Virus record (IMG/VR): IMGVR_UViG_3300023174_000053 | Coordinates: 32,001-96,000 of that record | Strand: one strand, 5' to 3' | DNA: 64,000 nt | From: a virus | Part shown: piece by piece, positions 1 through 64,000 of the stretch | How the letters are laid out: the number at the start of each line of letters is the position of its first letter | How positions within the stretch are numbered: position 1 is the first letter of the stretch | Notes under the pieces: model-generated | Databases searched by the model: none | What the model saw: the letters and a program-made list of their open reading frames with translations, nothing else | What the model was told of the DNA's origin: nothing | Position numbers and translations under genes: made by a program

Positions 1-55
1 AGCATAAAAATAAAAAAATAGCAACAGATGCTTTAAGTGTATCGTGCTGCTACTT

Positions 56-334
56 TTATCTGCGTTTTTTCGTTTCTTTGGGAACATATCCATACATCTT
101 TGGACTTACTTTTCCGTCAGTCCATTTAATTTCTTTAAGTGCTCCCTTTCCATACTCATCATAATAAGTATCAAACACTTCAACCTTACCACCTGCTTGT
201 ACTATATCATATTTTTCTGTATCTTTTACAAGATACGTCACAAGATAAGAATTAATAGGAAGACTTGTATCTTTTGATAATGATTTATCGCAGTCTTTAT
301 GTATAATATTCAACATTTTTCCTCCAGTTTTCAA
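56..334 (-). CDS. conserved cyanophage hypothetical protein
   Basis: 92 aa ORF, stop/start overlap with the upstream gene. Confidence 0.75.
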   Translation of the reverse strand: MKTGGKMLNIIHKDCDKSLSKDTSLPINSYLVTYLVKDTEKYDIVQAGGKVEVFDTYYDEYGKGALKEIKWTDGKVSPKMYGYVPKETKKRR

Positions 335-897
335 CCTCTATTTCCCCAAACAATATCAGGGTATGCTTCCGAAATAATCTCTTTATTGACTTTATATCTA
401 CTTTCAAGTTTCTTATCTTTACATAAACAAAGAATTTCTGCTTCCAAAGGATGCAAACCTTCCAAAAGATTTACAAAAATATTTTCTCTACGAATTCCAT
501 TCAGTGTATCGTTTCCACCTTTAATGAAATTATAAAACTTAGTATATTCTTTACGAATTGTAGAATATCTTTGATCAAGTGCTCCTATTGATGAACCATT
601 CATTTGTTTGATTGCATCTTCAATTCTTTCAGACATTGTTGATGTCTTCATATCATTCTCACCAAAAAATGGAACATCACCTTCTGGTAAAACAGATATT
701 ACCGATTCATCAAAATTCCAAATAAAAATTGCTTTTAACGAATCGTGCTCGTATGTTTTAAGAACTTCTACTTTCTTTGCCTTTGATCTTTGTTTTGAAG
801 CAAGAGCAAGGATTTCAAATATAAATGGATTTGTTGGAAGAATTTCGAGTTCAGTCTCTGTCTTCTTCGTCGTCGTTGTCGTCGTCATAATTTTCAA
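331..897 (-). CDS. conserved T4-like phage hypothetical protein
   Basis: 188 aa; RRENIFVNLLEGLHPLEAEIL motif typical of T4-like cyanophage core hypotheticals. Confidence 0.8.
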   Translation of the reverse strand: MKIMTTTTTTKKTETELEILPTNPFIFEILALASKQRSKAKKVEVLKTYEHDSLKAIFIWNFDESVISVLPEGDVPFFGENDMKTSTMSERIEDAIKQMNGSSIGALDQRYSTIRKEYTKFYNFIKGGNDTLNGIRRENIFVNLLEGLHPLEAEILCLCKDKKLESRYKVNKEIISEAYPDIVWGNRG

Positions 898-1081
898 ATC
901 GTACTGCTAAAATTTCGTCTGGTATGAGATTACCGTTCTCATCAAACATTTCTGGATGAGTATAAAATTGTCTAACTTGATTTTCATACAAGTGAGACTT
1001 CGTTAGCCAACCTATTACTCCGCCCACAAGTAAAAATAAAAAAGTTAATATAGTGAAAATGGTGAGTTCTGATGCTAACAT
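851..1081 (-). CDS. small single-TM membrane protein
   Basis: N-terminal hydrophobic helix, HPEMFDENG motif, acidic tail. Confidence 0.75.
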   Translation of the reverse strand: MLASELTIFTILTFLFLLVGGVIGWLTKSHLYENQVRQFYTHPEMFDENGNLIPDEILAVRFENYDDDNDDEEDRD

Positions 1082-1098
1082 TTTTTTTCTCCAAGAGA

Positions 1099-1284
1099 TT
1101 ACGTTTTCTTTGCCACTCTTAGTTCAATTTTAAAATGTATCTCTCGTTTAAAAAGAGAAAACATTTTCCCAAAACTGAACTGTCTGGAATCCAATTCTGG
1201 TTGATTTGTCCCTCCTTTTTTGCGAAGTAATAACTCAACACCACGATTGATGTCTGTTCTTCCAGAATTATTTATAGTACTCAT
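1099..1284 (-). CDS. hypothetical protein
   Basis: 61 aa ORF abutting the glutaredoxin stop. Confidence 0.65.
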   Translation of the reverse strand: MSTINNSGRTDINRGVELLLRKKGGTNQPELDSRQFSFGKMFSLFKREIHFKIELRVAKKT

Positions 1285-1532
1285 TAAAACATATTATTCT
1301 CTTGTAAGTACTTCACGGTATCACTACATCCACCAATATGTTTTTGTTCAAAAACAACTTGTGGAAATGTAGAACCTTCTCCAAATTCAGCATAGAATTG
1401 CTCTCTTGTAAATTCAGTTCCAAGTTCATAACAAATGACTGGGTATCCTTTTTTGACACTCAAATCACCTAAAACCATTTTAATTTTGTCACAATAAGGA
1501 CAACCTTTTTTTGAATAAACTGTAAAACTCAT
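1284..1532 (-). CDS. nrdC: glutaredoxin (T4 NrdC-like)
   Basis: CPYC active site, TFPQV and IGG motifs. Confidence 0.92.
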   Translation of the reverse strand: MSFTVYSKKGCPYCDKIKMVLGDLSVKKGYPVICYELGTEFTREQFYAEFGEGSTFPQVVFEQKHIGGCSDTVKYLQENNMF

Positions 1533-1624
1533 AAAATTATTAATAAGGGTATAAGAATTATTAAAATTGAAATTAAGGTCCCCATTACATTTGCTGCAAT
1601 GGGGTAGATACTACCATCATCCAT
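1529..1624 (-). CDS. 31 aa hydrophobic peptide (MDDGSIYPIAANVMGTLISILIILIPLLIIL)
   Basis: Hand-translated; fills the gap, ATGA overlap with the glutaredoxin start. Confidence 0.5.
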   Translation of the reverse strand: MDDGSIYPIAANVMGTLISILIILIPLLIIL

Positions 1625-1629
1625 GAATA

Positions 1630-2052
1630 TTAAGACGCATTATTTCTTCTTGGTCTATACTTATATAGATTTGAATTTTCTTCTGGTTTCATCCATTTTA
1701 CTATAGCATCTCTTTTTGCTTCTGTAAAGAAGTCTTGATTATAATACCACTGTTCCCAAGGAGTATGTCCCTTGGATTGATTACAAGAATGACAACAAGC
1801 AATTACATTTGTCTTAATATCTAAACCACCTTTACACTGGGGAGTAATATGGTCTAGTGTGATATTTTCTTCTGAGTCACAATAGGCACACTTATGTTCC
1901 CATTGTTCTTTTATAATCCTCCTCCACATTCGTTTTGCTTCTGCTTTACTTGTTGTCTCTAGATTAAACAGATAGTCCTTAAAAGAATGTAGAGGAACCA
2001 TAAGTATTTGCAACTTATGATTATTTATTGCCGTTTTTCTTCTTACAGGCAT
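1630..2052 (-). CDS. HNH endonuclease (McrA-like)
   Basis: CAYC...LDHITP...GG...N...CCHSCNQSKG; real start probably MVPLHSF near 2001. Confidence 0.88.
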   Translation of the reverse strand: MPVRRKTAINNHKLQILMVPLHSFKDYLFNLETTSKAEAKRMWRRIIKEQWEHKCAYCDSEENITLDHITPQCKGGLDIKTNVIACCHSCNQSKGHTPWEQWYYNQDFFTEAKRDAIVKWMKPEENSNLYKYRPRRNNAS

Positions 2053-2215
2053 CTCGTGCCCATGCTCTCAATAAACTATTTACATAAGAACATCCTTTTT
2101 TAGATTCCCCACAGTATGGACATTTTGTATCTGGGGGATCTTTTAGGTAACCCTCAGGTGTGTACATCCTCTTCTTTTTAAGATTATCAGATTGTTTATG
2201 CTTTCGGTAATTCAT
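2021..2215 (-). CDS. small Cys-rich hypothetical protein
   Basis: CPYC..C...C pattern. Confidence 0.65.
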   Translation of the reverse strand: MNYRKHKQSDNLKKKRMYTPEGYLKDPPDTKCPYCGESKKGCSYVNSLLRAWARDACKKKNGNK

Positions 2216-2526
2216 ACCCTAAAAGGTTCTTGTTGCCTTTCTGGTAGTTTGATTTGCGGTAATTGATTAATTTTCTCAACCATCCATTCATCTTGATGTT
2301 CTTGATAAGGTTTAGGGTTGATAGTAATTTCATTGGTAGGAAGTGCTTTGGGCATTTCAATATCAATCACCTGACCCATCAGAAACTTATTTCTTGTAAT
2401 TGTCCGATTGGCAGGGTCAAATGCAACCATTGCATGAGCATCTTGTTCATCACCACAATCTACAATTTTTCTACCAGTCTTAGTCTCAATGACGGAAAAG
2501 TAATCTTCGGTATTATACTTGTTCAT
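2212..2526 (-). CDS. hypothetical protein
   Basis: 104 aa ORF with overlapping stop/start. Confidence 0.7.
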   Translation of the reverse strand: MNKYNTEDYFSVIETKTGRKIVDCGDEQDAHAMVAFDPANRTITRNKFLMGQVIDIEMPKALPTNEITINPKPYQEHQDEWMVEKINQLPQIKLPERQQEPFRV

Positions 2527-2635
2527 TTTTTGAAGTTTTTTGATTATTATACTCCCTTTTCATCGGTCTGTAAAGTTGTGGCCATGTATCTCTGATAATC
2601 TCTGCGAGTTTGTATGGTGTGTGTGAGGATATCAT
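2513..2635 (-). CDS. 40 aa small protein (MISSHTPYKLAEIIRDTWPQLYRPMKREYNNQKTSKNEQV)
   Basis: Hand-translated; EIIRDTWP motif I recognise from cyanophage small ORFs. Confidence 0.55.
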   Translation of the reverse strand: MISSHTPYKLAEIIRDTWPQLYRPMKREYNNQKTSKNEQV

Positions 2636-2697
2636 AATAGGGACATTAGAAAGAGGAACACTCCGAAGAGTTGGAATGCTAGGAGGATGAGGAGCAT

Positions 2698-2725
2698 AAA
2701 AAAAGGAGTTCTAGGAACTCCTCTT
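2698..2725 (-). terminator. intrinsic terminator after psbD
   Basis: GGAGTTC-CTA-GAACTCC stem followed by a T-run on the minus strand. Confidence 0.75.
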
Positions 2726-2732
2726 ATTTATT

Positions 2733-3794
2733 TTAGAGTGCGTTCCCGCGAGGCAATACCTCATCAGGAAATACGAACCGTTCCCCTGGCTGGTCTATTG
2801 GTGCTAACCAAGCACGTAAGCCTTCGTTTAAAAGCACGTTTTTTGTGTAAAAGGTCTCGAATTCAGGGTCTTCAGCAGCACGAATCTCTTGACTCACGAA
2901 ATCATATGCACGAAGATTAAAGGCAAGGCCAATAATGCCAATGGAAGAAGTCCAAAGCCCCATGACTGGAACAAATAACATTAGAAAATGAAGAAATCTT
3001 TTATTACTAAAAGCAACACCGAAGATTTGCGACCAGAAACGGTTAGCAGTCACCATACTATAAGTCTCTTCCTCTTGAGTCGGTTCAAATGCTTTGAAGG
3101 TGTTTGCCTGGTCACTGTCCTCAAAGAGTGTATTCTCCACAGTAGCACCATGAATGGCACATAACAATGCTCCACCAAGAATACCTGCAACACCCATCAT
3201 ATGAAAGGGGTTGAGTGTCCAGTTGTGGAAACCCTGCAGGAATAGGAGGAACCTAAAAATCGCTGCAACACCAAAACTCGGCGCAAAGAACCAACTCGAT
3301 TGTCCGAGTGGATACATGAGAAACACACTGACAAAAACAGCAATAGGCCCAGAAAACGCAATAGCATTGTACGGTCTAATCCCTACTAAACGAGCAATCT
3401 CAAACTGACGAAGCATAAATCCAATTAGAGCAAAGGCACCGTGGAGAGCAACAAAGGGCCAAAGCCCTCCAAGTTGGAACCACCTGACGATATCCCCCTG
3501 AGCTTCAGGACCCCAGAGAAGCAGAAGAGAATGACCCATAGCGTCTGCTGGAGTACTAACTGATGAAGTAAGAAAGTTTGCACCCTCAAGATAGGAAGAT
3601 GCAATGCCGTGAGTGTACCAACTCGTAACGAAAGTTGTCCCAGTAAGCCAACCACCAAGAGCAAGATAAGCAGTGGGAAAAAGAAGAAGTCCAGACCATC
3701 CAACAAATATAAAACGGTCGCGTTTAACCCAGTCGTCCAAGACATCAAACCATCCTCTCTGTGAAACTGGTTGTGAAAGTGTAGATGAAACCAT
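2733..3794 (-). CDS. psbD: photosystem II D2 protein
   Basis: [47 protein letters not shown]; ATG at 3794. Confidence 0.98.
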
Positions 3795-3862
3795 AAGCAC
3801 CTTTAGTATTTCTCATATTTATGTTATCATATCATAACATAGAAGTCAATGAGTGCTTTTAT

Positions 3863-4651
3863 TCAGTTTTTGATTTTCATTCCAGGTATCCAATTATCAC
3901 CAGGGCATTCTATACTCATTTTAAGATTTCCACAACCATCATTCCACCACTTTTTGCCTTTCATTTTGTCTCTCCTTTTTTTTCTGGTTTCTTCACTTAC
4001 TACATTTCTTCTTCCAAGAACCCAACCATCTCCGGGGCATTCATTAGACATACAGAATTTATTTATTGATAGATTATGCCACCATTTTTTTACTTTCATT
4101 TTGTCTCTCCTTTTTTTTCTGGTTTCTTCACTTACATTTCTTGATTTTTCCCCCAATTTCTTTCGTGTTTCTTCCGAAACAATTTTTCCTTTATGCACCT
4201 TACTCAATTTAAGTTTATGTTCTTCGGAAATGGTTTTACCATACTGGGGATGATTTTCTCCTTTCGATGCTTCACTTATTTTCCTTATATTTTCTGGGGT
4301 ATGTTTTTTTCCATAAAAAGGATTATTTTCACCTTTTTTTGACTCACCCATTTTTATTTTAGTTTCTTCACTTCGTATAGCACCAGAAGTCCCCTCACCC
4401 CCATCAGTTTTATTTCTTAAAATGCCTGTCCCCAAATCCTTTCTACCAAAGACAGCAATCATATACTTTTCGTGTTTGAATGCTTCTTGTTCTGTTAAAT
4501 TTTGTTTGAGAAATATTATTCTCGATTTATCATTTGGTAAAATAATACTTTCTTTTTTACCTTTTTTATATGCTCTATTATCTTTCCCCTTACCAATATA
4601 ATAGGGGGTTCTGTCTTCTCTCAAATAGGCATAAGTGTAAAAATCATTCAT
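3863..4651 (-). CDS. free-standing homing endonuclease, GIY-YIG-like with NUMOD3 repeats
   Basis: YTYAY..PYYIGKG..R, LRNKTDGGEG, KGENNPFYGKKHT and SEETRKK repeats. Confidence 0.85.
   Translation of the reverse strand: MNDFYTYAYLREDRTPYYIGKGKDNRAYKKGKKESIILPNDKSRIIFLKQNLTEQEAFKHEKYMIAVFGRKDLGTGILRNKTDGGEGTSGAIRSEETKIKMGESKKGENNPFYGKKHTPENIRKISEASKGENHPQYGKTISEEHKLKLSKVHKGKIVSEETRKKLGEKSRNVSEETRKKRRDKMKVKKWWHNLSINKFCMSNECPGDGWVLGRRNVVSEETRKKRRDKMKGKKWWNDGCGNLKMSIECPGDNWIPGMKIKN
3958..4135. repeat. 135-nt-period internal duplication (43 nt identical: 3958-4000 and 4093-4135)
   Basis: Encodes VSEETRKKRRDKMKxKKWW...ECPGD twice. Confidence 0.9.
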
Positions 4652-5174
4652 AATTTTTGTATTTTTTTAGGTATAATACTGCGGATTGTAAGGTACTTAT
4701 ATTATCACCAACTAGTCCTAACATACGATTACAATTACTACAGAGCAACCCACGAACTTTACCTGTAGAGTGGTTGTGGTCTACATAAAGACTATTACTA
4801 TCTTTTCTACCATTAGTATTTGGATTTAAGCAAATAGCACATACCTCGTTTTGTTCTTGGAGGATATTTTCATACTGTTCCAATCCAAAATCTTTACCAT
4901 AAGTATACTTTAACATATAGTCCTTCTTCTCACTATAAGAAGGTCTCTTATCTCTATAAGTTTCACTATAACAACTCTTACATCTCTTATGACCTTTATA
5001 GTATTCTGATATTGGTTTTTCTACACTACATTTATTACAAGTAATATGAGTTTTACTAGACCAGTTTTCAGCATAAGTTTTTTCTTCGCATCTTATACAT
5101 CTTCTACGACCTTCTCTAAAATCAGAGGTAGGAAGTTCTTTGGTGCAAGTTCTACAAATCTTCGTGGTTCTCAT
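4644..5174 (-). CDS. Endonuclease VII-family HNH homing endonuclease (F-CphI-like)
   Basis: Q...CAIC...LYVDHNH.TGKVRGLLCSNCN..LG, N-terminal CxxC repeats; directly downstream of psbA. Confidence 0.88.
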   Translation of the reverse strand: MRTTKICRTCTKELPTSDFREGRRRCIRCEEKTYAENWSSKTHITCNKCSVEKPISEYYKGHKRCKSCYSETYRDKRPSYSEKKDYMLKYTYGKDFGLEQYENILQEQNEVCAICLNPNTNGRKDSNSLYVDHNHSTGKVRGLLCSNCNRMLGLVGDNISTLQSAVLYLKKYKNYE

Positions 5175-5175
5175 T

Positions 5176-5219
5176 ATGGTGTTTAATCTTTTAACTATTT
5201 ATAAAATATTAAACTCCAT
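5176..5219 (-). promoter_or_regulatory. T4-type late promoter TATAAATA (5196-5203) inside an inverted repeat covering the translation start region
   Basis: ATGGAGTTTAAT...TATAAATA...ATTAAACACCAT-A-ATG on the minus strand. Confidence 0.7.
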
Positions 5220-5227
5220 TATACCAC

Positions 5228-5254
5228 AAAAAAAGAGACCCGTAAAGGGTCTCT
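5228..5254 (-). terminator. intrinsic terminator after psbA
   Basis: AGAGACCC-TTTAC-GGGTCTCT followed by a T-run. Confidence 0.8.
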
Positions 5255-5261
5255 AATGTTA

Positions 5262-6552
5262 TCAACCGATTGTTGGTGCAGTAAGAGCAACTTGTGTTGT
5301 CTCAGCAGCAGCAAGGTCTAAAGGAAAGTTATGTGCATTCTTAAACTTTTCTTAACTATCTGGTATTACTACCAGGATTGGACTATATCATCACCATTTC
5401 TGGTGTCGGACGCTTATTCCTGTTATTAAGGGAACTGTATCCCTCAGGTAGTCTCTGAACCTTTCTCAGATGTATCTGAGACTTGGCTGCTGATTGTCCC
5501 GTAGGATTTCCAGCAATTCATCCGATTTAAAGAGCGCAAAGCACAACTTGACGCTCATGAACCACTTCCAGTCCCAAATTTGCCCGATTAAGCACATCTG
5601 CCCAAGTAGGAATCACTCTACCTTGATGGTCAAGAATTGATTGATTAAAATTAAGACCATTAAGATTGAAAGATGAAACTGCAATACCCATAGCAGCACA
5701 CCAGATACCAAATACTGGAAGTGCAGCAAGGAAAAAGTGAAGACTACGGGAGTTATTGAAGGAAGCATATTGAAAAATAAGACGACCGAAATACCCGTGT
5801 GCAGCAACTATCGAATAAGTTTCTTCTTCTTGGCCAAACTTATATCCATAATTTTGAGATACTTGTTCGGTAGTTTCACGAACAATAGAAGAAGTCACAA
5901 GGGAACCGTGCATTGCTGATGCCAAAGCACCACCAAAAACACCAGCAACACCTAACATATGAAATGGATTCATAAGAATATTATGCTCTGCAGAAAATAC
6001 AAGCATATAATTAAAAGTTCCAGAAATACCAAGAGGCATTCCATCACTAAAACTTCCTTGACCAAAGGGATAAATCAAGAATACTGCGGTTGCAGCAACA
6101 GCAGGAGCACTATAAGCAACTGCAATCCAAGGACGCATACCCAAACGGTATGAAAGTTCCCATTCCCGACCAAGATAGCACCAGACACCAATCAAAAAGT
6201 GGAATACCACTGCTTGATATGCCCAACCATTATAAAGTGCTTCGTCAATAGAAGCAGCATCCCAAAGATTATAGAGATGCAGTCCAATCGCATTAGAAGA
6301 AGGAACAACAGCACCAGAGATGATGTTGTTTCCCCACATTAGAGACCCAGCAACAGGTTCTCTAATGCCATCAATGTCTACAGGGGGATTTGCAATAAAT
6401 GCAATAATAAAAACCGAAGTAGCAACAAGAAGGCAGGGAATCATCAGAACACCGAACCAACCAACATAAAGACGATTATCGGTAGAAGTCACCCAGGAAC
6501 AAAATTCGTCCCAGGCATTAAAAGTTTTGCGTGTAGCAATTGTAGCAGTCAT
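5262..6552 (-). CDS. psbA: photosystem II D1 protein, spliced join(6552..5551, 5339..5262), 359 aa, divergent
   Basis: Exon 1 ends ...VVHER (codon 334); exon 2 reads [25 protein letters not shown]; D61, Y161, D170, E189, H190, H198, H215, H332, E333, H337, D342 and A344 present. Confidence 0.96.
5340..5550 (-). ncRNA. group I self-splicing intron in psbA (211 nt, no ORF)
   Basis: Exon 1 ends in U and the intron ends in G; removal restores HER|NAHNFP; core-like AATTGCTGGAAA, AATCAGCAGCC, TCAGAGACTA and GATATAGTCC elements. Confidence 0.92.
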
Positions 6553-6555
6553 TTT

Positions 6556-6696
6556 TCGTTAAAGGGGTAGGTAATAGTTCAGGAGGTGCTGAACGGTAAA
6601 AGTATTCCTACGCAACCCTCCTGCGTAGGTATAAGGACGGATTTTACTTGCCTATTCCTGGTGCGGCAAGGTTAAGAAATGTGTTGATTCCTTAAC
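6556..6696 (-). ncRNA. structured psbA 5' leader (PhotoRC-II-like RNA motif)
   Basis: Hairpins CCTACGCA/TGCGTAGG (loop GGAGGGT) and GTTCAG/CTGAAC (loop CACCTC) with complementary loops, plus CTTGCC/GGCAAG. Confidence 0.7.
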
Positions 6697-6704
6697 ATCT
6701 ATTT

Positions 6705-6733
6705 ATCATACCACTGGGTGCCAATGGTGTCAA
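6705..6733 (-). promoter_or_regulatory. sigma70-type promoter for psbA, overlapping a late-type GATAAATA
   Basis: TTGACA-17 nt-TATGAT with TGn extension. Confidence 0.8.
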
Positions 6734-6737
6734 GGCA

Positions 6738-6762
6738 TAAAAAAAGTCCCCCTTCGGGGACC
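6738..6762 (-). terminator. intrinsic terminator
   Basis: GTCCCC-GAA-GGGGAC followed by a T-run. Confidence 0.75.
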
Positions 6763-6767
6763 GTAAA

Positions 6768-6992
6768 TCATTCTGCTTCTGTCTCAGTTTCTTCTGTTTC
6801 TGGTAGTGGGATTTCTTCGGGTTCTGGTTCTGGAAGAGATACTCCTGTTTGCGTAAGATACTCAATCGCACCTTGTACTTTCAAAAATAGTTCTCTTTTT
6901 ACTGTAGCCTTGTTTTGTAGTCCTTCCAATTCAAGGGATAGGTCTTGTGCTTGCTTTACAAGATTTGCAAGATGTTCTTGTTGTTCAGTCAT
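6768..6992 (-). CDS. small coiled-coil protein with acidic Pro/Glu tail
   Basis: 74 aa; TATAAATA upstream at 7014-7021; terminator downstream. Confidence 0.75.
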   Translation of the reverse strand: MTEQQEHLANLVKQAQDLSLELEGLQNKATVKRELFLKVQGAIEYLTQTGVSLPEPEPEEIPLPETEETETEAE

Positions 6993-7013
6993 AAAAATTT
7001 AATAAGTTTGACT

Positions 7014-7065
7014 TATTTATACTATACCATAAGTAATCAAATTTGAAAAGTAGTATCCATAAATA
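7014..7065. promoter_or_regulatory. divergent late promoters (TATAAATA on minus 7014-7021; CATAAATA on plus 7058-7065)
   Basis: Each lies ~20-25 nt before a divergent start codon. Confidence 0.6.
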
Positions 7066-7089
7066 CTAATAGTCCTATAAAATAGAACA

Positions 7090-7584
7090 ATGAAAAGACT
7101 TCTATTAGCCTTTTCGTTATTCCTTACGACTCCTGTTTTTGCAGGTGAAATTACATCAACAATCACTGATTCCGTTCAATTAACAGTACAGGGTGCAGCG
7201 GTACAAACAGAAAGAATTGGTAGTTCCTATGCAGTTTCGGGAACTAATATTGGAGTTTCAGCATTAGGTGGATTGACTGGTGGTACATCAAGTGCAGCAG
7301 CAACAATGAGTGCTGGTACTTATGCTATTAATAATGATGGTCAAGCATTCACATTTGCAGAATCACTAACTGTTGGAGACAGCACTGTTTCATCACAAAC
7401 AGTATCTAATGGTGCGATTACATCACCAACTCTGTATGGTAAAAATACCACACAGGCAGCAGGTGATAAAGGTACTCTTGCAGGTACAATTAATACCTCT
7501 ACTGGTGCTCTCACATTTACTGCTGGTGGTGCTGGAACCACTGCTATTGGTCAACGTAGTGTAGAACTGAGCGTATTCAAGTGA
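7090..7584 (+). CDS. secreted Gly/Thr/Ser-rich beta-type protein
   Basis: Sec signal peptide MKRLLLAFSLFLTTPVFA; first gene of a plus-strand operon. Confidence 0.85.
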   Translation: MKRLLLAFSLFLTTPVFAGEITSTITDSVQLTVQGAAVQTERIGSSYAVSGTNIGVSALGGLTGGTSSAAATMSAGTYAINNDGQAFTFAESLTVGDSTVSSQTVSNGAITSPTLYGKNTTQAAGDKGTLAGTINTSTGALTFTAGGAGTTAIGQRSVELSVFK

Positions 7585-7940
7585 AACATATCCTAGCAGG
7601 CATTTGTCTGCTAGGGTTTTCTTTACCATCCCTAGCAGCTCCAGTCACACCAAACTTTACTAGTGGTACTGTAACTTCTCATACTGAATCCACCACAACA
7701 GTAAATGAGATAATTAGACAACAAGATTTCCAAACTGGATTTAGTTATACAGTTACTGGAACAAATATCAATATTCCAGGAACTCCAACTCTTGGAGCAG
7801 GATATTCTATTGTAAATCAAGGACAACCATTTCAGTTTTCAGAAACTTATATGGGTCCTGGATTGATTAAAGATACAACAGTCAATAGAACCACGACAAT
7901 TCAATCTGTCACAGATTCAATGTCAGTATTTACCCAATAA
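7581..7940 (+). CDS. secreted Thr-rich protein
   Basis: Signal peptide ...LPSLA-APVTPNFTSG; GTGA overlap with the upstream gene. Confidence 0.85.
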   Translation: MKHILAGICLLGFSLPSLAAPVTPNFTSGTVTSHTESTTTVNEIIRQQDFQTGFSYTVTGTNINIPGTPTLGAGYSIVNQGQPFQFSETYMGPGLIKDTTVNRTTTIQSVTDSMSVFTQ

Positions 7941-7941
7941 A

Positions 7942-8664
7942 ATGAAATGCCTACAAACAATCCTTGCTCTAGGTGTCTTTGTTCTCCCTGCGTATGCAGA
8001 GGGGGATACTCCTGTAACTGCAATTGCAAATCCTCAGGCAACATCAACAGGAAGTGTAACAAACCAAGCAGTACAAGTCTTACAAGGTCCATACGTGACC
8101 AATTCATACGGTGGTGGAGTAAGTTGTCAGGGACCAACCTTTAATCTTACTCCCTTTATGACCACATCCAAAAGTGGTTCAAGACCTTTTGAAGCATATG
8201 CGGATATTGATAATGACCCAACCACAGGAATAAATGGATTAGAAAGAACTGGTCAAAAAGATACATTCTCAAATAACTTTGGTCTGTCAGCAACTCTTTC
8301 ATTTCCATTAGATGGTGGATTACAGGAAAGATGTAAGACTGCTGCAGATACTTGGACTGCTAGACAAAGAGCAGAAACAGATAAGGCGAGATTAGATTTT
8401 GAACTTGTAAGATTATTAAAATGTGGAGAAGCAAAGAAAGCAGGTATTTTCTTTATTCCTTCTTCTCCCTACGCAAGGATATGTGCGGATGTCGTCGTGA
8501 TTCAGCAAATTCCTGCCTCTGGCGTAATTTCTCAGCCTTCTGTTCCTTCTTCAAAAGTTTCAAAGTCTTCTTATCCAGTTCCAAAGCAAACAACATCTGA
8601 GTCTCGTAAGGCGTCAGATCTCGGTTCAACAATTGCTTCCCCCGAACAAAAGTTTGCTCAATAA
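7942..8664 (+). CDS. secreted Cys-containing protein, possible outer-membrane beta-hairpin/helical subunit
   Basis: Signal peptide ending AYA; SCQGPTFNLTPF...FGLSATLSFPLDGG...RLDFELVRLLKCG. Confidence 0.8.
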   Translation: MKCLQTILALGVFVLPAYAEGDTPVTAIANPQATSTGSVTNQAVQVLQGPYVTNSYGGGVSCQGPTFNLTPFMTTSKSGSRPFEAYADIDNDPTTGINGLERTGQKDTFSNNFGLSATLSFPLDGGLQERCKTAADTWTARQRAETDKARLDFELVRLLKCGEAKKAGIFFIPSSPYARICADVVVIQQIPASGVISQPSVPSSKVSKSSYPVPKQTTSESRKASDLGSTIASPEQKFAQ

Positions 8665-9181
8665 TAGGTTTTAAAACTTTTACCAACTGTTCAACCAAAG
8701 ATTTGCCAATAAGAGCCGCAGCGACACTAGCAGTAGCAGTGGTGCCAGATAATACAACCGTTTGTGTAGAGGGGACTGGAATTGGTCCAATATAAGGAAC
8801 ATTAATAGTCGGAGCATCTATTTCTGGTGTTGAAGAATCAATCTTCTGTTGTTGTGGTGGTAATGAAATTGGTGCTTGTTTTAAAGTATCAGTAATTGAT
8901 TTAGTGTCTGGAAGTCCTCTGGATTTATCTTGTATTTCTTCTTCTTTCTTTGGTTCTTGTTGGGCATTTACCATTTTCCTAAACTCTTCAGTTGTAGGAG
9001 CATCAATAGGTTCATAGTTTGGAATACCATCCATAGGAACATCCACAATAGGTTTTGGAAGTGTTCTATTAATTGGTATAAGAATAGGTGGAGGTTCCAA
9101 ATTACGAATAACTGGAACCTCCACCCTTGGTGTTTCTATACTATTTGTTTTTATATCAGGAATTTCTGGTACGTTTGGCAT
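8453..9181 (-). CDS. proline-rich protein with a C-terminal hydrophobic segment
   Basis: PxIP/PxVP repeats, TTATASVAAALIG segment, basic C-terminus. Confidence 0.75.
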   Translation of the reverse strand: MPNVPEIPDIKTNSIETPRVEVPVIRNLEPPPILIPINRTLPKPIVDVPMDGIPNYEPIDAPTTEEFRKMVNAQQEPKKEEEIQDKSRGLPDTKSITDTLKQAPISLPPQQQKIDSSTPEIDAPTINVPYIGPIPVPSTQTVVLSGTTATASVAAALIGKSLVEQLVKVLKPIIEQTFVRGKQLLNRDLTPYETQMLFALELDKKTLKLLKKEQKAEKLRQRQEFAESRRHPHISLRREKKE

Positions 9182-9575
9182 CTAATTCAGCAAAGTTTTT
9201 CTTTTTTGTACCTCCATCGTAAGACCAGGCCATGCCAGCATCAATCATTTGTTCATTAAGTGAGTTTGTTTGGTCATTAATGAATAGGTGACCAATAATT
9301 CTTCCATACTTCTCAGTACTATCTGGAAGCTCAGTTTTAATTAAAATGTTCTTAGCATTTTCTATTTTATGCTTCAACCATTCTTTTGACTCAATCCCAT
9401 ACTTTTTCTCATTAACATCTGCCGTTCTTGATTCGGGAGTATCTACACCAGCAAGACGAATTCTTTTTTCTAATGCAATATCAAACCCCAAATCTATTGA
9501 TGCGTCAATCGTATCACCATCAACTACTTTTAAAATCTGTTTGATTCTGTAAATATAAGGATCCTTATTATCCAT
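9156..9575 (-). CDS. thermonuclease (SNase-like)
   Basis: VVDGDTID, RIRLAGVDTPE, KYGRIIG, LNEQMIDAGMA. Confidence 0.92.
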   Translation of the reverse strand: MDNKDPYIYRIKQILKVVDGDTIDASIDLGFDIALEKRIRLAGVDTPESRTADVNEKKYGIESKEWLKHKIENAKNILIKTELPDSTEKYGRIIGHLFINDQTNSLNEQMIDAGMAWSYDGGTKKKNFAELDAKRTRNS

Positions 9576-9799
9576 CAGAATGGTAACTTAAACTTCGAAG
9601 TATTTAGGTTGGGAATGGGTAATTTTTGAAATGCTTTGCCGACTTGTTCTTCCACAACTTTATCTACGATGGAACTTACAAAGTCTTCTGGGTGATTGAT
9701 AATCGTTTCTGCTTTTTTGTAGGTTATATAAGCACCAACTGCTAAACCTAAAGATACAGTTAAACTGAGTGCTGATAGAATTAGTGATAGTTCTTTCAT
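9575..9799 (-). CDS. small single-TM membrane protein
   Basis: MKELSLILSALSLTVSLGLAVGAY; start placed by the ATGA overlap. Confidence 0.65.
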   Translation of the reverse strand: MKELSLILSALSLTVSLGLAVGAYITYKKAETIINHPEDFVSSIVDKVVEEQVGKAFQKLPIPNLNTSKFKLPF

Positions 9800-9906
9800 T
9801 CCCTTTCCTCTAAATATGCCATTCTTAGTATATAGTAAATACAATAACAAGTAAAAATTAAACCAGAACCGAGAATTATGCAAACTCCCCAAGGAAAATC
9901 AGTCAT
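9796..9906 (-). CDS. 36 aa membrane peptide (MTDFPWGVCIILGSGLIFTCYCIYYILRMAYLEERE)
   Basis: Hand-translated; ATGA overlaps at both ends. Confidence 0.6.
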   Translation of the reverse strand: MTDFPWGVCIILGSGLIFTCYCIYYILRMAYLEERE

Positions 9907-10097
9907 TCTCTTCCTTCCTCTTTGTGTATAAAAACTTTTAAATCTTTAACATACTTTCTTAGTATCTGTGCCTGTTCCTCATGCCAAAAATTACCCGTCT
10001 CCAAATGAAGACGGGTGTGGTTATCTATGGCTTTCAGAATTTGATGTATTGGTTTATTCCAACACTCACGTTTGGGAGTGTTCCACTCTCTTGCCAT
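9903..10097 (-). CDS. conserved cyanophage hypothetical protein
   Basis: REWNTPKRECWNKPIHQILKAIDNH. Confidence 0.75.
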   Translation of the reverse strand: MAREWNTPKRECWNKPIHQILKAIDNHTRLHLETGNFWHEEQAQILRKYVKDLKVFIHKEEGRE

Positions 10098-10103
10098 AAG
10101 TCC

Positions 10104-10208
10104 TCATTTTTTCTTGCCACCATTCTTTGCTTTCTTTGCTGTAGCATTCCCTTGATTCTGTTTGGAACCATTGGAATCTTTCTTGCCTTTGTTTGATGAT
10201 TTTGCCAT
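10104..10208 (-). CDS. 34 aa basic peptide (MAKSSNKGKKDSNGSKQNQGNATAKKAKNGGKKK)
   Basis: Hand-translated; TAATG coupling with the upstream gene. Confidence 0.6.
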   Translation of the reverse strand: MAKSSNKGKKDSNGSKQNQGNATAKKAKNGGKKK

Positions 10209-10552
10209 TATGCACCAGTTGTACGAGGTTGAACTTGTCCTTCCTCAAGTGCTTCAACTCTTTCTTCAAGAGATACAGTTGTTTCGTCAATTGTTGAAAC
10301 AGGTGGTTCGGGAGGTGCTTCTACAACTGTCTCAGTTCTTGGAAGTTCCTTCTTTTCATCTTCATCATCACCACCTTTCTTCATTGTATTAATACCAAAA
10401 GTAGCAGCAGAAGCAGTAAATACTGTAGCAATGAATGTGGGATCCATTTTAGCAAACATACCAGCATAACTTGCGGTAAGTAGTGCGGCAGACCAACTCA
10501 AAATCACAACACGAATTAGTTGTCCCATACCATTTTCCTTTTTGTTGTTCAT
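10208..10552 (-). CDS. two-TM membrane protein, holin candidate
   Basis: Two hydrophobic helices and a charged C-tail, immediately downstream of the lysozyme. Confidence 0.6.
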   Translation of the reverse strand: MNNKKENGMGQLIRVVILSWSAALLTASYAGMFAKMDPTFIATVFTASAATFGINTMKKGGDDEDEKKELPRTETVVEAPPEPPVSTIDETTVSLEERVEALEEGQVQPRTTGA

Positions 10553-10570
10553 TTTTGTTAGTTTAATAGG

Positions 10571-11242
10571 TTAACCTTTTTTCCAAGATTCACCTTCTGC
10601 TTTTCTTCTACGAGCAAGTCCTGCTTCTACATTAGATCCAGGATTTCTGTACAAGTAAATCGCATCGGGAACTAAGTCCCATTCTTTATTCTTCAGTGTG
10701 CGTGTAATAGTATTGAAATTATCACCACCATAAAAACCAGCACCAAGATTATAAGCAAAGGAGAGAAGTGCTCCTCTTTTGCCGTCAGACATTTCATTCC
10801 AGTGTGGAATTTTACGAAGTGATGGAAGAAACTGGTTCTTACATTGAGTAATCAATAACTCATCTGCTTCCTGTTGAGTGATGGTATCACCCATATGGAA
10901 TGGTGATCCATCCTTCTTACGGGTAGTTCCCCAACCTATGGTGATTGGAAGTCCACCTGAGAGAGGATCTGGATATGCTTTGAGATGGCATCCTTCAAAC
11001 TCTTTAATGAGTTTTAGACCTGTCATGGGCATATCATCACCACCTGCTACAGGAGCGGCAGCAGTTGATGTAGATGCTGGTGTCGCATTACCCCTTTTTC
11101 CTCTATAAATCTCCGCCCAATCTACAGTATCATCAAGATACTTAACCGGGAGATTATCTTCTAACCACTGAACTGCTTTGATGTGATTAGGGTTCTTCTC
11201 GTCATAAAACTTGAAGAAGTTGTGTAAGTCGATACGTGCCAT
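10571..11242 (-). CDS. GH24 phage lysozyme (endolysin) with N-terminal accessory domain
   Basis: LIKEFEGC..AYPD...TIGWG, ALLSFAYNLG, GLARRRKAE. Confidence 0.92.
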   Translation of the reverse strand: MARIDLHNFFKFYDEKNPNHIKAVQWLEDNLPVKYLDDTVDWAEIYRGKRGNATPASTSTAAAPVAGGDDMPMTGLKLIKEFEGCHLKAYPDPLSGGLPITIGWGTTRKKDGSPFHMGDTITQQEADELLITQCKNQFLPSLRKIPHWNEMSDGKRGALLSFAYNLGAGFYGGDNFNTITRTLKNKEWDLVPDAIYLYRNPGSNVEAGLARRRKAEGESWKKG

Positions 11243-11260
11243 TAGTTTTCTCCTTATGTA

Positions 11261-11932
11261 TCAATCGAAAATGCGACCCCAACCATCGTTGCCACCTGGG
11301 CACCAACGATGCTTAAGAACTGCTTTGGTGTAAATGGTCTTCTTACCATTTTCTACTGGTCCAGTATAGTTATCATTTAACGAACCATAAGGATCGTTAA
11401 CATAATATCCTTTACCATCTGGTGTCTTACCAATAATTACACACATGTGCCCACCAGTAGGTGAAGAAAGAGAACCCCTATGAAGAATACCAATAACAAC
11501 AGGTTTACCAGCATCCAAACTCTTATCAATATCAGAGAAAGAAAGATTGTAACTAAAGTGTGACTTAACACCAAAACCTTGTAGAACTTTGGTTTGAACT
11601 GAGTGATCAGTTGTGTCACCAATGGCAAATACTTTCTTAACATACTCATCATCACCTTTGATGCTTCCTGGTTTTAGGAACGCAAGGCACATAGCACACG
11701 ATGAAGAGTTACATGTGCGGTGAGCATCTCTGTAGTTGTCTACTTGATTAAAGTAAGGAACCGACAATACTGATGGTGTTGGCGGTTTTGTTCTAAACAT
11801 TCCTATCCACTCGGTTTCAGAATCATCAAGGAATTCAGCAGGTAGGTTATCCTCTAACCATTGAACTGCTGCTACATGATTTGCATTACCATCATCATAA
11901 TACTTAAAAAAGTTATGAAGATCCAGTGTCAT
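11261..11932 (-). CDS. C39-like cysteine peptidase with the same N-terminal domain
   Basis: VPYFNQ..RTCNSSSCAM, GKPVVIG, GGHM, VNDPYG. Confidence 0.88.
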   Translation of the reverse strand: MTLDLHNFFKYYDDGNANHVAAVQWLEDNLPAEFLDDSETEWIGMFRTKPPTPSVLSVPYFNQVDNYRDAHRTCNSSSCAMCLAFLKPGSIKGDDEYVKKVFAIGDTTDHSVQTKVLQGFGVKSHFSYNLSFSDIDKSLDAGKPVVIGILHRGSLSSPTGGHMCVIIGKTPDGKGYYVNDPYGSLNDNYTGPVENGKKTIYTKAVLKHRWCPGGNDGWGRIFD

Positions 11933-12040
11933 TTTACCTCGTTTGTAACACTATCCTATTTAGATGATGCTGTTTTTATTAACAAAACAACAACAAAAAT
12001 TGAAAAATAAATTTGGAAAATATGATAAATCATCCAAATA

Positions 12041-12070
12041 AAAAAATCCTCACCCTATTTAGAGTGAGGA
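12041..12070 (-). terminator. intrinsic terminator after the hli cluster
   Basis: TCCTCAC...GTGAGGA followed by a T-run. Confidence 0.65.
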
Positions 12071-12100
12071 TAAGTATGATTACCTATTTGTGTTAGTGTT

Positions 12101-12220
12101 TTAAAACACGCCAGGAAGAATCTGCCCAGTTGTGAGATATGTTCCAACTGCGATTACGAATCCAAGCATAGCAAGTCGTCCGTTTAAAATCTCTCCCTCA
12201 GGTGTAAATCCAAATTTCAT
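12101..12220 (-). CDS. hli: high-light inducible protein (39 aa)
   Basis: Hand-translated MKFGFTPEGEILNGRLAMLGFVIAVGTYLTTGQILPGVF; ExxNGRxAMxG motif. Confidence 0.92.
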   Translation of the reverse strand: MKFGFTPEGEILNGRLAMLGFVIAVGTYLTTGQILPGVF

Positions 12221-12231
12221 TTTAGTTCTCC

Positions 12232-12318
12232 TTAATAAGTTTCTGAAAGTTGATCAATAGAATGTGCAAGAAGCACAAAGAAGGCAATGCTTGTGATGGT
12301 AAAGATTGCTTCACTCAT
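12232..12318 (-). CDS. 28 aa membrane peptide between hli genes (MSEAIFTITSIAFFVLLAHSIDQLSETY)
   Basis: Hand-translated; tightly packed between two hli genes. Confidence 0.6.
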   Translation of the reverse strand: MSEAIFTITSIAFFVLLAHSIDQLSETY

Positions 12319-12527
12319 CATACTACACCAAAGAAGAGATGTCCAGTAATAGCATAAGATACAAGTCCAGCAATGATGCCAAGCATTGCCCAACGACCGT
12401 TAGCAAGTTCTGCTCGTTCGTTATGAGTCATCATACCATACTTGATGGCATCGGCATCAGAGATGTACATCTTGGGTTCTTTAGCAAACATGTTTTGTTG
12501 CCCGAACTCATTAGTCGTTACAGTCAT
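12318..12527 (-). CDS. hli: high-light inducible protein
   Basis: NMFAKEP, AELANGRWAMLG. Confidence 0.95.
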   Translation of the reverse strand: MTVTTNEFGQQNMFAKEPKMYISDADAIKYGMMTHNERAELANGRWAMLGIIAGLVSYAITGHLFFGVV

Positions 12528-12537
12528 TTTCCGTTTT

Positions 12538-12584
12538 GTTACGAAACATTACACAATTATATAGCAAATATAAAGGGGTGTCAA
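12538..12584 (-). promoter_or_regulatory. consensus sigma70 promoter (TTGACA-17-TATAAT) with an HLR1-like direct repeat over the start site
   Basis: -35 at 12579-12584, -10 at 12556-12561; GTTACGAA-AC-ATTACACA at 12538-12555. Confidence 0.75.
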
Positions 12585-12587
12585 GTC

Positions 12588-13382
12588 TTACTTGCCTTCC
12601 CATCCTGGGGGAAGGGTTCCAAAGTAAGGATCATAATCAAATATTTCATTCCAATCAGAAATATCAACTGCTTGATTTCTCCAAAAATGCCACAATCCTT
12701 CATAACTTGATTTGTGAAATACATCTACATGCTCTGTATGAATGGAAGATCCCAATTCAATTCTATAAAGAAATAAAGGTATAGCAAAAGTATTTCCTGA
12801 GTTATAAATCAAATCATCCGCAACTGCTCTTGGTTTAACTCCATTATCAAGCTTATACTTATCACCACGAACGTGAAGATTGATAATTTTTTGTGCATGA
12901 TATCGAGTAATTAAATAGCAAGCAGTCGAAAAATCATTTACAAATCTGCGGTGCATCTTGAGATGGACTTGTGCAGGATTAATAATCGCAAGTTGAATGA
13001 CATCATAATCATAAGGAACTTTAGAAAAGAAATCTTTCCAAGTAAATCCCCAATGCTTTACCGTATCAAGATCACAATCATCTTCCATAATTAAGGCATA
13101 AGGTGAATCAGAAGTTTCCAAAAAATGTTGAAGGGCCTTCAGGTGCGATGTCACGCAACCAACCTCACTAGAGGACATATTATCAGGATAACGACCTTTA
13201 AGAATATCTCCAAGGTCTCTCCCGTCCCTTCCATCATAAGCAGAGATACGAGTATAATTTTCAATCTCCCAATACTTGAATTGATCCTCCATATATTCTC
13301 TTCTTTCTGGTTGCCCATCAAGATTTAAATAATAGATTGGACCAATACCTTGAAGTTTATAAGTTGATTTGTTTTTATCCAT
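12588..13382 (-). CDS. glycosyltransferase family 25
   Basis: IYYLNLD..ERR, EVGCVTSH, LIMEDD. Confidence 0.88.
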   Translation of the reverse strand: MDKNKSTYKLQGIGPIYYLNLDGQPERREYMEDQFKYWEIENYTRISAYDGRDGRDLGDILKGRYPDNMSSSEVGCVTSHLKALQHFLETSDSPYALIMEDDCDLDTVKHWGFTWKDFFSKVPYDYDVIQLAIINPAQVHLKMHRRFVNDFSTACYLITRYHAQKIINLHVRGDKYKLDNGVKPRAVADDLIYNSGNTFAIPLFLYRIELGSSIHTEHVDVFHKSSYEGLWHFWRNQAVDISDWNEIFDYDPYFGTLPPGWEGK

Positions 13383-13397
13383 TATTATAATTTATAT

Positions 13398-15131
13398 TTA
13401 AGAATTTAAAATTTGTTTTTTATCATAAGGTGAATGTATAATTCTGGATTTAAAATTAAATTGATCATCAGGATAATCTCCAGGTTTTGCAAATGAAGGA
13501 CTTAAAACATTAAAATTATCTATATTTTCTATTCTATATTTGTTTAAATAACTTTCATCATGAGCAACAGTGATAATTTCATTTTTTAAATCTTCTAATA
13601 TTCTATCATCTAATTCTTCAATCATATCGATGATATCTGGAATTTTTCCTCCCCACACACACCCCTGAAGATACAAATCGTCTTTTTGATCTTCTATTTT
13701 AACACATGCTAAAGACTTTTCATTTCTTTCAAATGGAAGTTTTTCTCCAGATGATGAAGTAAATTTACATAAATTTGAATTTTGGCAAGGATGCTGAACA
13801 CCAAAAAATGACTTACTTTCATCAAAAAATTCTTCATATCCAATAACTTCGGAACAACAATACATATCAGCATCAAAATATACATACCAATCATAATTTA
13901 AAAGTTGTTTTTTAATTTTTTTGAGTTCACCAAATCTTCTCAATCCACCAATACTATTATAAGTCAACTTATATCTATCAGAATAATCCGATATAGTTAT
14001 TTCATCATTTTCAGATACTGGTATTATTTTAATATTTTCTGGGAGATTTCCATCAAGATCACCATCAGTAAAGACGAAAAAATCTTTTTCACATTCAGGA
14101 ACAAAATATTCCATAAATGTTTCATAATACTTAGGGAAAAATTTAAGATAATTTCCACTACCAATAAAATTAATTGCTATTTTCTTTTTGGACATCATTT
14201 TTTCAATATTTGGTAAGTAATAGTTTTGAATGACTGTTTCCCAATCAAATTGTTTTGCATATTCCAATATTTCTTCCCTATGTGAAATTGAATATTCTCT
14301 ATTTTTTACAATTTGATTTTCAATATAATTTATATCATTTATTTTATCTTCAGAAATAATAGTAATAAACTCTTTATTTGGATCTAAATTTGCTTTTCCC
14401 CATTCACAAACAACTACACCAAGTCCAGCAGCAAGTGCTTCCATACAAACTAGAGGATGTGCTTCTCCATCAGAAAGAAGTACAAGATTTCCATAGTCAG
14501 TTAAATTTTCATACAAATATTGTTTGTCCCATTCTCCAAGATAATTTTTATTTTTATCAAATCTATCATCTCTAATATTTCCAGCATACCAAAGAGATTT
14601 AATATCTTGAAATAAAAATTGCCTTTTTCTGTGATCTATAGTTGCCAAATAAATTGATTTATGAAAAAATTTTGGATTTTTAGATATTTTAAAATTTTCA
14701 AAATTTACACCATTGGGATTCAAAAATAATTTATTAGATGGAATATCACATACATCTTTATAAACTTTATTGATACTATCAGAGAGTCCAAATAAATTAG
14801 GTTTAATTTTTGAATATACATCAAATACTCTTTCTTTATATGGACCCATCATTTCAGGTCTTTCTAAATATGCAAAGTGTGTTGTTATAGCGCATGGATA
14901 CTTTATATGGGGATAAAGATATACATAATCATCATAATGAATGTGAACAAAATCTGGATTAAATTTATCTATTTGTTCTATAACTTCATTTAAATTTTGT
15001 GTATTAATAATTTGAATTTCATGCCCCAACTTTTCTAAAGTTAGTTTATAATCCCATATCAAAATTTCTATTGCACCCCAACCAGTAGGTGGGATAGGCA
15101 TAATACCTGGACCGATTAAAGAAATTTTCAT
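13398..15131 (-). CDS. two-domain glycosyltransferase (GT4-like N-terminal + GT6-like C-terminal)
   Basis: PIPPTGWGAIE, DGEAHPLVCMEALAAG; FIGSGNY, FVFTD, YFDAD, GCVWGG, HDESYLNKY. Confidence 0.85.
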   Translation of the reverse strand: MKISLIGPGIMPIPPTGWGAIEILIWDYKLTLEKLGHEIQIINTQNLNEVIEQIDKFNPDFVHIHYDDYVYLYPHIKYPCAITTHFAYLERPEMMGPYKERVFDVYSKIKPNLFGLSDSINKVYKDVCDIPSNKLFLNPNGVNFENFKISKNPKFFHKSIYLATIDHRKRQFLFQDIKSLWYAGNIRDDRFDKNKNYLGEWDKQYLYENLTDYGNLVLLSDGEAHPLVCMEALAAGLGVVVCEWGKANLDPNKEFITIISEDKINDINYIENQIVKNREYSISHREEILEYAKQFDWETVIQNYYLPNIEKMMSKKKIAINFIGSGNYLKFFPKYYETFMEYFVPECEKDFFVFTDGDLDGNLPENIKIIPVSENDEITISDYSDRYKLTYNSIGGLRRFGELKKIKKQLLNYDWYVYFDADMYCCSEVIGYEEFFDESKSFFGVQHPCQNSNLCKFTSSSGEKLPFERNEKSLACVKIEDQKDDLYLQGCVWGGKIPDIIDMIEELDDRILEDLKNEIITVAHDESYLNKYRIENIDNFNVLSPSFAKPGDYPDDQFNFKSRIIHSPYDKKQILNS

Positions 15132-16024
15132 TTAAAAGAAATCCAATTAATTAAATTTACTTGAGGTTTCCACTCAAAAACATTTTTAATTTTATCTATA
15201 TTTGCAAGTGTTGTTTTTGCTTCTCCAGATCTTGGGGGAATAAAAACATAATTATCGGAAATAATTTTAGCAATTTCTATTATAGAAATATTTTCTCCAG
15301 TTCCAACATTATAAACTTGTCCATAATATTTCTCATCAATCTCTTTTGTTGCCGCAACTATATTTGCATTCACTACATCATAAACATGAACAAAATCTCT
15401 TTTTTGCATCCCATCATCTACAATTGTCAATGATTGATTATTTCTTTTTTGTTTTTGAAAAATACCAATCACTGGGGCATATTGTCCTGTTGTAGGACAT
15501 CTTTCTCCATAGACATTAAAATACCGAAGTATAATTGTCTTCAATCCATACAAATTAGTATACATCTTACAGAGTTTCTCTCCAGCAATTTTAGATACCG
15601 AATAGGGATTTAAACAATCATCAGGTTGATTTTCAACATTTGGGTATGGATTCATTCCATATCCAGAAGAAGTAGAAGAATAAATGACTTTTTTTACTCC
15701 TGCTTCTCTTGCACATTGAAGAACAGTACATGTTCCAACAGCATTTTTTGTTACTGCTTCAATAGGATTTAAGATTGCTGGTTGAAGTCTTGATTCTGCG
15801 GCAAGATGAAAAACATAATCAACTCCATCATAAAGAGATCTAGTTTTTTTATAATCACAAATATCATACTTATAATTTTGCGATTTATCATTCCAATAAA
15901 ATTTTTCATTACATTCAGAACTTTCATTATCAATTGTGATAACTTTATGTCCCTGTTTGATTAATTCATCAACAAGATTTGAACCAATAAATCCTGCTCC
16001 ACCAGTCACTAAACATTTAGTCAT
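15128..16024 (-). CDS. NAD-dependent nucleotide-sugar epimerase/dehydratase
   Basis: VTGGAGFIGS, YSVSK, LRYFNVYG, RDFVHV. Confidence 0.92.
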   Translation of the reverse strand: MTKCLVTGGAGFIGSNLVDELIKQGHKVITIDNESSECNEKFYWNDKSQNYKYDICDYKKTRSLYDGVDYVFHLAAESRLQPAILNPIEAVTKNAVGTCTVLQCAREAGVKKVIYSSTSSGYGMNPYPNVENQPDDCLNPYSVSKIAGEKLCKMYTNLYGLKTIILRYFNVYGERCPTTGQYAPVIGIFQKQKRNNQSLTIVDDGMQKRDFVHVYDVVNANIVAATKEIDEKYYGQVYNVGTGENISIIEIAKIISDNYVFIPPRSGEAKTTLANIDKIKNVFEWKPQVNLINWISFK

Positions 16025-16757
16025 AATTTTCCATTTCTTGTTTTTTTAATTTTATAGATTCATATATTGAAGTCTTCAATTTAGTAGAAGAATACTCATG
16101 AGATTCTCTATCCAACCAAACAATTTGAATTGAAATATTTTCTCCTGTATAAGGTCTTGTTTTATAATCAGTACCTAAAAACCTTATATTATATTCCCCA
16201 CTTCTCAAATAGTCAAGATATTCTTCTTCTACTTTATAAGTAACCACATCATCAATATATTTGATGCTTCTAAGAATCTCCATCCTTTCTTCAACACTTT
16301 GAACTGGTTGAAGTTTATATGATCGTTCTACTGATGGATCTTCATGAAGTGCAACTGTTAAATGATTACAATACAATTTAGCATCCTTAAACATGCGGAT
16401 ATATCCAGGATGAATTACATCAAAAGCACTCGCAATAATACCTTTTTTTAATGAGCAAGTTTTTTTCCACTCTTCTACATTAATACCCTTATCATCAATA
16501 AACAGATGCGCGTGTGGTTTCACATGCATAATAAGTTGGTGATGATAAACTCCCCAAGCACGTAACTGCTCTTTGGTGAGATCTGAATGATCCACACCAC
16601 TCACGCATCCACGAGCAGTCATAATTATAATTTTATGTCCACAATTAAAAAGACGATTAATCTCTTTAACAACTGTTAAATCGGGAAGTGCGTTTTGATA
16701 CTGACTCCCCTCAACAGAAGTACAGATAGTTCCATCTAAATCAAAACAATAAATCAT
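16017..16757 (-). CDS. HAD phosphatase fused to TagD/HldC-like cytidylyltransferase
   Basis: FDLDGT...FIDDK, then FDVIHPGY...FLGTDY. Confidence 0.85.
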   Translation of the reverse strand: MIYCFDLDGTICTSVEGSQYQNALPDLTVVKEINRLFNCGHKIIIMTARGCVSGVDHSDLTKEQLRAWGVYHHQLIMHVKPHAHLFIDDKGINVEEWKKTCSLKKGIIASAFDVIHPGYIRMFKDAKLYCNHLTVALHEDPSVERSYKLQPVQSVEERMEILRSIKYIDDVVTYKVEEEYLDYLRSGEYNIRFLGTDYKTRPYTGENISIQIVWLDRESHEYSSTKLKTSIYESIKLKKQEMENYD

Positions 16758-17257
16758 ACTACTCCATGCAAAAAGATTTGATGAACACACTCAACGATTC
16801 CATAATCTCTACTGTCAATATGATAGTCCCAGAGAGCATTATTGGCAATACTTCTTGCTTTATTTGTAAAGTTAAAACCAGTCAAAATACCATAAGAAAT
16901 CGTGTTACTCTCACAATACTTAATACAGTTAATAATATTTTTAGATTCACCACCAGAACTAATTAAGATGCAAAGAGTTTCTGGTGTTGAATAATATTCC
17001 AGAAATTTTCGATATGCATTCTCCATTCCAAAATCATTAATAAAACAAGTCAACATTGATGGATCAGAAAACACCAAAGAATTCTTATTATGAAATTTTA
17101 CATAATCCTGAGAGATATGTGATGCAACGGAATTGCTTCCACCATTACCAAGAATGATAATATTATTATACTTGTTGAAGGCATCTTTAAATTTAGAAAA
17201 TTGTTCTTCAATATGAGCACCATGAAGTGCATCAATATAATTTGAAAAAGGATTCAT
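16754..17257 (-). CDS. gmhA: SIS-domain phosphoheptose isomerase (GmhA-like)
   Basis: GNGGS..ASH, NDFG, ISSGGESKNI, YGIVECVH. Confidence 0.8.
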   Translation of the reverse strand: MNPFSNYIDALHGAHIEEQFSKFKDAFNKYNNIIILGNGGSNSVASHISQDYVKFHNKNSLVFSDPSMLTCFINDFGMENAYRKFLEYYSTPETLCILISSGGESKNIINCIKYCESNTISYGILTGFNFTNKARSIANNALWDYHIDSRDYGIVECVHQIFLHGVV

Positions 17258-18201
17258 ATTTTTCTACCAACAACTCCATTAGATTCTACATTTATTTTAA
17301 CAGATTGGTATGGAACAGTCAAGGAATCCTTTTCAGAAAACACGAGAAAAAATCCACCATTACCAGCACCACATAGTTTATGAGCAAGAACAGTTTCATT
17401 TTCATTTAATTGTTCGTCTATTTCTTTTATAGTAGAACTCTCAGTAATTGTGGAACTTGTTTTCTTTTTTTGAATCCAACTTTTATTCAAATAATTAAGA
17501 AACTTGCCATAATCTTTTTGGAGAAGAGCATCATATGCCTTATCTACAGTTGCAAGAAGTGGTTTAGACTTATCAATGTTATCAGTAACATCTTTCAAAA
17601 CATTTTTGGAATTGCGAGTTACTCCAGTAAAGACAAGATGAGCATCATATATTTTAAAGAATTCTGTTGGAAGAAAATCATATTTTACGATTCCACCTTT
17701 CTTAAATTCCATTCTTTTGAATCCACCAATACCACATCCATAAGGATCTTGATATCCACAATAAGGATTCATTTCTAGTTCTAATTGATATGCAAGTTCG
17801 CAGATTTCAATATCAGTCATCTGCAAATCATTAAATATAGAAATTGATTTAATTAAACTAATAATATAAGACGAAGATGATGCCAATCCACTTCCCTGTG
17901 AGTAAGCATCACTCGTCATAGAAACATTAATTGGGTGAACTCCAAAATAATTGAGAACAATTCTTACCAATTCATTTTCAATATCTCCAATAAATTCCGT
18001 TTCTTCTCTTTTAGAGTAATTAATAATATATTTGCTCTGATTGTAATTATACCCAATTTTATCCTCATGAAGAGTAATATAGGTTTTTAAATCACAAGTA
18101 AAACTAATTACAGATCCATACCCATACTTTTCTACAAAATATGGATTATCTGTTGAACCACCAAATAAAGAGACTCTTAGTGGACAAGATGATATAATCA
18201 T
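17254..18201 (-). CDS. GHMP sugar kinase (HddA-like heptose-7-phosphate kinase)
   Basis: PLRVSLFGGSTD, GSGLASSS, GYQD, KLCGAGNGGF. Confidence 0.88.
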   Translation of the reverse strand: MIISSCPLRVSLFGGSTDNPYFVEKYGYGSVISFTCDLKTYITLHEDKIGYNYNQSKYIINYSKREETEFIGDIENELVRIVLNYFGVHPINVSMTSDAYSQGSGLASSSSYIISLIKSISIFNDLQMTDIEICELAYQLELEMNPYCGYQDPYGCGIGGFKRMEFKKGGIVKYDFLPTEFFKIYDAHLVFTGVTRNSKNVLKDVTDNIDKSKPLLATVDKAYDALLQKDYGKFLNYLNKSWIQKKKTSSTITESSTIKEIDEQLNENETVLAHKLCGAGNGGFFLVFSEKDSLTVPYQSVKINVESNGVVGRKI

Positions 18202-19163
18202 AAATTTATAATATTTTCAATATCATTTACATATTTTTTCATTTTTTCAACCAAGGAAAATGATTCAATTCCATACTCTCTAATTTCATTCCTTCTTTCC
18301 AAAGATACTTTTCTATTTTCAAATATTTTTTTAGAAATATATTCTAAATCATTCAACTTTTCATTAGGAATTACCTCAATAAAATTTAAACTAGTATCAA
18401 GTTCATTTACATTTTGCTCGGAAACTACAACTCCCAAACCAAGAATTAGAGCTTCCATTATAACCATTGCTGTGCCATTTTCACCATCACTAAGATGAAC
18501 AAGATTTGCATATGATGTAATTATACCATTACTTTTCAATTCCCCCAAATAATTTTTATTTTCTGGGTCAAAAGATGTTCCAGGAAAATACTTACCAACA
18601 AAATCTATTCCTGGAATAGATTGATATAGATATTGTTTTTTCCTTTGATGAATTTGACCAAGATAAAGAGATTTATTTGGATTTTCGCATTCACTATTAT
18701 ATCTAAATTCAGAAACTAGGGGTCCTTCTCTTAAATGAAAAATTCTATCTTTTGGAAATCCATTTTCAATAAAAAAATCATAATTTTTTGGAGAAACAGA
18801 AAAATTATAAAATTTATTTCCATTATTTAAAATATAGTCAAAAATTTTATCATATCCATCACGTCTATGCATATTTACCTGTTCAATATATGGGTAATGA
18901 CTGCTAAACAAAATTGGACATTTTACTTTATCATACAAATAATCAACAACAGGATAATGTTGATCATAATGAAAATGAATTACATCATAATCACCATTTA
19001 AACATTCTGCAGTAATCTCATTCATATCTGGAGTATTCAAAATATCCCCCTCATGCCCTAATTCACTTAAAGCACAAGATCTATACCAAATAGCTCTTTC
19101 TACTGCACCCCATCCTGTTGGTGGGATAGGCATTATTCCTGGACCGACTAAACAAATTTTCAT
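18198..19163 (-). CDS. GT4-like glycosyltransferase
   Basis: MKICLVGPGIMPIPPTGWGAVE, paralogous to the N-domain of 13398-15131. Confidence 0.82.
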   Translation of the reverse strand: MKICLVGPGIMPIPPTGWGAVERAIWYRSCALSELGHEGDILNTPDMNEITAECLNGDYDVIHFHYDQHYPVVDYLYDKVKCPILFSSHYPYIEQVNMHRRDGYDKIFDYILNNGNKFYNFSVSPKNYDFFIENGFPKDRIFHLREGPLVSEFRYNSECENPNKSLYLGQIHQRKKQYLYQSIPGIDFVGKYFPGTSFDPENKNYLGELKSNGIITSYANLVHLSDGENGTAMVIMEALILGLGVVVSEQNVNELDTSLNFIEVIPNEKLNDLEYISKKIFENRKVSLERRNEIREYGIESFSLVEKMKKYVNDIENIINL

Positions 19164-19981
19164 TTTGTTAACTCTGTAAATAACTCCATTTGTTTCCAAT
19201 TATTTCTATAAAATATTTCAAAAAATTCTGGTTTATTTTTTACAAGATAACCCAAAGCAATTTGTTCGTTATTTAAATTATTTTTAGAAATCATATCATT
19301 AAAAAGAATATTTTCAATTTCACCTAAAATTTTGGGGTGAATGTTTTTATGCATACCAAAAAAAGTACCACAAACGAATGACCTAGCATCATAAAAGTAA
19401 CTTCTATCTAAAGAATTTGAAGATACAAGATCAGAATAAGATTCCATATTTTGTTGTATAAGAAATTTTTCTCCCAATTCATCCAATTCTTTATTAGCAG
19501 CAACTCCTGGAAATTCTTGTTCCAAATTAAATCCATCAAAAAATCTAGATGCTCCTGCATCAATCCAAAAAAATAATTCACTATTAAAATCATTATTTTG
19601 GATTGATTTTTCAATCCATTTAAATTTAGAATACTGAATAATAGAATAAAGAGAATAATTACACTCTATTCTATCCAAAACTGTCATTTTATTTTTATAA
19701 TCATCGGATTGAAGAATTGAATCCATTTTATCTTTTAAGTAATAATATGGAATTTCGTCAAGTCTTTGGGAAATAATCTTAGTATTTTGATCTTCTCTAT
19801 GACTTTTTACAAAATCCACAAGACTCTCTTCTACAAAAATAACCATAGGGCATTTTAATTTTAACGTCACAGAAAACCATTGAAGATATTCATCCCAGGT
19901 TCTTCCATCCATATTTTCCCTATTAATATTAAATAAAGCCGTGGTAATTGTTATATTTTTCATAATTAAATTCTTTCCCAA
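19160..19981 (-). CDS. HtrL/WlaTC-like glycosyltransferase
   Basis: TITTALFNI, FFWIDAG, NNEQIAL. Confidence 0.7.
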   Translation of the reverse strand: MGKNLIMKNITITTALFNINRENMDGRTWDEYLQWFSVTLKLKCPMVIFVEESLVDFVKSHREDQNTKIISQRLDEIPYYYLKDKMDSILQSDDYKNKMTVLDRIECNYSLYSIIQYSKFKWIEKSIQNNDFNSELFFWIDAGASRFFDGFNLEQEFPGVAANKELDELGEKFLIQQNMESYSDLVSSNSLDRSYFYDARSFVCGTFFGMHKNIHPKILGEIENILFNDMISKNNLNNEQIALGYLVKNKPEFFEIFYRNNWKQMELFTELTK

Positions 19982-20784
19982 TTTTTAGGTAACTGATCTT
20001 TTAAAATTAAATGTTCCAATTCTGTCCCATACCATTTTTTTGGAGCAATTACTTTTTTATTCTTATTTTTTGACAACCAAGCCCCCCACCAAGAAAATGT
20101 ACTGTTTGCCATAATAAAATCATTACACATTGCCATCAAACAAAGATCAAAATGACCTTTATATATTCTATCAGGTGTATCAACAAAAAATGAATTTCTA
20201 TTTGTAAAAATTTCTTGTTTTTTGCACCATTCAATATCATCAGAAAAAATTAAAATATCTCTACCTTCAAATTTTTCCAAGGCAGTTTTATAATAATCTA
20301 AACTACAAACAGGATGACGATTCAAATGATGTGGTAGTAAAAAATCACCTCTTCTTACAGTCAAAGCAACTGGTTCATTTTTTAATATATCCTTTCCATA
20401 TGATAAACATTTTTCAACAATAAAATCTTTAAATTCATAATTTTTTCTAATTTTATCTTCTACGTGTTTAAAATATTTTTCACTTTCAAAATATCCAATC
20501 AAAGTTACATTATCTGGACACTCATCAAGCAATTCTTCACAAAAATGATATTGATTTAATTCAACAATATCACCATCAACAAATCCATATTTTCCTTCAA
20601 ATTCAGACATTTTAAAACATCCTTGAAGTTCATGGTGTTGAAAACCACCAAAATCATTATATATGGAATGGTCTGGAATGCAATAATCATACTTACGATG
20701 TGCTGCAATTCCTAAAAGTGCAGCACACTGAAACATTTGATTTCCTAGTCTTCCTATTTGTCCTAAATGATTAAATCCTATCAT
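19966..20784 (-). CDS. GT11 alpha-1,2-fucosyltransferase-like
   Basis: GRLGNQMFQ, VRRGD, FSDD, NSTFSWWGAWL. Confidence 0.92.
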   Translation of the reverse strand: MIGFNHLGQIGRLGNQMFQCAALLGIAAHRKYDYCIPDHSIYNDFGGFQHHELQGCFKMSEFEGKYGFVDGDIVELNQYHFCEELLDECPDNVTLIGYFESEKYFKHVEDKIRKNYEFKDFIVEKCLSYGKDILKNEPVALTVRRGDFLLPHHLNRHPVCSLDYYKTALEKFEGRDILIFSDDIEWCKKQEIFTNRNSFFVDTPDRIYKGHFDLCLMAMCNDFIMANSTFSWWGAWLSKNKNKKVIAPKKWYGTELEHLILKDQLPKNWERI

Positions 20785-20789
20785 AATTT

Positions 20790-21557
20790 TTATTTGTCAT
20801 AATATTCTCTAAATTGATGAACTAATGGATTTGTTTTTGTTCTCCAATTAGCATCTCTGGTACATTCAATTATATCTGGATTGAATACTTCTTCTTCTCC
20901 TACCATAGCAAATAGAGTTGGTATCAAAGCATCATGGGCACACATAGCATACCATTCATATGAAAGTTTATCAAGTATTCCATCGTACTCTCTAAATTTT
21001 TTCAATGCTTTTAAAAAAGTTTCAACTTCAAATACACAAGGAGATGCACCCCATCTTGTTAAAATTTTTGCACCATCAACAGATGCAAGAACATCACGAT
21101 ACCCCTTTGGCGAACAACAATTAATTCTTGATCCCAAAAGTTTAGCATCATCTGGAATTGTCAATTTTCCTCTGATTAAAGCATCAGGATCCATCATAAC
21201 CATCCAATCTGGATATTTACAATATTCTATTGCTCTTTCCAATCTATCCAAAACAGTCAGAGCACACTTTTTGATTACATTTTGATAATAATCTTCTCTA
21301 AAATTTCCTGGACCTGCACCATTAGGTCCTGCTGTTATTTTAAATATGTCTGACATTGTATCTTCTTCCAAAGATACAAATAAATTATCATAGATATCTT
21401 TTAAATATGAGAAATCCAATCCACCATCAGAAACCAAATAAATTAAAGAATCTGGGTAATGAATTCTTAATTGTTGAACAGAATAATCAACCGCACGTTG
21501 TTCATTAAAACAACTATACATAAATCCTAATGTTTTCATATTAATTAAATTTTGCAA
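20790..21557 (-). CDS. putative GT-A fold glycosyltransferase
   Basis: LVSDGG and MMDPD (DxD) motifs, island context. Confidence 0.6.
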   Translation of the reverse strand: MQNLINMKTLGFMYSCFNEQRAVDYSVQQLRIHYPDSLIYLVSDGGLDFSYLKDIYDNLFVSLEEDTMSDIFKITAGPNGAGPGNFREDYYQNVIKKCALTVLDRLERAIEYCKYPDWMVMMDPDALIRGKLTIPDDAKLLGSRINCCSPKGYRDVLASVDGAKILTRWGASPCVFEVETFLKALKKFREYDGILDKLSYEWYAMCAHDALIPTLFAMVGEEEVFNPDIIECTRDANWRTKTNPLVHQFREYYDK

Positions 21558-22149
21558 TTATTTCTGAAGGATATTCACTCTCTGATTTTAATTTTTCTAT
21601 TAAAGATTTATCAAATTCAGAAGGATCAATCCACCAATCTTCAAAAGGATATTCTTTTCCTTCATATCCAGATTGTTGGACATACACGTTAGAGCAAAGT
21701 AAAAAATATCCAAAAGATTCTAAAATACTTCTCTGTTGTTCTCTATATTCATCTCCATAAAGATATCCGTCATGTTCAATTGTGATTACTTTAAATCTAT
21801 ATTCATCAAGTGGTAAAATTTTAAGAACATTAAGACTTAAAGTATCTACATCCAAAGAAAGATAATCAATATTTTTAGGAAATTCATATTCTTCAAATAC
21901 TTGTATATAATCAACACCAAGAGCATCTTCATTCAAATGAACACCACTTTTTCTAGTTCCATAACTTTCATTATATGAACTTTCGATCTCAACACTTATC
22001 GATGACCAATCTAGGTCTTGAAAATAAAAAGTATTATTGAAAATGATAGAATGGCAACTTCCAATATCTACACAATATCCATTTTTTTTAAAATTTAAAA
22101 TATTTGCAACAAATTGATCTTGCTTTGCATCAGAATAAAAACGATTCAT
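21541..22149 (-). CDS. FkbM-like methyltransferase
   Basis: VDIGS, NNT, IDYLSLDVD, ITIEHD, EDWW. Confidence 0.8.
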   Translation of the reverse strand: MNRFYSDAKQDQFVANILNFKKNGYCVDIGSCHSIIFNNTFYFQDLDWSSISVEIESSYNESYGTRKSGVHLNEDALGVDYIQVFEEYEFPKNIDYLSLDVDTLSLNVLKILPLDEYRFKVITIEHDGYLYGDEYREQQRSILESFGYFLLCSNVYVQQSGYEGKEYPFEDWWIDPSEFDKSLIEKLKSESEYPSEIIAKFN

Positions 22150-22235
22150 AATTTACTTCAAATTGCTTATAATTGTTTCTAAAGTATGTATAAACTTTTC
22201 ATTGGTCCAAGAATTATACTTTTTTAAAAATTTTA

Positions 22236-23006
22236 TTAAAATCCATCTTCATGCCACCCTTCAACGTTGAGATCAAATGGAAAATAATAAATATTATTTT
22301 TTGGCCAAATAAAATCTATTCCTTTTCTTGGAAAAGATTTAAAATATTTTGGCATTACCTCTGTACTAACTTGTTTGGCATACTCCCAATTTACTGCCCC
22401 ATCATACAAATATTTTTCTTGGTCATTTACCATATCAACAACTCTATCATCAAATCTACTACAATAATAAGCACCAATATATGTTTCTGATCTAGTGAAC
22501 AAGTTCATATATGAAGACATATTATTGCGGTTAATTCCCATTTTCTGACACAAATCATTTTGTTCAAATGGTATATCAAACAAATTAATCATATCTTCTT
22601 TATATCCCATAAAAACATGATCTCTCGGATGGAACAGATGTGCAAAAATATTTCCACAAATAAAAATTGTTTCCTTCTTCTTATTTTCAATAAAGTAGTT
22701 AATCATATTATCCATACCTTGATGATTAAACTTTTGATCACTTCTCATCTTAATAATGTATTTTGCTTTAGATGCTTTTACACCATTTAAAGATGTAGTT
22801 AGTTGCATATTAACGTTTCCTACACCAGAATATGGAGGATAAACTGAATTTCTTACGAATTTAACTCTATCCAATTTATATTCTTCTGTCTTGTCTACGT
22901 CCCAACAAGAAATAATAATATTGTCAATTAAATCAATTTTAAGATACAAATCAATAACTTCATCTGTGAATTCTGTATATGGACCTTGAATAACTATGTC
23001 TATCAT
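22236..23006 (-). CDS. WavE-like LPS synthesis protein
   Basis: IVIQGP, IISCW, NVNMQ..SLNG, KMRSD, HPRDH. Confidence 0.8.
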   Translation of the reverse strand: MIDIVIQGPYTEFTDEVIDLYLKIDLIDNIIISCWDVDKTEEYKLDRVKFVRNSVYPPYSGVGNVNMQLTTSLNGVKASKAKYIIKMRSDQKFNHQGMDNMINYFIENKKKETIFICGNIFAHLFHPRDHVFMGYKEDMINLFDIPFEQNDLCQKMGINRNNMSSYMNLFTRSETYIGAYYCSRFDDRVVDMVNDQEKYLYDGAVNWEYAKQVSTEVMPKYFKSFPRKGIDFIWPKNNIYYFPFDLNVEGWHEDGF

Positions 23007-23007
23007 A

Positions 23008-24066
23008 TTATTTTAAAAACTCTGTTAGATTATCGGAATTTCTTGGAAGATTAATTGATTCACATGCTGGATAGGGATTACTATTAGCAAAATCATTGAT
23101 AATAACTCGTTTACAGTGAGGAAGTCCCATAATAAGTGTATCATATGGAATATTATACTTGTACATCTCATCTATTGTCAACTCTCTAAGTCTTTCTGGT
23201 CTACTTGTTGTCAAAATAATTTTAACTTTTCCAGAATCATAAAGTTTCCTTAAAAGAGAAATATTACTATTCAGTGGTTCTCCAGTTCCAACATATGGTG
23301 GAAAGTGTATTGAAGAATTAAAAACTAGTGTTCCATCAATATCTACAAATAAACAACGGTACTGACTTTTATATTTGTTCCATGCATCAAGAGTTCCCCA
23401 ATCTTTAAAGTTAGTAGTTGACAATCCATTAAATCTAGATCCAGAAAGAATCATTTCAAAAATAATATTGCTAATATAACATTCTCCATCAAGATCTTCA
23501 ATTTGCTCATATGCTTTACAGAATTCTTTGGCATCTTTAAATCCATATCCACCAACAGAAAAAGTAGAACTAATAACTTTTTTCTCAACTATATTAGTTA
23601 CAATACCATTAATGTCAAATTCAACATAACTTTTTGTTTTTGCATTAATATCATCCATGTTATTCAAATCAAAAAATGCAATTTGATTCTCATCATCGAC
23701 TAATTCACATTCATAGTAACCATCAGAGTCTTTAATAAAAATAAATCCTTCAATATTTTCTAATTTAATTGCATTATAAACTGTTTCAGACTGAGAGGAA
23801 GTTTGATTATCCAAAAATATTATTTTTGACTTATTTTCAATTCCACATTCTTCAAGTTCTTCATGAAATCCTTTTGAAAAACCATACTTAATTTCATGCT
23901 CATTTAGGCATATAAAATAGATGGCATCAAAAAAGTCTAGATTAATTCCAGATATTGCATCCATAACCATAAACTTGTTTTTCATTGGATGAGTTAACAT
24001 CCATTTAGGTTTCATATTTGGAAATCTAGATGATTTCCCTGCCATTGGTACAATTAAATTTTTCAT
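23008..24066 (-). CDS. sugar nucleotidyltransferase-like domain fused to a HAD domain
   Basis: IVPMAGKSSRF..PKW, DWGT; FVDIDGT, INDF. Confidence 0.82.
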   Translation of the reverse strand: MKNLIVPMAGKSSRFPNMKPKWMLTHPMKNKFMVMDAISGINLDFFDAIYFICLNEHEIKYGFSKGFHEELEECGIENKSKIIFLDNQTSSQSETVYNAIKLENIEGFIFIKDSDGYYECELVDDENQIAFFDLNNMDDINAKTKSYVEFDINGIVTNIVEKKVISSTFSVGGYGFKDAKEFCKAYEQIEDLDGECYISNIIFEMILSGSRFNGLSTTNFKDWGTLDAWNKYKSQYRCLFVDIDGTLVFNSSIHFPPYVGTGEPLNSNISLLRKLYDSGKVKIILTTSRPERLRELTIDEMYKYNIPYDTLIMGLPHCKRVIINDFANSNPYPACESINLPRNSDNLTEFLK

Positions 24067-24868
24067 ATAGATCAGTTTTTAAAATGCTACTATTAAGTAT
24101 ACTTTTTTGTTTTGAATTAATCAAGTAAGGTTCTATTCGCAATAGATTTAAAGAATCTAATATTTTAAATTCATCACTTTCAATATAATTTTGATACCTA
24201 AAATATAAATTTTTCCAAATATATTGATACGATTGTTTGATTCTTATATCATCAATTTTATTTAGTTTCAAATTCCAAAAATAATACAAATCTTGTTTCA
24301 ATTTAACCATATCACACAAGAAACTATCAATATAAGAATCTAAAAAATCTATAAAAAATAATCTATTTTTATGAAATAAAATATTTGAGAAGGTTAAATC
24401 ACCATGACAAAAAGTTTTTGGTATTGATACAATTTCTTTACTCAAGATATTATTTTTTATAAAATTCAAATAACTACCATATTTTGTTTTTTCTTCCAAA
24501 CTTTCAATCTTTGATATTAATTTATTTTTAATATTAGATATTTTTATATTAGAAATTAAAAAATCAAAATATTCAAATAAAGTATGAACAACAAAATCAA
24601 TATTGTTAATACAAGAAGTAGAAAAATATTCTTCAAAAGAAAGTCCAGAGATATACTCCATATCAAAATAATACAAAGAATCAAAATTTGAGTTATAAAT
24701 TTTTGGAGTATCTATATTTTTTAATATAAAATTTGAAAATAATTTTTGCTTCTCAATTTGGGATGATAATCTGGAATTATACTCCATCGAAGATGAATAT
24801 TTTCTCAAACTTAAGTTATCTAATAATTCAAGTTTGCATCCAGATAATCCAGATTTTAAATTACTCAT
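24026..24868 (-). CDS. APH/choline-kinase-like phosphotransferase
   Basis: GLSG, MEYI, CHGDLTFSNI, FIDF. Confidence 0.82.
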   Translation of the reverse strand: MSNLKSGLSGCKLELLDNLSLRKYSSSMEYNSRLSSQIEKQKLFSNFILKNIDTPKIYNSNFDSLYYFDMEYISGLSFEEYFSTSCINNIDFVVHTLFEYFDFLISNIKISNIKNKLISKIESLEEKTKYGSYLNFIKNNILSKEIVSIPKTFCHGDLTFSNILFHKNRLFFIDFLDSYIDSFLCDMVKLKQDLYYFWNLKLNKIDDIRIKQSYQYIWKNLYFRYQNYIESDEFKILDSLNLLRIEPYLINSKQKSILNSSILKTDLYEKFNCTNGREII

Positions 24869-24876
24869 GAATGAAA

Positions 24877-25701
24877 TTAATATCCATTTAAATGCAAATA
24901 AGTTACTATTCTTTGCAAATAAAAATCTTTAGAATCATACAAATATTCTTTTCCATAATTCAAATTAAATTCTTCTATTGAAGATTCATGCAATGGATGC
25001 ATTCCTGATGGATGATCATAAGTAGAATCTGGAATATTTCTATCATTCACTGTTTTAATTATATCTTCACCAAGTTCTTTCATATTTAATCTTTTTAAAA
25101 TTTGATTAGTAACATATAAAAATACTAAACTAGTTGGATGATGTGGGATTAAAAATAAAAGTTTATTTGAAAGATTTTCTTCTATAAAATTTGAAACTTT
25201 AATATCTGTCAATGTTTCTTTTTGTTTTAAAATTTGTATACTTTTATCAAACCTATTTTTATAATCCCAGTTTATTTTATTTTTATGATATAAATTGAGT
25301 ATATCATTTCTTTTCAATCCCTTTGAAAGTAAATTCTCAATTACTTCTCCACCAAACCATATGTTTATATTTTTTCCTTTTTGAACAAGTGGCCACATAG
25401 CAGAGGAAAAAATGTAAGGATATGCTATTTTAATAGCATCATTTTTTACATAAGATCCAATAGATCCTTCAACACTTGGATCCGTAGAATAACACCCATG
25501 AACTATTCGCAAAGGATGATATATAAACAGATCCGCATTTTGAATATCATTCATAGGAATTTCACAATTATTTTTAATTAATTGCCAATTAGTATAATGT
25601 TTCATCTCATAAGTTTTATTAAACTCATCACTTTGAGATAGATAATACATTATTCCATCATTTTGGCAATTTCCTATCAATAAGCAATTTAATTTTTTCA
25701 T
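24877..25701 (-). CDS. WcbI-like polysaccharide biosynthesis protein
   Basis: IGNCQ, ADLFIY, LFLIPHHPT. Confidence 0.75.
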   Translation of the reverse strand: MKKLNCLLIGNCQNDGIMYYLSQSDEFNKTYEMKHYTNWQLIKNNCEIPMNDIQNADLFIYHPLRIVHGCYSTDPSVEGSIGSYVKNDAIKIAYPYIFSSAMWPLVQKGKNINIWFGGEVIENLLSKGLKRNDILNLYHKNKINWDYKNRFDKSIQILKQKETLTDIKVSNFIEENLSNKLLFLIPHHPTSLVFLYVTNQILKRLNMKELGEDIIKTVNDRNIPDSTYDHPSGMHPLHESSIEEFNLNYGKEYLYDSKDFYLQRIVTYLHLNGY

Positions 25702-26669
25702 TTTAATATAGAAAGCAAACTATTGACTCTATTGATATAGGTATGATTTTCTTTTACATATTTCATACCATCTAAAATTAACTTTTCATTTTCTCTATTT
25801 TTCATTGCTTCATAAAATAACTCTGATGTATCATCACAATAAACACAATTACCATCAAGTTCTTTGTATATCTCTTCTGAATTAGTCAATCCAAGATGAC
25901 CATAACTTATATTTTTAAAAACTCTACAAGTAAGAAGTTTTTGTTTTAAGTGCTGAAGTCCTCTAATATCAATTCCAAGAAGAGATTCTTGGGTTCTTCG
26001 AATTACTTCTTCATTTGAAAGGGGATTTGTCCAAGGATCATTATGAACAAACCCAATATTATTTTTTTTACATTCTTCTATGAAAGGAAGAAAATTTGAA
26101 TAATTTTCACAAATGCCAAATGAAGATATTGTTCCACAATAATAAACATTTGGTTCTCTTGGAATGTAAATATCATCCTCATTGAATTCATCTGGAAGTT
26201 TATTAGTTGCCCAACTTATATAAACTTTATCATAATCACTCATCTCATAATCAACATAATCATTTTTGACCTTAACTTTTTCAAGTGTTTTGGGGACAAA
26301 ATAACAAGCAGGTCCAATTTTAATTGCAGTGTTTTTATCTAAAGAATATTCTTGAATATGATCTTTAAAGTCAACTGCTGCCATTCGAATATCAATATAC
26401 CTTTCAGCATCTTGATATTTAATAGGAGATGGGCAATACATAATCAAATAACAACTTGTATTATTGATAGGTATTTTTTTATCTGCAAATCCTTCACCAA
26501 CAAAAAGACAATTTGTAAAATCAAATTCTATTGGATAATCATCATCATGAAACCAGTAGACATCATACCCAAGATGTTTAAATGTCCTATAATATGCCTC
26601 ATGAACATACGAATGTGTATGAGAGTATAATGGATGTCCCCAAATAACTACTTTAGAATATTTCATCAA
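25698..26669 (-). CDS. putative glycosyltransferase
   Basis: HTHSYVH, CRVFKNISYG, VKENHTYINR. Confidence 0.7.
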   Translation of the reverse strand: MMKYSKVVIWGHPLYSHTHSYVHEAYYRTFKHLGYDVYWFHDDDYPIEFDFTNCLFVGEGFADKKIPINNTSCYLIMYCPSPIKYQDAERYIDIRMAAVDFKDHIQEYSLDKNTAIKIGPACYFVPKTLEKVKVKNDYVDYEMSDYDKVYISWATNKLPDEFNEDDIYIPREPNVYYCGTISSFGICENYSNFLPFIEECKKNNIGFVHNDPWTNPLSNEEVIRRTQESLLGIDIRGLQHLKQKLLTCRVFKNISYGHLGLTNSEEIYKELDGNCVYCDDTSELFYEAMKNRENEKLILDGMKYVKENHTYINRVNSLLSILK

Positions 26670-27901
26670 ATAATTTGAATATAAGGAAGTGGAAAAATGA
26701 ATTTACCCCCAGAATTTAGATAATCTTTCTCTCTTTGAATTATACCATTTTTAAAATGCCATGGCAACACTATCATATAATCTGGTTTCATATCTTTAAC
26801 TTCTTGTTCAGAAATAATAGGAATATTAGTTCCAGGGGTTACACATCCAAATTTGTCAGGATTCACTTCACCAATTGCAGCAATATCATCAGAAGTAAAT
26901 CCACACCATTGCAGAAGAACATTTCCTTTGGTAGATGCACCATAACCATAAATTATTTTTCCTTCTGATCGAAGAGATTTCACTAATTCCACAAGAGAGT
27001 TTCTATGCTCATATGTCCTTTGAGCAAACTCAAAATATGGTTTAACTGTATGAAGACCCATTCTATATTCTTCTTCAATCAACCAATTAATAACTGCAAT
27101 ATTTTTTCCAATGCTTGTATTTTCTGCTTTACATGCAGTCACTGCAAAACTACCACCATTGATGTCATTTAATGTCACATCAACAATTCGCATTCCTGCT
27201 CGATTAAGAATATTTTCAACAGAAAGCATTGAATAATATTCAATATGTTCATGGCATCCAGTATCATAAGACAATGATCTCAAAGTAGATGGAAGATATG
27301 CTTGCTCAAAATGCCACAATCCATCATCTGCAAGAATAGAATGAATATCTTTTACAAATGAAACTGGATCATCTAAATCATAAAAACAAGAAATAGATGT
27401 AACTAATTTTGCATTTTTTGATTTTTCTACAGATCGATAAGCATCTTCGGAAAAGAAATCCGCAACATAAGAAATTTCTTCTGGATAGTAATGACTAAAC
27501 TTTTTAATAGTCGGGTCAATTCCAATTCTTTTTGTAAACACAGGAAGTGCTTTCAAAAAAGTACAATCATTTGATCCAATATCTACTACAACATCACCGT
27601 CTTTAAGATTTGCAAGTTCTGTAAGATAATTTGCTTTTTGAACCAAATGTTGAATCATAGAATTATTCAAACTAGAAAGATAACCATAATTATCTCCATA
27701 CATATCTGTTGGTTCATATGTATGCTTTAACTGTACCAAATAACTAGATGGACTCCAAACAAGTTCAAGTGGACCTGATGCAATTTCTTCATTTGGTTTT
27801 GGAAAAACTCCTGTAAGTTTTTGATTTCCAAGATTCAAAAAAGTAACAAGATCAGATTCACCACTAACTCTACAAGATTGAATTTCAGTATATGCCGTCA
27901 T
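26666..27901 (-). CDS. NDP-hexose C-methyltransferase
   Basis: [43 protein letters not shown]. Confidence 0.9.
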
Positions 27902-28934
27902 AATTTTTTTCCTTTGCTAATTTAAGATCATTCTCACACATTTCTTCAACAAGTTGTTCAAATGTATATTCAGGTTTCCATTTTAGTATTTCTTTTGCTT
28001 TAGAACAATCACCAATAAGTGATTCTACTTCTGCTGGACGATAATATTCTGGATTAATTTGTACTAATGGTTTTCCTACATTTATATCTATACCAATTTC
28101 ATTTATACCTTCTCCAGACCATTCCATATCAAAACCAAAATATTTACAAGATATATTTACAAAATCCCGAACAGAGTGTTGCTGTTCCATACTTATAACA
28201 TAATCATCAGGTATATCATTCTGAAGCATCATCCACATAGAACGAACATAATCTTTAGCATGTCCCCAATCACGTTTCGCATCTAGATTGCCAAGTTCAA
28301 GAGGTGCTTTCTTTTTTCCAATTGAAATTTCTGCAAGTGCTTTGGTGATTTTACGAGTTACAAACAATTCACCTCTTCTTGGTGATTCGTGATTAAAAAG
28401 GATCCCATTACACCCAAACATATTATATGATTCTCTATAATTTTTCACAATCCAAAAACCATAAAGTTTGGATACTCCATAAGGAGAACGTGGATAAAAT
28501 GGAGTTGTTTCTTTTTGGGGTGTTTCTTGTACTTTTCCAAAAAGTTCTGAGGTTGAAGCTTGATAGAATCTTGTTTTTTCTGATAATCCAAGAATTCGAA
28601 TTGCTTCTAAAATTCTCACAACACCAACGGCATCAACATCAGTTGTATAGAGAGAATTTGTAAATGAAAATTTTACATGACTTTGTGCTGCTAAATTATA
28701 AATTTCATCTGGACGAGTTTCTTGAATAATAGAAGTAATATTAGAAAAATCCGTCAAATCTCCATAATGAAGATGAATATTTGAATTACTCAAAAGTGGC
28801 GTAATTCGTCCCGTACTATCTGAAATAGAATTACGACGAATAATACCATGCACATCATATCCTTTATTCAAAAGAAGTTCAGCAAGATAAGATCCATCTT
28901 GCCCAGTAATTCCAGTAATTAATGCTGTTTTCAT
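27885..28934 (-). CDS. gmd: GDP-mannose 4,6-dehydratase
   Basis: [40 protein letters not shown]. Confidence 0.96.
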
Positions 28935-28990
28935 AAAGTTGTAATCCAACGATTGTTTTGAAGTGTCCATTTAGTGACTATTTAGATTAG

Positions 28991-29078
28991 TACGAGTGCC
29001 TGGATTCGAACCAGGTCAAAGCCGCTAATCTGGCGGAAAGAGTTTATAAGGCTCCTCTGACTACCAAGTCTCACTCGC
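28991..29078 (-). tRNA. atypical tRNA with UAU anticodon (nominally Ile) and long variable arm
   Basis: Acceptor GCGAGTG/CACTCGT-A, T arm CCTGG-TTCGAAT-CCAGG, anticodon loop CT-TAT-AA, V arm CCGC/GCGG, 4-nt D loop. Confidence 0.75.
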
Positions 29079-29084
29079 ATAAAA

Positions 29085-29297
29085 TCAACAACCCTCTTCG
29101 TGATCCGTGTGTATTCGAATCAGGTCGTCATGTTCTTCTAAACCATCCACTATGTACTCATAATCCTTTGCTGGCATTATAACTACTTCATTTCCTTCAT
29201 CGGTGACTATAAAAGATTCTCCATTTTCTACTCTTTCTATTAGATTATCAAAGTCTTCTTGGAATTCTTCTACCGTAAACTTTTTCATTTGCTTCAT
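29085..29297 (-). CDS. Phd/YefM-like antitoxin-fold protein
   Basis: FTVEEFQEDFDNLIERVENGESFIVT..VVIMP. Confidence 0.75.
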   Translation of the reverse strand: MKQMKKFTVEEFQEDFDNLIERVENGESFIVTDEGNEVVIMPAKDYEYIVDGLEEHDDLIRIHTDHEEGC

Positions 29298-29354
29298 TAA
29301 TATAAGATTATCATATCAGTTATTGAAAGGTCTGTCAATATAATTATAAAAAAA

Positions 29355-29510
29355 TTAAAACTTATTCAAATGGTCTTCCAATCTATGTAATAGTTTTTCC
29401 ATTTTAGGCATATCTGGAACTTCTAAATTTGACGCATAAAGATACTCATCCAATGCGATTGTAAGTAATTCAATATCACCCTTAGACAGGTTTGGGGATT
29501 CCCAACTCAT
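29355..29510 (-). CDS. 51 aa hypothetical protein
   Basis: Hand-translated MSWESPNLSKGDIELLTIALDEYLY...; ATGA overlap. Confidence 0.6.
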   Translation of the reverse strand: MSWESPNLSKGDIELLTIALDEYLYASNLEVPDMPKMEKLLHRLEDHLNKF

Positions 29511-29761
29511 TTAATTTCAAACTCCATTTTTCTAACTTTACGGTTTCTTCTTGCTTCTTGATATGCAAGATCTTCTCTTGTAAAAAGAGAAGAAGAATTA
29601 TTTTTTAAATTTGGATTTGATATTAACTCTACCAAACTTAAATCTAATGCAGTAATTTTATCATCTTTTACTGTGGTTAAATTATCACATCCACAACACT
29701 TAGTCTGTGTTTGATGAGAGTGCAACTCTTTGTTGCACATTTTACATCTGACCTTTAACAT
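29507..29761 (-). CDS. zinc-ribbon hypothetical protein
   Basis: VRCKMC...CCGCDN. Confidence 0.75.
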   Translation of the reverse strand: MLKVRCKMCNKELHSHQTQTKCCGCDNLTTVKDDKITALDLSLVELISNPNLKNNSSSLFTREDLAYQEARRNRKVRKMEFEIK

Positions 29762-29812
29762 TTTATATCATTCCTTTAAATTAGTCAAGTATTTACATTA
29801 TACCATTAATTT

Positions 29813-30256
29813 TTATTCTAGAAAAGATCTCAACATCCAATGGAATTTGCCGTGCGTTTCCATTATAGTTTGAACTAAATTTGAAGTTGCATACTGTTTT
29901 TGTTTATCTGCTTCTTCTGAAATTTCTGTAAATATTTCTACAATCTTTTTATTATCATCTCTCAACTGCCTAACCATTTCCATAGCACCAATATCTTGGG
30001 CACTATTTGATGCTTGTTCAATTTGAGTTACTTCAGTAATTCTTGTGAGAGTGCTGACTGGTTTCATTCCCAAATATCTCATATGTTCTGTGAGAGTATC
30101 AATCTCTTCAAACATTTCATTATATTGTTCACCAAAGACAGTGTGTAGTTGATGAAAGTCTGGTCCAACAACATCCCAATGATAAATCCAAGTTTTTTGA
30201 AATAAAACAAAAAGTGATGCCTGAGCATCACTCAAAGATTTAAATAAAGTTTCCAT
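29813..30256 (-). CDS. dps: Dps / ferritin-like DNA-protecting protein
   Basis: HWDVVGPDFHQLH..F, DTLTEH, HGKFHWML; TATAAATA upstream at 30271-30278. Confidence 0.92.
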   Translation of the reverse strand: METLFKSLSDAQASLFVLFQKTWIYHWDVVGPDFHQLHTVFGEQYNEMFEEIDTLTEHMRYLGMKPVSTLTRITEVTQIEQASNSAQDIGAMEMVRQLRDDNKKIVEIFTEISEEADKQKQYATSNLVQTIMETHGKFHWMLRSFLE

Positions 30257-30339
30257 TATACTTTTTGAAGTATTTATAAATGATCAAATACCAAAATCCC
30301 CCTTGTGGGGGATAAATGGTACTTATACCTTAAAGGTTA

Positions 30340-31230
30340 TCAGAACTTGATACCAAGACCAGTTGTGAACACGGGACTATAAGTTCCATTTGAACTACCA
30401 TAACTGTTACCAGCATTGGTAGTGGGGAACTTAAGATCTGCAAAACCAACCAAGGAATCAGTAATACGACCTTCAACACCCAAAGCAAGAACAACTTGAG
30501 TCTGAGAACCAACAGCAGATTGATAATTGGAAGTGGTGTTATTCACAAAAGGAGTTTGAACACCAATACCACCATAGATGTTTGCACGACTTACTTTAGT
30601 TCCATTTGCAAGATTCTTGCGTGAAATGGAATAATCATAAGTAGCAAGAGCACCACCAGCAGCACCAATCTGTCCAGCAGGGTTACCAACAAAGTTGCCA
30701 TAAGGGCGAATTGAAACTTCATTTCCCCAAGCAGTAGCAACAGGAAGACGTGCCTGAACAGTAGCACCGGAGATGGTTTGATTAGTACCATTACCACCGC
30801 CAGCAACTCCTTGCTTATTCAGCAGAACGCCAACACCTACATACTGACCAACTCCTTGTGCCTTACGAGCAGAAGCAACTTCCAGAGTCGTTACACGAGT
30901 ATTAGTGGCAGCAATTTCTTTGGAGAATTGAGCACGAAGCGCGGCAGCAAGAGCAGCATCAGCAGCAGTCTGATACTCACTAATGCGATCCAGGCAAGCA
31001 CTAGTCAGTGCAGCAAGTTGGGCACGAGTGGCAGGTTGTCCTGGTTGAAAAGTTCCATTAGGGAAACCAGCAACACATCCATAACGCGATACCAGATTTG
31101 AAACTGCCTGATAAGACCAGTCAGTAGGTTGCACATCACGCAGTTGAGAAACACTGGTGACTTGTGCCATAGCAGGAGCGGTCATTGCAGAAACAACAAC
31201 GGCACTAGCAAAAAATGATTTAAAATTCAT
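30340..31230 (-). CDS. SLH-domain outer-membrane beta-barrel protein (short Som/porin-like)
   Basis: Signal peptide, QVTSVSQLRDVQPTDWSYQA..YGCVAGFPNGTF, C-terminal TGLGIKF. Confidence 0.85.
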   Translation of the reverse strand: MNFKSFFASAVVVSAMTAPAMAQVTSVSQLRDVQPTDWSYQAVSNLVSRYGCVAGFPNGTFQPGQPATRAQLAALTSACLDRISEYQTAADAALAAALRAQFSKEIAATNTRVTTLEVASARKAQGVGQYVGVGVLLNKQGVAGGGNGTNQTISGATVQARLPVATAWGNEVSIRPYGNFVGNPAGQIGAAGGALATYDYSISRKNLANGTKVSRANIYGGIGVQTPFVNNTTSNYQSAVGSQTQVVLALGVEGRITDSLVGFADLKFPTTNAGNSYGSSNGTYSPVFTTGLGIKF

Positions 31231-31289
31231 AAGATTGTATTAAGATTTACAACTACGAGGATTATTTAGTATTCCCAAAAAATTGGGAA

Positions 31290-31361
31290 AGCGAAATAGG
31301 AGATTCGAACTCCTGACGTTCTGCTTGGAAGGCAGACATTCTACCGCTGAATTAATTTCGC
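31290..31361 (-). tRNA. tRNA-Gly(UCC)
   Basis: Canonical cloverleaf, TCTGC-CTTCCAA-GCAGA, U73. Confidence 0.93.
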
Positions 31362-31772
31362 ATCTTTTGGGCAGTCATCAACCCAAGGAGAACACAATCT
31401 CATTTCACCTCCAAGAACTGATTGGGCATAAGACCCATCTGGTGGTTTCTCTGAGTATCGTGGTGAAGGTATTTTAACCTTTCCATCATCTCCTGTCAAG
31501 CGTTCATACTCTGCGATTGCTGCATCAACATCACGCTTGATTCTTCTATCAAGTTTTTCTGGATCTTTAATCACAAAGTCGTTGAGAATAGTTTGTGGGA
31601 AATATCTTCTTTGAACTTCGTCAAGTAAGTCCCAAATACTATCTTGCTTAATACCACTACATTGGGAAAGTGTTGCAATAATAGAACTCAATACAATTCC
31701 TATGATTGCGTACTGCTTTATATCTGGTTTTTGTTTTCCAAATTTAAACATAAGAAAGGAGAGCAGTAACAC
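31341..31772 (-). CDS. membrane-anchored hypothetical protein
   Basis: TM helix YAIIGIVLSSIIATLSQC. Confidence 0.7.
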   Translation of the reverse strand: MLLLSFLMFKFGKQKPDIKQYAIIGIVLSSIIATLSQCSGIKQDSIWDLLDEVQRRYFPQTILNDFVIKDPEKLDRRIKRDVDAAIAEYERLTGDDGKVKIPSPRYSEKPPDGSYAQSVLGGEMRLCSPWVDDCPKDAKLIQR

Positions 31773-31784
31773 TCCCCTTATATA

Positions 31785-32423
31785 TTAGACTTCTACTTGA
31801 ACTAGTCGAGATGCATAATCATAAGCATAAGATGTGCGAGCACCATGATGCCCCCAACCAATCCAATTGTACGCATAGTCCATATAACGATTAATTGATT
31901 TACCAGGAGTTTTCATCTTCTCCTCAATTCGTTGCCATTGAACTTCATTTGTAAGATAACGAAGTTGCGTTTGAAGTGATGATGGAGAACCACCATACTT
32001 CTTAGCAAAATCACCCAATCCATAATAACGATTCGCAGATGTCCATTGAATCAAACCATAACCACCTGAGCAATTATAGTATGACGTTATACTACCACCT
32101 TCACAAACACTAGATTGGAATGTTGATTCCTGTTTAATGTTGCCCATGATGGTAGCAAGGGCGTTTCTGTCTTTGATTCCAATATCTTGGAAGTAATCAA
32201 GAGCATTTTGCTCTACATTTGAACACCCTTTACAAATTAACCTTTTCTCTTTTGGTTTTTCGGGAACAACCTCTTTGGTCGTTGTCTTGGTCTCAAACTC
32301 CTTAATCACAGAAAATGGTGGCGGGGCACTCAATGGGGGAGGAGGAAATAAACCAGGCAATGTTGCCATATTGGTCGTAACCGCTGCCAAAAGGGGCAAG
32401 GTTACTGTAAAGAAATTTTGCAT
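31785..32423 (-). CDS. phage tail lysozyme-like cell-wall hydrolase (Phage_lysozyme2-like)
   Basis: ALATIMGNIKQES, GYGLIQWT..R, QLRYL. Confidence 0.85.
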   Translation of the reverse strand: MQNFFTVTLPLLAAVTTNMATLPGLFPPPPLSAPPPFSVIKEFETKTTTKEVVPEKPKEKRLICKGCSNVEQNALDYFQDIGIKDRNALATIMGNIKQESTFQSSVCEGGSITSYYNCSGGYGLIQWTSANRYYGLGDFAKKYGGSPSSLQTQLRYLTNEVQWQRIEEKMKTPGKSINRYMDYAYNWIGWGHHGARTSYAYDYASRLVQVEV

Positions 32424-32435
32424 TTAAATTAATTG

Positions 32436-32500
32436 AACTCTACATCCGTATAAAAGGGGGGTACACCAAACCTCTCGGTAGGCACCTTCCACGGCTCTAA
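32436..32500 (-). ncRNA. putative structured 5' leader RNA of the cell-wall hydrolase
   Basis: GC-rich hairpin CCGTGGAAGG/CCTTTTATACGG, GGTGC/GTACC, ACC-GAGA-GGT tetraloop. Confidence 0.5.
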
Positions 32501-32592
32501 TTTTCACGATCAAATTCTCATAATATTAAAACCTACTCATAATAGGAATCCAAAAATGGATTTTTACATTATATCAGAGTATTTAGAAATGG

Positions 32593-32787
32593 TTAAAAAT
32601 CTAAAAAGTTTCCACTGATATAATCAAGTGATAATACTTCAAGGTTTTCTTTTTGAATTACCCAATCACGGATTTCATCATAGATACATTTCGCATCTCT
32701 TGCTCTACCATCTTCACACAAATCATGCATACGATTGATATGTTGTTGTATTGTATCATTACAGATTTTTTTGAGGTGAAGTTTCAT
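32593..32787 (-). CDS. hypothetical protein
   Basis: Likely start MKLHLKK within the track ORF 32593-32856. Confidence 0.55.
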   Translation of the reverse strand: MKLHLKKICNDTIQQHINRMHDLCEDGRARDAKCIYDEIRDWVIQKENLEVLSLDYISGNFLDF

Positions 32788-33205
32788 AAAAGTAATCTTT
32801 CCTAAAATACCTTGAAAGTATGTTAGAATTATAGTACTTTGGCACTCCACCGTCAAGTGCTTCCGTCAAAACGTTATTCAAAAACAACTGCCTTGTCTCT
32901 TCATAGTTTGTCTTACCTAATGTCTTATGAAGAGATAAAATACTTCTTTTGAACTTATCTTTACCTAATAACTTAATATCATCTTTCAGTTCAGGACAAG
33001 AACCATAATAATTTTTCCAATCACTTTCTTGTTTTACTTTTCTTTTCTTTCCTTTTGGTGTTCTAAAAGACCAAAAGTATTTTCTTCCCAAATATTTTCT
33101 TTGAGTTTCTTCACAACTTATCAAATAAACAAATCCAAAATTCTCTTGAATATCTTCTGTCTCAAAAACTTTTCCTTGATATAACCAAGGGTTTTCATAA
33201 CTCAT
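32759..33205 (-). CDS. GIY-YIG (Seg-like) nuclease conserved in T4-like phages
   Basis: FGFVYLI..RKYLGRK, WKNYYGS, YYNSNI. Confidence 0.8.
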   Translation of the reverse strand: MSYENPWLYQGKVFETEDIQENFGFVYLISCEETQRKYLGRKYFWSFRTPKGKKRKVKQESDWKNYYGSCPELKDDIKLLGKDKFKRSILSLHKTLGKTNYEETRQLFLNNVLTEALDGGVPKYYNSNILSRYFRKDYFYETSPQKNL

Positions 33206-33278
33206 TCGGGCCCTTAATAATCTTCAAGTTATTTAGATATAACTTATCTTTCAACCCTAACAGAGTGATTATAGTCAT

Positions 33279-33303
33279 AAAAAAAGCACCTGTCAAGGTG
33301 CTT
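33279..33303 (-). terminator. intrinsic terminator
   Basis: AAGCACC-TTGACA-GGTGCTT followed by a T-run. Confidence 0.7.
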
Positions 33304-33322
33304 AATAAATTGTAATATTATA

Positions 33323-35452
33323 TCAATCTTCGTCTTTTGGTTTAAATCTTCCAATTTCAGGCATTGAGTGTTGTTGCTTACCACCTCTCTTAGCAACACT
33401 TGTTCTTACACTATTGATATTATCAAATCTTTGAAGTTCTTTCATTCTTGCCTTTCTTTCCTTAGAACCAACATCAGTTCTTAGTGCTTGTAGTTGTCCC
33501 TCTTCATTATCAAGGAGTTTGCTTTCCTTTCTCTTCATTTTAGCAACAGGAAGAGGTTTCTTTTCTTCCATAATACTTTCAAACCAACCCTCACTCATAT
33601 TGTTGATAATCACATTTGCGTCATCAATTGTATTAGCAAAGTTATTTTCTAAAAGATATGATGCTACAAACTCGTATGCTTCATATGCCTCTCTATTGAG
33701 CATCTTTTTCTCTCTAGGGGTCAAAGCACTTCTTTGTGCTCCTCTTGCTGCCTGCTTTGCTTTTACCGTAGGGTCATTGGACTTATAAGCATATCCGTGA
33801 AGACCAGGATTTGAAGAAGTTGTATCACGGAAATCACCTCTTTGCTTTCTAGCAAGATTTTGTCTTGCATTTTGTTTTGCACTATCTCCATAAGTTGGTC
33901 TGTTTTCAAGTGCAGTTGCTCTATCAGCAGATTCTCCACCTTTTGTGTTTCTAGCAATCGTATTACGAATTGCAACCTCATCATAACCTCTCTTAGCCAT
34001 CGCAGTTGCTTCATTCGCAAGAACTTTCTTACGAATTGCTCCAGCAACTCTATTCCCTGCTTCTTTTGAACCATAACGTTTTGCAGCAGATGCAGCAATC
34101 TTCTTAAACATCAAACCTGGTTTGCCTTCGTCTCTTTCTTCAATATACTCAAGTTCTTCATAAATCTCAAACATATCATCCCAAGTATATCCACTTAGGT
34201 CATAACCTTCTTCAATAAGTTCATTTACCCAAAGTTCAACTTCTTCATTATAAGATTTGTTCTTCACCATAGCAATTGCTTTTGCTTTGGGAACACCAGA
34301 AGCAATCATTCTCGCAATTCTTACATCCGCAAAGTCATTATCACCATCTTCGTCTTGGTCTACTTTTTTCTTTGCTTCGTAGATTGAAGCATAAGCACCT
34401 GCAATTTCTCTAATTGTTTTTGCAGAAGGCCATTGATATGAAGAGGTTACATCTGACTTTTTGATGTCAAGTGCTTTTTTGAGCCTATCGGTTTCACCAG
34501 AAGAAGATGAAGAACCAGAACTTGAAGAAGATGAAGGAGTAGGAGTGCTTGGACCTCTATCATTATCAGCATTTACTCTTGCTGAAATCACATCCTTTCC
34601 TGCTTGTGGTGTTGAACTATTAGCAACCTTTCTTGCAAGTCCTGGATTAGAACGAGCCCAAGTATCCATAGGATTTGCTGAACTTGCTGCTGGTTTTGGT
34701 ACTGCAGAAGCAGCAGGTTTTACTGGTGCTGTAGGTGCTGCTGCTGGTTTTGCAGCTCCGCCAGAACTACTAGAACCACCAGAACCAGAACCAGAACCAC
34801 TTCCCGCAGAATATGCAGAAAGTCCAGTTGTTGAATGTACCGACGAAGAACCCGAAGTTGGTCTAGAACCAGGAGGGGCAGGTTTGCCTTGATCCATTCT
34901 TCCGAGATTTTTCTTACCTTGTGCAATTACTTGTGCAGTGCTACTTCCCATACCTTTTTGTGCAGCAGCATTTCCGCCACCAGCAGAATATGCTGATCTA
35001 TCAGCAGCAGATAGTCCAGAAACACCAGTAGAAGTTACTGATGATCCTTTTGGTGTTGTAGTTCCAAACTGTGGTTTTGTTGCTGCTGGTGGTTTTTGTA
35101 CTGGTGGTTTTTGTATACCAAATGCATTCCCGTATGCAGCAACATCATTTGCTCTATTTTGTGTTCTTTGACTTTGTTGTCTAGCAGAAGCAGCTGTTTG
35201 TTCTGCTCTTTTTTTATCACCAATTTGTTGAGACCTTTGCATAAATGTTTTTGCCGCAGCACTGTCACCAGAAGCCGCAGCTGCTCGTGACAATCCAGCA
35301 TTTCCACCTATTGAGGCAAAGGTATCTCTACCTTGTTGTGCTTGTTGAGCCTTTTGCACTCTATCAGCACTATAAGGTCCTTCATTCAACTGCTCTCCAC
35401 CATAAACACTTGAATATAACTCGTTCAATGCGTCTAAATCTTTTTTATTCAT
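33323..35452 (-). CDS. large modular low-complexity late protein (probable internal head protein)
   Basis: Alternating acidic helical modules and basic G/S/A/P-rich regions; DQDEDGDND loop. Confidence 0.75.
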   Translation of the reverse strand: MNKKDLDALNELYSSVYGGEQLNEGPYSADRVQKAQQAQQGRDTFASIGGNAGLSRAAAASGDSAAAKTFMQRSQQIGDKKRAEQTAASARQQSQRTQNRANDVAAYGNAFGIQKPPVQKPPAATKPQFGTTTPKGSSVTSTGVSGLSAADRSAYSAGGGNAAAQKGMGSSTAQVIAQGKKNLGRMDQGKPAPPGSRPTSGSSSVHSTTGLSAYSAGSGSGSGSGGSSSSGGAAKPAAAPTAPVKPAASAVPKPAASSANPMDTWARSNPGLARKVANSSTPQAGKDVISARVNADNDRGPSTPTPSSSSSSGSSSSSGETDRLKKALDIKKSDVTSSYQWPSAKTIREIAGAYASIYEAKKKVDQDEDGDNDFADVRIARMIASGVPKAKAIAMVKNKSYNEEVELWVNELIEEGYDLSGYTWDDMFEIYEELEYIEERDEGKPGLMFKKIAASAAKRYGSKEAGNRVAGAIRKKVLANEATAMAKRGYDEVAIRNTIARNTKGGESADRATALENRPTYGDSAKQNARQNLARKQRGDFRDTTSSNPGLHGYAYKSNDPTVKAKQAARGAQRSALTPREKKMLNREAYEAYEFVASYLLENNFANTIDDANVIINNMSEGWFESIMEEKKPLPVAKMKRKESKLLDNEEGQLQALRTDVGSKERKARMKELQRFDNINSVRTSVAKRGGKQQHSMPEIGRFKPKDED

Positions 35453-35506
35453 CTTCTTAGGAGCAGTAAAAAGTACTTTTCTATATTTATTTAGTGTTTT
35501 TTAATA

Positions 35507-36859
35507 TCAATCAATAAACTGTTTCCAGTACTCATAAGAACTCATCTCTTCTCCCATATTCTTTCTTGCTTTTTTACGTGCTCTTTGTGTTTGTTTAGTA
35601 GTTTTTGGAGCAGCTGGTTTATCTCTTATTCCCGTTCTACCAGGCCTAAATGGTTTAGTTTCTGAACCAAGTCTAACAGGAACAATATCACCTTTTTTTG
35701 ATTTGCCTTTTATTTTTCTATCAGGTTTAGATTGAACTACTCGGGTAACAAATGCCCTTGTCCTAGAAGAAGGAGATTCGTTATGAGCTGCTTGGGCCAT
35801 ACTATGTGCCTGTGAAGGAATATCATCGTAAGTATCTATTGAGGATATTCTTTGGCCAGATTTTAATCTATTTTTTATAATAGAAGCAGCAGCTATTGCT
35901 TTTCTTTTTGGTCCAGAAATATTTCTAGGCATATTTCCAGTTAAATGTAGTTTTCCTCCTCCATGAGCACCTAATCCCAACATTCCAACATTTCTTAAAT
36001 GTTGTACCATCATTTGATTTCCACTTTTTGATTTATCATCATTATAATTACTCATTTGACCGCGAGCTGTGACCGCAGATGTTGGATTTATTCTTCTAGG
36101 ATTACTTCTTCTGTGTCCTGGTTGCACATGAGTTATAACAGCACGGTTACCTGAAGTGCCTCTAAGCATACCTGCATCATCAAATGACCCCTTTCCTTTA
36201 AAATCATAATGATGTCCTTTTGGTAATTTATGGTCTGCAAAATCGTGAGAACTAAGATTTTCCTTGGTTTCACCAGAAGGATTAACAACTTTAACTTTAG
36301 ATTTACTTGCCTTAAGAAATGCATCATCTAAATCTGAAAGTTTTACAGCTCTTGAAAGTTTTGCTTCTTCAATATACTCTTCAAGAATGACTGCTAAAAA
36401 TTCACTACTCATATGTTCAAACATATTTTCGGCAGTCTCATAATCTTCTGCGAATTCACTATCAACCAAAGTTTCAATTACATAATCATAAATGTTTTCT
36501 GTTTCTTCTTTTTGTGCTGCGTAATAAGCACCAAGTGCTCTCTTAATTCTTTGCTTCTTACTATCACCTTTGAAGGTTTTGCTCTTTGAATGGACGAAAT
36601 CACTGATTGTCGCACCAGCATCAGCACCTACATCAATCTTTTCATTTACTTCTACTTCTTCTTTTTTCACTGAAAGAAGTTTTGGTCCATTTAACTTCTT
36701 TTCTGCTGCTGCCTTTTCTCCAGGATTTGTAGTTCCTGCAGCAAGATTTGCAATTTTTGCTTTCCTTTTTGCTGCATTATGTCCTGAACCAATATCAAAA
36801 CTTACACCTTCACTGTAAATTCTTTTGAACTTAGAAATTCCAGACATATGAGTAAGCAA
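35507..36859 (-). CDS. modular late protein related to its neighbour
   Basis: Shares the acidic YDYVIETLVDSEFA...MSSEFL module; TATAAATA at 36871-36878. Confidence 0.75.
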   Translation of the reverse strand: MLTHMSGISKFKRIYSEGVSFDIGSGHNAAKRKAKIANLAAGTTNPGEKAAAEKKLNGPKLLSVKKEEVEVNEKIDVGADAGATISDFVHSKSKTFKGDSKKQRIKRALGAYYAAQKEETENIYDYVIETLVDSEFAEDYETAENMFEHMSSEFLAVILEEYIEEAKLSRAVKLSDLDDAFLKASKSKVKVVNPSGETKENLSSHDFADHKLPKGHHYDFKGKGSFDDAGMLRGTSGNRAVITHVQPGHRRSNPRRINPTSAVTARGQMSNYNDDKSKSGNQMMVQHLRNVGMLGLGAHGGGKLHLTGNMPRNISGPKRKAIAAASIIKNRLKSGQRISSIDTYDDIPSQAHSMAQAAHNESPSSRTRAFVTRVVQSKPDRKIKGKSKKGDIVPVRLGSETKPFRPGRTGIRDKPAAPKTTKQTQRARKKARKNMGEEMSSYEYWKQFID

Positions 36860-36880
36860 TACCTTCTTTTTATTTATAAT

Positions 36881-36903
36881 AAAAAGAGGGGTCGAAACCC
36901 CTC
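36881..36903 (-). terminator. intrinsic terminator
   Basis: GAGGGGT-TTCG-ACCCCTC followed by a T-run. Confidence 0.8.
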
Positions 36904-37318
36904 ATATTACATTTAATCCTGGTTTTAATACTTCATATTTTCCATTATTAAAAACAACCCCAGAATAATAGTTTTTACCATTAAACTCACAGAACATATT
37001 ATATTCTCTACTATCTTCAAATGGGGTTATATCTATTAAGTTTCCATAGGTATTTTTCCAGATACTATGGTATATCGCACACCCATAACTTTCATCATCA
37101 ATATCTGTGATTAAATAATAACCACTTATCTTTTTCCCCCCATAAGTATTTGTATAATGATTTACATTATTGTGGCAGTTTGCATCAGCGCATAAAGGTT
37201 TAACTACCACAGGAACTTTCAATAGAATAGAAGAAAAACTACAATACTCCTGAAGTTTTATTACACACTCATCTTCTGGTAGTGATATTCTAAATTTTCT
37301 CTTCAATACTCCATCCAT
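36902..37318 (-). CDS. hypothetical protein (CHxN...HSIW...DITP)
   Basis: 138 aa; Cys/His/Asp spacing suggestive of a papain/transglutaminase-like fold. Confidence 0.65.
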   Translation of the reverse strand: MDGVLKRKFRISLPEDECVIKLQEYCSFSSILLKVPVVVKPLCADANCHNNVNHYTNTYGGKKISGYYLITDIDDESYGCAIYHSIWKNTYGNLIDITPFEDSREYNMFCEFNGKNYYSGVVFNNGKYEVLKPGLNVI

Positions 37319-37907
37319 TTGTTCTAGGTCCTTTTCTATTATACTTTATTGCGGCACTCATAGTCGCATATGAAATATTTTGAGATTTACAAAATTCTTT
37401 TAATCCTCCAATAATAACATATTCTTCATTTTCTGGAGAAATAATTTTCCAAGTTTTGGAATTTGAATTATCTTTTCCAAATTTTGGATGTATATTTTGA
37501 CTTATTTTGGTTTTTGTTTCTTGTGATAATTTAACTCCATATCTTGGATTATTTTTTCCTGCTACTTTTTCACTTATTCTTTTCTTTGCTTCTTCTGTGT
37601 GGGTTCTTCCACCAAAACCAGTAGTTTTTTGCCCTCCTGGTTTTCCATCACCACCAAGATTTTGATTTAATAAAACTCCGCCATCACACTCTCTTTTCCA
37701 AAGAGCGATATGTTTAATTTCCAAATCTATTGCTTCTTCTTTAGTTAATCCAGATTTAACTACATATCTCCTATGTCTTGGGGGAAGTATTTCTGCTCCA
37801 TTTCTTCTAGAATGTCTAGCATTAATTCTTCGTGGTTTTCCATATCCAACATAATATGGAGAACTAAAATCTTCCCTCAAATAGTAATAAAGAATATAGT
37901 TATTCAT
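37290..37907 (-). CDS. free-standing homing endonuclease, GIY-YIG-like/NUMOD3
   Basis: YYYLRE..PYYVGYG..R, LLNQNLGGDG, HTEEAKKRIS, GKNNPRYG. Confidence 0.85.
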   Translation of the reverse strand: MNNYILYYYLREDFSSPYYVGYGKPRRINARHSRRNGAEILPPRHRRYVVKSGLTKEEAIDLEIKHIALWKRECDGGVLLNQNLGGDGKPGGQKTTGFGGRTHTEEAKKRISEKVAGKNNPRYGVKLSQETKTKISQNIHPKFGKDNSNSKTWKIISPENEEYVIIGGLKEFCKSQNISYATMSAAIKYNRKGPRTNGWSIEEKI

Positions 37908-37962
37908 TTTGAGACCGAACTTATCTATTATTATTTATATAATATATTAGTTCGGTCTTAAA
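37908..37962 (-). promoter_or_regulatory. late promoter TATAAATA (37932-37939) inside a 14-bp inverted repeat abutting the ATG
   Basis: TTTAAGACCGAACT...AGTTCGGTCTCAAA-ATG on the minus strand. Confidence 0.75.
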
Positions 37963-37967
37963 GTCAA

Positions 37968-39167
37968 TTAAAGTTGAAATCCAGCAAATGTGTCTTTTTC
38001 CACATCTTGTTTAATTCCACCAACCACATAGGACTGAACTTGTGTTTGTTGTGGTGCTACTTGAAGTCCCTTAGAACTAATCCAATGCTCCGTCCAAGGG
38101 AGTGGATTGTTTTTAGCAGCAATATCATAAAGTGGTTTAATACCAATAGACTTCATACGACGATTCGCAATCCACTCAACATAACTCCAAAGAAGTTTGT
38201 CGTTCAATCCAATCATTGAACCATCTTTGAACAAATATTCTGCCCACCTCTTTTCCTCATTTACACAATTCTCAAAAGCACCTTTTACCCATTCCTCTTC
38301 TTCCTTAGCAATTTGTTGCATTTCTGGATCATCTCCTTCACGCCATTTATTGAGGATGTTTTGAGTAATAACAAGGTGCTGATTTTCGTCTCTTGCGATG
38401 AGAGAGATAATTTTAGCGGATCCTTCCATAAGTTTGAGTTCACCAAACGCAAACGAGCAAGCGAAAGAGACATAGAATCTGATACCTTCGAGAATATTGA
38501 CATTTGCTACTGCACGATAGAGTTTTCTTTTGAGTTCATATCTTTCATCCTTTGCAGTTCCAGCACCTTCTTGTGCGTGAACCCAAAGATTTGAGTTTCC
38601 ATAATGTTGTGCGGAATTAATAAAGTCATCATAAGCACCAGTTACTGATGATGCCCGTTCAAGAATTTTTTCATTACTCAAAATAGAATCAAAAACTTCT
38701 GTGGGATCAGAGTAAACATTCTTAATAATGTATGTATAGGAACGACTATGAATCATTTCCATAAATTCCCAAACCTTCATACACGCTTCCAATTCAGGAA
38801 GAGAACAATAGGGAGTAAAAGCCATTCCGGGACCACGACCCTGAACTGAATCCAAAAGAATTTGATACTTCAAATTAGAAGTGAAGATGTGCTTTTGTTC
38901 TGGACGAAGAGTTTGATAATCCGCACGATCTTTCTGCAAAGAAACTTCTTCTGGTCTCCAGAAATATCCCAACTGCTGTTGAGTCAGTTTATCAAAGACT
39001 GGATACTTATAAGTATCATATCTTTGAACTCCAAGAGGAGCACCAAAAAACATAGGTTGCTTTTTGGCATCTACCTCTTGAGTATTAAATACGGTCATTC
39101 CTTCAATCATTTTTTCTTTCTCTGCAGTGGTTCTAAATTTTACAGGATTCACAATCTTCTTCTCCAC
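37968..39167 (-). CDS. nrdB: class Ia ribonucleotide reductase beta subunit
   Basis: FWRPEEV, LDSVQGR, EMIHSRSY, EGIRFYVSF, RDENQH; start uncertain. Confidence 0.96.
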   Translation of the reverse strand: MEKKIVNPVKFRTTAEKEKMIEGMTVFNTQEVDAKKQPMFFGAPLGVQRYDTYKYPVFDKLTQQQLGYFWRPEEVSLQKDRADYQTLRPEQKHIFTSNLKYQILLDSVQGRGPGMAFTPYCSLPELEACMKVWEFMEMIHSRSYTYIIKNVYSDPTEVFDSILSNEKILERASSVTGAYDDFINSAQHYGNSNLWVHAQEGAGTAKDERYELKRKLYRAVANVNILEGIRFYVSFACSFAFGELKLMEGSAKIISLIARDENQHLVITQNILNKWREGDDPEMQQIAKEEEEWVKGAFENCVNEEKRWAEYLFKDGSMIGLNDKLLWSYVEWIANRRMKSIGIKPLYDIAAKNNPLPWTEHWISSKGLQVAPQQTQVQSYVVGGIKQDVEKDTFAGFQL

Positions 39168-41430
39168 CTTCTAAAAGTTCTTTAACTAAATCATCAATAC
39201 TTACTTTATCTTCCTTAACTTCATCAGTCTTATTATCATATGTATTTTGATAATATGCCGTCTTATGCCCCAGTTTAAAACAAGTAAGCATATCTTGTGC
39301 CATTACACTAACAGGAACTTCATTATTGGCATAATTCTCTGGATTATACGACCAGTTTCCAGAAATCGCTTGATCGAAGAATTTCTGCATAACTGCAACA
39401 ATATTAATATACCCACGATTGCTAGGCATATCCCAAAGCAACGTATAGTTGTTTTTAAGATGTTGATACTGTGGAACAATCTGTTTGAGAGGTCCTTTTT
39501 TAGATTTCTTAATTGATAAGAATCCACGAGGAGGTTCAATTCCATTAGTTGCATTTGAAACTACAGAACTTGATTCTGATGGCATTTGTGCTGTAAGAGT
39601 GGAGTGTCTCAATCCAAACTCTTTAATTGACTGTCTTAGTACTTCCCAATCGTGCTGAAGAGGAACAGAAGACACTTCATCTACATCTTTCTTGTAAGTA
39701 TCAATAGGAAGAATACCCTGCGAATATTTAGTACGATTGAAATATTCGCAAGCACCCTTTTCTTTAGCAACTTCATTTGATGCTTTGAGAAGAAAATATT
39801 GGAATGATTCAGACAATTGATGAACTGCATCCCAAGCCTCTTGAGTATCATAATTAAACCCAAGTTTAGCAAGATAATGTGCTAAACCAATATAACCAAC
39901 ACCCAAAGACCTACGTGCTTTAGTTCCAATCTCTGCAGCAACTATAGGATAGTTTTGATAATCAATCAATTCTTCCAAACCACGAACAGAAAGATTGCAA
40001 AGATCCTCAAACTCTTCATCTGATTTTACTTTACCGACATTAATAGCAGAAAGAATGCAAAGTGCAATCTCACCATTAGGGTCATCAATATGTTGAAGTG
40101 GGATTGTTGGAAGTGTAATCTCTTGGCAAAGATTACTCATTTCAACCTTATCAGTAAAGGATGAATGAGAATTACAATGGTCGATATTCATAATGTAAAT
40201 ACGACCTGTTTCAGCACGTTCTTTCAGGAGGTCCAAAAAGAGTTCTTGAGCTCCGATAGTCTTTCTAGGAATAGATTCATTTCGTTCTGCATCAACATAA
40301 AGATCGTCAAATCTATCAGTCCCAAAAGCATCATAAAGACCAGGAACTGCGTGTGGAGAGAAAAGTGAGATTTCTTCGTTTTTAATAAATCGTCCATAGA
40401 ACAGTTTAGAGATTTGGATACTGTAATCTAACTTACGAACACGATTATCCTCCGTACCCTTGTTGTTTTTTAAGACTAGAATGTCTTCGATTTCTTGATG
40501 CCAGATAGGAAAGTGGACTGTAGCAGAACCACCTCTGATGCCGTTTTGTGTGCAGCATCGCACAGTTGCCTCAAACTTTTTAAGGAAGGGGACCACACCT
40601 GTGTGCTGTACCTCTCCGCCTCTGATTTTAGAGTTGATGCCACGGATGCGACCTGCGTTGATGCCGATGCCTGCCCTTTGAGCAACATACCTCCCAATAG
40701 CCATATCACTACTGAAGATGCTATCGAGGGTGTCATCAACATCAACAAGAACACAACTTGCAAATTGACGAAGTGGTGTTCTAACTCCTGCCATAATGGG
40801 AGTTGGGATGTTGATTTTGTGTTTTGAGATTGCGTCATAATACCTCTTCACATATGAGAAACGTGTTTCTTTTGGATATCTAGCAAAAATAGTAGCAGCA
40901 ATCATCATATACATGAACTGTGGAGTTTCATATACTTGACCACTACTGCGATCTTGAACCAAATACTTATCAACTACTTGACGAAGACCAGCATAGGTGA
41001 AAAGATAATCTCTACTATGCTTGATATAACTACCAAGTCTATCAAGTTCTTCTTTCGTATAATTGGTCAAAATTTCTGGATCATAAACTCCAACATCTAC
41101 ACAACTATTAATGTGTTCGACAAAATCAGGATGATCTTGAACTCTTCCGTACAAAGATTTTCTTACAGAAAACAGAAGTAGTCTTGCTGCAACAAACTGA
41201 TAATTTGGATTATCCAAATCAATTAAATCAGAAGCAGAACGAATTAAAATCTCCTGAATTTCTGCTGTGGTGATTCCATCATAAAATTGAATACCAGATT
41301 GCATCTCTACCTGTGATGCAGAAACACCAGAGAGGTCTCTACATGCCTCCTCAACCATCAAGTGAAGTTTATTTAGATCAAGAGGTTCATTATCACCACT
41401 TCTCTTAACTACTTTTGTACCGTTGCTCAT
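39133..41430 (-). CDS. nrdA: class Ia ribonucleotide reductase alpha subunit
   Basis: ATP cone, FASCVL, SNLCQEI, KTAYY, C-terminal CESCKI. Confidence 0.97.
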   Translation of the reverse strand: MSNGTKVVKRSGDNEPLDLNKLHLMVEEACRDLSGVSASQVEMQSGIQFYDGITTAEIQEILIRSASDLIDLDNPNYQFVAARLLLFSVRKSLYGRVQDHPDFVEHINSCVDVGVYDPEILTNYTKEELDRLGSYIKHSRDYLFTYAGLRQVVDKYLVQDRSSGQVYETPQFMYMMIAATIFARYPKETRFSYVKRYYDAISKHKINIPTPIMAGVRTPLRQFASCVLVDVDDTLDSIFSSDMAIGRYVAQRAGIGINAGRIRGINSKIRGGEVQHTGVVPFLKKFEATVRCCTQNGIRGGSATVHFPIWHQEIEDILVLKNNKGTEDNRVRKLDYSIQISKLFYGRFIKNEEISLFSPHAVPGLYDAFGTDRFDDLYVDAERNESIPRKTIGAQELFLDLLKERAETGRIYIMNIDHCNSHSSFTDKVEMSNLCQEITLPTIPLQHIDDPNGEIALCILSAINVGKVKSDEEFEDLCNLSVRGLEELIDYQNYPIVAAEIGTKARRSLGVGYIGLAHYLAKLGFNYDTQEAWDAVHQLSESFQYFLLKASNEVAKEKGACEYFNRTKYSQGILPIDTYKKDVDEVSSVPLQHDWEVLRQSIKEFGLRHSTLTAQMPSESSSVVSNATNGIEPPRGFLSIKKSKKGPLKQIVPQYQHLKNNYTLLWDMPSNRGYINIVAVMQKFFDQAISGNWSYNPENYANNEVPVSVMAQDMLTCFKLGHKTAYYQNTYDNKTDEVKEDKVSIDDLVKELLEGGEEDCESCKI

Positions 41431-42428
41431 ACTCGTTTCCATCCAATAAGTTTTGCTTTTGCTTCTAGTCCCATATAAGTATTTTCCTTGATGATTTTTG
41501 GGGCATCAATTCCTGATAGGATCATATCATTAATATCCTTTTCTTTCAAGTCATTTGGCCAAATGACAATTGGAAATCGCATTTGTATTGCTTTTTCCAT
41601 TCTATCAACAATTTGTTTATTCCGTTTTTCATTATCATATACCATTACAAAATCTGTTCCAAAGTTAGAAACAAAAAACATTTTGTCAATGTCTGCACCA
41701 ACCATAGCAATTGAATTATCTAAAAACATACTATCAAATGGTCCTTCAACAACATAAACAGTTTTATCGTAATCTGGTTTATCCAAATTGTAAATTTTTG
41801 GATGTGTATCATTAAGAATAATTGTAATGTATTTTACCTTTGAGTTTTTATTTAAACTACGACCTTGAAATCCAAATATTTCTCCTTTATTGATTAAAGG
41901 AATAATGATTCGTGGTTCGTCCTTTTCTACTTTATCAAATGTGTGTTTTTGAGTATTCGTCCATTCTTTAAACTTCTCACAGAAATACAATTCACGCAGA
42001 TAGTTGTTGGGTATCTTTCTATCTTCTAGGTATTTTCTTGCGGAGTGTTCTTTATTTAGTTCTGCGATAGTAGGTAGGTCAAATGCCTTTTTTGAAAAGT
42101 TTGGTTTCTCAAAATTAAACTCTGGGTTCTTTGTTTGTGATCCTCTTCCTGTTATTCCCTCTTTATATCTCTCCATTACATACTGGTCGTAAAGAACAGT
42201 ATCCATATCTTTTAGAAAGTTTGTAAAAGTTCTAGAAGTCCCACAATTATGACATTTGAAATTGTGATCATTCTTTAATTGGTAAATATACCCTCTTGTT
42301 TTACTCTTTGTCTTTTGACTATCACCACAGTAAGGACACCGAAAGTTATAAAGACCTTCTTTCTTCTTAGCAAACTTATCCAGTCGGGAAGAAACCAACC
42401 CGATATATTTGGAATCAACAAAACTCAT
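41427..42428 (-). CDS. DNA primase gp61
   Basis: CPYCGDS..CHNC zinc ribbon, VVEGPFDSMF, YDNE. Confidence 0.95.
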   Translation of the reverse strand: MSFVDSKYIGLVSSRLDKFAKKKEGLYNFRCPYCGDSQKTKSKTRGYIYQLKNDHNFKCHNCGTSRTFTNFLKDMDTVLYDQYVMERYKEGITGRGSQTKNPEFNFEKPNFSKKAFDLPTIAELNKEHSARKYLEDRKIPNNYLRELYFCEKFKEWTNTQKHTFDKVEKDEPRIIIPLINKGEIFGFQGRSLNKNSKVKYITIILNDTHPKIYNLDKPDYDKTVYVVEGPFDSMFLDNSIAMVGADIDKMFFVSNFGTDFVMVYDNEKRNKQIVDRMEKAIQMRFPIVIWPNDLKEKDINDMILSGIDAPKIIKENTYMGLEAKAKLIGWKRV

Positions 42429-42440
42429 TACAAAAGAATA

Positions 42441-42872
42441 CTATTTCAGTCTCTCTATTCTACCGTTGTCTTGTGCTGGTGTCAAGATTTTTCCAAAGAA
42501 ATCTGCGTTTCTAACTACAAATGATAAGCAAAATACTATTCCAATACCTATCCAAACTTTCTTTTCTAATCCCTGCAACTTTGCCAATACCGCAGTATGG
42601 TCTTTATCCATTTTATCCTTTATCTGATCAATCTTCGTAAAGATTATATCTTCTATCTTTTCCCCATTATTAATCTTTTCTTCATGAACTACAAGCATTT
42701 TAGTTACATTTGCATTTACTTCACTTATCTTTTCAATCGCACTCTCAATACGTTGCATCAATTGCTCACTTGTATGGATTTTCTCCTCAAGGATTGCAAC
42801 CTTTGTTTCTATTGTTTGAGGGGGACTATACATTGGATTGATTATGGTTGTGGGTTTCTTCGTTGTAACCAA
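42441..42872 (-). CDS. coiled-coil protein with C-terminal TM helix
   Basis: Heptads, LVVHEEKI, LEKKVWIGIGIV. Confidence 0.75.
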   Translation of the reverse strand: MVTTKKPTTIINPMYSPPQTIETKVAILEEKIHTSEQLMQRIESAIEKISEVNANVTKMLVVHEEKINNGEKIEDIIFTKIDQIKDKMDKDHTAVLAKLQGLEKKVWIGIGIVFCLSFVVRNADFFGKILTPAQDNGRIERLK

Positions 42873-43066
42873 TTTTTGCGGAATCCCGCTCCATATATGT
42901 ATTTATTCTTCTTTCTTACTGGGGGATTATCTGGTGGAAGACCCGCTATATTTATTTGACCTGGTGGGTTTGTAGAGTTTGTATGAGCAGCAGATACAGA
43001 CATTCCATCTTCAACAATATAATGCCTTACAATTGAAATAATTCTGTCTAGGGTAGATTCTTTCAT
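42842..43066 (-). CDS. hypothetical protein
   Basis: IAGLPPDNPPVRKK. Confidence 0.7.
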   Translation of the reverse strand: MKESTLDRIISIVRHYIVEDGMSVSAAHTNSTNPPGQINIAGLPPDNPPVRKKNKYIYGAGFRKNWLQRRNPQP

Positions 43067-43437
43067 TAGATTAAATTAAGTTGTTCTAAACATTCTATAT
43101 CAATTGGAATATTATGAATTTTGGTTTTTGGAACTTCCGGCAATCTTCCAAGATAAACTACAAAAGTTTTTACAATACTCCAAAATTCACCATCTATTTT
43201 ATAAAACAATAAAGGTGTTGCTGCATCACCAAAAACATTATAAAGAATAATAAAATGATTAATCAAAAGGTGAGCGTTTAGCTCACCCGTTGTTTTATGT
43301 CTTTTCAATAATCTTTTTATCCACTTGAATCTTTTTAGGTCCTCATAAAAATCATCTTTGGTTGCAGCCTGTGGATTATCATAATGTTTAATAGCAAACA
43401 TCAAATAATTATCTTCATTCAACTCATCAAATCTCAT
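43066..43437 (-). CDS. conserved T4-like phage hypothetical protein
   Basis: FAIKHYDNP, EDLKRFKWIKRL, NHFIILYNVFG. Confidence 0.85.
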   Translation of the reverse strand: MRFDELNEDNYLMFAIKHYDNPQAATKDDFYEDLKRFKWIKRLLKRHKTTGELNAHLLINHFIILYNVFGDAATPLLFYKIDGEFWSIVKTFVVYLGRLPEVPKTKIHNIPIDIECLEQLNLI

Positions 43438-43445
43438 ATTTTATT

Positions 43446-44474
43446 TTATCTAACAGTTAATGTGGTAGTTCCAAGTCCAACTCCAGAAGTTGTTCCGGCA
43501 CCAGCAACGTTGCGGAGAATAACGTCTCCAAATTGTGAGGTGAATGAACTGATTACTCCAACACCATTTGAACCATCGGTAATTACACCAACAAATCCAC
43601 TTGAAATATCAATAAACAATTTAGTAGCAACAGTTCTTGTGCTGAATGTAACAACAGTTCCAATACCAATCACAGATGAGACTGTAGATGCCGTTCCAAT
43701 TGTAACAAAGGTATCACCAACAGCAACTACTGATCTTGTTGTGATCGCAGTTCCCACAGTAATTGAACTTCCTGCCGAAACTCCAGTCAAACTACCAACA
43801 TAAATTACAGTAGAACCAGCAGCAACTGTGGTATTAATAGTAGTGCTTAAGAATGAAACGTTTGTGGTAAGACCTACACTTGGACTCGTAAACGCAAATG
43901 CTACTCTGTTTGTAATTTGACCGTTGAAACTTGTATATACTCCTGGTGATCCGTGAGTAGCAGCGTATCCCGCCCAAGCATATTGAGTGCCGGTGTTTGA
44001 TGCAGCATATCCAATAATTGATGTCGATTCATTATTATTGTTTGCGTCAAAAGTACGAATTTTAACTGTTGCTCCAGCACCAGCAAAAACAAGTTCATTA
44101 AACACAACGTGAACATAACCAGTAGTATTTGTAGCAATACCAGTAGTTGCTCCACCACCAACAGAAATTGGTGATGCTTGGTTGGGGTCTTCAAAGAACA
44201 CCGCAACTGGACCAGCAGTTCCAATACCAGCAGATTGACTATTAACACCAACATTAGTAGCATTCAATCCAGTAACATCAACCAAGATTTCGTCAAAATA
44301 ACGAGTAGAAATTCCAGAATTCTCTCTAGTCTTGTATCTTCTTTGAACCCAACCACGAACATCTGCAAAAGTATTCCAAGGACTTGTGTTACGATCAGTC
44401 TCAAGTTGGAATTTTGGAATAGCGTATTTGTTTGCCGCAGTTTCCGATGTTGTTGAAATACCCCAAAGTGCCAT
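43446..44474 (-). CDS. probable virion structural protein
   Basis: MALWG N-terminus, G/T/V-rich with GIGT motifs, TATAAATA at 44505-44512. Confidence 0.7.
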   Translation of the reverse strand: MALWGISTTSETAANKYAIPKFQLETDRNTSPWNTFADVRGWVQRRYKTRENSGISTRYFDEILVDVTGLNATNVGVNSQSAGIGTAGPVAVFFEDPNQASPISVGGGATTGIATNTTGYVHVVFNELVFAGAGATVKIRTFDANNNNESTSIIGYAASNTGTQYAWAGYAATHGSPGVYTSFNGQITNRVAFAFTSPSVGLTTNVSFLSTTINTTVAAGSTVIYVGSLTGVSAGSSITVGTAITTRSVVAVGDTFVTIGTASTVSSVIGIGTVVTFSTRTVATKLFIDISSGFVGVITDGSNGVGVISSFTSQFGDVILRNVAGAGTTSGVGLGTTTLTVR

Positions 44475-44562
44475 GTGATTTCTCGTTAATTTTTTTCCTA
44501 AACTTATTTATAAAAACAGGGGAGTATCAAACTCCCCAAAAATAATGGTCTTTAGTTATTTA

Positions 44563-46515
44563 TCAACAATTCCACTTTCTTAATGAAAGTGCTTTTCTTG
44601 TTGGTCTTCCTTTTTCATCTTTCATAGGACCAGGCATTCCACCCATACGGGCACAGAATGACTTTCTACGATTTGCTGCTTTACTACCTTTTTTAAGTTT
44701 TGATGGTTCTGTTGTAACCGCAAGTGAAAGATGAGACCCAGGATGCTCCCTACGATAAGAAGCAATACCTTTTTTGTTTAGTCCACCCTCGGGGTTCTTT
44801 CCTTCCTTACGTTGCCAAGCAGCACTTTCCTCTCCAATAATTCCCGAATTCAATTGAAAGTTTTTTTTCTTTTTTGCGTCTATTGCTTTTTTAATAATCA
44901 TCATCGCAAGAACTTTTTTCTTATCATCCTCACATCCACATTCTTCTGTTACATCTTTGTTCTTTTTCTTTTTCTTTTTCTTTGGTTTTTCAACATCGGC
45001 ATTCACTTGTTTCATTAGTTTCAAAACACCAGCAGTTCTATTTATTCTTTCACTTGGAGAAAGAGATGAAAAAGGTTCACGAGAATGCTGACGGAAAGTT
45101 TCATATTCATCATCATATCCTTCCGAAACAGGTTCAGTTTCACCAGACATATAATCAGCAACAGTATCAATATGATCTGCTGCTTTTGAGATTTTAGATT
45201 GAACCCAAGCAGGAAGTTGTTGATTTGGAGATTTTATTTTTTTACGAAGAGTTTTGACTGCTCTTTCCATCGTAGCAAGTTCATTATGAGCCATTCCACC
45301 TTCTTGGTCCTTTTCCTCTTTCATATTTGGATTGAGTTCAACTTTATTTTTACCACGCATTACATCAATAATTTTTTTCCTTTTTGCTTCTTTATCTTCA
45401 ACTTCAGCAACAAATTCTTCCCTTGAAAAAATTTTACCCACATTAGATAATGCCTTAGTATAAGCAGTTGCTGATGAATCATTAGAACTAATTGGTTCTT
45501 CACTACTACTTGAAGAACTTTGAGAGTTTGAACTATTGTCCCCATCACCCAATTTATTCTTAACTGTTTTTTTAATTACATTAGATACTTTAGACCCAAG
45601 ACCAGTTTCCCCAGCAGCTGCTGCTCTTCCTGCCCCAGAGGCAACAGATGCGGCCTCAGCAGCACCACCCGCTTCCAATGCAGCAAGAAGTGCTGGTAGG
45701 AACTCATGTAGATTTTCTATAGAGTTATTTTCTGAGAGTAGTTCTTCTCTCCAATCAAAATATTTTTCTTTGATCGTTGGTGGTTTGGGTGGTTTAGGTG
45801 CCTTGAGTGGTATAGGAGAAGAACGTTTTCCTTCGATTTCTGATGCTTCTTTCTTTGCCTTGTGTCTTGCTATACCATAATGAATTCCTGCTTTCGCAAC
45901 TCCACCAAAAAGAGACCCCACATTTCCAATTGCCTTTGTATAAGCAGTCGCATCACTATCTTTATATGAGATTGATTGTGGTTTACTAATACTAGAAAGA
46001 GCAGCACTCGCAGCTTTTCTTGGACTATCTTTAATGTCTTTTAATTGCTTCTTTTTTCTTTCTTCAGCATTTTTTTGAGCTTGATCTATAACCCACTTGG
46101 AATGTGCTCCTTTTCTTTTAGCTTCTTGTTCTCTTGTGGTTTGATGTCTTTCTCTTACTTTTACGTCTCTTTCTCGTAATTTTAGTTCTTCTGGGCTTAA
46201 TCTATTTCTTTTTTTCTGTTCTTTTGCTGAAACCTCACGAGTCTTTTTGTGTATATCGTAAGTCCTTTCTAATCTACCTGCCCTTTCTGGACCTGTTTCT
46301 TCTCCATCATCATCATATCCTGGAGCAATATATGTTTTATTAGATTGTCTAAATTGATTGGCTTTATTTCTATTTTTTTGATTTGGAGTTTTACCACTTC
46401 CTGGTAATTTTTCAGTTGGTTCATAATATCTTTCATAAACATCACAAAATTCATCCAAAGTATAATCTTTGTTTCTATCTCTTGCTTCAGCAATAATTTC
46501 GTTCCAAGGTCTCAT
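44563..46515 (-). CDS. large modular late protein
   Basis: Modules LPAWVQSKISKAADHI and AWQRKEGKNPEGGLN...RRKSFCARM; internal repeat DATAYTKAIGNVG / SATAYTKALSNVG. Confidence 0.8.
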   Translation of the reverse strand: MRPWNEIIAEARDRNKDYTLDEFCDVYERYYEPTEKLPGSGKTPNQKNRNKANQFRQSNKTYIAPGYDDDGEETGPERAGRLERTYDIHKKTREVSAKEQKKRNRLSPEELKLRERDVKVRERHQTTREQEAKRKGAHSKWVIDQAQKNAEERKKKQLKDIKDSPRKAASAALSSISKPQSISYKDSDATAYTKAIGNVGSLFGGVAKAGIHYGIARHKAKKEASEIEGKRSSPIPLKAPKPPKPPTIKEKYFDWREELLSENNSIENLHEFLPALLAALEAGGAAEAASVASGAGRAAAAGETGLGSKVSNVIKKTVKNKLGDGDNSSNSQSSSSSSEEPISSNDSSATAYTKALSNVGKIFSREEFVAEVEDKEAKRKKIIDVMRGKNKVELNPNMKEEKDQEGGMAHNELATMERAVKTLRKKIKSPNQQLPAWVQSKISKAADHIDTVADYMSGETEPVSEGYDDEYETFRQHSREPFSSLSPSERINRTAGVLKLMKQVNADVEKPKKKKKKKNKDVTEECGCEDDKKKVLAMMIIKKAIDAKKKKNFQLNSGIIGEESAAWQRKEGKNPEGGLNKKGIASYRREHPGSHLSLAVTTEPSKLKKGSKAANRRKSFCARMGGMPGPMKDEKGRPTRKALSLRKWNC

Positions 46516-46551
46516 TTTGCTTAGATACTTCTTTTCTTACTTGTATTTATC

Positions 46552-47610
46552 TTATTCGTAAAGTTCATGAACATCCTTCAACCAACTCTTAAACATCACA
46601 CCTTCTTTCGTTACACAAATTAAATGATTTGCTCCTCTACGAAGAATTCTTCCGACCAATCCACTATTTAAGTTTTCAACTAAAGAACCAACATCAAATA
46701 ATCCATTCTTCTTATAATTCCATCTCATTCCCTCATAATCCAATTCTGGGGCAATCTTCCAAATTTCAGTATCTTCAGTTACTTTCATTGAACGAGAAAC
46801 GGTATTGAACATTTCCTGTTTCTCTGCGGTATCCATATTTGCTGGAAGTCCAGTAGCAAATCTTTCATAATCTCCCATTGCTGCTGCTGTTCTCATCATC
46901 GCAGAAGAACCAGGACTTTCAACATCACTATCAGGGTCTTTCACACCAGATGGGACTACCTCAATATTATTAAACTGATATTGTTGTCCGTCTCCTTTGT
47001 GAACTAAACTTTGGAATTCTCCAAGTCTGTCTTGTCCCGTTACAATCACAACATCAGTATAACCATCATTATATACAGAACCCAAAACATCAAAAATAGT
47101 TTTTGTTTTATCACTATCTACAATATATTCCGCATACTCTGGGAACATAGATTGTAGATAAGAAATCTTTAATCCTGGATTGAGTGGATTTGTTGCTCCA
47201 TCTTCAATACGACTTGGATAAACTCTAAACTCAAATTTTCTTCGAGTTGCTTGTGAATATCCTGCCTTTAATAATGCTCCGTGATTTTTGGATGGAGGAT
47301 TGAATCTGCCAATCACAATCGCAACACCATTAACCTGCTCTGCTTCTGGTTGCTGTTGCTGTGTTGCTTGTCGTTGTGGTGCTGTTTGTTGCTGTTGTGC
47401 TCCTGCCTGTTTCTTTGCTCCTTGTTGCTGTTGAGCACCAGCACCACCTTGACCGAAATACTTTAACTTTCCACCTACAGTTTTTGCTACAAGATTTCCT
47501 TGATTATCATACCAATCACCATGACCATCTCCTTTAAGTCCGCGATTCTTTGCTTCAGTAGACGCAAGTGTTTCTACTGCTTCTTTGATAAATCTAGCAA
47601 AACTTTTCAT
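46552..47610 (-). CDS. cytidyltransferase-like (HIGH-superfamily) protein
   Basis: GRFNPP..HG.L, TGQDR, SAMMR; capsid-targeting-like N-terminus MKSFARFIKEA. Confidence 0.8.
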   Translation of the reverse strand: MKSFARFIKEAVETLASTEAKNRGLKGDGHGDWYDNQGNLVAKTVGGKLKYFGQGGAGAQQQQGAKKQAGAQQQQTAPQRQATQQQQPEAEQVNGVAIVIGRFNPPSKNHGALLKAGYSQATRRKFEFRVYPSRIEDGATNPLNPGLKISYLQSMFPEYAEYIVDSDKTKTIFDVLGSVYNDGYTDVVIVTGQDRLGEFQSLVHKGDGQQYQFNNIEVVPSGVKDPDSDVESPGSSAMMRTAAAMGDYERFATGLPANMDTAEKQEMFNTVSRSMKVTEDTEIWKIAPELDYEGMRWNYKKNGLFDVGSLVENLNSGLVGRILRRGANHLICVTKEGVMFKSWLKDVHELYE

Positions 47611-47638
47611 TTATATTATATTTTTAGTTATTTATTCA

Positions 47639-48403
47639 CTAGAAACTACTATGAAGTAATTTCAAATCATTAGCATCATCTAATGAAAAATTACTTCTCG
47701 CAACACCATCACTTTTTAATGTTAATGTTGGTCTAAATGTTCCATTACTAGTACTTGATTTCCCCCTAATCACCAAACTAGCAGACGATGGAGCAAATCT
47801 TGGAATATCAATTGGAAGTTTTGAATTCAAACCCATTTTATCACTACCAAGAATATAAAATCCTTCATTTTTTATCTGTATATAATTAATACCCTTACTA
47901 TTATAATAAAATATAATTTTAGAAACAACATCTGGTCCAGATGCTATTGTTGTTTGTGGGAATGGATTTGAACTTCCAGTCTTTTCAGTTAAAAGTTTTT
48001 CGTAATATAAAATCTTAGCAAGATTTTGATTATTAACAATTTCTTGTAATTCAGTCGCAGACAACTTATTTCCTGGTAATCCCCAAGCTTGTTGTATTTT
48101 TCTATCTACATCATATTGCGAATAGAGATAATTATACAAACTAACTATTGATTGTGGTTCTGTTCCATCAAATTTTGCCACCCAAGAAGTTCCATTAAAA
48201 GTTATTGCCTTCTGTCCAAAGTCAGACTGTGTGGTTGTTTTTGCTTCAACCAAAAGTGCCTGCCCTGGATTAGTAGCAGAAGGTATAGTTAGGTCTGGAC
48301 CACTTCCAAATCCAGCATTTTTTGGAATATTTTTAAAAACTGATTTTAATTTATTCCTAAGGGTAATCTCATATTGTTTTCCTGCTAGTGCTGGATTAGA
48401 CAT
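47639..48403 (-). CDS. putative PD-(D/E)XK nuclease
   Basis: YE...GPDL...LVEAK...DFGQ. Confidence 0.6.
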   Translation of the reverse strand: MSNPALAGKQYEITLRNKLKSVFKNIPKNAGFGSGPDLTIPSATNPGQALLVEAKTTTQSDFGQKAITFNGTSWVAKFDGTEPQSIVSLYNYLYSQYDVDRKIQQAWGLPGNKLSATELQEIVNNQNLAKILYYEKLLTEKTGSSNPFPQTTIASGPDVVSKIIFYYNSKGINYIQIKNEGFYILGSDKMGLNSKLPIDIPRFAPSSASLVIRGKSSTSNGTFRPTLTLKSDGVARSNFSLDDANDLKLLHSSF

Positions 48404-48450
48404 ACAAAAAATCCCATCTTTCTTATATTTAGAAAGAGGGGATATATTTT

Positions 48451-48606
48451 TTACAAATTTTTTATCTTTTTCTTAACCGATTCTGGTGTTGCTTTTACTC
48501 TATAAACGACATCATCTCTTCGGGAAAGTTCTGTAAGAATCTCAGCAGAAATATCCCAGAGTTCAGATGAGTGTCGGTGATTATAAGGCCAGGTTATTTC
48601 AGTCAT
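48451..48606 (-). CDS. 51 aa hypothetical protein
   Basis: Hand-translated MTEITWPYNHRHSSELWDISAEILTELSRRD...; coupled to the mazG stop. Confidence 0.65.
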   Translation of the reverse strand: MTEITWPYNHRHSSELWDISAEILTELSRRDDVVYRVKATPESVKKKIKNL

Positions 48607-49016
48607 CAGATGTCTCCATCTTCACGATTTTCACTATAGTATGCGTCAAAAAATCCTTCGGGATAACGCTTCATTAGTTTATCAATATTTGTCTGAATAA
48701 CTTCATCAAAAGAAACTTCAAGAGCAATACAAGCCTGGGCAACATACCACAGAGTATCACCAAGTTCCTTGATTAAGTGAGTGCGAGTCTCATCGTTCCA
48801 AGGTTTACCCTGAAATAGCATTTTCTTTACGATTTCCAAAAACTCACCACCTTCGGCATTAATGCCGACACCAGCAGTCAAAAGTCTTTCAATATTAGCA
48901 CCTTTCTCATCAAGTTCTACCATACGGTCAGAAAGAGCAAGAAAATCTTTGGATGCGTCACTCGTAACAGCATCTACAAAGTTTTGATATTTACCAAAAT
49001 CAATTCGTTGAGTCAT
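48606..49016 (-). CDS. mazG: MazG-like NTP pyrophosphohydrolase
   Basis: AEGGEFLEIVKK, ELGDTLWY, NIDKLMKRYP. Confidence 0.93.
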   Translation of the reverse strand: MTQRIDFGKYQNFVDAVTSDASKDFLALSDRMVELDEKGANIERLLTAGVGINAEGGEFLEIVKKMLFQGKPWNDETRTHLIKELGDTLWYVAQACIALEVSFDEVIQTNIDKLMKRYPEGFFDAYYSENREDGDI

Positions 49017-49021
49017 ATTAG

Positions 49022-50398
49022 TTAAAATTTAAATCCTGAGAATTTGTCTGTTTTTTTGTCTTCTTCATAAGTATACTCTTCCTCTTGTCCAGAGTCAAGT
49101 ATATCTTTTTGAGCACTTTGTTCTACATCATAAAGACGCATTTTTGCTCTATCAATTCCAACTACAAATCTCTTATTCATAGTTGGGTCATTATATCTAT
49201 TCTTCAATTGTTTTACCATAATCTGTCCTAGTCCTTCCAACTCTTCTGTGCTAATAAGGGCAAACATAAGATCAGCAGTAGCAGGAAGACCAAAGGATTC
49301 ACTAGTATCAGTAAGGTCAGGATCAGAGCTAGAAAAACCACTACGAGTAGTCTGGGTAGCGGAAACAATTGGGACATTTGATTCAACTGCGAGACCACGG
49401 AGTTCTTCCGCAATTGCTTTAACATAAGAGTAAGAATTGACTGAAAAATTACTCTTATACCTTGAGGACCCACAAATATTAAGGTAGTCAATGAAAATAA
49501 TATCAGGTTTAAATGATTTCTTAAGAGAGAGTTCATTTAGAAGTGCCCTAAAGTGTCCTGCGTGTGCGGAAGCAGTTGGATACTCTTTGATAATCAAAGT
49601 TCCTTGTGTCTTCTTCGCAATATTATTTACTTTCGTATCAAACATCATTTTTGGTAATGTTTCGATATCTTTAATATTTACATTCAAAAGGTTTGCGTCA
49701 ATTCGTTCAGCAATTTTCTCTTCTGCCATTTCAAGCGTAATATACAATACGTTCCGTCCTTGGAGCAAGACGGAGCTAGCCACATGGCACATGAATAAAG
49801 ATTTCCCGACACCCGTACCAGCAAGTGCGATATTAAGAGTTTTGTTAGGGATACCCCCTTTGGTAATTTTGTTAAAATATTCCAAATCAAATGAGATTTT
49901 ATCTTCTTTTCTGTGATAAGAGTCATATCGTTCTTGGTAATCTTTTAGGTAATCGTGTCCAATGTGGCTATCAAATCCAATAGCAAGTGCTTCTTGTAAA
50001 ATTGTTGGAATGGAATCTCTAGACTTCTTTTCGTCTTGTCCATCAGCAATTTTGATACTTTCCATAAGAGCAAGATAGATTGCTCGGTCTTTACACCACT
50101 TTTCAGTAGTATCTACTAACCATTGTTTATCTGCTGGGTCATCATTAAGATTGGAAATATAATCACAAATAATTTTATAAGTATCCTCTGTGATATCAGT
50201 TCTTTTTTCTGTTTCAATCAAAAGAACTTCTTTTGTTGCGAGTTGTTCATAGGCAACAATAAACTTACAGATTTCTTCAAAAACTACTTTCTCGTGAAGG
50301 TTTTCAAAATATTCATTTTTAATAAAAGGTAATACTTTTCTACAATAATCATTATTGAAAAGTAAATTTCTCAAAATAGTAGTTTCGACTTTTTCCAT
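49022..50398 (-). CDS. replicative helicase gp41
   Basis: AGTGVGKS, ITLEM, IDYLNI, SATQTTR, SESFGLPATAD. Confidence 0.96.
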   Translation of the reverse strand: MEKVETTILRNLLFNNDYCRKVLPFIKNEYFENLHEKVVFEEICKFIVAYEQLATKEVLLIETEKRTDITEDTYKIICDYISNLNDDPADKQWLVDTTEKWCKDRAIYLALMESIKIADGQDEKKSRDSIPTILQEALAIGFDSHIGHDYLKDYQERYDSYHRKEDKISFDLEYFNKITKGGIPNKTLNIALAGTGVGKSLFMCHVASSVLLQGRNVLYITLEMAEEKIAERIDANLLNVNIKDIETLPKMMFDTKVNNIAKKTQGTLIIKEYPTASAHAGHFRALLNELSLKKSFKPDIIFIDYLNICGSSRYKSNFSVNSYSYVKAIAEELRGLAVESNVPIVSATQTTRSGFSSSDPDLTDTSESFGLPATADLMFALISTEELEGLGQIMVKQLKNRYNDPTMNKRFVVGIDRAKMRLYDVEQSAQKDILDSGQEEEYTYEEDKKTDKFSGFKF

Positions 50399-50409
50399 TA
50401 CTCCTCTAA

Positions 50410-50964
50410 CTATGGATTTCGTTTGTGGTGAGGAGCATCGAATACAAAAGTAATTCTAACTTCATCACCAATATTTTCAGCACTATGGGGAAGTTTATTG
50501 TTAAACCAAAAGAAAGTTCCTGGTTCAACAATCATAGTTTCATCCCCTACACTATACCTGTATTTTCCCTGAATGGAAAGGTGGTATCTATCTTTTGTAA
50601 GATAATAAGTTCCCTCATCAATATGAGAACCTACTATTTCCCCAACAGGCAAAGAAAGAAAAGCACAACGACGTATTTTCTTAAAATATGTCTTTAAGAA
50701 TTTAAGAACTTCTGTGTGCTTTTCGTATGCGGGTGTTTGAATACAAATTTCAGTATCACCAACATATTGTCCTTCCTTTTCTATTCCACCCATTATCAAT
50801 TGAAGAACATCAACCGTAACAGTATATTTTGTTGGGTCAAGTTGTTCTATTTTTTTATCTTTGATATTTTTCTGTGAACCCCAATCTTCTGGGTGCTTCT
50901 TTATTTGTTCTAATATTTTAGATACATCAATTCCAGTTTTTATAACTCGAATATTTTTCATCAT
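50410..50964 (-). CDS. aspartyl/asparaginyl beta-hydroxylase-like 2OG-Fe(II) oxygenase
   Basis: HID..Y...[21 protein letters not shown]. Confidence 0.85.
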
Positions 50965-51962
50965 CCATAACTAAACTCTTTTCTTGCGATTTCGTCAAGT
51001 GCTTGCATTACTTCTGGAGTAAAATACTTTTCTGGATTTTTCAGTATTTCTTTTGCGTAAAGTTTTTTACCATCCATTTCGTACCTACCAGCAACATTCT
51101 TCCACAACCCACCCAATTCTCCAAGTTCAAGCAAACCATAATACCTATCAAGACCACGCTCATCATAGAACAAACGAATTTCAACATCTTGATTTTCTTT
51201 ACTTAGACGCGACTTAGCAGTCTTTGCCTTGATAATGTTTCCAATGACTTCTGTTCCTTCCTTCTCCTTTTTCTTTGAGAGATGAATGATGGTAGAAGCA
51301 GCATACTTAAGACCACTACCACCACCCATTTCTTTTGTTGGAACATAAGCACCAATAACATCATAGGTGTGATTGGTTACAATCATAGGAATTTTTGCCT
51401 TTCCGAGTTTCAATGTAACCATACGGAATGCACCTTTAATGAGTTGAGATTTGGTCATGTCCCTAACTTCTTTGTCATTCAGGGCATCACTAATCTCTTT
51501 ACTGGTGGAAAGCATACCTAAAGAATCCAGAACAAACATACAAGGACTGCGTTCCCCTTCAGGTTTCTTTAGGTAAAGGTCAACTGCCTTTAGTGCCGTG
51601 CCACGAAATTCTTCAACTGTGACCACATTGACAACAACCACTCTACTTGTGTCGATACCTCTACTCTCCAGTAAGGATCGTGTGATTGCAGCCTCAGTAT
51701 CAAAATACAAGCAGTATCCAGTAGGATTATTATCAAGAAAATTTTTGACCACTGCCAAACTGAAAAAAGTTTTTCCTGTAGAACTTTCACCTGCGATTGC
51801 AGTGATTTTATTACCAGATACACCACCAAAGATACTCCCAGACACAAGAGCATTAAATATGTACGAACCCGTATCCACATAAGTTTCAGTCTCGTCAATA
51901 TCTGCTGCAAGTTGTGTGTATTCTCCACCAATCTCTTTTACAATGTCTTTAAGAAAATCCAT
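50961..51962 (-). CDS. uvsX: RecA-like recombinase UvsX
   Basis: [30 protein letters not shown]. Confidence 0.95.
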
Positions 51963-51964
51963 AG

Positions 51965-52087
51965 TTATTTACCTTTTTGATATTTGTAATTGAACCAATA
52001 GGCCCAAAGTTTATTATATAACTGTTTATTGCCTTTAACAGATTCTATAATATATTTACATTCTTCTTCTGTAATTGAAAGTTCCAT
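51965..52087 (-). CDS. 40 aa hypothetical protein
   Basis: Hand-translated [40 protein letters not shown]. Confidence 0.6.
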
Positions 52088-53196
52088 TATCCAAAAAATG
52101 ATTCAAGGTTTACTGTTTTTTCTACTTTCCAGTTAATTGCATCCAAAATTACTTTCATTGGTTCCAAAAATGCTTTACTGAATTGTAAGTCATAATCAAT
52201 ATATTTGTCTAGTCCAAATTCTTTTGGGAATTCTTGAATATAAGAAATAACATTCTCACGAATTGGATTTGGAAGTTTTAAATAGCAAAATTTAATCTTC
52301 TCACCATTTTGAATCTTTGCATATTTCTTATCCAATTTCTTTTCTTTAATTAGATGATTATAGAGAATTGCTCCTCTTGCGTGAATAGGAGTTCCTTTAC
52401 AATAAAGAGTTGATGAAGATTTATGTTTATCTACGTCATTAATTGAACGTGGAAATGAAATTTCTTCTGGGGGAAGTTCATTAAATGCTTTACGAAAATT
52501 ATCTATAAAAGAAATCATTTCGTCTTCTGTTTTAGTCATTACAATTTTAAGAGCATCCTTAATCTTTTGACGACAAGGAGCAGGAGTAGAAGATTTGACT
52601 GCTTCCAATCCCATAATTTTTAATTTAGGTTCATCATACCTAACACCCTCACTATCCCAAACATTCAGAATGTATCGTTTTTTGGCAGTCCAGATTCCAC
52701 GGTCGGCAATATTCTCCCGTTTCATCTGCATCTTCTGGTCGTATGCATTTACATAGTCTGCCAGTTCTTGGTAAGAACTCTCAATATATTTTTCAAATTC
52801 CACCTCACAGACCTTATCAAGGAACCCAACAATTTCCTCAGTAGTTTTTTCTCTTCCTTTGTATACAGTCTCGACAAAAGGACCCATATTAAGGTAGATA
52901 GAATCAGTATCAGAAGCAATAACATAATCAACATCATTTGTTTTAAGAATTTTGTTTAGGTATGAATTCATTTTACGTTCAATCCAACGAATGGAAACTT
53001 GCCCAGACATTGTAATTGCTTCAGCATTTGCTAGTTTATAATACCTGAAATACTGATTACCGATAGCACCATACAAACTATTAATTTGTATCTTTCTAGC
53101 CATTTGGTTATTTGTATATTTTGATATATTTTTTATGCAATTTTGACGAAGTTTTTTCAACTCATCTGATGATATTTTAGAATAATCAATTTCCAT
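52087..53196 (-). CDS. DNA polymerase gp43, C-terminal part (gp43B)
   Basis: KIQINSLYGAIGN (motif B), SDTDS (motif C), KKRYILN. Confidence 0.95.
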   Translation of the reverse strand: MEIDYSKISSDELKKLRQNCIKNISKYTNNQMARKIQINSLYGAIGNQYFRYYKLANAEAITMSGQVSIRWIERKMNSYLNKILKTNDVDYVIASDTDSIYLNMGPFVETVYKGREKTTEEIVGFLDKVCEVEFEKYIESSYQELADYVNAYDQKMQMKRENIADRGIWTAKKRYILNVWDSEGVRYDEPKLKIMGLEAVKSSTPAPCRQKIKDALKIVMTKTEDEMISFIDNFRKAFNELPPEEISFPRSINDVDKHKSSSTLYCKGTPIHARGAILYNHLIKEKKLDKKYAKIQNGEKIKFCYLKLPNPIRENVISYIQEFPKEFGLDKYIDYDLQFSKAFLEPMKVILDAINWKVEKTVNLESFFG

Positions 53197-53872
53197 AATA
53201 TTTTTCCAAAGGAATACTTCTCCACATCAAAACTCTTGTTATATTTGAATTTTTTGCTCCATCTTTTCTGTAAAGATTTTGATTAGAAATCCAAATATTA
53301 AATTCTTTTTCACTCATAGAAATAAATTTTAATTTTGTATTTTTTCTAGTTTCTGATATTTTTTTTGATTTTTCTGGAGGACAAGGTAAAGATTTTCTAT
53401 TTTTGGGATACTCTATCTTCATTCCAATTTTTTTTTGTCTCATTTTTTCTATTCCATTTTTAATGACCTCATCATTAGCACCAAAATATTTTTTTCCCGA
53501 CATATCATTTCTTTTTTTACCTGTCCTAATTTTAGACAAACATTTTCTGGCAATTTCATATTGTCTAGATGTATATGTTCTTTCTTGCAAATCATTTGAA
53601 ACACACATCATAGCAAATGCAGACCCCATATTAAATGTTTTTCTATTTCTAATACCATATCTTTTCAAACATATTTTATAAAGTAACCAATGTGCTAAAA
53701 AATGTTCTCTTGCAGTCAAATAGACAATTCTATCATTTTTGCCATATATTGATATTGGAAAAATATGATGCCCCTCAAGATAAAGACCATCATAATTTTT
53801 TTTCCAATTTCGATTTTCTGTGAATTTGACTAATTTGCAATATATTTTTAAATAATTCATATTAGACTTCAA
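53186..53872 (-). CDS. HNH homing endonuclease inside the split polymerase locus
   Basis: YLEGHHIFP..LTAREHFLAHWLL (MobE-like); likely start MNYLKIY at 53860. Confidence 0.85.
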   Translation of the reverse strand: MKSNMNYLKIYCKLVKFTENRNWKKNYDGLYLEGHHIFPISIYGKNDRIVYLTAREHFLAHWLLYKICLKRYGIRNRKTFNMGSAFAMMCVSNDLQERTYTSRQYEIARKCLSKIRTGKKRNDMSGKKYFGANDEVIKNGIEKMRQKKIGMKIEYPKNRKSLPCPPEKSKKISETRKNTKLKFISMSEKEFNIWISNQNLYRKDGAKNSNITRVLMWRSIPLEKYYGN

Positions 53873-53908
53873 TACACTTTATTATTTATATTATAAAGTA
53901 TTTAAGTC
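53865..53908 (-). promoter_or_regulatory. late promoter TATAAATA (53883-53890) inside an imperfect inverted repeat
   Basis: GACTTAAATACTTTAT...ATAAAGTGTATTGAAGTC on the minus strand. Confidence 0.65.
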
Positions 53909-55366
53909 AATACCACGTTTTTTTAACTCATTTTCAATTTCTTCTAATTTTGATTTTTCTTTCAACATTTCCTTTTTGAAAAATTGTCGATCATTAAATA
54001 TATTCTCAACAAGTTCTGGAAATATCCCTCTTTTGGTTGTATCATACATACAACCATTAGCAGAAACACATTTACCTTCAATATTTTCTATAACAATTTC
54101 CTTGTTGAGTAATTTATCAACAGTTATTCCTGGATATTTTTCATCTAAAAGAGTTTCTGGAGAAATATTATATTGCATAATAAGAGAAGGATATAGAGAT
54201 GTTAAATCAAAACTCACAATCCAATCATACTTTCCAGGAATCGGTTCCTTGACATATGCCCCCGCAAATTTATCACTCTTTTCTGAACGGTCTTTAGGAG
54301 GAATAACAATATTCCTTTTCTTCAAGTAGTTATAAATGATTGCATCCCAAGTTCTTACCTGAAAGAACACATCATTAAAATTAACCTTAGCATCATAAGC
54401 CATCGTAAAACATAGTTCGATAAGTTTCATCTTATCTTCTAATTGGTCTACAAGTTCTACGTCTCGAATATTATAATCAATAAACTTCTGCCAATCTTTT
54501 GTATAAAAATCTTTAAAAGTCTCAAATTCAGAGTGGTCCAATTTCTTTTGACCTAGTTCCACATTCGCAATATGATCTAGACGATAAGATTCCTGTGCCT
54601 TATAAGTAAATTTCTTATAAAGGTCAAGGTAATCAATTACAGAAACCCCAGCAACTTCATAAGAGATTTGTTCTCTTCCTTTAATTACAAGTTCTTTTCT
54701 GCGAATATTTCCCCAAGGAGAAAGACGACGTGCTTCCTTTTCTCCGAGAATTCTATCAATTCTTCCAGCAATATAAGGAATATCATACAACTCACAGTTC
54801 CAACCTGTAATCACATCAGGAGTTTCTCTTTCCCAAAATGCGAGAAAGTGCTGAATCAAATCAATCTCATCCCTACACTCAACATACACAACGTCCTTAC
54901 GAGTATTAATATAAGGACGAGAAGCAAAACAAATAATATGCTTTGTTGAGTAGTTTTGTAGTGTGATTGCTAGAAGTTCTTCGGCACAATCAAATACATT
55001 TGGGAATCCATTCTCAGAAGCAACCTCAATGTCAATTGTTACGAGACGAATTTTTTTAATATCAAACTTAATCTCATCTTCTGGATATGTTTGAGAAATA
55101 TATTGTGCTTTGTAATTATCATTACCATAAACAGTAAATCCTTCTACATTTTCATATTTCTTCAAAAATTCCTTACAATCTGAAATCTTTCCAGGTTGAA
55201 TTGGTTCAACACTCGACCCATCAAGAGTTTTATACTTACTTTGTTTTTTAGAAGTCACATACAGAGTTGGTTGAAACTCTTCCTCTGACTGAAAATACCT
55301 ACCGTCTTCATAACCACGAACCAACATTTTATTAAATTTTTCATAGACGTTGGTATAAAATCTCAT
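53891..55366 (-). CDS. DNA polymerase gp43, N-terminal part (gp43A: exonuclease + motif A)
   Basis: TIDIE, GWNCELYDIPY, YNIRDV, SFDLTSLYPS. Confidence 0.95.
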   Translation of the reverse strand: MRFYTNVYEKFNKMLVRGYEDGRYFQSEEEFQPTLYVTSKKQSKYKTLDGSSVEPIQPGKISDCKEFLKKYENVEGFTVYGNDNYKAQYISQTYPEDEIKFDIKKIRLVTIDIEVASENGFPNVFDCAEELLAITLQNYSTKHIICFASRPYINTRKDVVYVECRDEIDLIQHFLAFWERETPDVITGWNCELYDIPYIAGRIDRILGEKEARRLSPWGNIRRKELVIKGREQISYEVAGVSVIDYLDLYKKFTYKAQESYRLDHIANVELGQKKLDHSEFETFKDFYTKDWQKFIDYNIRDVELVDQLEDKMKLIELCFTMAYDAKVNFNDVFFQVRTWDAIIYNYLKKRNIVIPPKDRSEKSDKFAGAYVKEPIPGKYDWIVSFDLTSLYPSLIMQYNISPETLLDEKYPGITVDKLLNKEIVIENIEGKCVSANGCMYDTTKRGIFPELVENIFNDRQFFKKEMLKEKSKLEEIENELKKRGIDLNTL

Positions 55367-55686
55367 TTTGTAAGTTCAGTATATTCATTAAGTAGTTCTT
55401 TTGTGGGTTCAACGAGAGTTAAAATCTTATCCGAACTCATCATAATTTCTTTGTCATTTGTAATTCTATTCAACCAAGGGGAAAGACTTCCGTCATCGGA
55501 AATCAAATATGGTTTTATTAACCTACAATTTGGTTCTCCAAAATCAACTAATACTTCTTGAATTTCAGTGATTAAATTCAACTGATTCATTAAGATGAGA
55601 ACTTGAACTATCGGGTCCGACATCATCGGTTCTTCCGATGGTTCCCCCATCATTTGATCCACTGACATTGTAATTTCCTCTTCCAT
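55363..55686 (-). CDS. conserved hypothetical protein (Sm-like barrel)
   Basis: LIKPY..LSPW...ILTLVEPT; paralogous to its neighbour. Confidence 0.75.
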   Translation of the reverse strand: MEEEITMSVDQMMGEPSEEPMMSDPIVQVLILMNQLNLITEIQEVLVDFGEPNCRLIKPYLISDDGSLSPWLNRITNDKEIMMSSDKILTLVEPTKELLNEYTELTK

Positions 55687-55990
55687 TCATTCTCTCCTCA
55701 TAAGATTTTTTTAAAGTTGCTGCTGGTTCTACAATTGTAACTACCCAATCTGGGTTAATCGCAATATCAGTATCATCGGACAAAGGAACCCAAGGATATA
55801 CTGAGATATTATATGCTCTCGTTTCTGGTTGCTCTGAATCTTCCATCAATACTTGTGGTTGAGTCAGTTTAACAACATAAGGATTAGAAAAAATATAAGA
55901 AACAATTTTATTTGTTTCTTCTGAAATTGCTTCTCTAATATCTGCGATTACATCTTCACCAGATTTTAATAATGCTAGTTTTACAGTCAT
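55565..55990 (-). CDS. conserved hypothetical protein (Sm-like barrel)
   Basis: LLKSGEDVIA, PWVPLS, WVVTIVEP. Confidence 0.8.
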   Translation of the reverse strand: MTVKLALLKSGEDVIADIREAISEETNKIVSYIFSNPYVVKLTQPQVLMEDSEQPETRAYNISVYPWVPLSDDTDIAINPDWVVTIVEPAATLKKSYEERMNGRGNYNVSGSNDGGTIGRTDDVGPDSSSSHLNESVEFNH

Positions 55991-56094
55991 TTTATTCCCA
56001 TACCTGTTGTAATTTTACCAAAAAAATAGGGGAGTGTCAAACTGGTTTGTGCCAGTTACTCCCCTGCAGCGACGATAGTTTAACTCAATACTAT

Positions 56095-56538
56095 TTAGTT
56101 AAGTTGATAAACCTTTTTCTTTTGGTGTTCTGGAATAACTCTATTTAGTTTGATTGTGAGTAATCCATTCTCAAAGGAAACATCTTTAACTTCTACATCA
56201 TCAGATAAAGTCCAACTGCGGGTGAATGCCCTCTTTGCTAATCCTTGATGCAGATACTCATCATCAGTATCACTAACTTTCTTTGCTTCTATAAAGAGTT
56301 TATTCCATTCTGTAGTAACTTCAATATCTTCTCTCTTATATCCAGCAAGTGCGATTTCTAATCTAAATTCAACACTACTTTCTTTGACTAAATTGTATGG
56401 TGGATAGTTTGTGTGCGTATCAAACGCAGTATCAAACCTCTTAAACCACTCATCCATCCCAATACTATTCTTTTGAATTTCCAACAAATACTTTGCAGTT
56501 TGTGGTACTGTGAGCGTAAACGAATCTGTTCCAAACAT
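56095..56538 (-). CDS. small heat-shock protein Hsp20
   Basis: YPPYNL, LAGY, F.RSWTL, NGLLTI. Confidence 0.93.
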   Translation of the reverse strand: MFGTDSFTLTVPQTAKYLLEIQKNSIGMDEWFKRFDTAFDTHTNYPPYNLVKESSVEFRLEIALAGYKREDIEVTTEWNKLFIEAKKVSDTDDEYLHQGLAKRAFTRSWTLSDDVEVKDVSFENGLLTIKLNRVIPEHQKKKVYQLN

Positions 56539-56541
56539 AAT

Positions 56542-56590
56542 AGACCTCCTTAAAGCGTCTGTAAGTGTATAATGTCCCCGAAGGCAACAT
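56542..56590 (-). promoter_or_regulatory. hsp20 5' leader: cUUCGg hairpin plus SD-sequestering hairpin
   Basis: ATGTTGCC-TTCG-GGGACAT; AGACGCTTTAAGGAGGTCT. Confidence 0.5.
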
Positions 56591-56643
56591 CATTAGTATA
56601 TATCACAGAACATAAAAAAGGGAGTGTTGATCTCCTTACTTTC

Positions 56644-57087
56644 TTATTCGGTTTCTTCTTCCACCCGTTTTTTCTTCGCACCAATATTATATTTGGTTTC
56701 CAAAATCCATTCTGCTTTATCTTTATAAGCAAGAACTTTGATTTGATTTAATGGAGCAATATCAGTAATACCTTCTGGTTTGACGATTGTAATCAATCCC
56801 CAATCACCAAGAAGTTGAATGATACGATTGCGACGTTGTACGTCATTTACAGTAAGATTTGCGTGTTTGCCATCTAAAGCAAACAATTCTTTAAAATGTA
56901 CAAGATAGTATCTACCTTGCTTATGAAGAATATGGCAAGACTGATAAATTTTCTTTTCCTTACGAGATGCAACCCCAATACGAGTGAGTGTTTCACGAAC
57001 CTTCAAAAAATCATCAGGTTCATTCAAAATCACTTCAACCATTTGGTCTTGCGACCAAATCACAATAGGTTCATTTACAACACTCAT
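56644..57087 (-). CDS. regA: translational repressor RegA
   Basis: FLKVRETLTRIG, QSCHILHKQG, HFKELF. Confidence 0.96.
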   Translation of the reverse strand: MSVVNEPIVIWSQDQMVEVILNEPDDFLKVRETLTRIGVASRKEKKIYQSCHILHKQGRYYLVHFKELFALDGKHANLTVNDVQRRNRIIQLLGDWGLITIVKPEGITDIAPLNQIKVLAYKDKAEWILETKYNIGAKKKRVEEETE

Positions 57088-57470
57088 TTTGTTCCTCCAG
57101 TTTCAAGTTTTGATTTAATAAAATCTAGTTGTGTTTTTGTCAGAATTCTCAAAGCTTGTTTTGCCTTCTCATTACTATAACCATAGTAAGATTTGACTAT
57201 TTCAAGGTCTTTAATTTTTTCTTGTTTTAACCAAGGAGAGAATCTCTTCTTTTTCCTAATTATATTTATAAAAAAATCATATTGAAGTTTCTTATCTAAT
57301 GAGGAGAACTTATTCATCTCATTTGCGTACATCAAACAATCAATATGTCCCGACAAACATCTGTTAATAATATAAGGAGCATACTCCTTTGTAGAGGATG
57401 GGTCTTCATCCATAATATTTTTTTTATTTTGATTGATTGAGTTCAACCAATCCTTCAGTTCAATTTTCAT
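57084..57470 (-). CDS. clamp loader small subunit gp62
   Basis: LKDWLNSIN, YAPYIINRCLS, YYGYS; start MKIELKDW. Confidence 0.92.
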   Translation of the reverse strand: MKIELKDWLNSINQNKKNIMDEDPSSTKEYAPYIINRCLSGHIDCLMYANEMNKFSSLDKKLQYDFFINIIRKKKRFSPWLKQEKIKDLEIVKSYYGYSNEKAKQALRILTKTQLDFIKSKLETGGTK

Positions 57471-57618
57471 TCGTATAAGTTGCTGGATGAAAATTACAAT
57501 ACTCATTAAACACAATCTTACATTCTTTGTTAGTAAGATTACAATGCTGTGCTGCTTTTGGAAGATTCCACTTAGCAACAAAAAGCATTTCCATTGCTTC
57601 TCTAGTTTCAGGTCTCAT
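57460..57618 (-). CDS. 52 aa HTH-like hypothetical protein
   Basis: Hand-translated MRPETREAMEMLFVAKWNLPKAAQHCNLT... Confidence 0.65.
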   Translation of the reverse strand: MRPETREAMEMLFVAKWNLPKAAQHCNLTNKECKIVFNEYCNFHPATYTNEN

Positions 57619-57624
57619 TTGAAA

Positions 57625-58218
57625 TTACACTTCATCATTTTTTTTCTGTATATCAATGATACTGGGTTTAACATCTTTTTTTGGAGTATTTAAACGAGTA
57701 AATCCAGATTCTTCAATTTTTTTATACCAAGTATTACCAAAAAATTTAGTAGCAGATACTTTTTTTGGATTTACTCTTATACTTCCACCTTTATTTTTAC
57801 TTTGCCACTGCACATTTTTAGATTTGCCAGGAGGCAGTTTTATTAAAATATCTTTGGGGTCTTCAAATTCTACTTCTTCGCAACAAACATATACCAAAAA
57901 AGAACTACTCAATTGTTCATCAGTTGGAATTTTATCATAAGTATAAACATAATGTAATCCAAAACCCTCTCCTTCTCTAGGATGAACTTTTTTTTGGAGA
58001 AGTTTGGTTGCAGGGTCTTTAAGAATAATATTTCCACAATCATCCATCTCATATATTTTATTTTTACGATAACGTTGAGAAGGATGAGGGATGCTACACC
58101 AATGAACTCTAATATCACTACCGTCCTCTATCAATGCATCTTGCAATAGGTTAGCGCATGTACATGTTCCAACGTGTGGCGCAAATGCATCCTTAAAAAC
58201 ATACTTAATTTTTTTCAT
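57625..58218 (-). CDS. unknown protein inserted after gp44
   Basis: ATGA overlap with the gp44 stop; no family recognised. Confidence 0.65.
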   Translation of the reverse strand: MKKIKYVFKDAFAPHVGTCTCANLLQDALIEDGSDIRVHWCSIPHPSQRYRKNKIYEMDDCGNIILKDPATKLLQKKVHPREGEGFGLHYVYTYDKIPTDEQLSSSFLVYVCCEEVEFEDPKDILIKLPPGKSKNVQWQSKNKGGSIRVNPKKVSATKFFGNTWYKKIEESGFTRLNTPKKDVKPSIIDIQKKNDEV

Positions 58219-59162
58219 TTGAAAGAACACTCACACATAATTTCAGTTAATGCTGCTAAGAGGTTAATTTCTTGGTCAGCCACGAACGCACATTGGTATT
58301 GGTACTTAGCAACAATAAGAACGGCAGCAGGGATAGATTGGGGTGAAAGGCAATCATAACAGGCGTCATACACCCTGCGAAGAACGAGACCAGGGTCGTT
58401 GTCCAAGTTGGAGACCACCCACTTTCGGACTTCAGAAAAGTTTTTACTTTTAAGATGAGTAATAAGGTCATTTACAGCAACATCAGAAAAAGACGCAAGA
58501 ATACCACTATCTATTTCACCACTAACAGAGTACCTTTGGCACTCATTAAGAACTCTTCTCCAATCAGGGAAATGAGAATTTATCAGTTGGGCAAGTACTT
58601 TCGGATCATATTTGATACTTTCTTCATCCAAGATGTTTTGTAAACGCTTGAAGAAGGATCCTGCCAACTGGGCTTTTTCTTTTCCCTTGATTGAGAACTC
58701 AACAACTGCACATCTGGAGTGGAGGGGTTCGATGATTTTGTTTTTGTAGTTACAGGTGAAGATGAATCGGCAGTTGTTATAAAATGCCTCAATATTCGCC
58801 CGTAGTAAGAGTTGAACATCTGCGGTTGTGTTATCACTTTCATCCACAATAATGACTTTGTGTTTTCCATTTGCTTGAAGTGAAACGGTCGAAGCAAAGT
58901 TCTTTGCTTGGTTCCGTACCGTGTCCAAAAATCGTCCTTCATCAGATCCGTTGATAACATAATAATCTACTCCAAGTTCTTCACATAATGCTTTTGCTAC
59001 TGTTGTTTTTCCTACTCCTGGAGGTCCAGCAAGAAGAAGATTTGGTATTTCTCCCCTCTTAACAAAATCCAAAAATGTTTTCTTAATACCATCAGGAAGA
59101 ATACAATCCTCAATTTTACGAGGACGGTATTTTTCCACAAACAAAAAATCTTTACTCATCAA
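58215..59162 (-). CDS. clamp loader ATPase gp44
   Basis: EKYRP, GPPGVGKT, VDESD, PLHSRC. Confidence 0.96.
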   Translation of the reverse strand: MMSKDFLFVEKYRPRKIEDCILPDGIKKTFLDFVKRGEIPNLLLAGPPGVGKTTVAKALCEELGVDYYVINGSDEGRFLDTVRNQAKNFASTVSLQANGKHKVIIVDESDNTTADVQLLLRANIEAFYNNCRFIFTCNYKNKIIEPLHSRCAVVEFSIKGKEKAQLAGSFFKRLQNILDEESIKYDPKVLAQLINSHFPDWRRVLNECQRYSVSGEIDSGILASFSDVAVNDLITHLKSKNFSEVRKWVVSNLDNDPGLVLRRVYDACYDCLSPQSIPAAVLIVAKYQYQCAFVADQEINLLAALTEIMCECSFK

Positions 59163-59608
59163 TAAACCTCATTTAATACATTCCAAATACTTCGTTGGTT
59201 TTTGCCCATAATATCAGCAATCTTTCTTTGAGACAATCCTTGCTCTGAAAGATTTTTAATTTTTTGCTTTACACCATCCTCCATTTGTAATCTTCCTTTT
59301 TTGGGTTCTGGTCTCCCCAAATGAGACCTTCTTGTGTTTTCTGAACGAGGTAACCACCTAAGATTTTCATTTTTATTATTTTTTTTATTTTCATCAATAT
59401 GGTCTATACACCAATCTTTACCTTTTGGTCTTGGTTCCCCCCAACATTCTACCACAAGTTGATGTAGTCTTTTTCCACGAACTACAACATAACCATCTCG
59501 TTTATCAACTCTTCCAATAGGTTTCACATTTAGAATTTTACCACAAGCACTAATATAAATGTCAGGATAAGTTTTTGATTGTTTGTAGGTAATTCCGTCG
59601 AGTTCCAT
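59159..59608 (-). CDS. HNH endonuclease with C-terminal HTH
   Basis: LHQLV..IDHIDENKKNN..NLRW; LSQRKIA. Confidence 0.85.
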   Translation of the reverse strand: MELDGITYKQSKTYPDIYISACGKILNVKPIGRVDKRDGYVVVRGKRLHQLVVECWGEPRPKGKDWCIDHIDENKKNNKNENLRWLPRSENTRRSHLGRPEPKKGRLQMEDGVKQKIKNLSEQGLSQRKIADIMGKNQRSIWNVLNEVY

Positions 59609-59632
59609 TAGAAAAGTTATAACTAATATTAT

Positions 59633-59669
59633 TTATATCCAAACTACACCAAATGTAGTTTGGATATAA
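59633..59669. repeat. perfect 16-bp inverted repeat overlapping a late promoter
   Basis: TTATATCCAAACTACA-CCAAA-TGTAGTTTGGATATAA. Confidence 0.85.
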
Positions 59670-59671
59670 TC

Positions 59672-59911
59672 TCAATCTCTATGGACTTTCATTTTATCAA
59701 TCACATAATTTGTTTGTGTGAGACCATTACTATCAGTAATCTCTGCTTTCGTCATATAGAAGATAAGAGTAGAACCTTCGGCAAGTTGTTCTTCAATACC
59801 TTCCATAGTTCCAAATTTTCCAGTTCTCATAGATTCTGGAATTGAGTTGAATGCGTCTTCAATTGTTTGTCGTTGTTCTTGTGTTAATTTAAAAGTCATA
59901 GTTAAATCCAA
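59672..59911 (-). CDS. hypothetical protein
   Basis: 79 aa ORF in operon context. Confidence 0.6.
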   Translation of the reverse strand: MDLTMTFKLTQEQRQTIEDAFNSIPESMRTGKFGTMEGIEEQLAEGSTLIFYMTKAEITDSNGLTQTNYVIDKMKVHRD

Positions 59912-60429
59912 TCAGGTTTGCGAGAAGGCATACGAAGATAGTTGTCCGCAACCCAAGGTTTGGAGGCAATATACATTTTGTAGGCAGTGAATGTATCAAT
60001 ACTTTCATCAAGTTTGTATTCATCAGGCATTGCCCTTGTAAATTCTACCACATTTTTGTAGATAGAAATCTCCTTTCCACTTTTAGTAGCAAAGATATTC
60101 TCAGCAACTTCAAGTCCTTTCATACAGGCATGGTCTTTACCATAACGATGTCGATACTCATTACAAAGAGCATAACCGTGCCGAATTAACCAGGCAAGGT
60201 TTTCATAGTTCTCTGCTGCCCAAACAGTACAAGGATGATTTCGGAATGCTCCCTTCTCAGTACTATAAGGAGTTCCATCCTTTTTAGGAATAGTTCCCCA
60301 ATTATAGTACCACTTGGAGAAAATGACAGAGACCATCTGACAGGTCTCCAAAGGCATTTTCACTACGTGTTTGTCGGGAAGTGCTACGGCAGAAAGCACA
60401 GGACACTCATCGACGACAAAAATATTCAT
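59902..60429 (-). CDS. pyrimidine-dimer DNA glycosylase (DenV-related) family protein
   Basis: MNIF..DKHVVKMPLE..Q, HPCTVW, EYRHRYGK.H. Confidence 0.75.
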   Translation of the reverse strand: MNIFVVDECPVLSAVALPDKHVVKMPLETCQMVSVIFSKWYYNWGTIPKKDGTPYSTEKGAFRNHPCTVWAAENYENLAWLIRHGYALCNEYRHRYGKDHACMKGLEVAENIFATKSGKEISIYKNVVEFTRAMPDEYKLDESIDTFTAYKMYIASKPWVADNYLRMPSRKPDWI

Positions 60430-60445
60430 AATATAAAGTTAAAAA

Positions 60446-61132
60446 TCAAGAAAAATTGGAGTCTGGTTCCAAAGTAATATAATAGGTCAAATTGTACCGT
60501 TCGTTCGTGAATTTAGACAGAAGTTTTTCTGACACAACCACATCATAAGAACCAGGAATAATCTTAATGTTTTCTACCTTGAAGTTGAAAGTAAATTCCT
60601 TATCGGTTTCACCAACAACGATAGAGTATTCGTTGGAAGTATCATTCTTCTTATCACGAACAACCAAACGAATTACACCTGCTTCACCAACAGCAGAAAG
60701 GTCTGGAAGTTGATAAACTGATGCTGCTTTGATAAGTTTATCGAGTTGTGAATGTTCTAGTTGAAAACAAACATCATTAGAAGGAAGTGTAATTTCTTTT
60801 TCTGGTGGTGATACAATTACTTCTGGATCAGCAAAGAAATACTTCACACGACGTTTTCCTTCACGGATAATAACGTGAGAATCATTTTCAAAATCAAGGT
60901 CAGGATCTTGGTGTAGTCCCAAACCATTTAGAAATTGGTTGAGGTCATAAATCGCAAAATCTTTTGTAAATTCTTCCTTGATTGTTGCTTCCGCAAGAAT
61001 ATTCTTCATCACAGAAATTGTGCGGAGTTTAGAACCTTCCTTAACCAGAATAGACTGGTTAATTGAAGAAAAGTTTTTTAGAATAGTAATAGTAGATTCG
61101 GAAAGTTTCATAGTTTGGGGTTTAATTTTCAC
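60446..61132 (-). CDS. sliding clamp gp45
   Basis: MKLSE.T..LKNFSSIN, IYDLNQFL. Confidence 0.95.
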   Translation of the reverse strand: MKIKPQTMKLSESTITILKNFSSINQSILVKEGSKLRTISVMKNILAEATIKEEFTKDFAIYDLNQFLNGLGLHQDPDLDFENDSHVIIREGKRRVKYFFADPEVIVSPPEKEITLPSNDVCFQLEHSQLDKLIKAASVYQLPDLSAVGEAGVIRLVVRDKKNDTSNEYSIVVGETDKEFTFNFKVENIKIIPGSYDVVVSEKLLSKFTNERYNLTYYITLEPDSNFS

Positions 61133-61554
61133 TTATTTTCAACGAGATTAAGATGATTAATCAAAAGAATAGTATAGTGTAGAACTTTAAACAAGTCAGC
61201 ACGAGGAGTTCCTTTTGTATCATAACGGTCAATATACTTGGTTACATTACCAGCACAAAATCCTTCACGACGATTGTGTTTAATCTTATCGAGAGTTTGT
61301 TCTGTTCCACCACCAGTCCTATCAACATAATGCTGACTGTAAGTACCAGCAATATATTGTTCAAGTTGTTTCAGGATTTGGTCTTCGTTGTATTTCCAGA
61401 AACCATTAGCATTTGTATTTTCAGTCATATTCATAGGAGTTTTTGTAACATCAATTAAACCAGTTATTTCATCAAGTTTTACTGTAAACTGATTGAAATT
61501 TCTTTCATCTTCAGGTCCAAACATAGTAAAGAAAGTCATAATAACCTTTACCAA
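61129..61554 (-). CDS. DUF3310-like protein
   Basis: TYSQHY, GFCAGNVTKY.DRY, DLFKVLHY. Confidence 0.75.
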   Translation of the reverse strand: MVKVIMTFFTMFGPEDERNFNQFTVKLDEITGLIDVTKTPMNMTENTNANGFWKYNEDQILKQLEQYIAGTYSQHYVDRTGGGTEQTLDKIKHNRREGFCAGNVTKYIDRYDTKGTPRADLFKVLHYTILLINHLNLVENK

Positions 61555-61574
61555 TCATACCAAAAAACCAAAGG

Positions 61575-63293
61575 TCAGTCAACCATTTTACTAAATCCCT
61601 TAACCTTATCAAACTTGATAACTCTATCAAATTTATCAATCAATTCGTCTGTCTTATGTGAAATCACAAATATATTAGTATCTTTTATTACATACTTAAT
61701 AATTCTTGTAAAATAATCTGTTCCCATAAAATCCAAAGAACTATCAAATACCTCATCCAAAATAAGAAGATTGGTATTGACTGAATTTTTCATTCTTGCG
61801 ATTTCTCTCCAAGTGAAAAGAATAGCAAGATTGATTCTCATTTTTTCTCCTTCACTAAAACTTTCATAGGTAAAATCTTCATGAATAGGAGATTTGATTT
61901 TTTCATTAAACTCTTCATCAAGGGTAAAATTAATATAAAAGTCCATCATTTGCAGATACTTATTAATCTGCTGGTTCATAAGAGGAAGATACTTCTTAAT
62001 AATTTTACCTTTAATACCACCATCTTTCATCAAGGAATGCGCGAAGTCAAAATAAGAAACATCTTCTTTATTCTTTGCTTTTTCGGTTTGAATTAAATCC
62101 AAAGTTTGTTCCAATTCAATTAATACTTTTCTTTCAGTATTTCTGTTTTTAATTTTGTTGGTAATGTCTTGAATTTCTTGGTCAAGGTCTCTTGATTGTT
62201 TATTAAGTTGGGAAATTTTAACATTGTTATTAGAAATTTCATTGTTTAAAGAACTAATCTCCTTTGAAACGACATTGAATTCACGTTCTCTTTTTTCCTC
62301 CTGTTGAATTGCTTCTTTCAATTCATTATAACCTTGTTGAAGTTCTTTTGCTTTGTTTTCAGATTCACTAACTTTATTTAATCTAAATTCTTCTTCAATA
62401 GTTTGAGTACAAGTAGGGCATACCGAATTATTATTAAAAAACTTATGCTGTTCTGTAATGCTTGATACTTTTTCTGAAATCTTACCCTTTAAATTGGAAA
62501 GTTGTTTCAGTTTCTTAGATGCGTCTAGAAGGTTCTCCAGTTGAGGTTGAAGAGTAGTTGATACTTCCTCTACCTTATGTACATTCTCTGCTGCTAATTG
62601 GTCAATATAAGTGGTAATAGAAGTGATTTTATCTTTTTTCTTTTCTATATTTTCTTTACCACTTTTCTCAATACTTTCAATAAACTCTTTTTGCATCTCG
62701 ACCTTTTCTTCAGTCATTGATTGCTTCAAAGAAAGTTCTTTAATTTTATCATTTGTATTTTTAATCCTATCTTTAATTACAGCATTCATCGCAGAAAAGA
62801 TTTTAATATCCAACAAATCTTCTACAACTTCTCTACGATTTGCCGTAGATAACTGCATAAAAGGTACAAAGGAAGCACTACCCAAAATTACAATTTGAGT
62901 AAATGACTTATAGTTTAATTTTAAAATATTATCTTCTAGTTGTTTTTGTTGGTCTGCCGATGATGCTGCTTGATTTTGTAAGATGCCATCAATCCAAATC
63001 TCAAAAATATTTGGTTTAATACCTCTTTTTATTTTGTATTCTTTTGTTCCAATACTAAAATCAATCTCAACCAAGCATTCTTTTTCGTTGGTCGAATTGA
63101 TTAATTGAGATTTATTGATTTTGCGAAATGCTTTATTGAATAGTCCAAAGCAAAGAGCATCAAGCATCGTGCTTTTGCCTGAACCATTCGCACCGACAAT
63201 TAATGTAGTTTGAGTATCTGTAAATTTTATCTCTGTTGCTTGATTTCCAGAAGAAAGAAAATTACGATATGCGATTTGTTTGAATAGTATCAT
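61575..63293 (-). CDS. recombination endonuclease subunit gp46 (SbcC/Rad50-like)
   Basis: GANGSGKST, CPTC hook, FSEGEK, LDEVFD. Confidence 0.96.
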   Translation of the reverse strand: MILFKQIAYRNFLSSGNQATEIKFTDTQTTLIVGANGSGKSTMLDALCFGLFNKAFRKINKSQLINSTNEKECLVEIDFSIGTKEYKIKRGIKPNIFEIWIDGILQNQAASSADQQKQLEDNILKLNYKSFTQIVILGSASFVPFMQLSTANRREVVEDLLDIKIFSAMNAVIKDRIKNTNDKIKELSLKQSMTEEKVEMQKEFIESIEKSGKENIEKKKDKITSITTYIDQLAAENVHKVEEVSTTLQPQLENLLDASKKLKQLSNLKGKISEKVSSITEQHKFFNNNSVCPTCTQTIEEEFRLNKVSESENKAKELQQGYNELKEAIQQEEKREREFNVVSKEISSLNNEISNNNVKISQLNKQSRDLDQEIQDITNKIKNRNTERKVLIELEQTLDLIQTEKAKNKEDVSYFDFAHSLMKDGGIKGKIIKKYLPLMNQQINKYLQMMDFYINFTLDEEFNEKIKSPIHEDFTYESFSEGEKMRINLAILFTWREIARMKNSVNTNLLILDEVFDSSLDFMGTDYFTRIIKYVIKDTNIFVISHKTDELIDKFDRVIKFDKVKGFSKMVD

Positions 63294-63552
63294 AATTTCT
63301 TGGTGGTATCACAAATTCATTTGGGGTAATTATAACATAATTATATCCATACATCTCACAAGTCTTTATCGCCATTTCATCATCAACTTCTATCACAGTC
63401 ATTTCTGGATAATCTTCCGCCATTAGAAGACCAGAATATCTTTCCGCATCATCTTCTTCTTCAAAAAAGTACAAAGCCTTTTCACCATGTTCATCAGCTA
63501 CTGCGTATGCCCCTTCTTCTTCTTTTTCTAAGATAGTGAGTAAAAACATCAT
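63262..63552 (-). CDS. conserved cyanophage hypothetical protein
   Basis: GAYAV..LYFFEEEDDAERY. Confidence 0.8.
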   Translation of the reverse strand: MMFLLTILEKEEEGAYAVADEHGEKALYFFEEEDDAERYSGLLMAEDYPEMTVIEVDDEMAIKTCEMYGYNYVIITPNEFVIPPRNYDTIQTNRIS

Positions 63553-64000
63553 TCTACTTCCAGTGCTTCTTTATAAAATTCTCGTAAGAGTTTTTTAATA
63601 GTGTTCTTGTCTAGTTCAAATTCTGACTCTTCTACATATTTATCCAAAATACTTAATGTATCTTCTGTTGGAATTTCATCGCAATTTACATCTTCATCAT
63701 AGACATCAATATTCTCAATAATCTTAAGTTCTAATGGATTTACTTTAACTATTGCATCCACAAACTTATCAAACATCTTATAGTCATCTCGTTGACGAAC
63801 AACGATTTTAACCATTTTATCAGTCAAATAAGATGCGTCAAAATCTTTTGGATTATTATTTTCATAATAAACTCTCTCAAACATTGTATGAGGATTTTGA
63901 TAATAATCTAGTTTATAATCATCAGTATCGAAGATATGAAATCCTCTTTTATCATTCAAATCATTCCAAAACATTTGGTATGGATTTCCAAGATAAAAGA
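63549..64000 (-). CDS. recombination exonuclease gp47 (SbcD/Mre11-like), 3' part; gene continues beyond the window
   Basis: YLGNPYQMFWND..RGFHIFD; upstream of gp46. Confidence 0.9.
   Translation of the reverse strand, partial: FYLGNPYQMFWNDLNDKRGFHIFDTDDYKLDYYQNPHTMFERVYYENNNPKDFDASYLTDKMVKIVVRQRDDYKMFDKFVDAIVKVNPLELKIIENIDVYDEDVNCDEIPTEDTLSILDKYVEESEFELDKNTIKKLLREFYKEALEVE

Follow-up and report, generated by a model that had tools for sequence, protein, structure and literature searches.

A highly divergent, apparently intact and probably Group 4 D1 gene split by a group I intron in a T4-like cyanophage record

We consider it likely that the divergent psbA gene described here is an intact gene of a T4-like cyanomyovirus, laid out as in phage S-PM2, and that it encodes a mosaic Group 4 (G4) D1 protein which has long resided in phage genomes and would replace the host D1. 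Few known proteins are as conserved as D1, and W105, Q187, H195, F211, N247, W278 and residues 291-294 are treated as fixed. In this D1, a constrained and abundant protein, all of those sites are replaced at once with the catalytic residues untouched, and its relatives carry the modules of change singly.

The source is a 171-kb IMG/VR virus record (IMGVR_UViG_3300023174_000053) with an estimated completeness of 89%; the window, the 64,000-nucleotide stretch that was analysed (positions 32,001 to 96,000), is part of it. The gene content is that of a T4-like cyanophage, with nrdA/B and primase most similar to those of Synechococcus phages. For nrdA/B, the most similar named phage comes from a Dishui Lake assembly (PMC10611076), and the closest cellular D1s are those of Cyanobium and lake MAGs; the inferred habitat is a lake. 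Elsewhere in the window, a pair of adjoining hits to the chlorophyll a/b-binding (hli) family lies at 12137-12431 on the minus strand, and a long run of minus-strand open reading frames of very low GC (23-31%) extends over about 13000-29000. The features of the psbA locus, in the direction of transcription, are:

6705-6733, minus strand: promoter-like site, TTGACA-17-TATGAT with a TG extension, 5' of psbA (11 of 12 matches; consensus match only)
6594-6684, minus strand: PhotoRC-II RNA motif in the psbA 5' leader (RF01717, 47.4 bits; gathering score 39)
5551-6552, minus strand: psbA exon 1, D1 residues 1-334 (PF00124, 291 bits)
5340-5550, minus strand: group I intron of 211 nt, after codon Arg334 (RF00028, 87 bits)
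5262-5339, minus strand: psbA exon 2, residues 335-359 (H337, D342, A344 and a C-terminal extension) and stop codon
5234-5254, minus strand: intrinsic terminator-like hairpin and T run, directly 3' of the psbA stop codon
4644-5174, minus strand: free-standing HNH/endonuclease VII-type homing endonuclease, F-CphI homologue (PF02945, 76 bits)
3863-4651, minus strand: NUMOD3-repeat open reading frame between psbA and psbD (PF07460, 80 bits)
2733-3800, minus strand: psbD, ordinary phage-type D2 (92-96% identity to 80 viral D2s)

With its own promoter-like site, PhotoRC-II leader, predicted self-splicing intron and terminator, followed by the endonuclease and psbD, this psbA would be of the expressed type. 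A PhotoRC-II motif likewise lies upstream of psbA in the relative L315. The protein encoded at 4644-5174 is classed, from its fold, its similarity to F-CphI and its position downstream of an intron-bearing psbA, as a free-standing homing endonuclease of the F-CphI type. The N-terminus of the NUMOD3 open reading frame resembles a GIY-YIG domain by eye, with no Pfam match to that domain, and this frame probably encodes a second homing endonuclease.

The unspliced psbA reading frame (6552-5527) runs on after ...VVHER into QVVLCAL and a stop codon, an abnormal end that arises because a group I intron interrupts the gene. Exon 1 ends in U, the predicted P1 pairing is GAGCGU/GCGCUC with a U.G pair at the 5' splice site, and the terminal base of the intron is G. 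Removal of the 5550-5340 segment restores the reading frame, and exon 2 then ends ...TIG before the stop codon. The spliced product of 359 amino acids aligns one to one, without gaps, to solved D1 chains (E 1e-185, vs 1e-48 to D2 chains). On these sequence features the interruption is identified as a group I intron and is predicted to be self-splicing. It is absent from the sequence-only reading that preceded this analysis, though the interval given there for the gene (5262-6552) equals the span of the spliced gene.

The intron is almost identical to those of S-PM2 (L314) and L004, whereas the exons on either side share only about 78% identity, which suggests that the intron homed recently into a strongly diverged psbA and that the exons underwent little co-conversion. 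The psbA of L315 (3501-5710 of a 173-kb ENA contig; D1 88-92% identical to the studied D1) lies in three exons: an insertion of about 890 nt with a 225-aa HNH open reading frame follows His215, and a group I intron (RF00028, 91 bits) lies near residue 337, two to three codons from the site in the studied gene. Many cluster members are open reading frames of 221-222 aa ending ...AMHRELCPC, so the His215 insertion is common.

When compared with the consensus of 80 cellular D1s, all 20 substitutions listed in the sequence-only reading proved correct: A55N, F93L, P95N, W105A, G110W, P111A, F182Y, Q187S, H195N, F211A, N247S, W278L, F285C, T286A, S291A, T292V, M293S, A294S, F300L and M331V. Three of them, F182Y, T286A and F93L, occur in 79%, 44% and 34% of 80 viral D1s, respectively, and so are not distinctive. 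Eleven further changes had been missed (C47V, I96L, E98D, L102I, L114A, F124W, L223I, E231V, V281F, S309H and M328L), among which C47V, I96L, E98D, L102I, L114A, L223I and E231V fall at invariant sites. W105A and G110W, described earlier as an apparent compensatory Trp swap, always occur together but trace to a single origin, so that a compensatory role is putative.

The 14 functional residues that had been reported as intact (D61, Y161, D170, E189, H190, H198, H215, S264, H272, H332, E333, H337, D342 and A344) are all present, as is H118, the ChlZD1 ligand. The protein thus has the Mn4CaO5 ligands D170, E189, H332, E333, D342 and A344 together with YZ/H190 and D61 of a standard water-oxidising D1. 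Rogue D1 (G2) and ChlF, or super-rogue D1 (G1), are marked by loss of Mn-cluster ligands; because every such ligand is kept here, the earlier exclusion of both holds. Glu130, the high-light (D1:2) state, was also read correctly, and the picocyanobacterial D1:1 markers S124, Q130, L151 and S152 are absent.

To place these changes on a scale, a reference set of 118 cellular G4 D1s was used (the 80 best GTDB matches and 38 picocyanobacterial copies), among which 253 positions are at least 99% invariant. The studied D1 is changed at 24 of the 253; in the cellular set no protein exceeds 3, IMG/VR viral D1s (n = 80) have a median of 5, and G3 D1s have 18-27 such changes. P0010 represents a 95%-identical cluster made up of 263 metagenomic sequences. 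The a-b-loop residues are kept in all 14 cluster members that were inspected, as are most of the other odd residues. Among 512 GenBank phage records with psbA, the best match has 82% identity; because near-identical records may be concealed by the database tools, its absence from cultured phages is only as sound as those collections. That the gene is phage-resident, as had been proposed, agrees with the contigs inspected from its divergent clade, all of which are viral (lysozyme, Mom, HNH, petF, speD, talC), and with the absence of any cellular D1 of more than 84% identity from the GTDB species genomes and 101 picocyanobacterial genomes. The lineage was found here only in metagenomes, JGI 3300051216, 3300028581 and 3300027977 among those that contain the clade, and a literature search for phage D1s with these replacements turned up no description. 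In related contigs (L165), glycosyltransferase and methyltransferase genes adjoin psbA.

The changes fall into four modules. The first runs from helix A through the a-b loop to helix B (C47V, A55N, F93L, P95N, I96L, E98D, L102I, W105A, G110W, P111A, L114A), and the second, Q187S and H195N with the common F182Y, lies in the lumenal c-d helix beside YZ and P680. The third is on the QB-tail and lipid (SQDG) side (F211A, L223I, N247S, W278L, V281F), and the fourth extends from the lumenal half of helix E into the C-terminal region (F285C, T286A, S291A, T292V, M293S, A294S, F300L, S309H, M328L, M331V). Assignment of modules to cofactors was based on five residues documented in papers and on helix periodicity; an AlphaFold2 model from a 22-sequence alignment had a mean pLDDT of 41 and was unusable. 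W105 of D1, called 'strictly conserved', connects CarD1 with ChlZD1 (10.1101/109447). The keto group of ChlZD1 accepts a hydrogen bond from the I96 backbone, with H118 as the axial ligand of this chlorophyll (PMC7184784). F182 is situated between YZ and PD1 (PMC13567741), F211 contacts the QB tail (PMC4030317), and W278 lines the SQDG-tail or 'QD' site near a quinone channel (PMC10300377). By helix periodicity, positions 110, 114 and 118 would share one face of helix B. On this basis the a-b block is a remodelled ChlZD1/CarD1 pocket. The a-b loop cluster of the earlier description is therefore this pocket and not a surface for extrinsic subunits.

The modules also occur separately in viral D1s, so the protein was probably assembled by intragenic recombination. 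Divergent viral clusters P0010, P0017, P0016/P0022, P0018, P0083/P0064 and P0066 share a common clade, an AT-rich psbA and subsets of the modules, and the P0010 cluster alone unites them all. P0017 has the a-b module without those of the c-d helix and helix E; P0016, P0022 and P0018 have Q187S, H195N and the helix-E block without the a-b module; other relatives have F211A or W278L alone. Within the 90% cluster, some members look recombinant: P0132 is ordinary in its c-d and helix-E regions despite having the a-b block, and P0129 retains the ordinary F211 and W278. The nearest relative of the studied D1 shifts along the protein. Intragenic recombination has long been known for psbA and is probably the simplest explanation of this residue pattern, by which D1 looks mosaic.

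The divergence does not extend to the partner protein D2. The D2 of this phage is 92-96% identical to 80 viral D2s and departs from them at only four of the positions with at least 97% conservation (A77S, I259V, W266F and F270L in standard numbering); F270 of D2 is listed as a QA-tail contact (PMC4030317). Phages with D2s that are 94-95% identical to this one have ordinary D1s, only 81-82% identical to the studied D1. An ordinary D2, and ordinary D1s beside nearly the same D2 elsewhere, indicate that the divergence is specific to D1, and co-divergence with D2 was rejected. A phage-encoded PsbI partner was looked for and was not found.

The sequence-only reading had proposed phylogeny against the D1 groups as a check. 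In the trees, the studied D1 and P0010 were joined with 99-100% support inside a divergent clade of metagenomic D1s (SH-aLRT 99% in one tree, 86-89% in two others) that is placed in G4; the split between Group 3 (G3) and G4 had 100% SH-aLRT, with the studied D1 on the G4 side. G80 and F158, the G4 states, are present, and residue 286 is Ala instead of Thr, as it also is in 35 of 80 ordinary viral D1s. When the tree was rooted on G3, the divergent clade took the basal position within G4. Its nesting with ordinary viral and picocyanobacterial D1:2 proteins was, however, not rejected in an AU test (constrained tree 7 lnL units better, p-AU 0.66). As the test does not uphold the basal position, this is probably a long-branch effect, and the deep pre-G4 origin at which the G3-rooted tree hints was not upheld.

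The signature of the G3 protein, D1', is A80, L158 and A286 (Sicora 2009, as cited in PMC4408414). Picocyanobacterial paralogues with this triad form a separate G3 clade, and only A286 of the triad is present in the studied D1. Outside the N-terminal tail, 7 of 18 G3-diagnostic positions are changed in the studied D1 (286, 291-294, 309 and 328; P = 0.008), with residues at 292, 293 and 328 that differ from those of G3. In a tree of residues 270-344 alone, the studied D1 was nearer to D1:2 than to G3. We read the helix-E parallel with D1' as convergence on a single patch or else as a partial exchange long ago; we do not take it as membership of G3.

Similar residues were observed in other D1s. 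Viral D1 clusters P0083 and P0064 (L257:6001-7080; P0064 n = 124) have the full A80/L158/A286 triad; they are in G4 by the trees, are without other G3-diagnostic residues and look like convergent, D1'-like phage D1s. In Synechococcus sp. UW140, as the MAG GCA_945905385.1 is named, a D1 of the D1:1 type encoded by a cellular gene at L256:6001-7077 (Q130, S124, L151, S152) with tRNA-synthetase neighbours has a helix-E block that resembles the viral one (F285C, T286A, S291A, M293S, F300L, S309H), which may reflect phage-host exchange.

Taken together, the favoured account is that of a water-oxidising, Glu130-type standard G4 D1 whose lineage would long have resided in phage genomes and would have drifted far from all cellular D1s while under strong purifying selection. 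Intragenic recombination between co-infecting phages and accelerated substitution would have assembled the mosaic. During infection the phage D1 would replace host D1 in the host PSII and support oxygen evolution, with altered surroundings of the ChlZD1-carotenoid photoprotective site, of YZ/P680 and of quinone exchange. The changes may reflect adaptive retuning or compensated drift, under a stem-branch selection regime that may have been adaptive or relaxed, and the retuned redox properties, turnover or extrinsic-subunit binding proposed in the sequence-only reading would be hypothetical consequences.

One alternative is relaxed constraint or decay, in which a psbA no longer needing to work piles up changes. 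It would account for the many changes at otherwise invariant sites and for a psbA dN against distant relatives that is 2.5-3 times that of psbD, but the Nei-Gojobori (NG86) dN/dS against the P0010 gene is 0.07-0.08 at a dS of 0.63-0.65, far from the value of 1 that had been named as a sign of decay, and 0.04-0.07 in each segment tested. For the a-b module the ratio was 0.089 against the more distant P0017; ratios to relatives outside the P0010 cluster are unreliable, as dS is near saturation. The frame is also intact, all cofactor and Mn-cluster ligands are kept, and the odd residues are maintained across independent metagenomic contigs. By these ratios the studied D1 is under strong purifying selection, and the retention of odd residues in a 263-member cluster together with low dN/dS excludes both decay and sequencing error, the other artefact that had been raised; we regard decay as highly improbable. 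Pressure of mutation towards AT is likewise an unlikely cause, as many of the replacements, to Ala, Ser, Val or Trp, need two to three base changes on inspection. Also unlikely, though less so than decay, is that the gene was captured recently from a host, as the G3 D1' or the D1 of an unsampled cyanobacterium, or that it is, as a variant, a chimera that took helix E from a G3 gene. A286, A291, S294 and H309 are indeed shared with picocyanobacterial G3 paralogues, positions 292, 293 and 328 are also changed, with the significant overlap of sites given above, the cellular D1:1-like protein P0048 bears a similar helix-E block, and the G3-rooted tree is in keeping with such a source. Set against this are the small number of shared diagnostic residues (5 of 20), the differing residues at 292, 293 and 328, the G4 states G80 and F158, the 270-344 tree, the AU test and the lack of a close cellular D1 in the genomes searched; few shared residues and both tree placements led us to reject a G3 origin as the main explanation. 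The third-position GC of the studied psbA is 0.25, near the phage background, with 0.36-0.47 in ordinary viral psbA and at least 0.80 in picocyanobacterial psbA. A value that matches phage and not host argues for long residence in phage genomes and against recent host origin.

A changed job for the protein is a somewhat stronger contender, which we still think doubtful: the phage D1 might modify or throttle host PSII, for example by giving short-lived centres that lack the ChlZ/carotenoid protective site, or centres that, like those with D1', suit low-oxygen lake layers. Loss of the 'strictly conserved' W105 with remodelling of the ChlZD1 pocket, the helix-E changes that parallel D1', and the full D1' triad in the sister viral clusters P0083 and P0064 favour it. 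The case is purely inferential, however, and an ordinary function is just as compatible with the retention of H118 and of all electron-transfer and Mn ligands. In the same tentative vein, the protein could represent a phage-only D1 class with a re-engineered ChlZD1-carotenoid site, from which Trp105, otherwise strictly conserved in D1 and D2, has been dropped, and with convergence on D1' at the donor side and helix E; if true, its PSII centres would be tuned to the short life of the infected cell or to low-oxygen lake layers and not to long-term protection. On the favoured reading of an intact, long-resident phage D1, this protein and the relatives with single modules amount to a natural set of mutants with which to study what the ChlZD1/CarD1 pair does, the YZ/P680 surroundings and the quinone-exchange side of PSII. 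Some viral D1s also form a long-evolving clade of their own instead of being nested within the diversity of hosts, as a recent marine survey had reported for the phages of that habitat (10.64898/2026.07.15.738324).

In comparison with S-PM2, the locus has an identical gene order (psbA with a group I intron, F-CphI, psbD), and the split psbA is 1291 nt long in the studied phage and 1292 nt in S-PM2, with the intron site after HER334 shared. The introns are about 95% identical by eye, and the downstream endonuclease has 39% identity to F-CphI (E 2e-25) at the same position. Exon identity, in contrast, is just 78% for the DNA and 81% for the protein, identity values group the S-PM2 D1 with ordinary viral D1s, and the second open reading frame between psbA and psbD is unrelated, with no similarity to ORF178 of S-PM2. 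With the standard G4, high-light D1:2 (Cardona et al. 2015, PMC4408414) the studied D1 shares the full set of Mn4CaO5 ligands, E130, G80, F158 and a place on the G4 side, but differs by its 24 invariant-site replacements, which include W105A, Q187S, H195N, F211A, N247S, W278L and the 291-294 block. With the microaerobic D1' of G3 it has 5 of 20 diagnostic residues in common and lacks 15, A80 and L158 among the missing, and the trees separate the two with 100% support; the helix-E and C-terminal positions 291-294, 300, 309 and 328 are nevertheless altered in both, five of them to the residue of G3.

Follow-up and report, generated by a model that had tools for sequence, protein, structure and literature searches.

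A conserved five-gene putative envelope module in phages of marine picocyanobacteria

Many phages of Gram-negative hosts complete lysis by breaching the outer membrane with spanins. Spanin systems include Rz/Rz1 of lambda and gp18.5/gp18.7 of T7, the latter with the holin gp17.5. A large share of ocean primary production is set free when phages lyse Prochlorococcus and Synechococcus. To our knowledge, no genes are known that take picocyanobacterial phages past the outer membrane.

[quoted passage not shown] Syn9, P-SSP7, P-SSM2/4 and others are listed there as spanin-less. The same authors considered that an N-out/C-in inner-membrane protein together with an outer-membrane protein could act as a spanin (PMC6139136). 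Here, we describe a cassette of three genes encoding predicted exported proteins, with two neighbouring membrane-protein genes, in a T4-like cyanophage. We compare it with spanins, TolC, curli and aerolysin-family pores, and favour, tentatively, a device that disrupts the outer membrane in place of spanins.

Organisation of the cassette and its neighbours

The window is the whole 64-kb stretch of viral DNA that was analysed. The genome around the cassette is that of a T4-like cyanophage and is otherwise oriented on the minus strand. psbA is a neighbour of the cassette. The features discussed here are the following.

7058..7065, plus strand: CATAAATA, predicted T4-late-type promoter box, 32 nt 5' of the g1 ATG
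7090..7584, plus strand: g1, 164 aa, predicted exported G/S/T-rich beta protein, paralog of g2
7581..7940, plus strand: g2, 119 aa, predicted exported DUF6322 protein
7942..8664, plus strand: g3, 240 aa, predicted exported protein of the gp165 family
8453..9181, minus strand: A, Pro-rich membrane protein (phrog_9426, E 3e-10; phrog_570, E 0.011)
10208..10552, minus strand: B, DUF6450 small membrane protein, holin-like (PF20048, E 1e-16)
10571..11242, minus strand: phage lysozyme, endolysin (PF00959, E 2.8e-21; endolysin PHROGs)
11261..11932, minus strand: C39-like cysteine peptidase, second putative endolysin (PF13529, E 9.5e-14)

g1, g2 and g3 are real genes. They match PHROGs 564 (g1), 650 (g2), and 848 and 1755 (g3) with E values of about 1e-31 to 1e-69, and the homologs of each number in the hundreds to thousands. 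Counting ORFs of 110 aa or more, the minus strand of the window has 69 and the plus strand 8. None of the other six ORFs on the plus strand has a PHROG match, in line with a first-pass annotation of this DNA that described the cassette as the only plus-strand operon.

Reading of the ORFs shows that the g1 stop and the g2 GTG start overlap (GTGA) and that the g3 ATG lies 2 nt past the g2 stop. All three N-termini display a basic n-region, a hydrophobic core and an AxA-type site. Cleavage is predicted from these sequences between VFA and G in g1, SLA and A in g2, and AYA and E in g3. The earlier description of three translationally coupled genes with Sec signals is thereby supported. Inspection of g1, g2, g3 and the podovirus homologs showed no lipobox (L-[AS]-[GA]-C). 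The LAGIC sequence of g2 was considered as a lipoprotein signal and rejected because its spacing does not match that of a lipobox.

A late-type promoter had also been proposed. In the 64-kb window, NATAAATA words occur twice on the plus strand, one of them being CATAAATA, and 23 times on the minus strand. In phage DSL-LC03, GATAAATA is found at -33. More generally, 6 of the 9 phages examined have a TAAATA box in the 100 nt preceding the g1 homolog, against a background of 0.04-0.09 per 100 nt. The presence of the box, its rarity on the plus strand and its recurrence agree with the proposal.

Gene A converges on g3, with an overlap of 212 bp. Its product has a single weak, weakly hydrophobic transmembrane segment (141-159), an acidic N side (-7) and a basic C side (+9). 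The same pattern, an acidic Pro-rich N side followed by a late transmembrane segment and a basic C side, is found in four homologs. From this charge distribution, an N-out/C-in topology is predicted. The derivation of the topology from charge bias, like the middling confidence of the g2 and g3 models described below, counts against a lysis role of the locus. A belongs to the same family as Syn9 gp164 (cluster T4-GC 234) and the podovirus phrog_9426 proteins. Because A is of low complexity, tblastn retrieved two records only, and PHROG profiles were used instead.

B belongs to the Syn9 gp161 family, found in 422 cyanophage records. It has 114 residues, two hydrophobic stretches and an acidic tail at the C-terminus (C side net -9), and its gene is 19 nt downstream of the lysozyme gene. 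Small size, transmembrane segments, a charged C-terminus and a position beside an endolysin gene make it a candidate holin. The C39-like peptidase matches phrog_10051, annotated "endolysin", with an E value of 1.9e-75. B follows two endolysin genes both here and in DSL-LC03. No PF00959 lysozyme was found in Syn9, P-SSP7, S-SKS1 or S-RIP1, and in Syn9 and P-SSP7 no lysozyme is linked to the module; the linkage to a known endolysin is thus seen only in the present lineage, which also counts against a lysis role. The position "next to the lysis cluster" given in the first-pass annotation is roughly right, the DUF6450, lysozyme and C39-like peptidase genes being 1.5-3.3 kb away and on the minus strand. 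In DSL-LC03, the cassette is likewise close to lysozyme, peptidase and DUF6450 genes.

The gp165-family protein and the DUF6322 paralogs

g3 is a member of the Syn9 gp165 family (T4-GC 235). It matches phrog_848 (E 3.4e-69) and phrog_1755, contains four cysteines and is encoded downstream of a DUF6322 gene, as is typical of the family. The family was found in 461 phage records, and 309 clusters of it are distinguished at 50% identity. The conserved core, approximately residues 25-190, contains an amphipathic hairpin (66-82 and 106-123) followed by a 42-residue helix (125-166), and the S/P-rich tail is variable. Segments GPTFNLTPFMTTS and NNFGLSATLSFPLDGG are located at 64-76 and 111-126, respectively. 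In region 111-123, alternate positions are hydrophobic, a feature conserved across 150 sequences. The loop between the strands varies in length among homologs and is often Asp-rich. In the mature part, Cys 62, 131, 161 and 181 are each kept in 90% or more of the 36 diverse homologs compared. Both the strand pair preceding a long helix and the four mature cysteines had been noticed previously; the former is conserved, as the alignment, the model and the strand periodicity indicate.

The model of the core (about 165 residues) shows one hairpin, the 42-residue helix and one short helix, with middling confidence (pLDDT 72, pTM 0.47). Prediction of a complex of four copies of residues 25-195 gave a score of 0.54, as compared with 0.00 for the best of three controls. 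Among proteins of solved structure, 20 of 30 pairs and 1 of 23 single chains reach this mark; for g3, these counts hold only approximately because a custom alignment and four copies were used. The four-copy runs share at least 85% of their contacts, with partner pLDDT of at least 65. In the predicted assembly, strand 64-82 of one copy is antiparallel to strand 106-124 of the next one, so that the hairpins form one sheet, and helices 127-166 are side by side. Multimer modelling had been suggested for this protein, as 6-12-mers; with four copies, a homo-oligomer is predicted that passes the controls and combines a sheet shared between subunits with bundled helices.

Search for structural similarities in the PDB using Foldseek returned no row at E<=0.001 for the g3 model, the best one being the FlgH L-ring (E 0.25, rmsd 38 Å). 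A wide VIA search matched nothing but the single long helix of g3 (Z about 5), and ESM Atlas and BFVD only the same uncharacterised viral family. For the cassette proteins, a sequence-profile search of the PDB gave no match and NCBIfam nothing meaningful.

g3 had been proposed to be a single-repeat TolC-like outer-membrane subunit. The likeness includes an amphipathic strand pair, a P-L-D/G-G turn and then a long, putatively periplasmic helix, and a motif G-L-S-x-x-L-S-x-P-L-x-G-G before the helix can be read from the sequence. A further resemblance to TolC is the predicted oligomer, whose joined sheet lies above a bundle of helices. However, comparison of the g3 profile with E. coli TolC by hhalign gave a probability of 1.1%, and g3 has no Pfam match at E<=1. 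None of 36 family members (g3 and 35 relatives) matches OEP (PF02321) at E<=10. In Foldseek, OprN (5iuy_A) and a TolC model appear only at E 3.9-4.7. The architectures also differ. TolC is a trimer with two repeats of paired helices, whereas g3 has one hairpin, one long helix and four conserved cysteines, and closing a barrel would take more than three copies of it. Moreover, the module contains no membrane-fusion, adaptor or pump partner. TolC/OEP membership is effectively refuted at the sequence level, and a truly diverged single-repeat efflux duct is hardly tenable.

g2 is the counterpart of Syn9 gp166 (T4-GC 236) and matches phrog_650. It belongs to DUF6322 (PF19847; E 2.9e-18, 66.7 bits for a gathering cut-off of 30.6). 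g1 is the counterpart of Syn9 gp167 (T4-GC 237) and matches phrog_564 (E 8e-31). In the Pfam scan g1 itself has no PF19847 match; its close homologs carry this domain in precomputed tables, and g1 and g2 share 32% identity (E 2e-7). The two proteins are thus DUF6322 paralogs. g1 is found in 245 cyanophage records and g2 in 406, and homologs of g2 are found in T7-like cyanophages (E 1e-14).

In the AlphaFold2 model of g2 (pLDDT 74, pTM 0.33), strands 28-51 and 94-118 pair. The mature protein, of 100 residues, is modelled as a single long beta-hairpin, made of 24-25-residue N- and C-terminal strands, with a small head. The best Foldseek row is lysenin (5ec5_A, E 8.8e-3, TM about 0.2) and the best VIA row is the phi29 collar (Z 4.1); neither is significant. 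The weak look-alikes of the model are beta-pore stems and phage tail tubes rather than fibre subunits.

Aerolysin-family pores (lysenin 5ec5, aerolysin, epsilon toxin, the anthrax PA stem), which provide top, non-significant, g2 rows in Foldseek and VIA, likewise have a Ser/Thr-rich hairpin with about 24 residues per strand, as modelled for g2 and, by paralogy, for g1. In contrast with these pores, the g2 hairpin would be made by the N- and C-terminal strands and not by an insertion loop, and g2 has no receptor-binding or cap domain in its 100 mature residues. It is not obvious that a pore by itself would rupture an outer membrane, a point that runs counter to a lysis role.

The composition of g1 and g2 had suggested a surface fibre, exported through g3 as CsgA and CsgB are through CsgG. 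As in curli, the operon would combine an oligomeric outer-membrane candidate with two paralogous exported Gly/Ser/Thr/Asn/Gln-rich beta proteins. The predicted g3 oligomer with its membrane-type hairpin, the conserved terminal strands of the all-beta g1 and g2 and one weak Foldseek row to a spore appendage are in favour of such a duct and fibre. Nevertheless, neither sequence nor significant fold matches to CsgG, CsgA or pilins were found. g3 is not a lipoprotein, g1 and g2 have no repeat units, and g2 is modelled as a hairpin with a small head, not as a repeat solenoid. The module, phage-borne and probably expressed late, contains no CsgE/F-like parts. A late fibre has no obvious use on a cell about to lyse, and the linkage to A and B would be left unexplained. 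We consider this possibility unlikely.

Alternatively, g1-g3 could be small porin-like outer-membrane proteins raising nutrient uptake, with an auxiliary metabolic role beside phage genes such as pstS. Some g1 homologs are labelled "OMP1 protein" or "opacity protein-like surface antigen", the proteins are beta-rich with export signals, and host homologs exist. These labels are however automatic, and no Pfam outer-membrane protein family is matched. With 100 mature residues, g2 is too short for a monomeric barrel. A late-type promoter fits poorly with nutrient acquisition, and A and B would again have no explanation, making this role quite improbable.

Homologs in phages and cyanobacteria

The cassette genes correspond to clusters T4-GC 235-237 of Sullivan 2010. 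Of 16 cyanomyoviruses, 15 have A, g3 and g1 side by side, and none of the 10 non-cyanophage T4-like phages has these genes. In Syn9, gp161 (B) is followed by gp164 (A), which converges on gp165-167. Five T7-like cyanophages carry A, B, g2 and g3, in this order, between the tail fibre gene and TerS, where T7 has its holin and spanins; B thus adjoins g2-g3 in five podoviruses. The expected co-occurrence of the three genes is therefore observed in T4-like cyanophages, and that of g2 and g3 in T7-like ones. Judged from sequence and gene order, g1-g3, A and B make up a putative five-gene envelope module present in nearly all phages of marine picocyanobacteria. A literature search found no function assigned to these families. 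S-PM2, a lytic cyanomyovirus, contains neither g3, B nor T4-GC 234-237, which speaks against a requirement of the module for lysis.

The late-type promoter and the position of the podovirus genes after tail fibre genes could suggest that g1-g3 are virion structural proteins with uncleaved hydrophobic N-termini. Three canonical signal peptides and the four conserved cysteines of g3 argue against this, as does the location on the strand opposite to structural genes. In addition, T4-GC 234-237 carry no "YES" in the virion-proteomics column, unlike true structural clusters. A virion location is very improbable.

gp165-like genes are also chromosomal in cyanobacteria, which is new here. Among Cyanobiaceae, 27 of 401 genomes (about 7%) have them, Synechococcus WH 8020 being one, and so do 9 of 401 genomes sampled across the cyanobacterial phylum. 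Alignment of cellular representatives with the phage profile using hhalign gave 97.8% and 92.1%. These are true g3 homologs and share its signal peptide, hairpin, helix and four cysteines. Some of the loci are at a native GC content of 60-67%. The islet around WB44_00330 in Synechococcus sp. WH 8020, where all genes are annotated hypothetical, has a phage-like low GC content, and some host copies may therefore come from phages.

The host genes lie beside other secreted beta-rich proteins with aromatic termini of the outer-membrane-protein type, sharing a G-x-S-[FY]-x-V-[ST]-G motif with g1 and g2. These neighbours gave less than 1% in hhalign against DUF6322 and nothing in hmmsearch. Since only this short motif is shared, we do not claim homology of the whole operon. 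The cellular loci differ from the phage module in being chromosomal and sparse, in having no DUF6450 gene nearby and no recognisable DUF6322 protein among those examined, and in including Cys-rich secreted proteins that the phage module lacks. The chromosomal genes indicate that the ancestral role of the gp165 fold was probably in normal envelope structure and not in lysis, and they weaken a purely lytic reading.

The main rival explanation is host-like remodelling of the surface. The phage copies would build an outer-membrane or surface structure, as the cellular operons do, without breaking the envelope. Late in infection, this could serve receptor masking, superinfection exclusion, release of progeny that do not stick to debris, or maintenance of the envelope until lysis. 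The cellular homologs and their motif-sharing neighbours fit this explanation, as do the cellular loci devoid of DUF6450 and lysis by S-PM2. Host-like genes are moreover common in cyanophages, with psbA next door here. On the other hand, the module is tightly linked to the phage-only A and to the holin-like B in two unrelated phage families, and its position in T7-like cyanophages equals that of the T7 lysis cassette. Exclusion is generally an early function, whereas the box found here is of the late type. The host neighbours have no significant DUF6322 profile match, and the low GC of the WH 8020 islet leaves room for a phage origin of some host copies. Overall, we regard remodelling as somewhat unlikely.

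A candidate route through the outer membrane

The reading that we favour, an outer-membrane disruption device in place of spanins, rests on A, the DUF6450 gene and the position of the podovirus cassette. That no spanin could be recognised in the window agrees with the fact that none is known for these phages (PMC6139136). A module breaching or destabilising the outer membrane at the end of infection is our best explanation, though its probability stays somewhat below even.

In such a mechanism, g1, g2 and g3 would be made late and reach the periplasm of the host by Sec export, and g3 would become disulfide-bonded there. The amphipathic beta-hairpin of g3 would mediate its self-assembly into a sheet that continues from subunit to subunit, giving an outer-membrane-type barrel or arc. 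The long helices would be bundled beneath the sheet, and the variable, often Asp-rich, inter-strand loop would face outward. The long-hairpin subunits g1 and g2 may join or extend this assembly. Acting with the phage-only partners, the Pro-rich inner-membrane anchor A and the holin-like B, the three proteins would span the envelope and breach the outer membrane, doing the job of spanins in other phages with Gram-negative hosts.

Like a spanin system, the module is phage-encoded, probably late and linked to a small holin-like protein, and its genes suggest an inner- and an outer-membrane component. It is present in phages where no spanin is recognisable, and in T7-like cyanophages it occupies the site of the T7 spanins, between tail fibre and terminase genes. 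Yet no sequence similarity to spanins is observed, and a cellular homolog family exists for the module. Three predicted exported proteins are found rather than one. An o-spanin is a lipoprotein with a lipobox cysteine, whereas g1-g3 have signal-peptidase-I sites, as do the podovirus homologs, and predicted beta-hairpins. An i-spanin has type II (N-in/C-out) topology and a coiled coil in the periplasm, whereas A is Pro-rich and predicted N-out/C-in.

It is possible, though doubtful, that the module represents a third class of phage machinery for breaching the outer membrane, of new structure, besides spanins and disruptin-type peptides. An oligomeric hairpin barrel of the outer-membrane-protein type, made of gp165 with two long-hairpin DUF6322 subunits, would be coupled to A across the periplasm and triggered with the DUF6450 holin. 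This machinery, common to T4-like and T7-like cyanophages, would have been taken over from an envelope system of cyanobacteria.

The conserved, putatively late and exported five-gene module offers concrete knock-out targets in engineerable cyanophages. If surface remodelling proved true instead, the module would be a near-universal phage copy of an unstudied cyanobacterial surface system, of relevance to host range and the masking of receptors. In both cases, a function would be found for four families that have been called "hypothetical" since 2010.

A counter-oriented trio of predicted exported proteins

The window belongs to the 171-kb record of a T4-like cyanophage, and nearly all of its genes are located on the minus strand (69 ORFs of at least 110 aa, versus 8 on the plus strand). 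The genes g1, g2 and g3, for proteins with export signals, run in the plus direction; none of the six plus-strand ORFs located elsewhere matched a phage family.

Features of the g1-g3 locus (window positions)
5527-6552, minus strand, psbA
7058-7065, plus strand, late-type box CATAAATA, one of only two plus-strand NATAAATA words
7090-7584, plus strand, g1
7581-7940, plus strand, g2, with a GTG start overlapping the g1 stop as GTGA
7942-8664, plus strand, g3, with its ATG two bases past the g2 stop

A Sec signal of typical form with an AxA cleavage site is predicted at each of the three N-termini, and no lipobox was found in g1, g2 or g3. Coordinates, coupling and Sec signals of this trio, as described in the first-pass annotation, are all borne out. 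NATAAATA words number 23 on the minus strand. In 6 of the 9 phages examined, a TAAATA box precedes the g1 homolog, as a rule some 30 nt ahead of its start, against a background of less than 0.1 per 100 nt. No such box precedes the gp167-homolog operon of Syn9, S-RIM8 and ACG-2014a (L006, L110 and L112). These three phages have in common a conserved word, CCTACATA(T/G)(A/T), about 30 nt before the start of the gp167 homolog, possibly a variant promoter.

All PHROG families matched are unlabelled as to function: 564 for g1, 650 for g2, 848 and 1755 for g3. g2 corresponds to Pfam DUF6322. Because close g1 homologs carry DUF6322 too, and because g1 and g2 align with 32% identity (E 2e-7), the two are paralogs. 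Homologs of g3 number more than 3000 at 90% clustering and form 309 clusters at 50%, none of them named. In the phage collection, g3, g2 and g1 were found in 461, 406 and 245 records, every one a cyanophage. The Syn9 counterparts, gp167, gp166 and gp165 for g1, g2 and g3, likewise form a counter-oriented trio. Sullivan et al. 2010 list the three families as T4-GC 237, 236 and 235, labelled 'Hypothetical-Protein'; among 16 cyanomyoviruses, 15 have T4-GC 235 and 237, which are missing from all 10 other T4-like phages, and T4-GC 235-237 do not bear the 'YES' mark that stands for proteomic detection in virions (PMC3037559 supplement 3). The cassette is a near-core cyanophage module, already catalogued without an assigned function.

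Two points concern gene calls. The P-SSP7 gp165 homolog (L002 4914-5535; GU071093.1, ca 37.8-38.5 kb) is unannotated and split in two frames, 4914-5366 and 5311-5535, by a frameshift or sequencing error. Many database gp165 entries have long K/R/H/N-rich N-terminal extensions (alignment A1 of the gp165 family; Syn9, L006 13211-14095; metagenomic homologs), which come from out-of-frame reading of the upstream DUF6322 gene at its 3' end. Since the genomes with extended entries have no stop before the true start, gp165 starts are widely mis-called.

Predicted structures of g3 and g2

Alignment of 36 diverse g3-family members delineates a conserved core, approximately residues 25-190. Cysteines 62, 131, 161 and 181 are each kept in at least 90% of these members. 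The variable parts are an inter-strand loop differing in length and an S/P-rich C-terminal tail. Among 150 sequences, hydrophobic and small polar residues alternate without exception at positions 111-123 and partially at positions 66-74. The AlphaFold2 model contains strands 54-82 and 106-122, a helix 125-166 and a short helix 176-180. Its pLDDT is 87-97 at residues 110-190 and low over the conserved N-terminal stretch. The modeled shape is extended, which is what a subunit of a larger assembly would be expected to show. No significant match of the model to any solved or annotated structure was found.

Modeling of residues 25-195 in four copies gave a score of 0.54, whereas none of the three controls scored above 0.00. 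Among reference proteins, 20 of 30 solved as pairs reach this mark, as does 1 of 23 solved as single chains; these counts are rough for g3, for which a custom alignment and four copies were used. Contact agreement over three runs is at least 85%, with a partner pLDDT of at least 65. The contacts are specific: strand 64-82 of one copy runs antiparallel to strand 106-124 of the next (contacts 70-118, 76-112 and 80-106) and helices 127-166 lie side by side. The predicted geometry is that of a multi-subunit beta-barrel or arc above a helix bundle.

The first-pass annotation had proposed that g3 may be a single-repeat TolC-like outer-membrane subunit. Membership of the TolC/OEP family is rejected: the g3 family profile aligns to E. 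coli TolC with an hhalign probability of 1.1%, Pfam OEP matches 0 of 36 members even at E 10, and the g3 chain has one repeat whereas TolC has two. The resemblance to the OEP strand-turn-helix motif extends over about a dozen residues and no further, and we read it as convergence on an 'amphipathic strand, tight turn at membrane face, periplasmic helix' arrangement. The structural part of the proposal, a hairpin-plus-helix oligomer of outer-membrane type, is supported, as a prediction, by the four-copy model.

The g2 model (pLDDT 74) shows two strands of 24-25 residues, one N-terminal and one C-terminal, on either side of a small head. The best Foldseek rows are the stems of pore-state lysenin, aerolysin, epsilon toxin and anthrax PA, and the tail tube hairpins of phi29, P68 and Andhra. 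No row is better than E 8.8e-3, and VIA Z is at most 4.1. Ring-forming hairpins are the common theme of these look-alikes, a lead and not a match.

The five-gene module and its proposed role in host lysis

In the T7-like cyanophages P-SSP7, S-RIP1, NATL2A-133, P-SSP3 and P-SCSP1g, a g2 homolog (E ~1e-14) is located directly before a g3 homolog (E 1e-26 to 1e-39), and this pair is preceded by two genes, A and B. Podovirus A is Pro-rich; its single, weakly hydrophobic TM segment lies late in the chain, and its tail is very basic. Podovirus B is small and contains two hydrophobic segments. In all five phages, B is Pfam DUF6450, as is the window ORF 10208-10552 (minus strand). Podovirus A belongs to phrog_9426, and Syn9 gp164 and its S-SKS1 counterpart to phrog_570; the window ORF 8453-9181 (minus strand) matches both. 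Because A homologs are acidic on the N side (charge -5 to -10) and basic on the C side (+5 to +13), A is predicted to be N-out/C-in. The four-gene podovirus set sits between the tail fibre and the small terminase. In T7, this position holds the holin gp17.5 and the spanins gp18.5/18.7.

In Syn9, gp161 (B) is followed by two genes and then by gp164 (A), which converges on gp165-167. A adjoins g3 in 15 of the 16 cyanomyoviruses. Among the matches listed, most records have B no more than a few kb away from g3. In the window, B directly follows lysozyme and C39-like peptidase genes, both in endolysin PHROGs, and the layout is the same in Synechococcus phage DSL-LC03, a close relative. S-PM2 does not have T4-GC 234-237 (PMC3037559 supplement 3), and our searches found neither g3 nor DUF6450 in it. 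Therefore, the module parts come and go together.

Several local features accompany the module. g3 and A overlap convergently by 212 bp (8453-8664); the overlap is 80 nt in Syn9, ca 215 nt in P-SSM2 and only ca 4 nt in P-HM1. The g3 tail within it is S/P-rich and unconserved across the gp165 family. Two minus-strand ORFs, of 105 aa (9575-9892; strongly hydrophobic segment 35-53) and 64 aa (9903-10097), lie between an SNase-like nuclease (9156-9575) and the DUF6450 gene, and have no Pfam or PHROG match. DSL-LC03 carries, between DUF6450 and the two endolysin genes, a 548-aa gene (L001 9039-10688) annotated 'autotransporter outer membrane beta-barrel domain-containing protein'; neither Pfam nor PHROGs gave a match for it, and the window has no counterpart. 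The window lysozyme and peptidase (10571-11932, minus strand) match different parts of phrog_3617 (405 positions), which fits a lysin that is fused in other phages and split in two genes here.

The standard spanin survey lists Syn9, P-SSP7, P-SSM2, P-SSM4, P-HM1/2, S-SM1, Syn19 and others as having none; picocyanobacteria are hosts of 20 of its 91 spanin-less phages, and its authors suggested that an N-out/C-in inner-membrane protein plus an OMP could replace the spanin (PMC6139136). A plus g3 would fit this description. Our leading reading, held tentatively and at somewhat less than even confidence, is that the module breaches the outer membrane at lysis, because it would be late (late-type box) and envelope-directed, and is confined to picocyanobacterial phages, linked to a holin-like gene and, in T7-like phages, placed as the T7 lysis genes are.

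Cellular relatives of g3

A g3 profile search of 301 Cyanobiaceae genomes gave two matches, a podovirus contig and the 2.66-Mb chromosome of Synechococcus sp. WH 8020. The WH 8020 match lies in a 5-kb islet of 41-45% GC (flanks 55-61%), between queA-like and cysK genes. The matching 204-aa protein has a signal peptide, hairpin, helix and four cysteines, as in g3, and aligns to the phage profile with an hhalign probability of 97.8% (E 1e-12). Seven secreted proteins, the gp165-like one included, are encoded in the islet (L094 16275-19766, L092 1823-2272 and L095 531-926; ca 56-61 kb); most of them are rich in beta structure or in Cys, and all are annotated hypothetical.

Used as query, the WH 8020 protein has relatives in 27 of 401 Cyanobiaceae genomes; some of these loci, of 60-67% GC, look native. 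A second, more distant type (hhalign 92.1% to the phage profile) shares an operon with three genes for secreted proteins, two of them beta-rich and one Cys-rich. Across the cyanobacterial phylum, the host-family profile matched 9 of 401 genomes. Host neighbour proteins show no significant profile match to g1/g2; both groups have the short motif G-x-S-[FY]-x-V-[ST]-G and aromatic C-terminal ends. Only three assemblies have DUF6450 and DUF6322, next to each other in phage-contig style, and neither was found in genomes with cellular g3-like genes. Therefore, the gp165 fold also exists in cells independently of a holin. These homologs cut against outer-membrane breaching at lysis and bring in another reading, which we consider rather unlikely, that the phage module remodels the envelope as the host proteins would. 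Lysis remains the leading reading, and the remaining probability is spread over others.

The homo-oligomer model of g3 that passes its controls, the joint absence of module parts in S-PM2 and the cyanobacterial homologs of g3 are new. The gp165 fold probably had a structural role originally; the phage module may use it as the host does, or may have redirected it to lysis.
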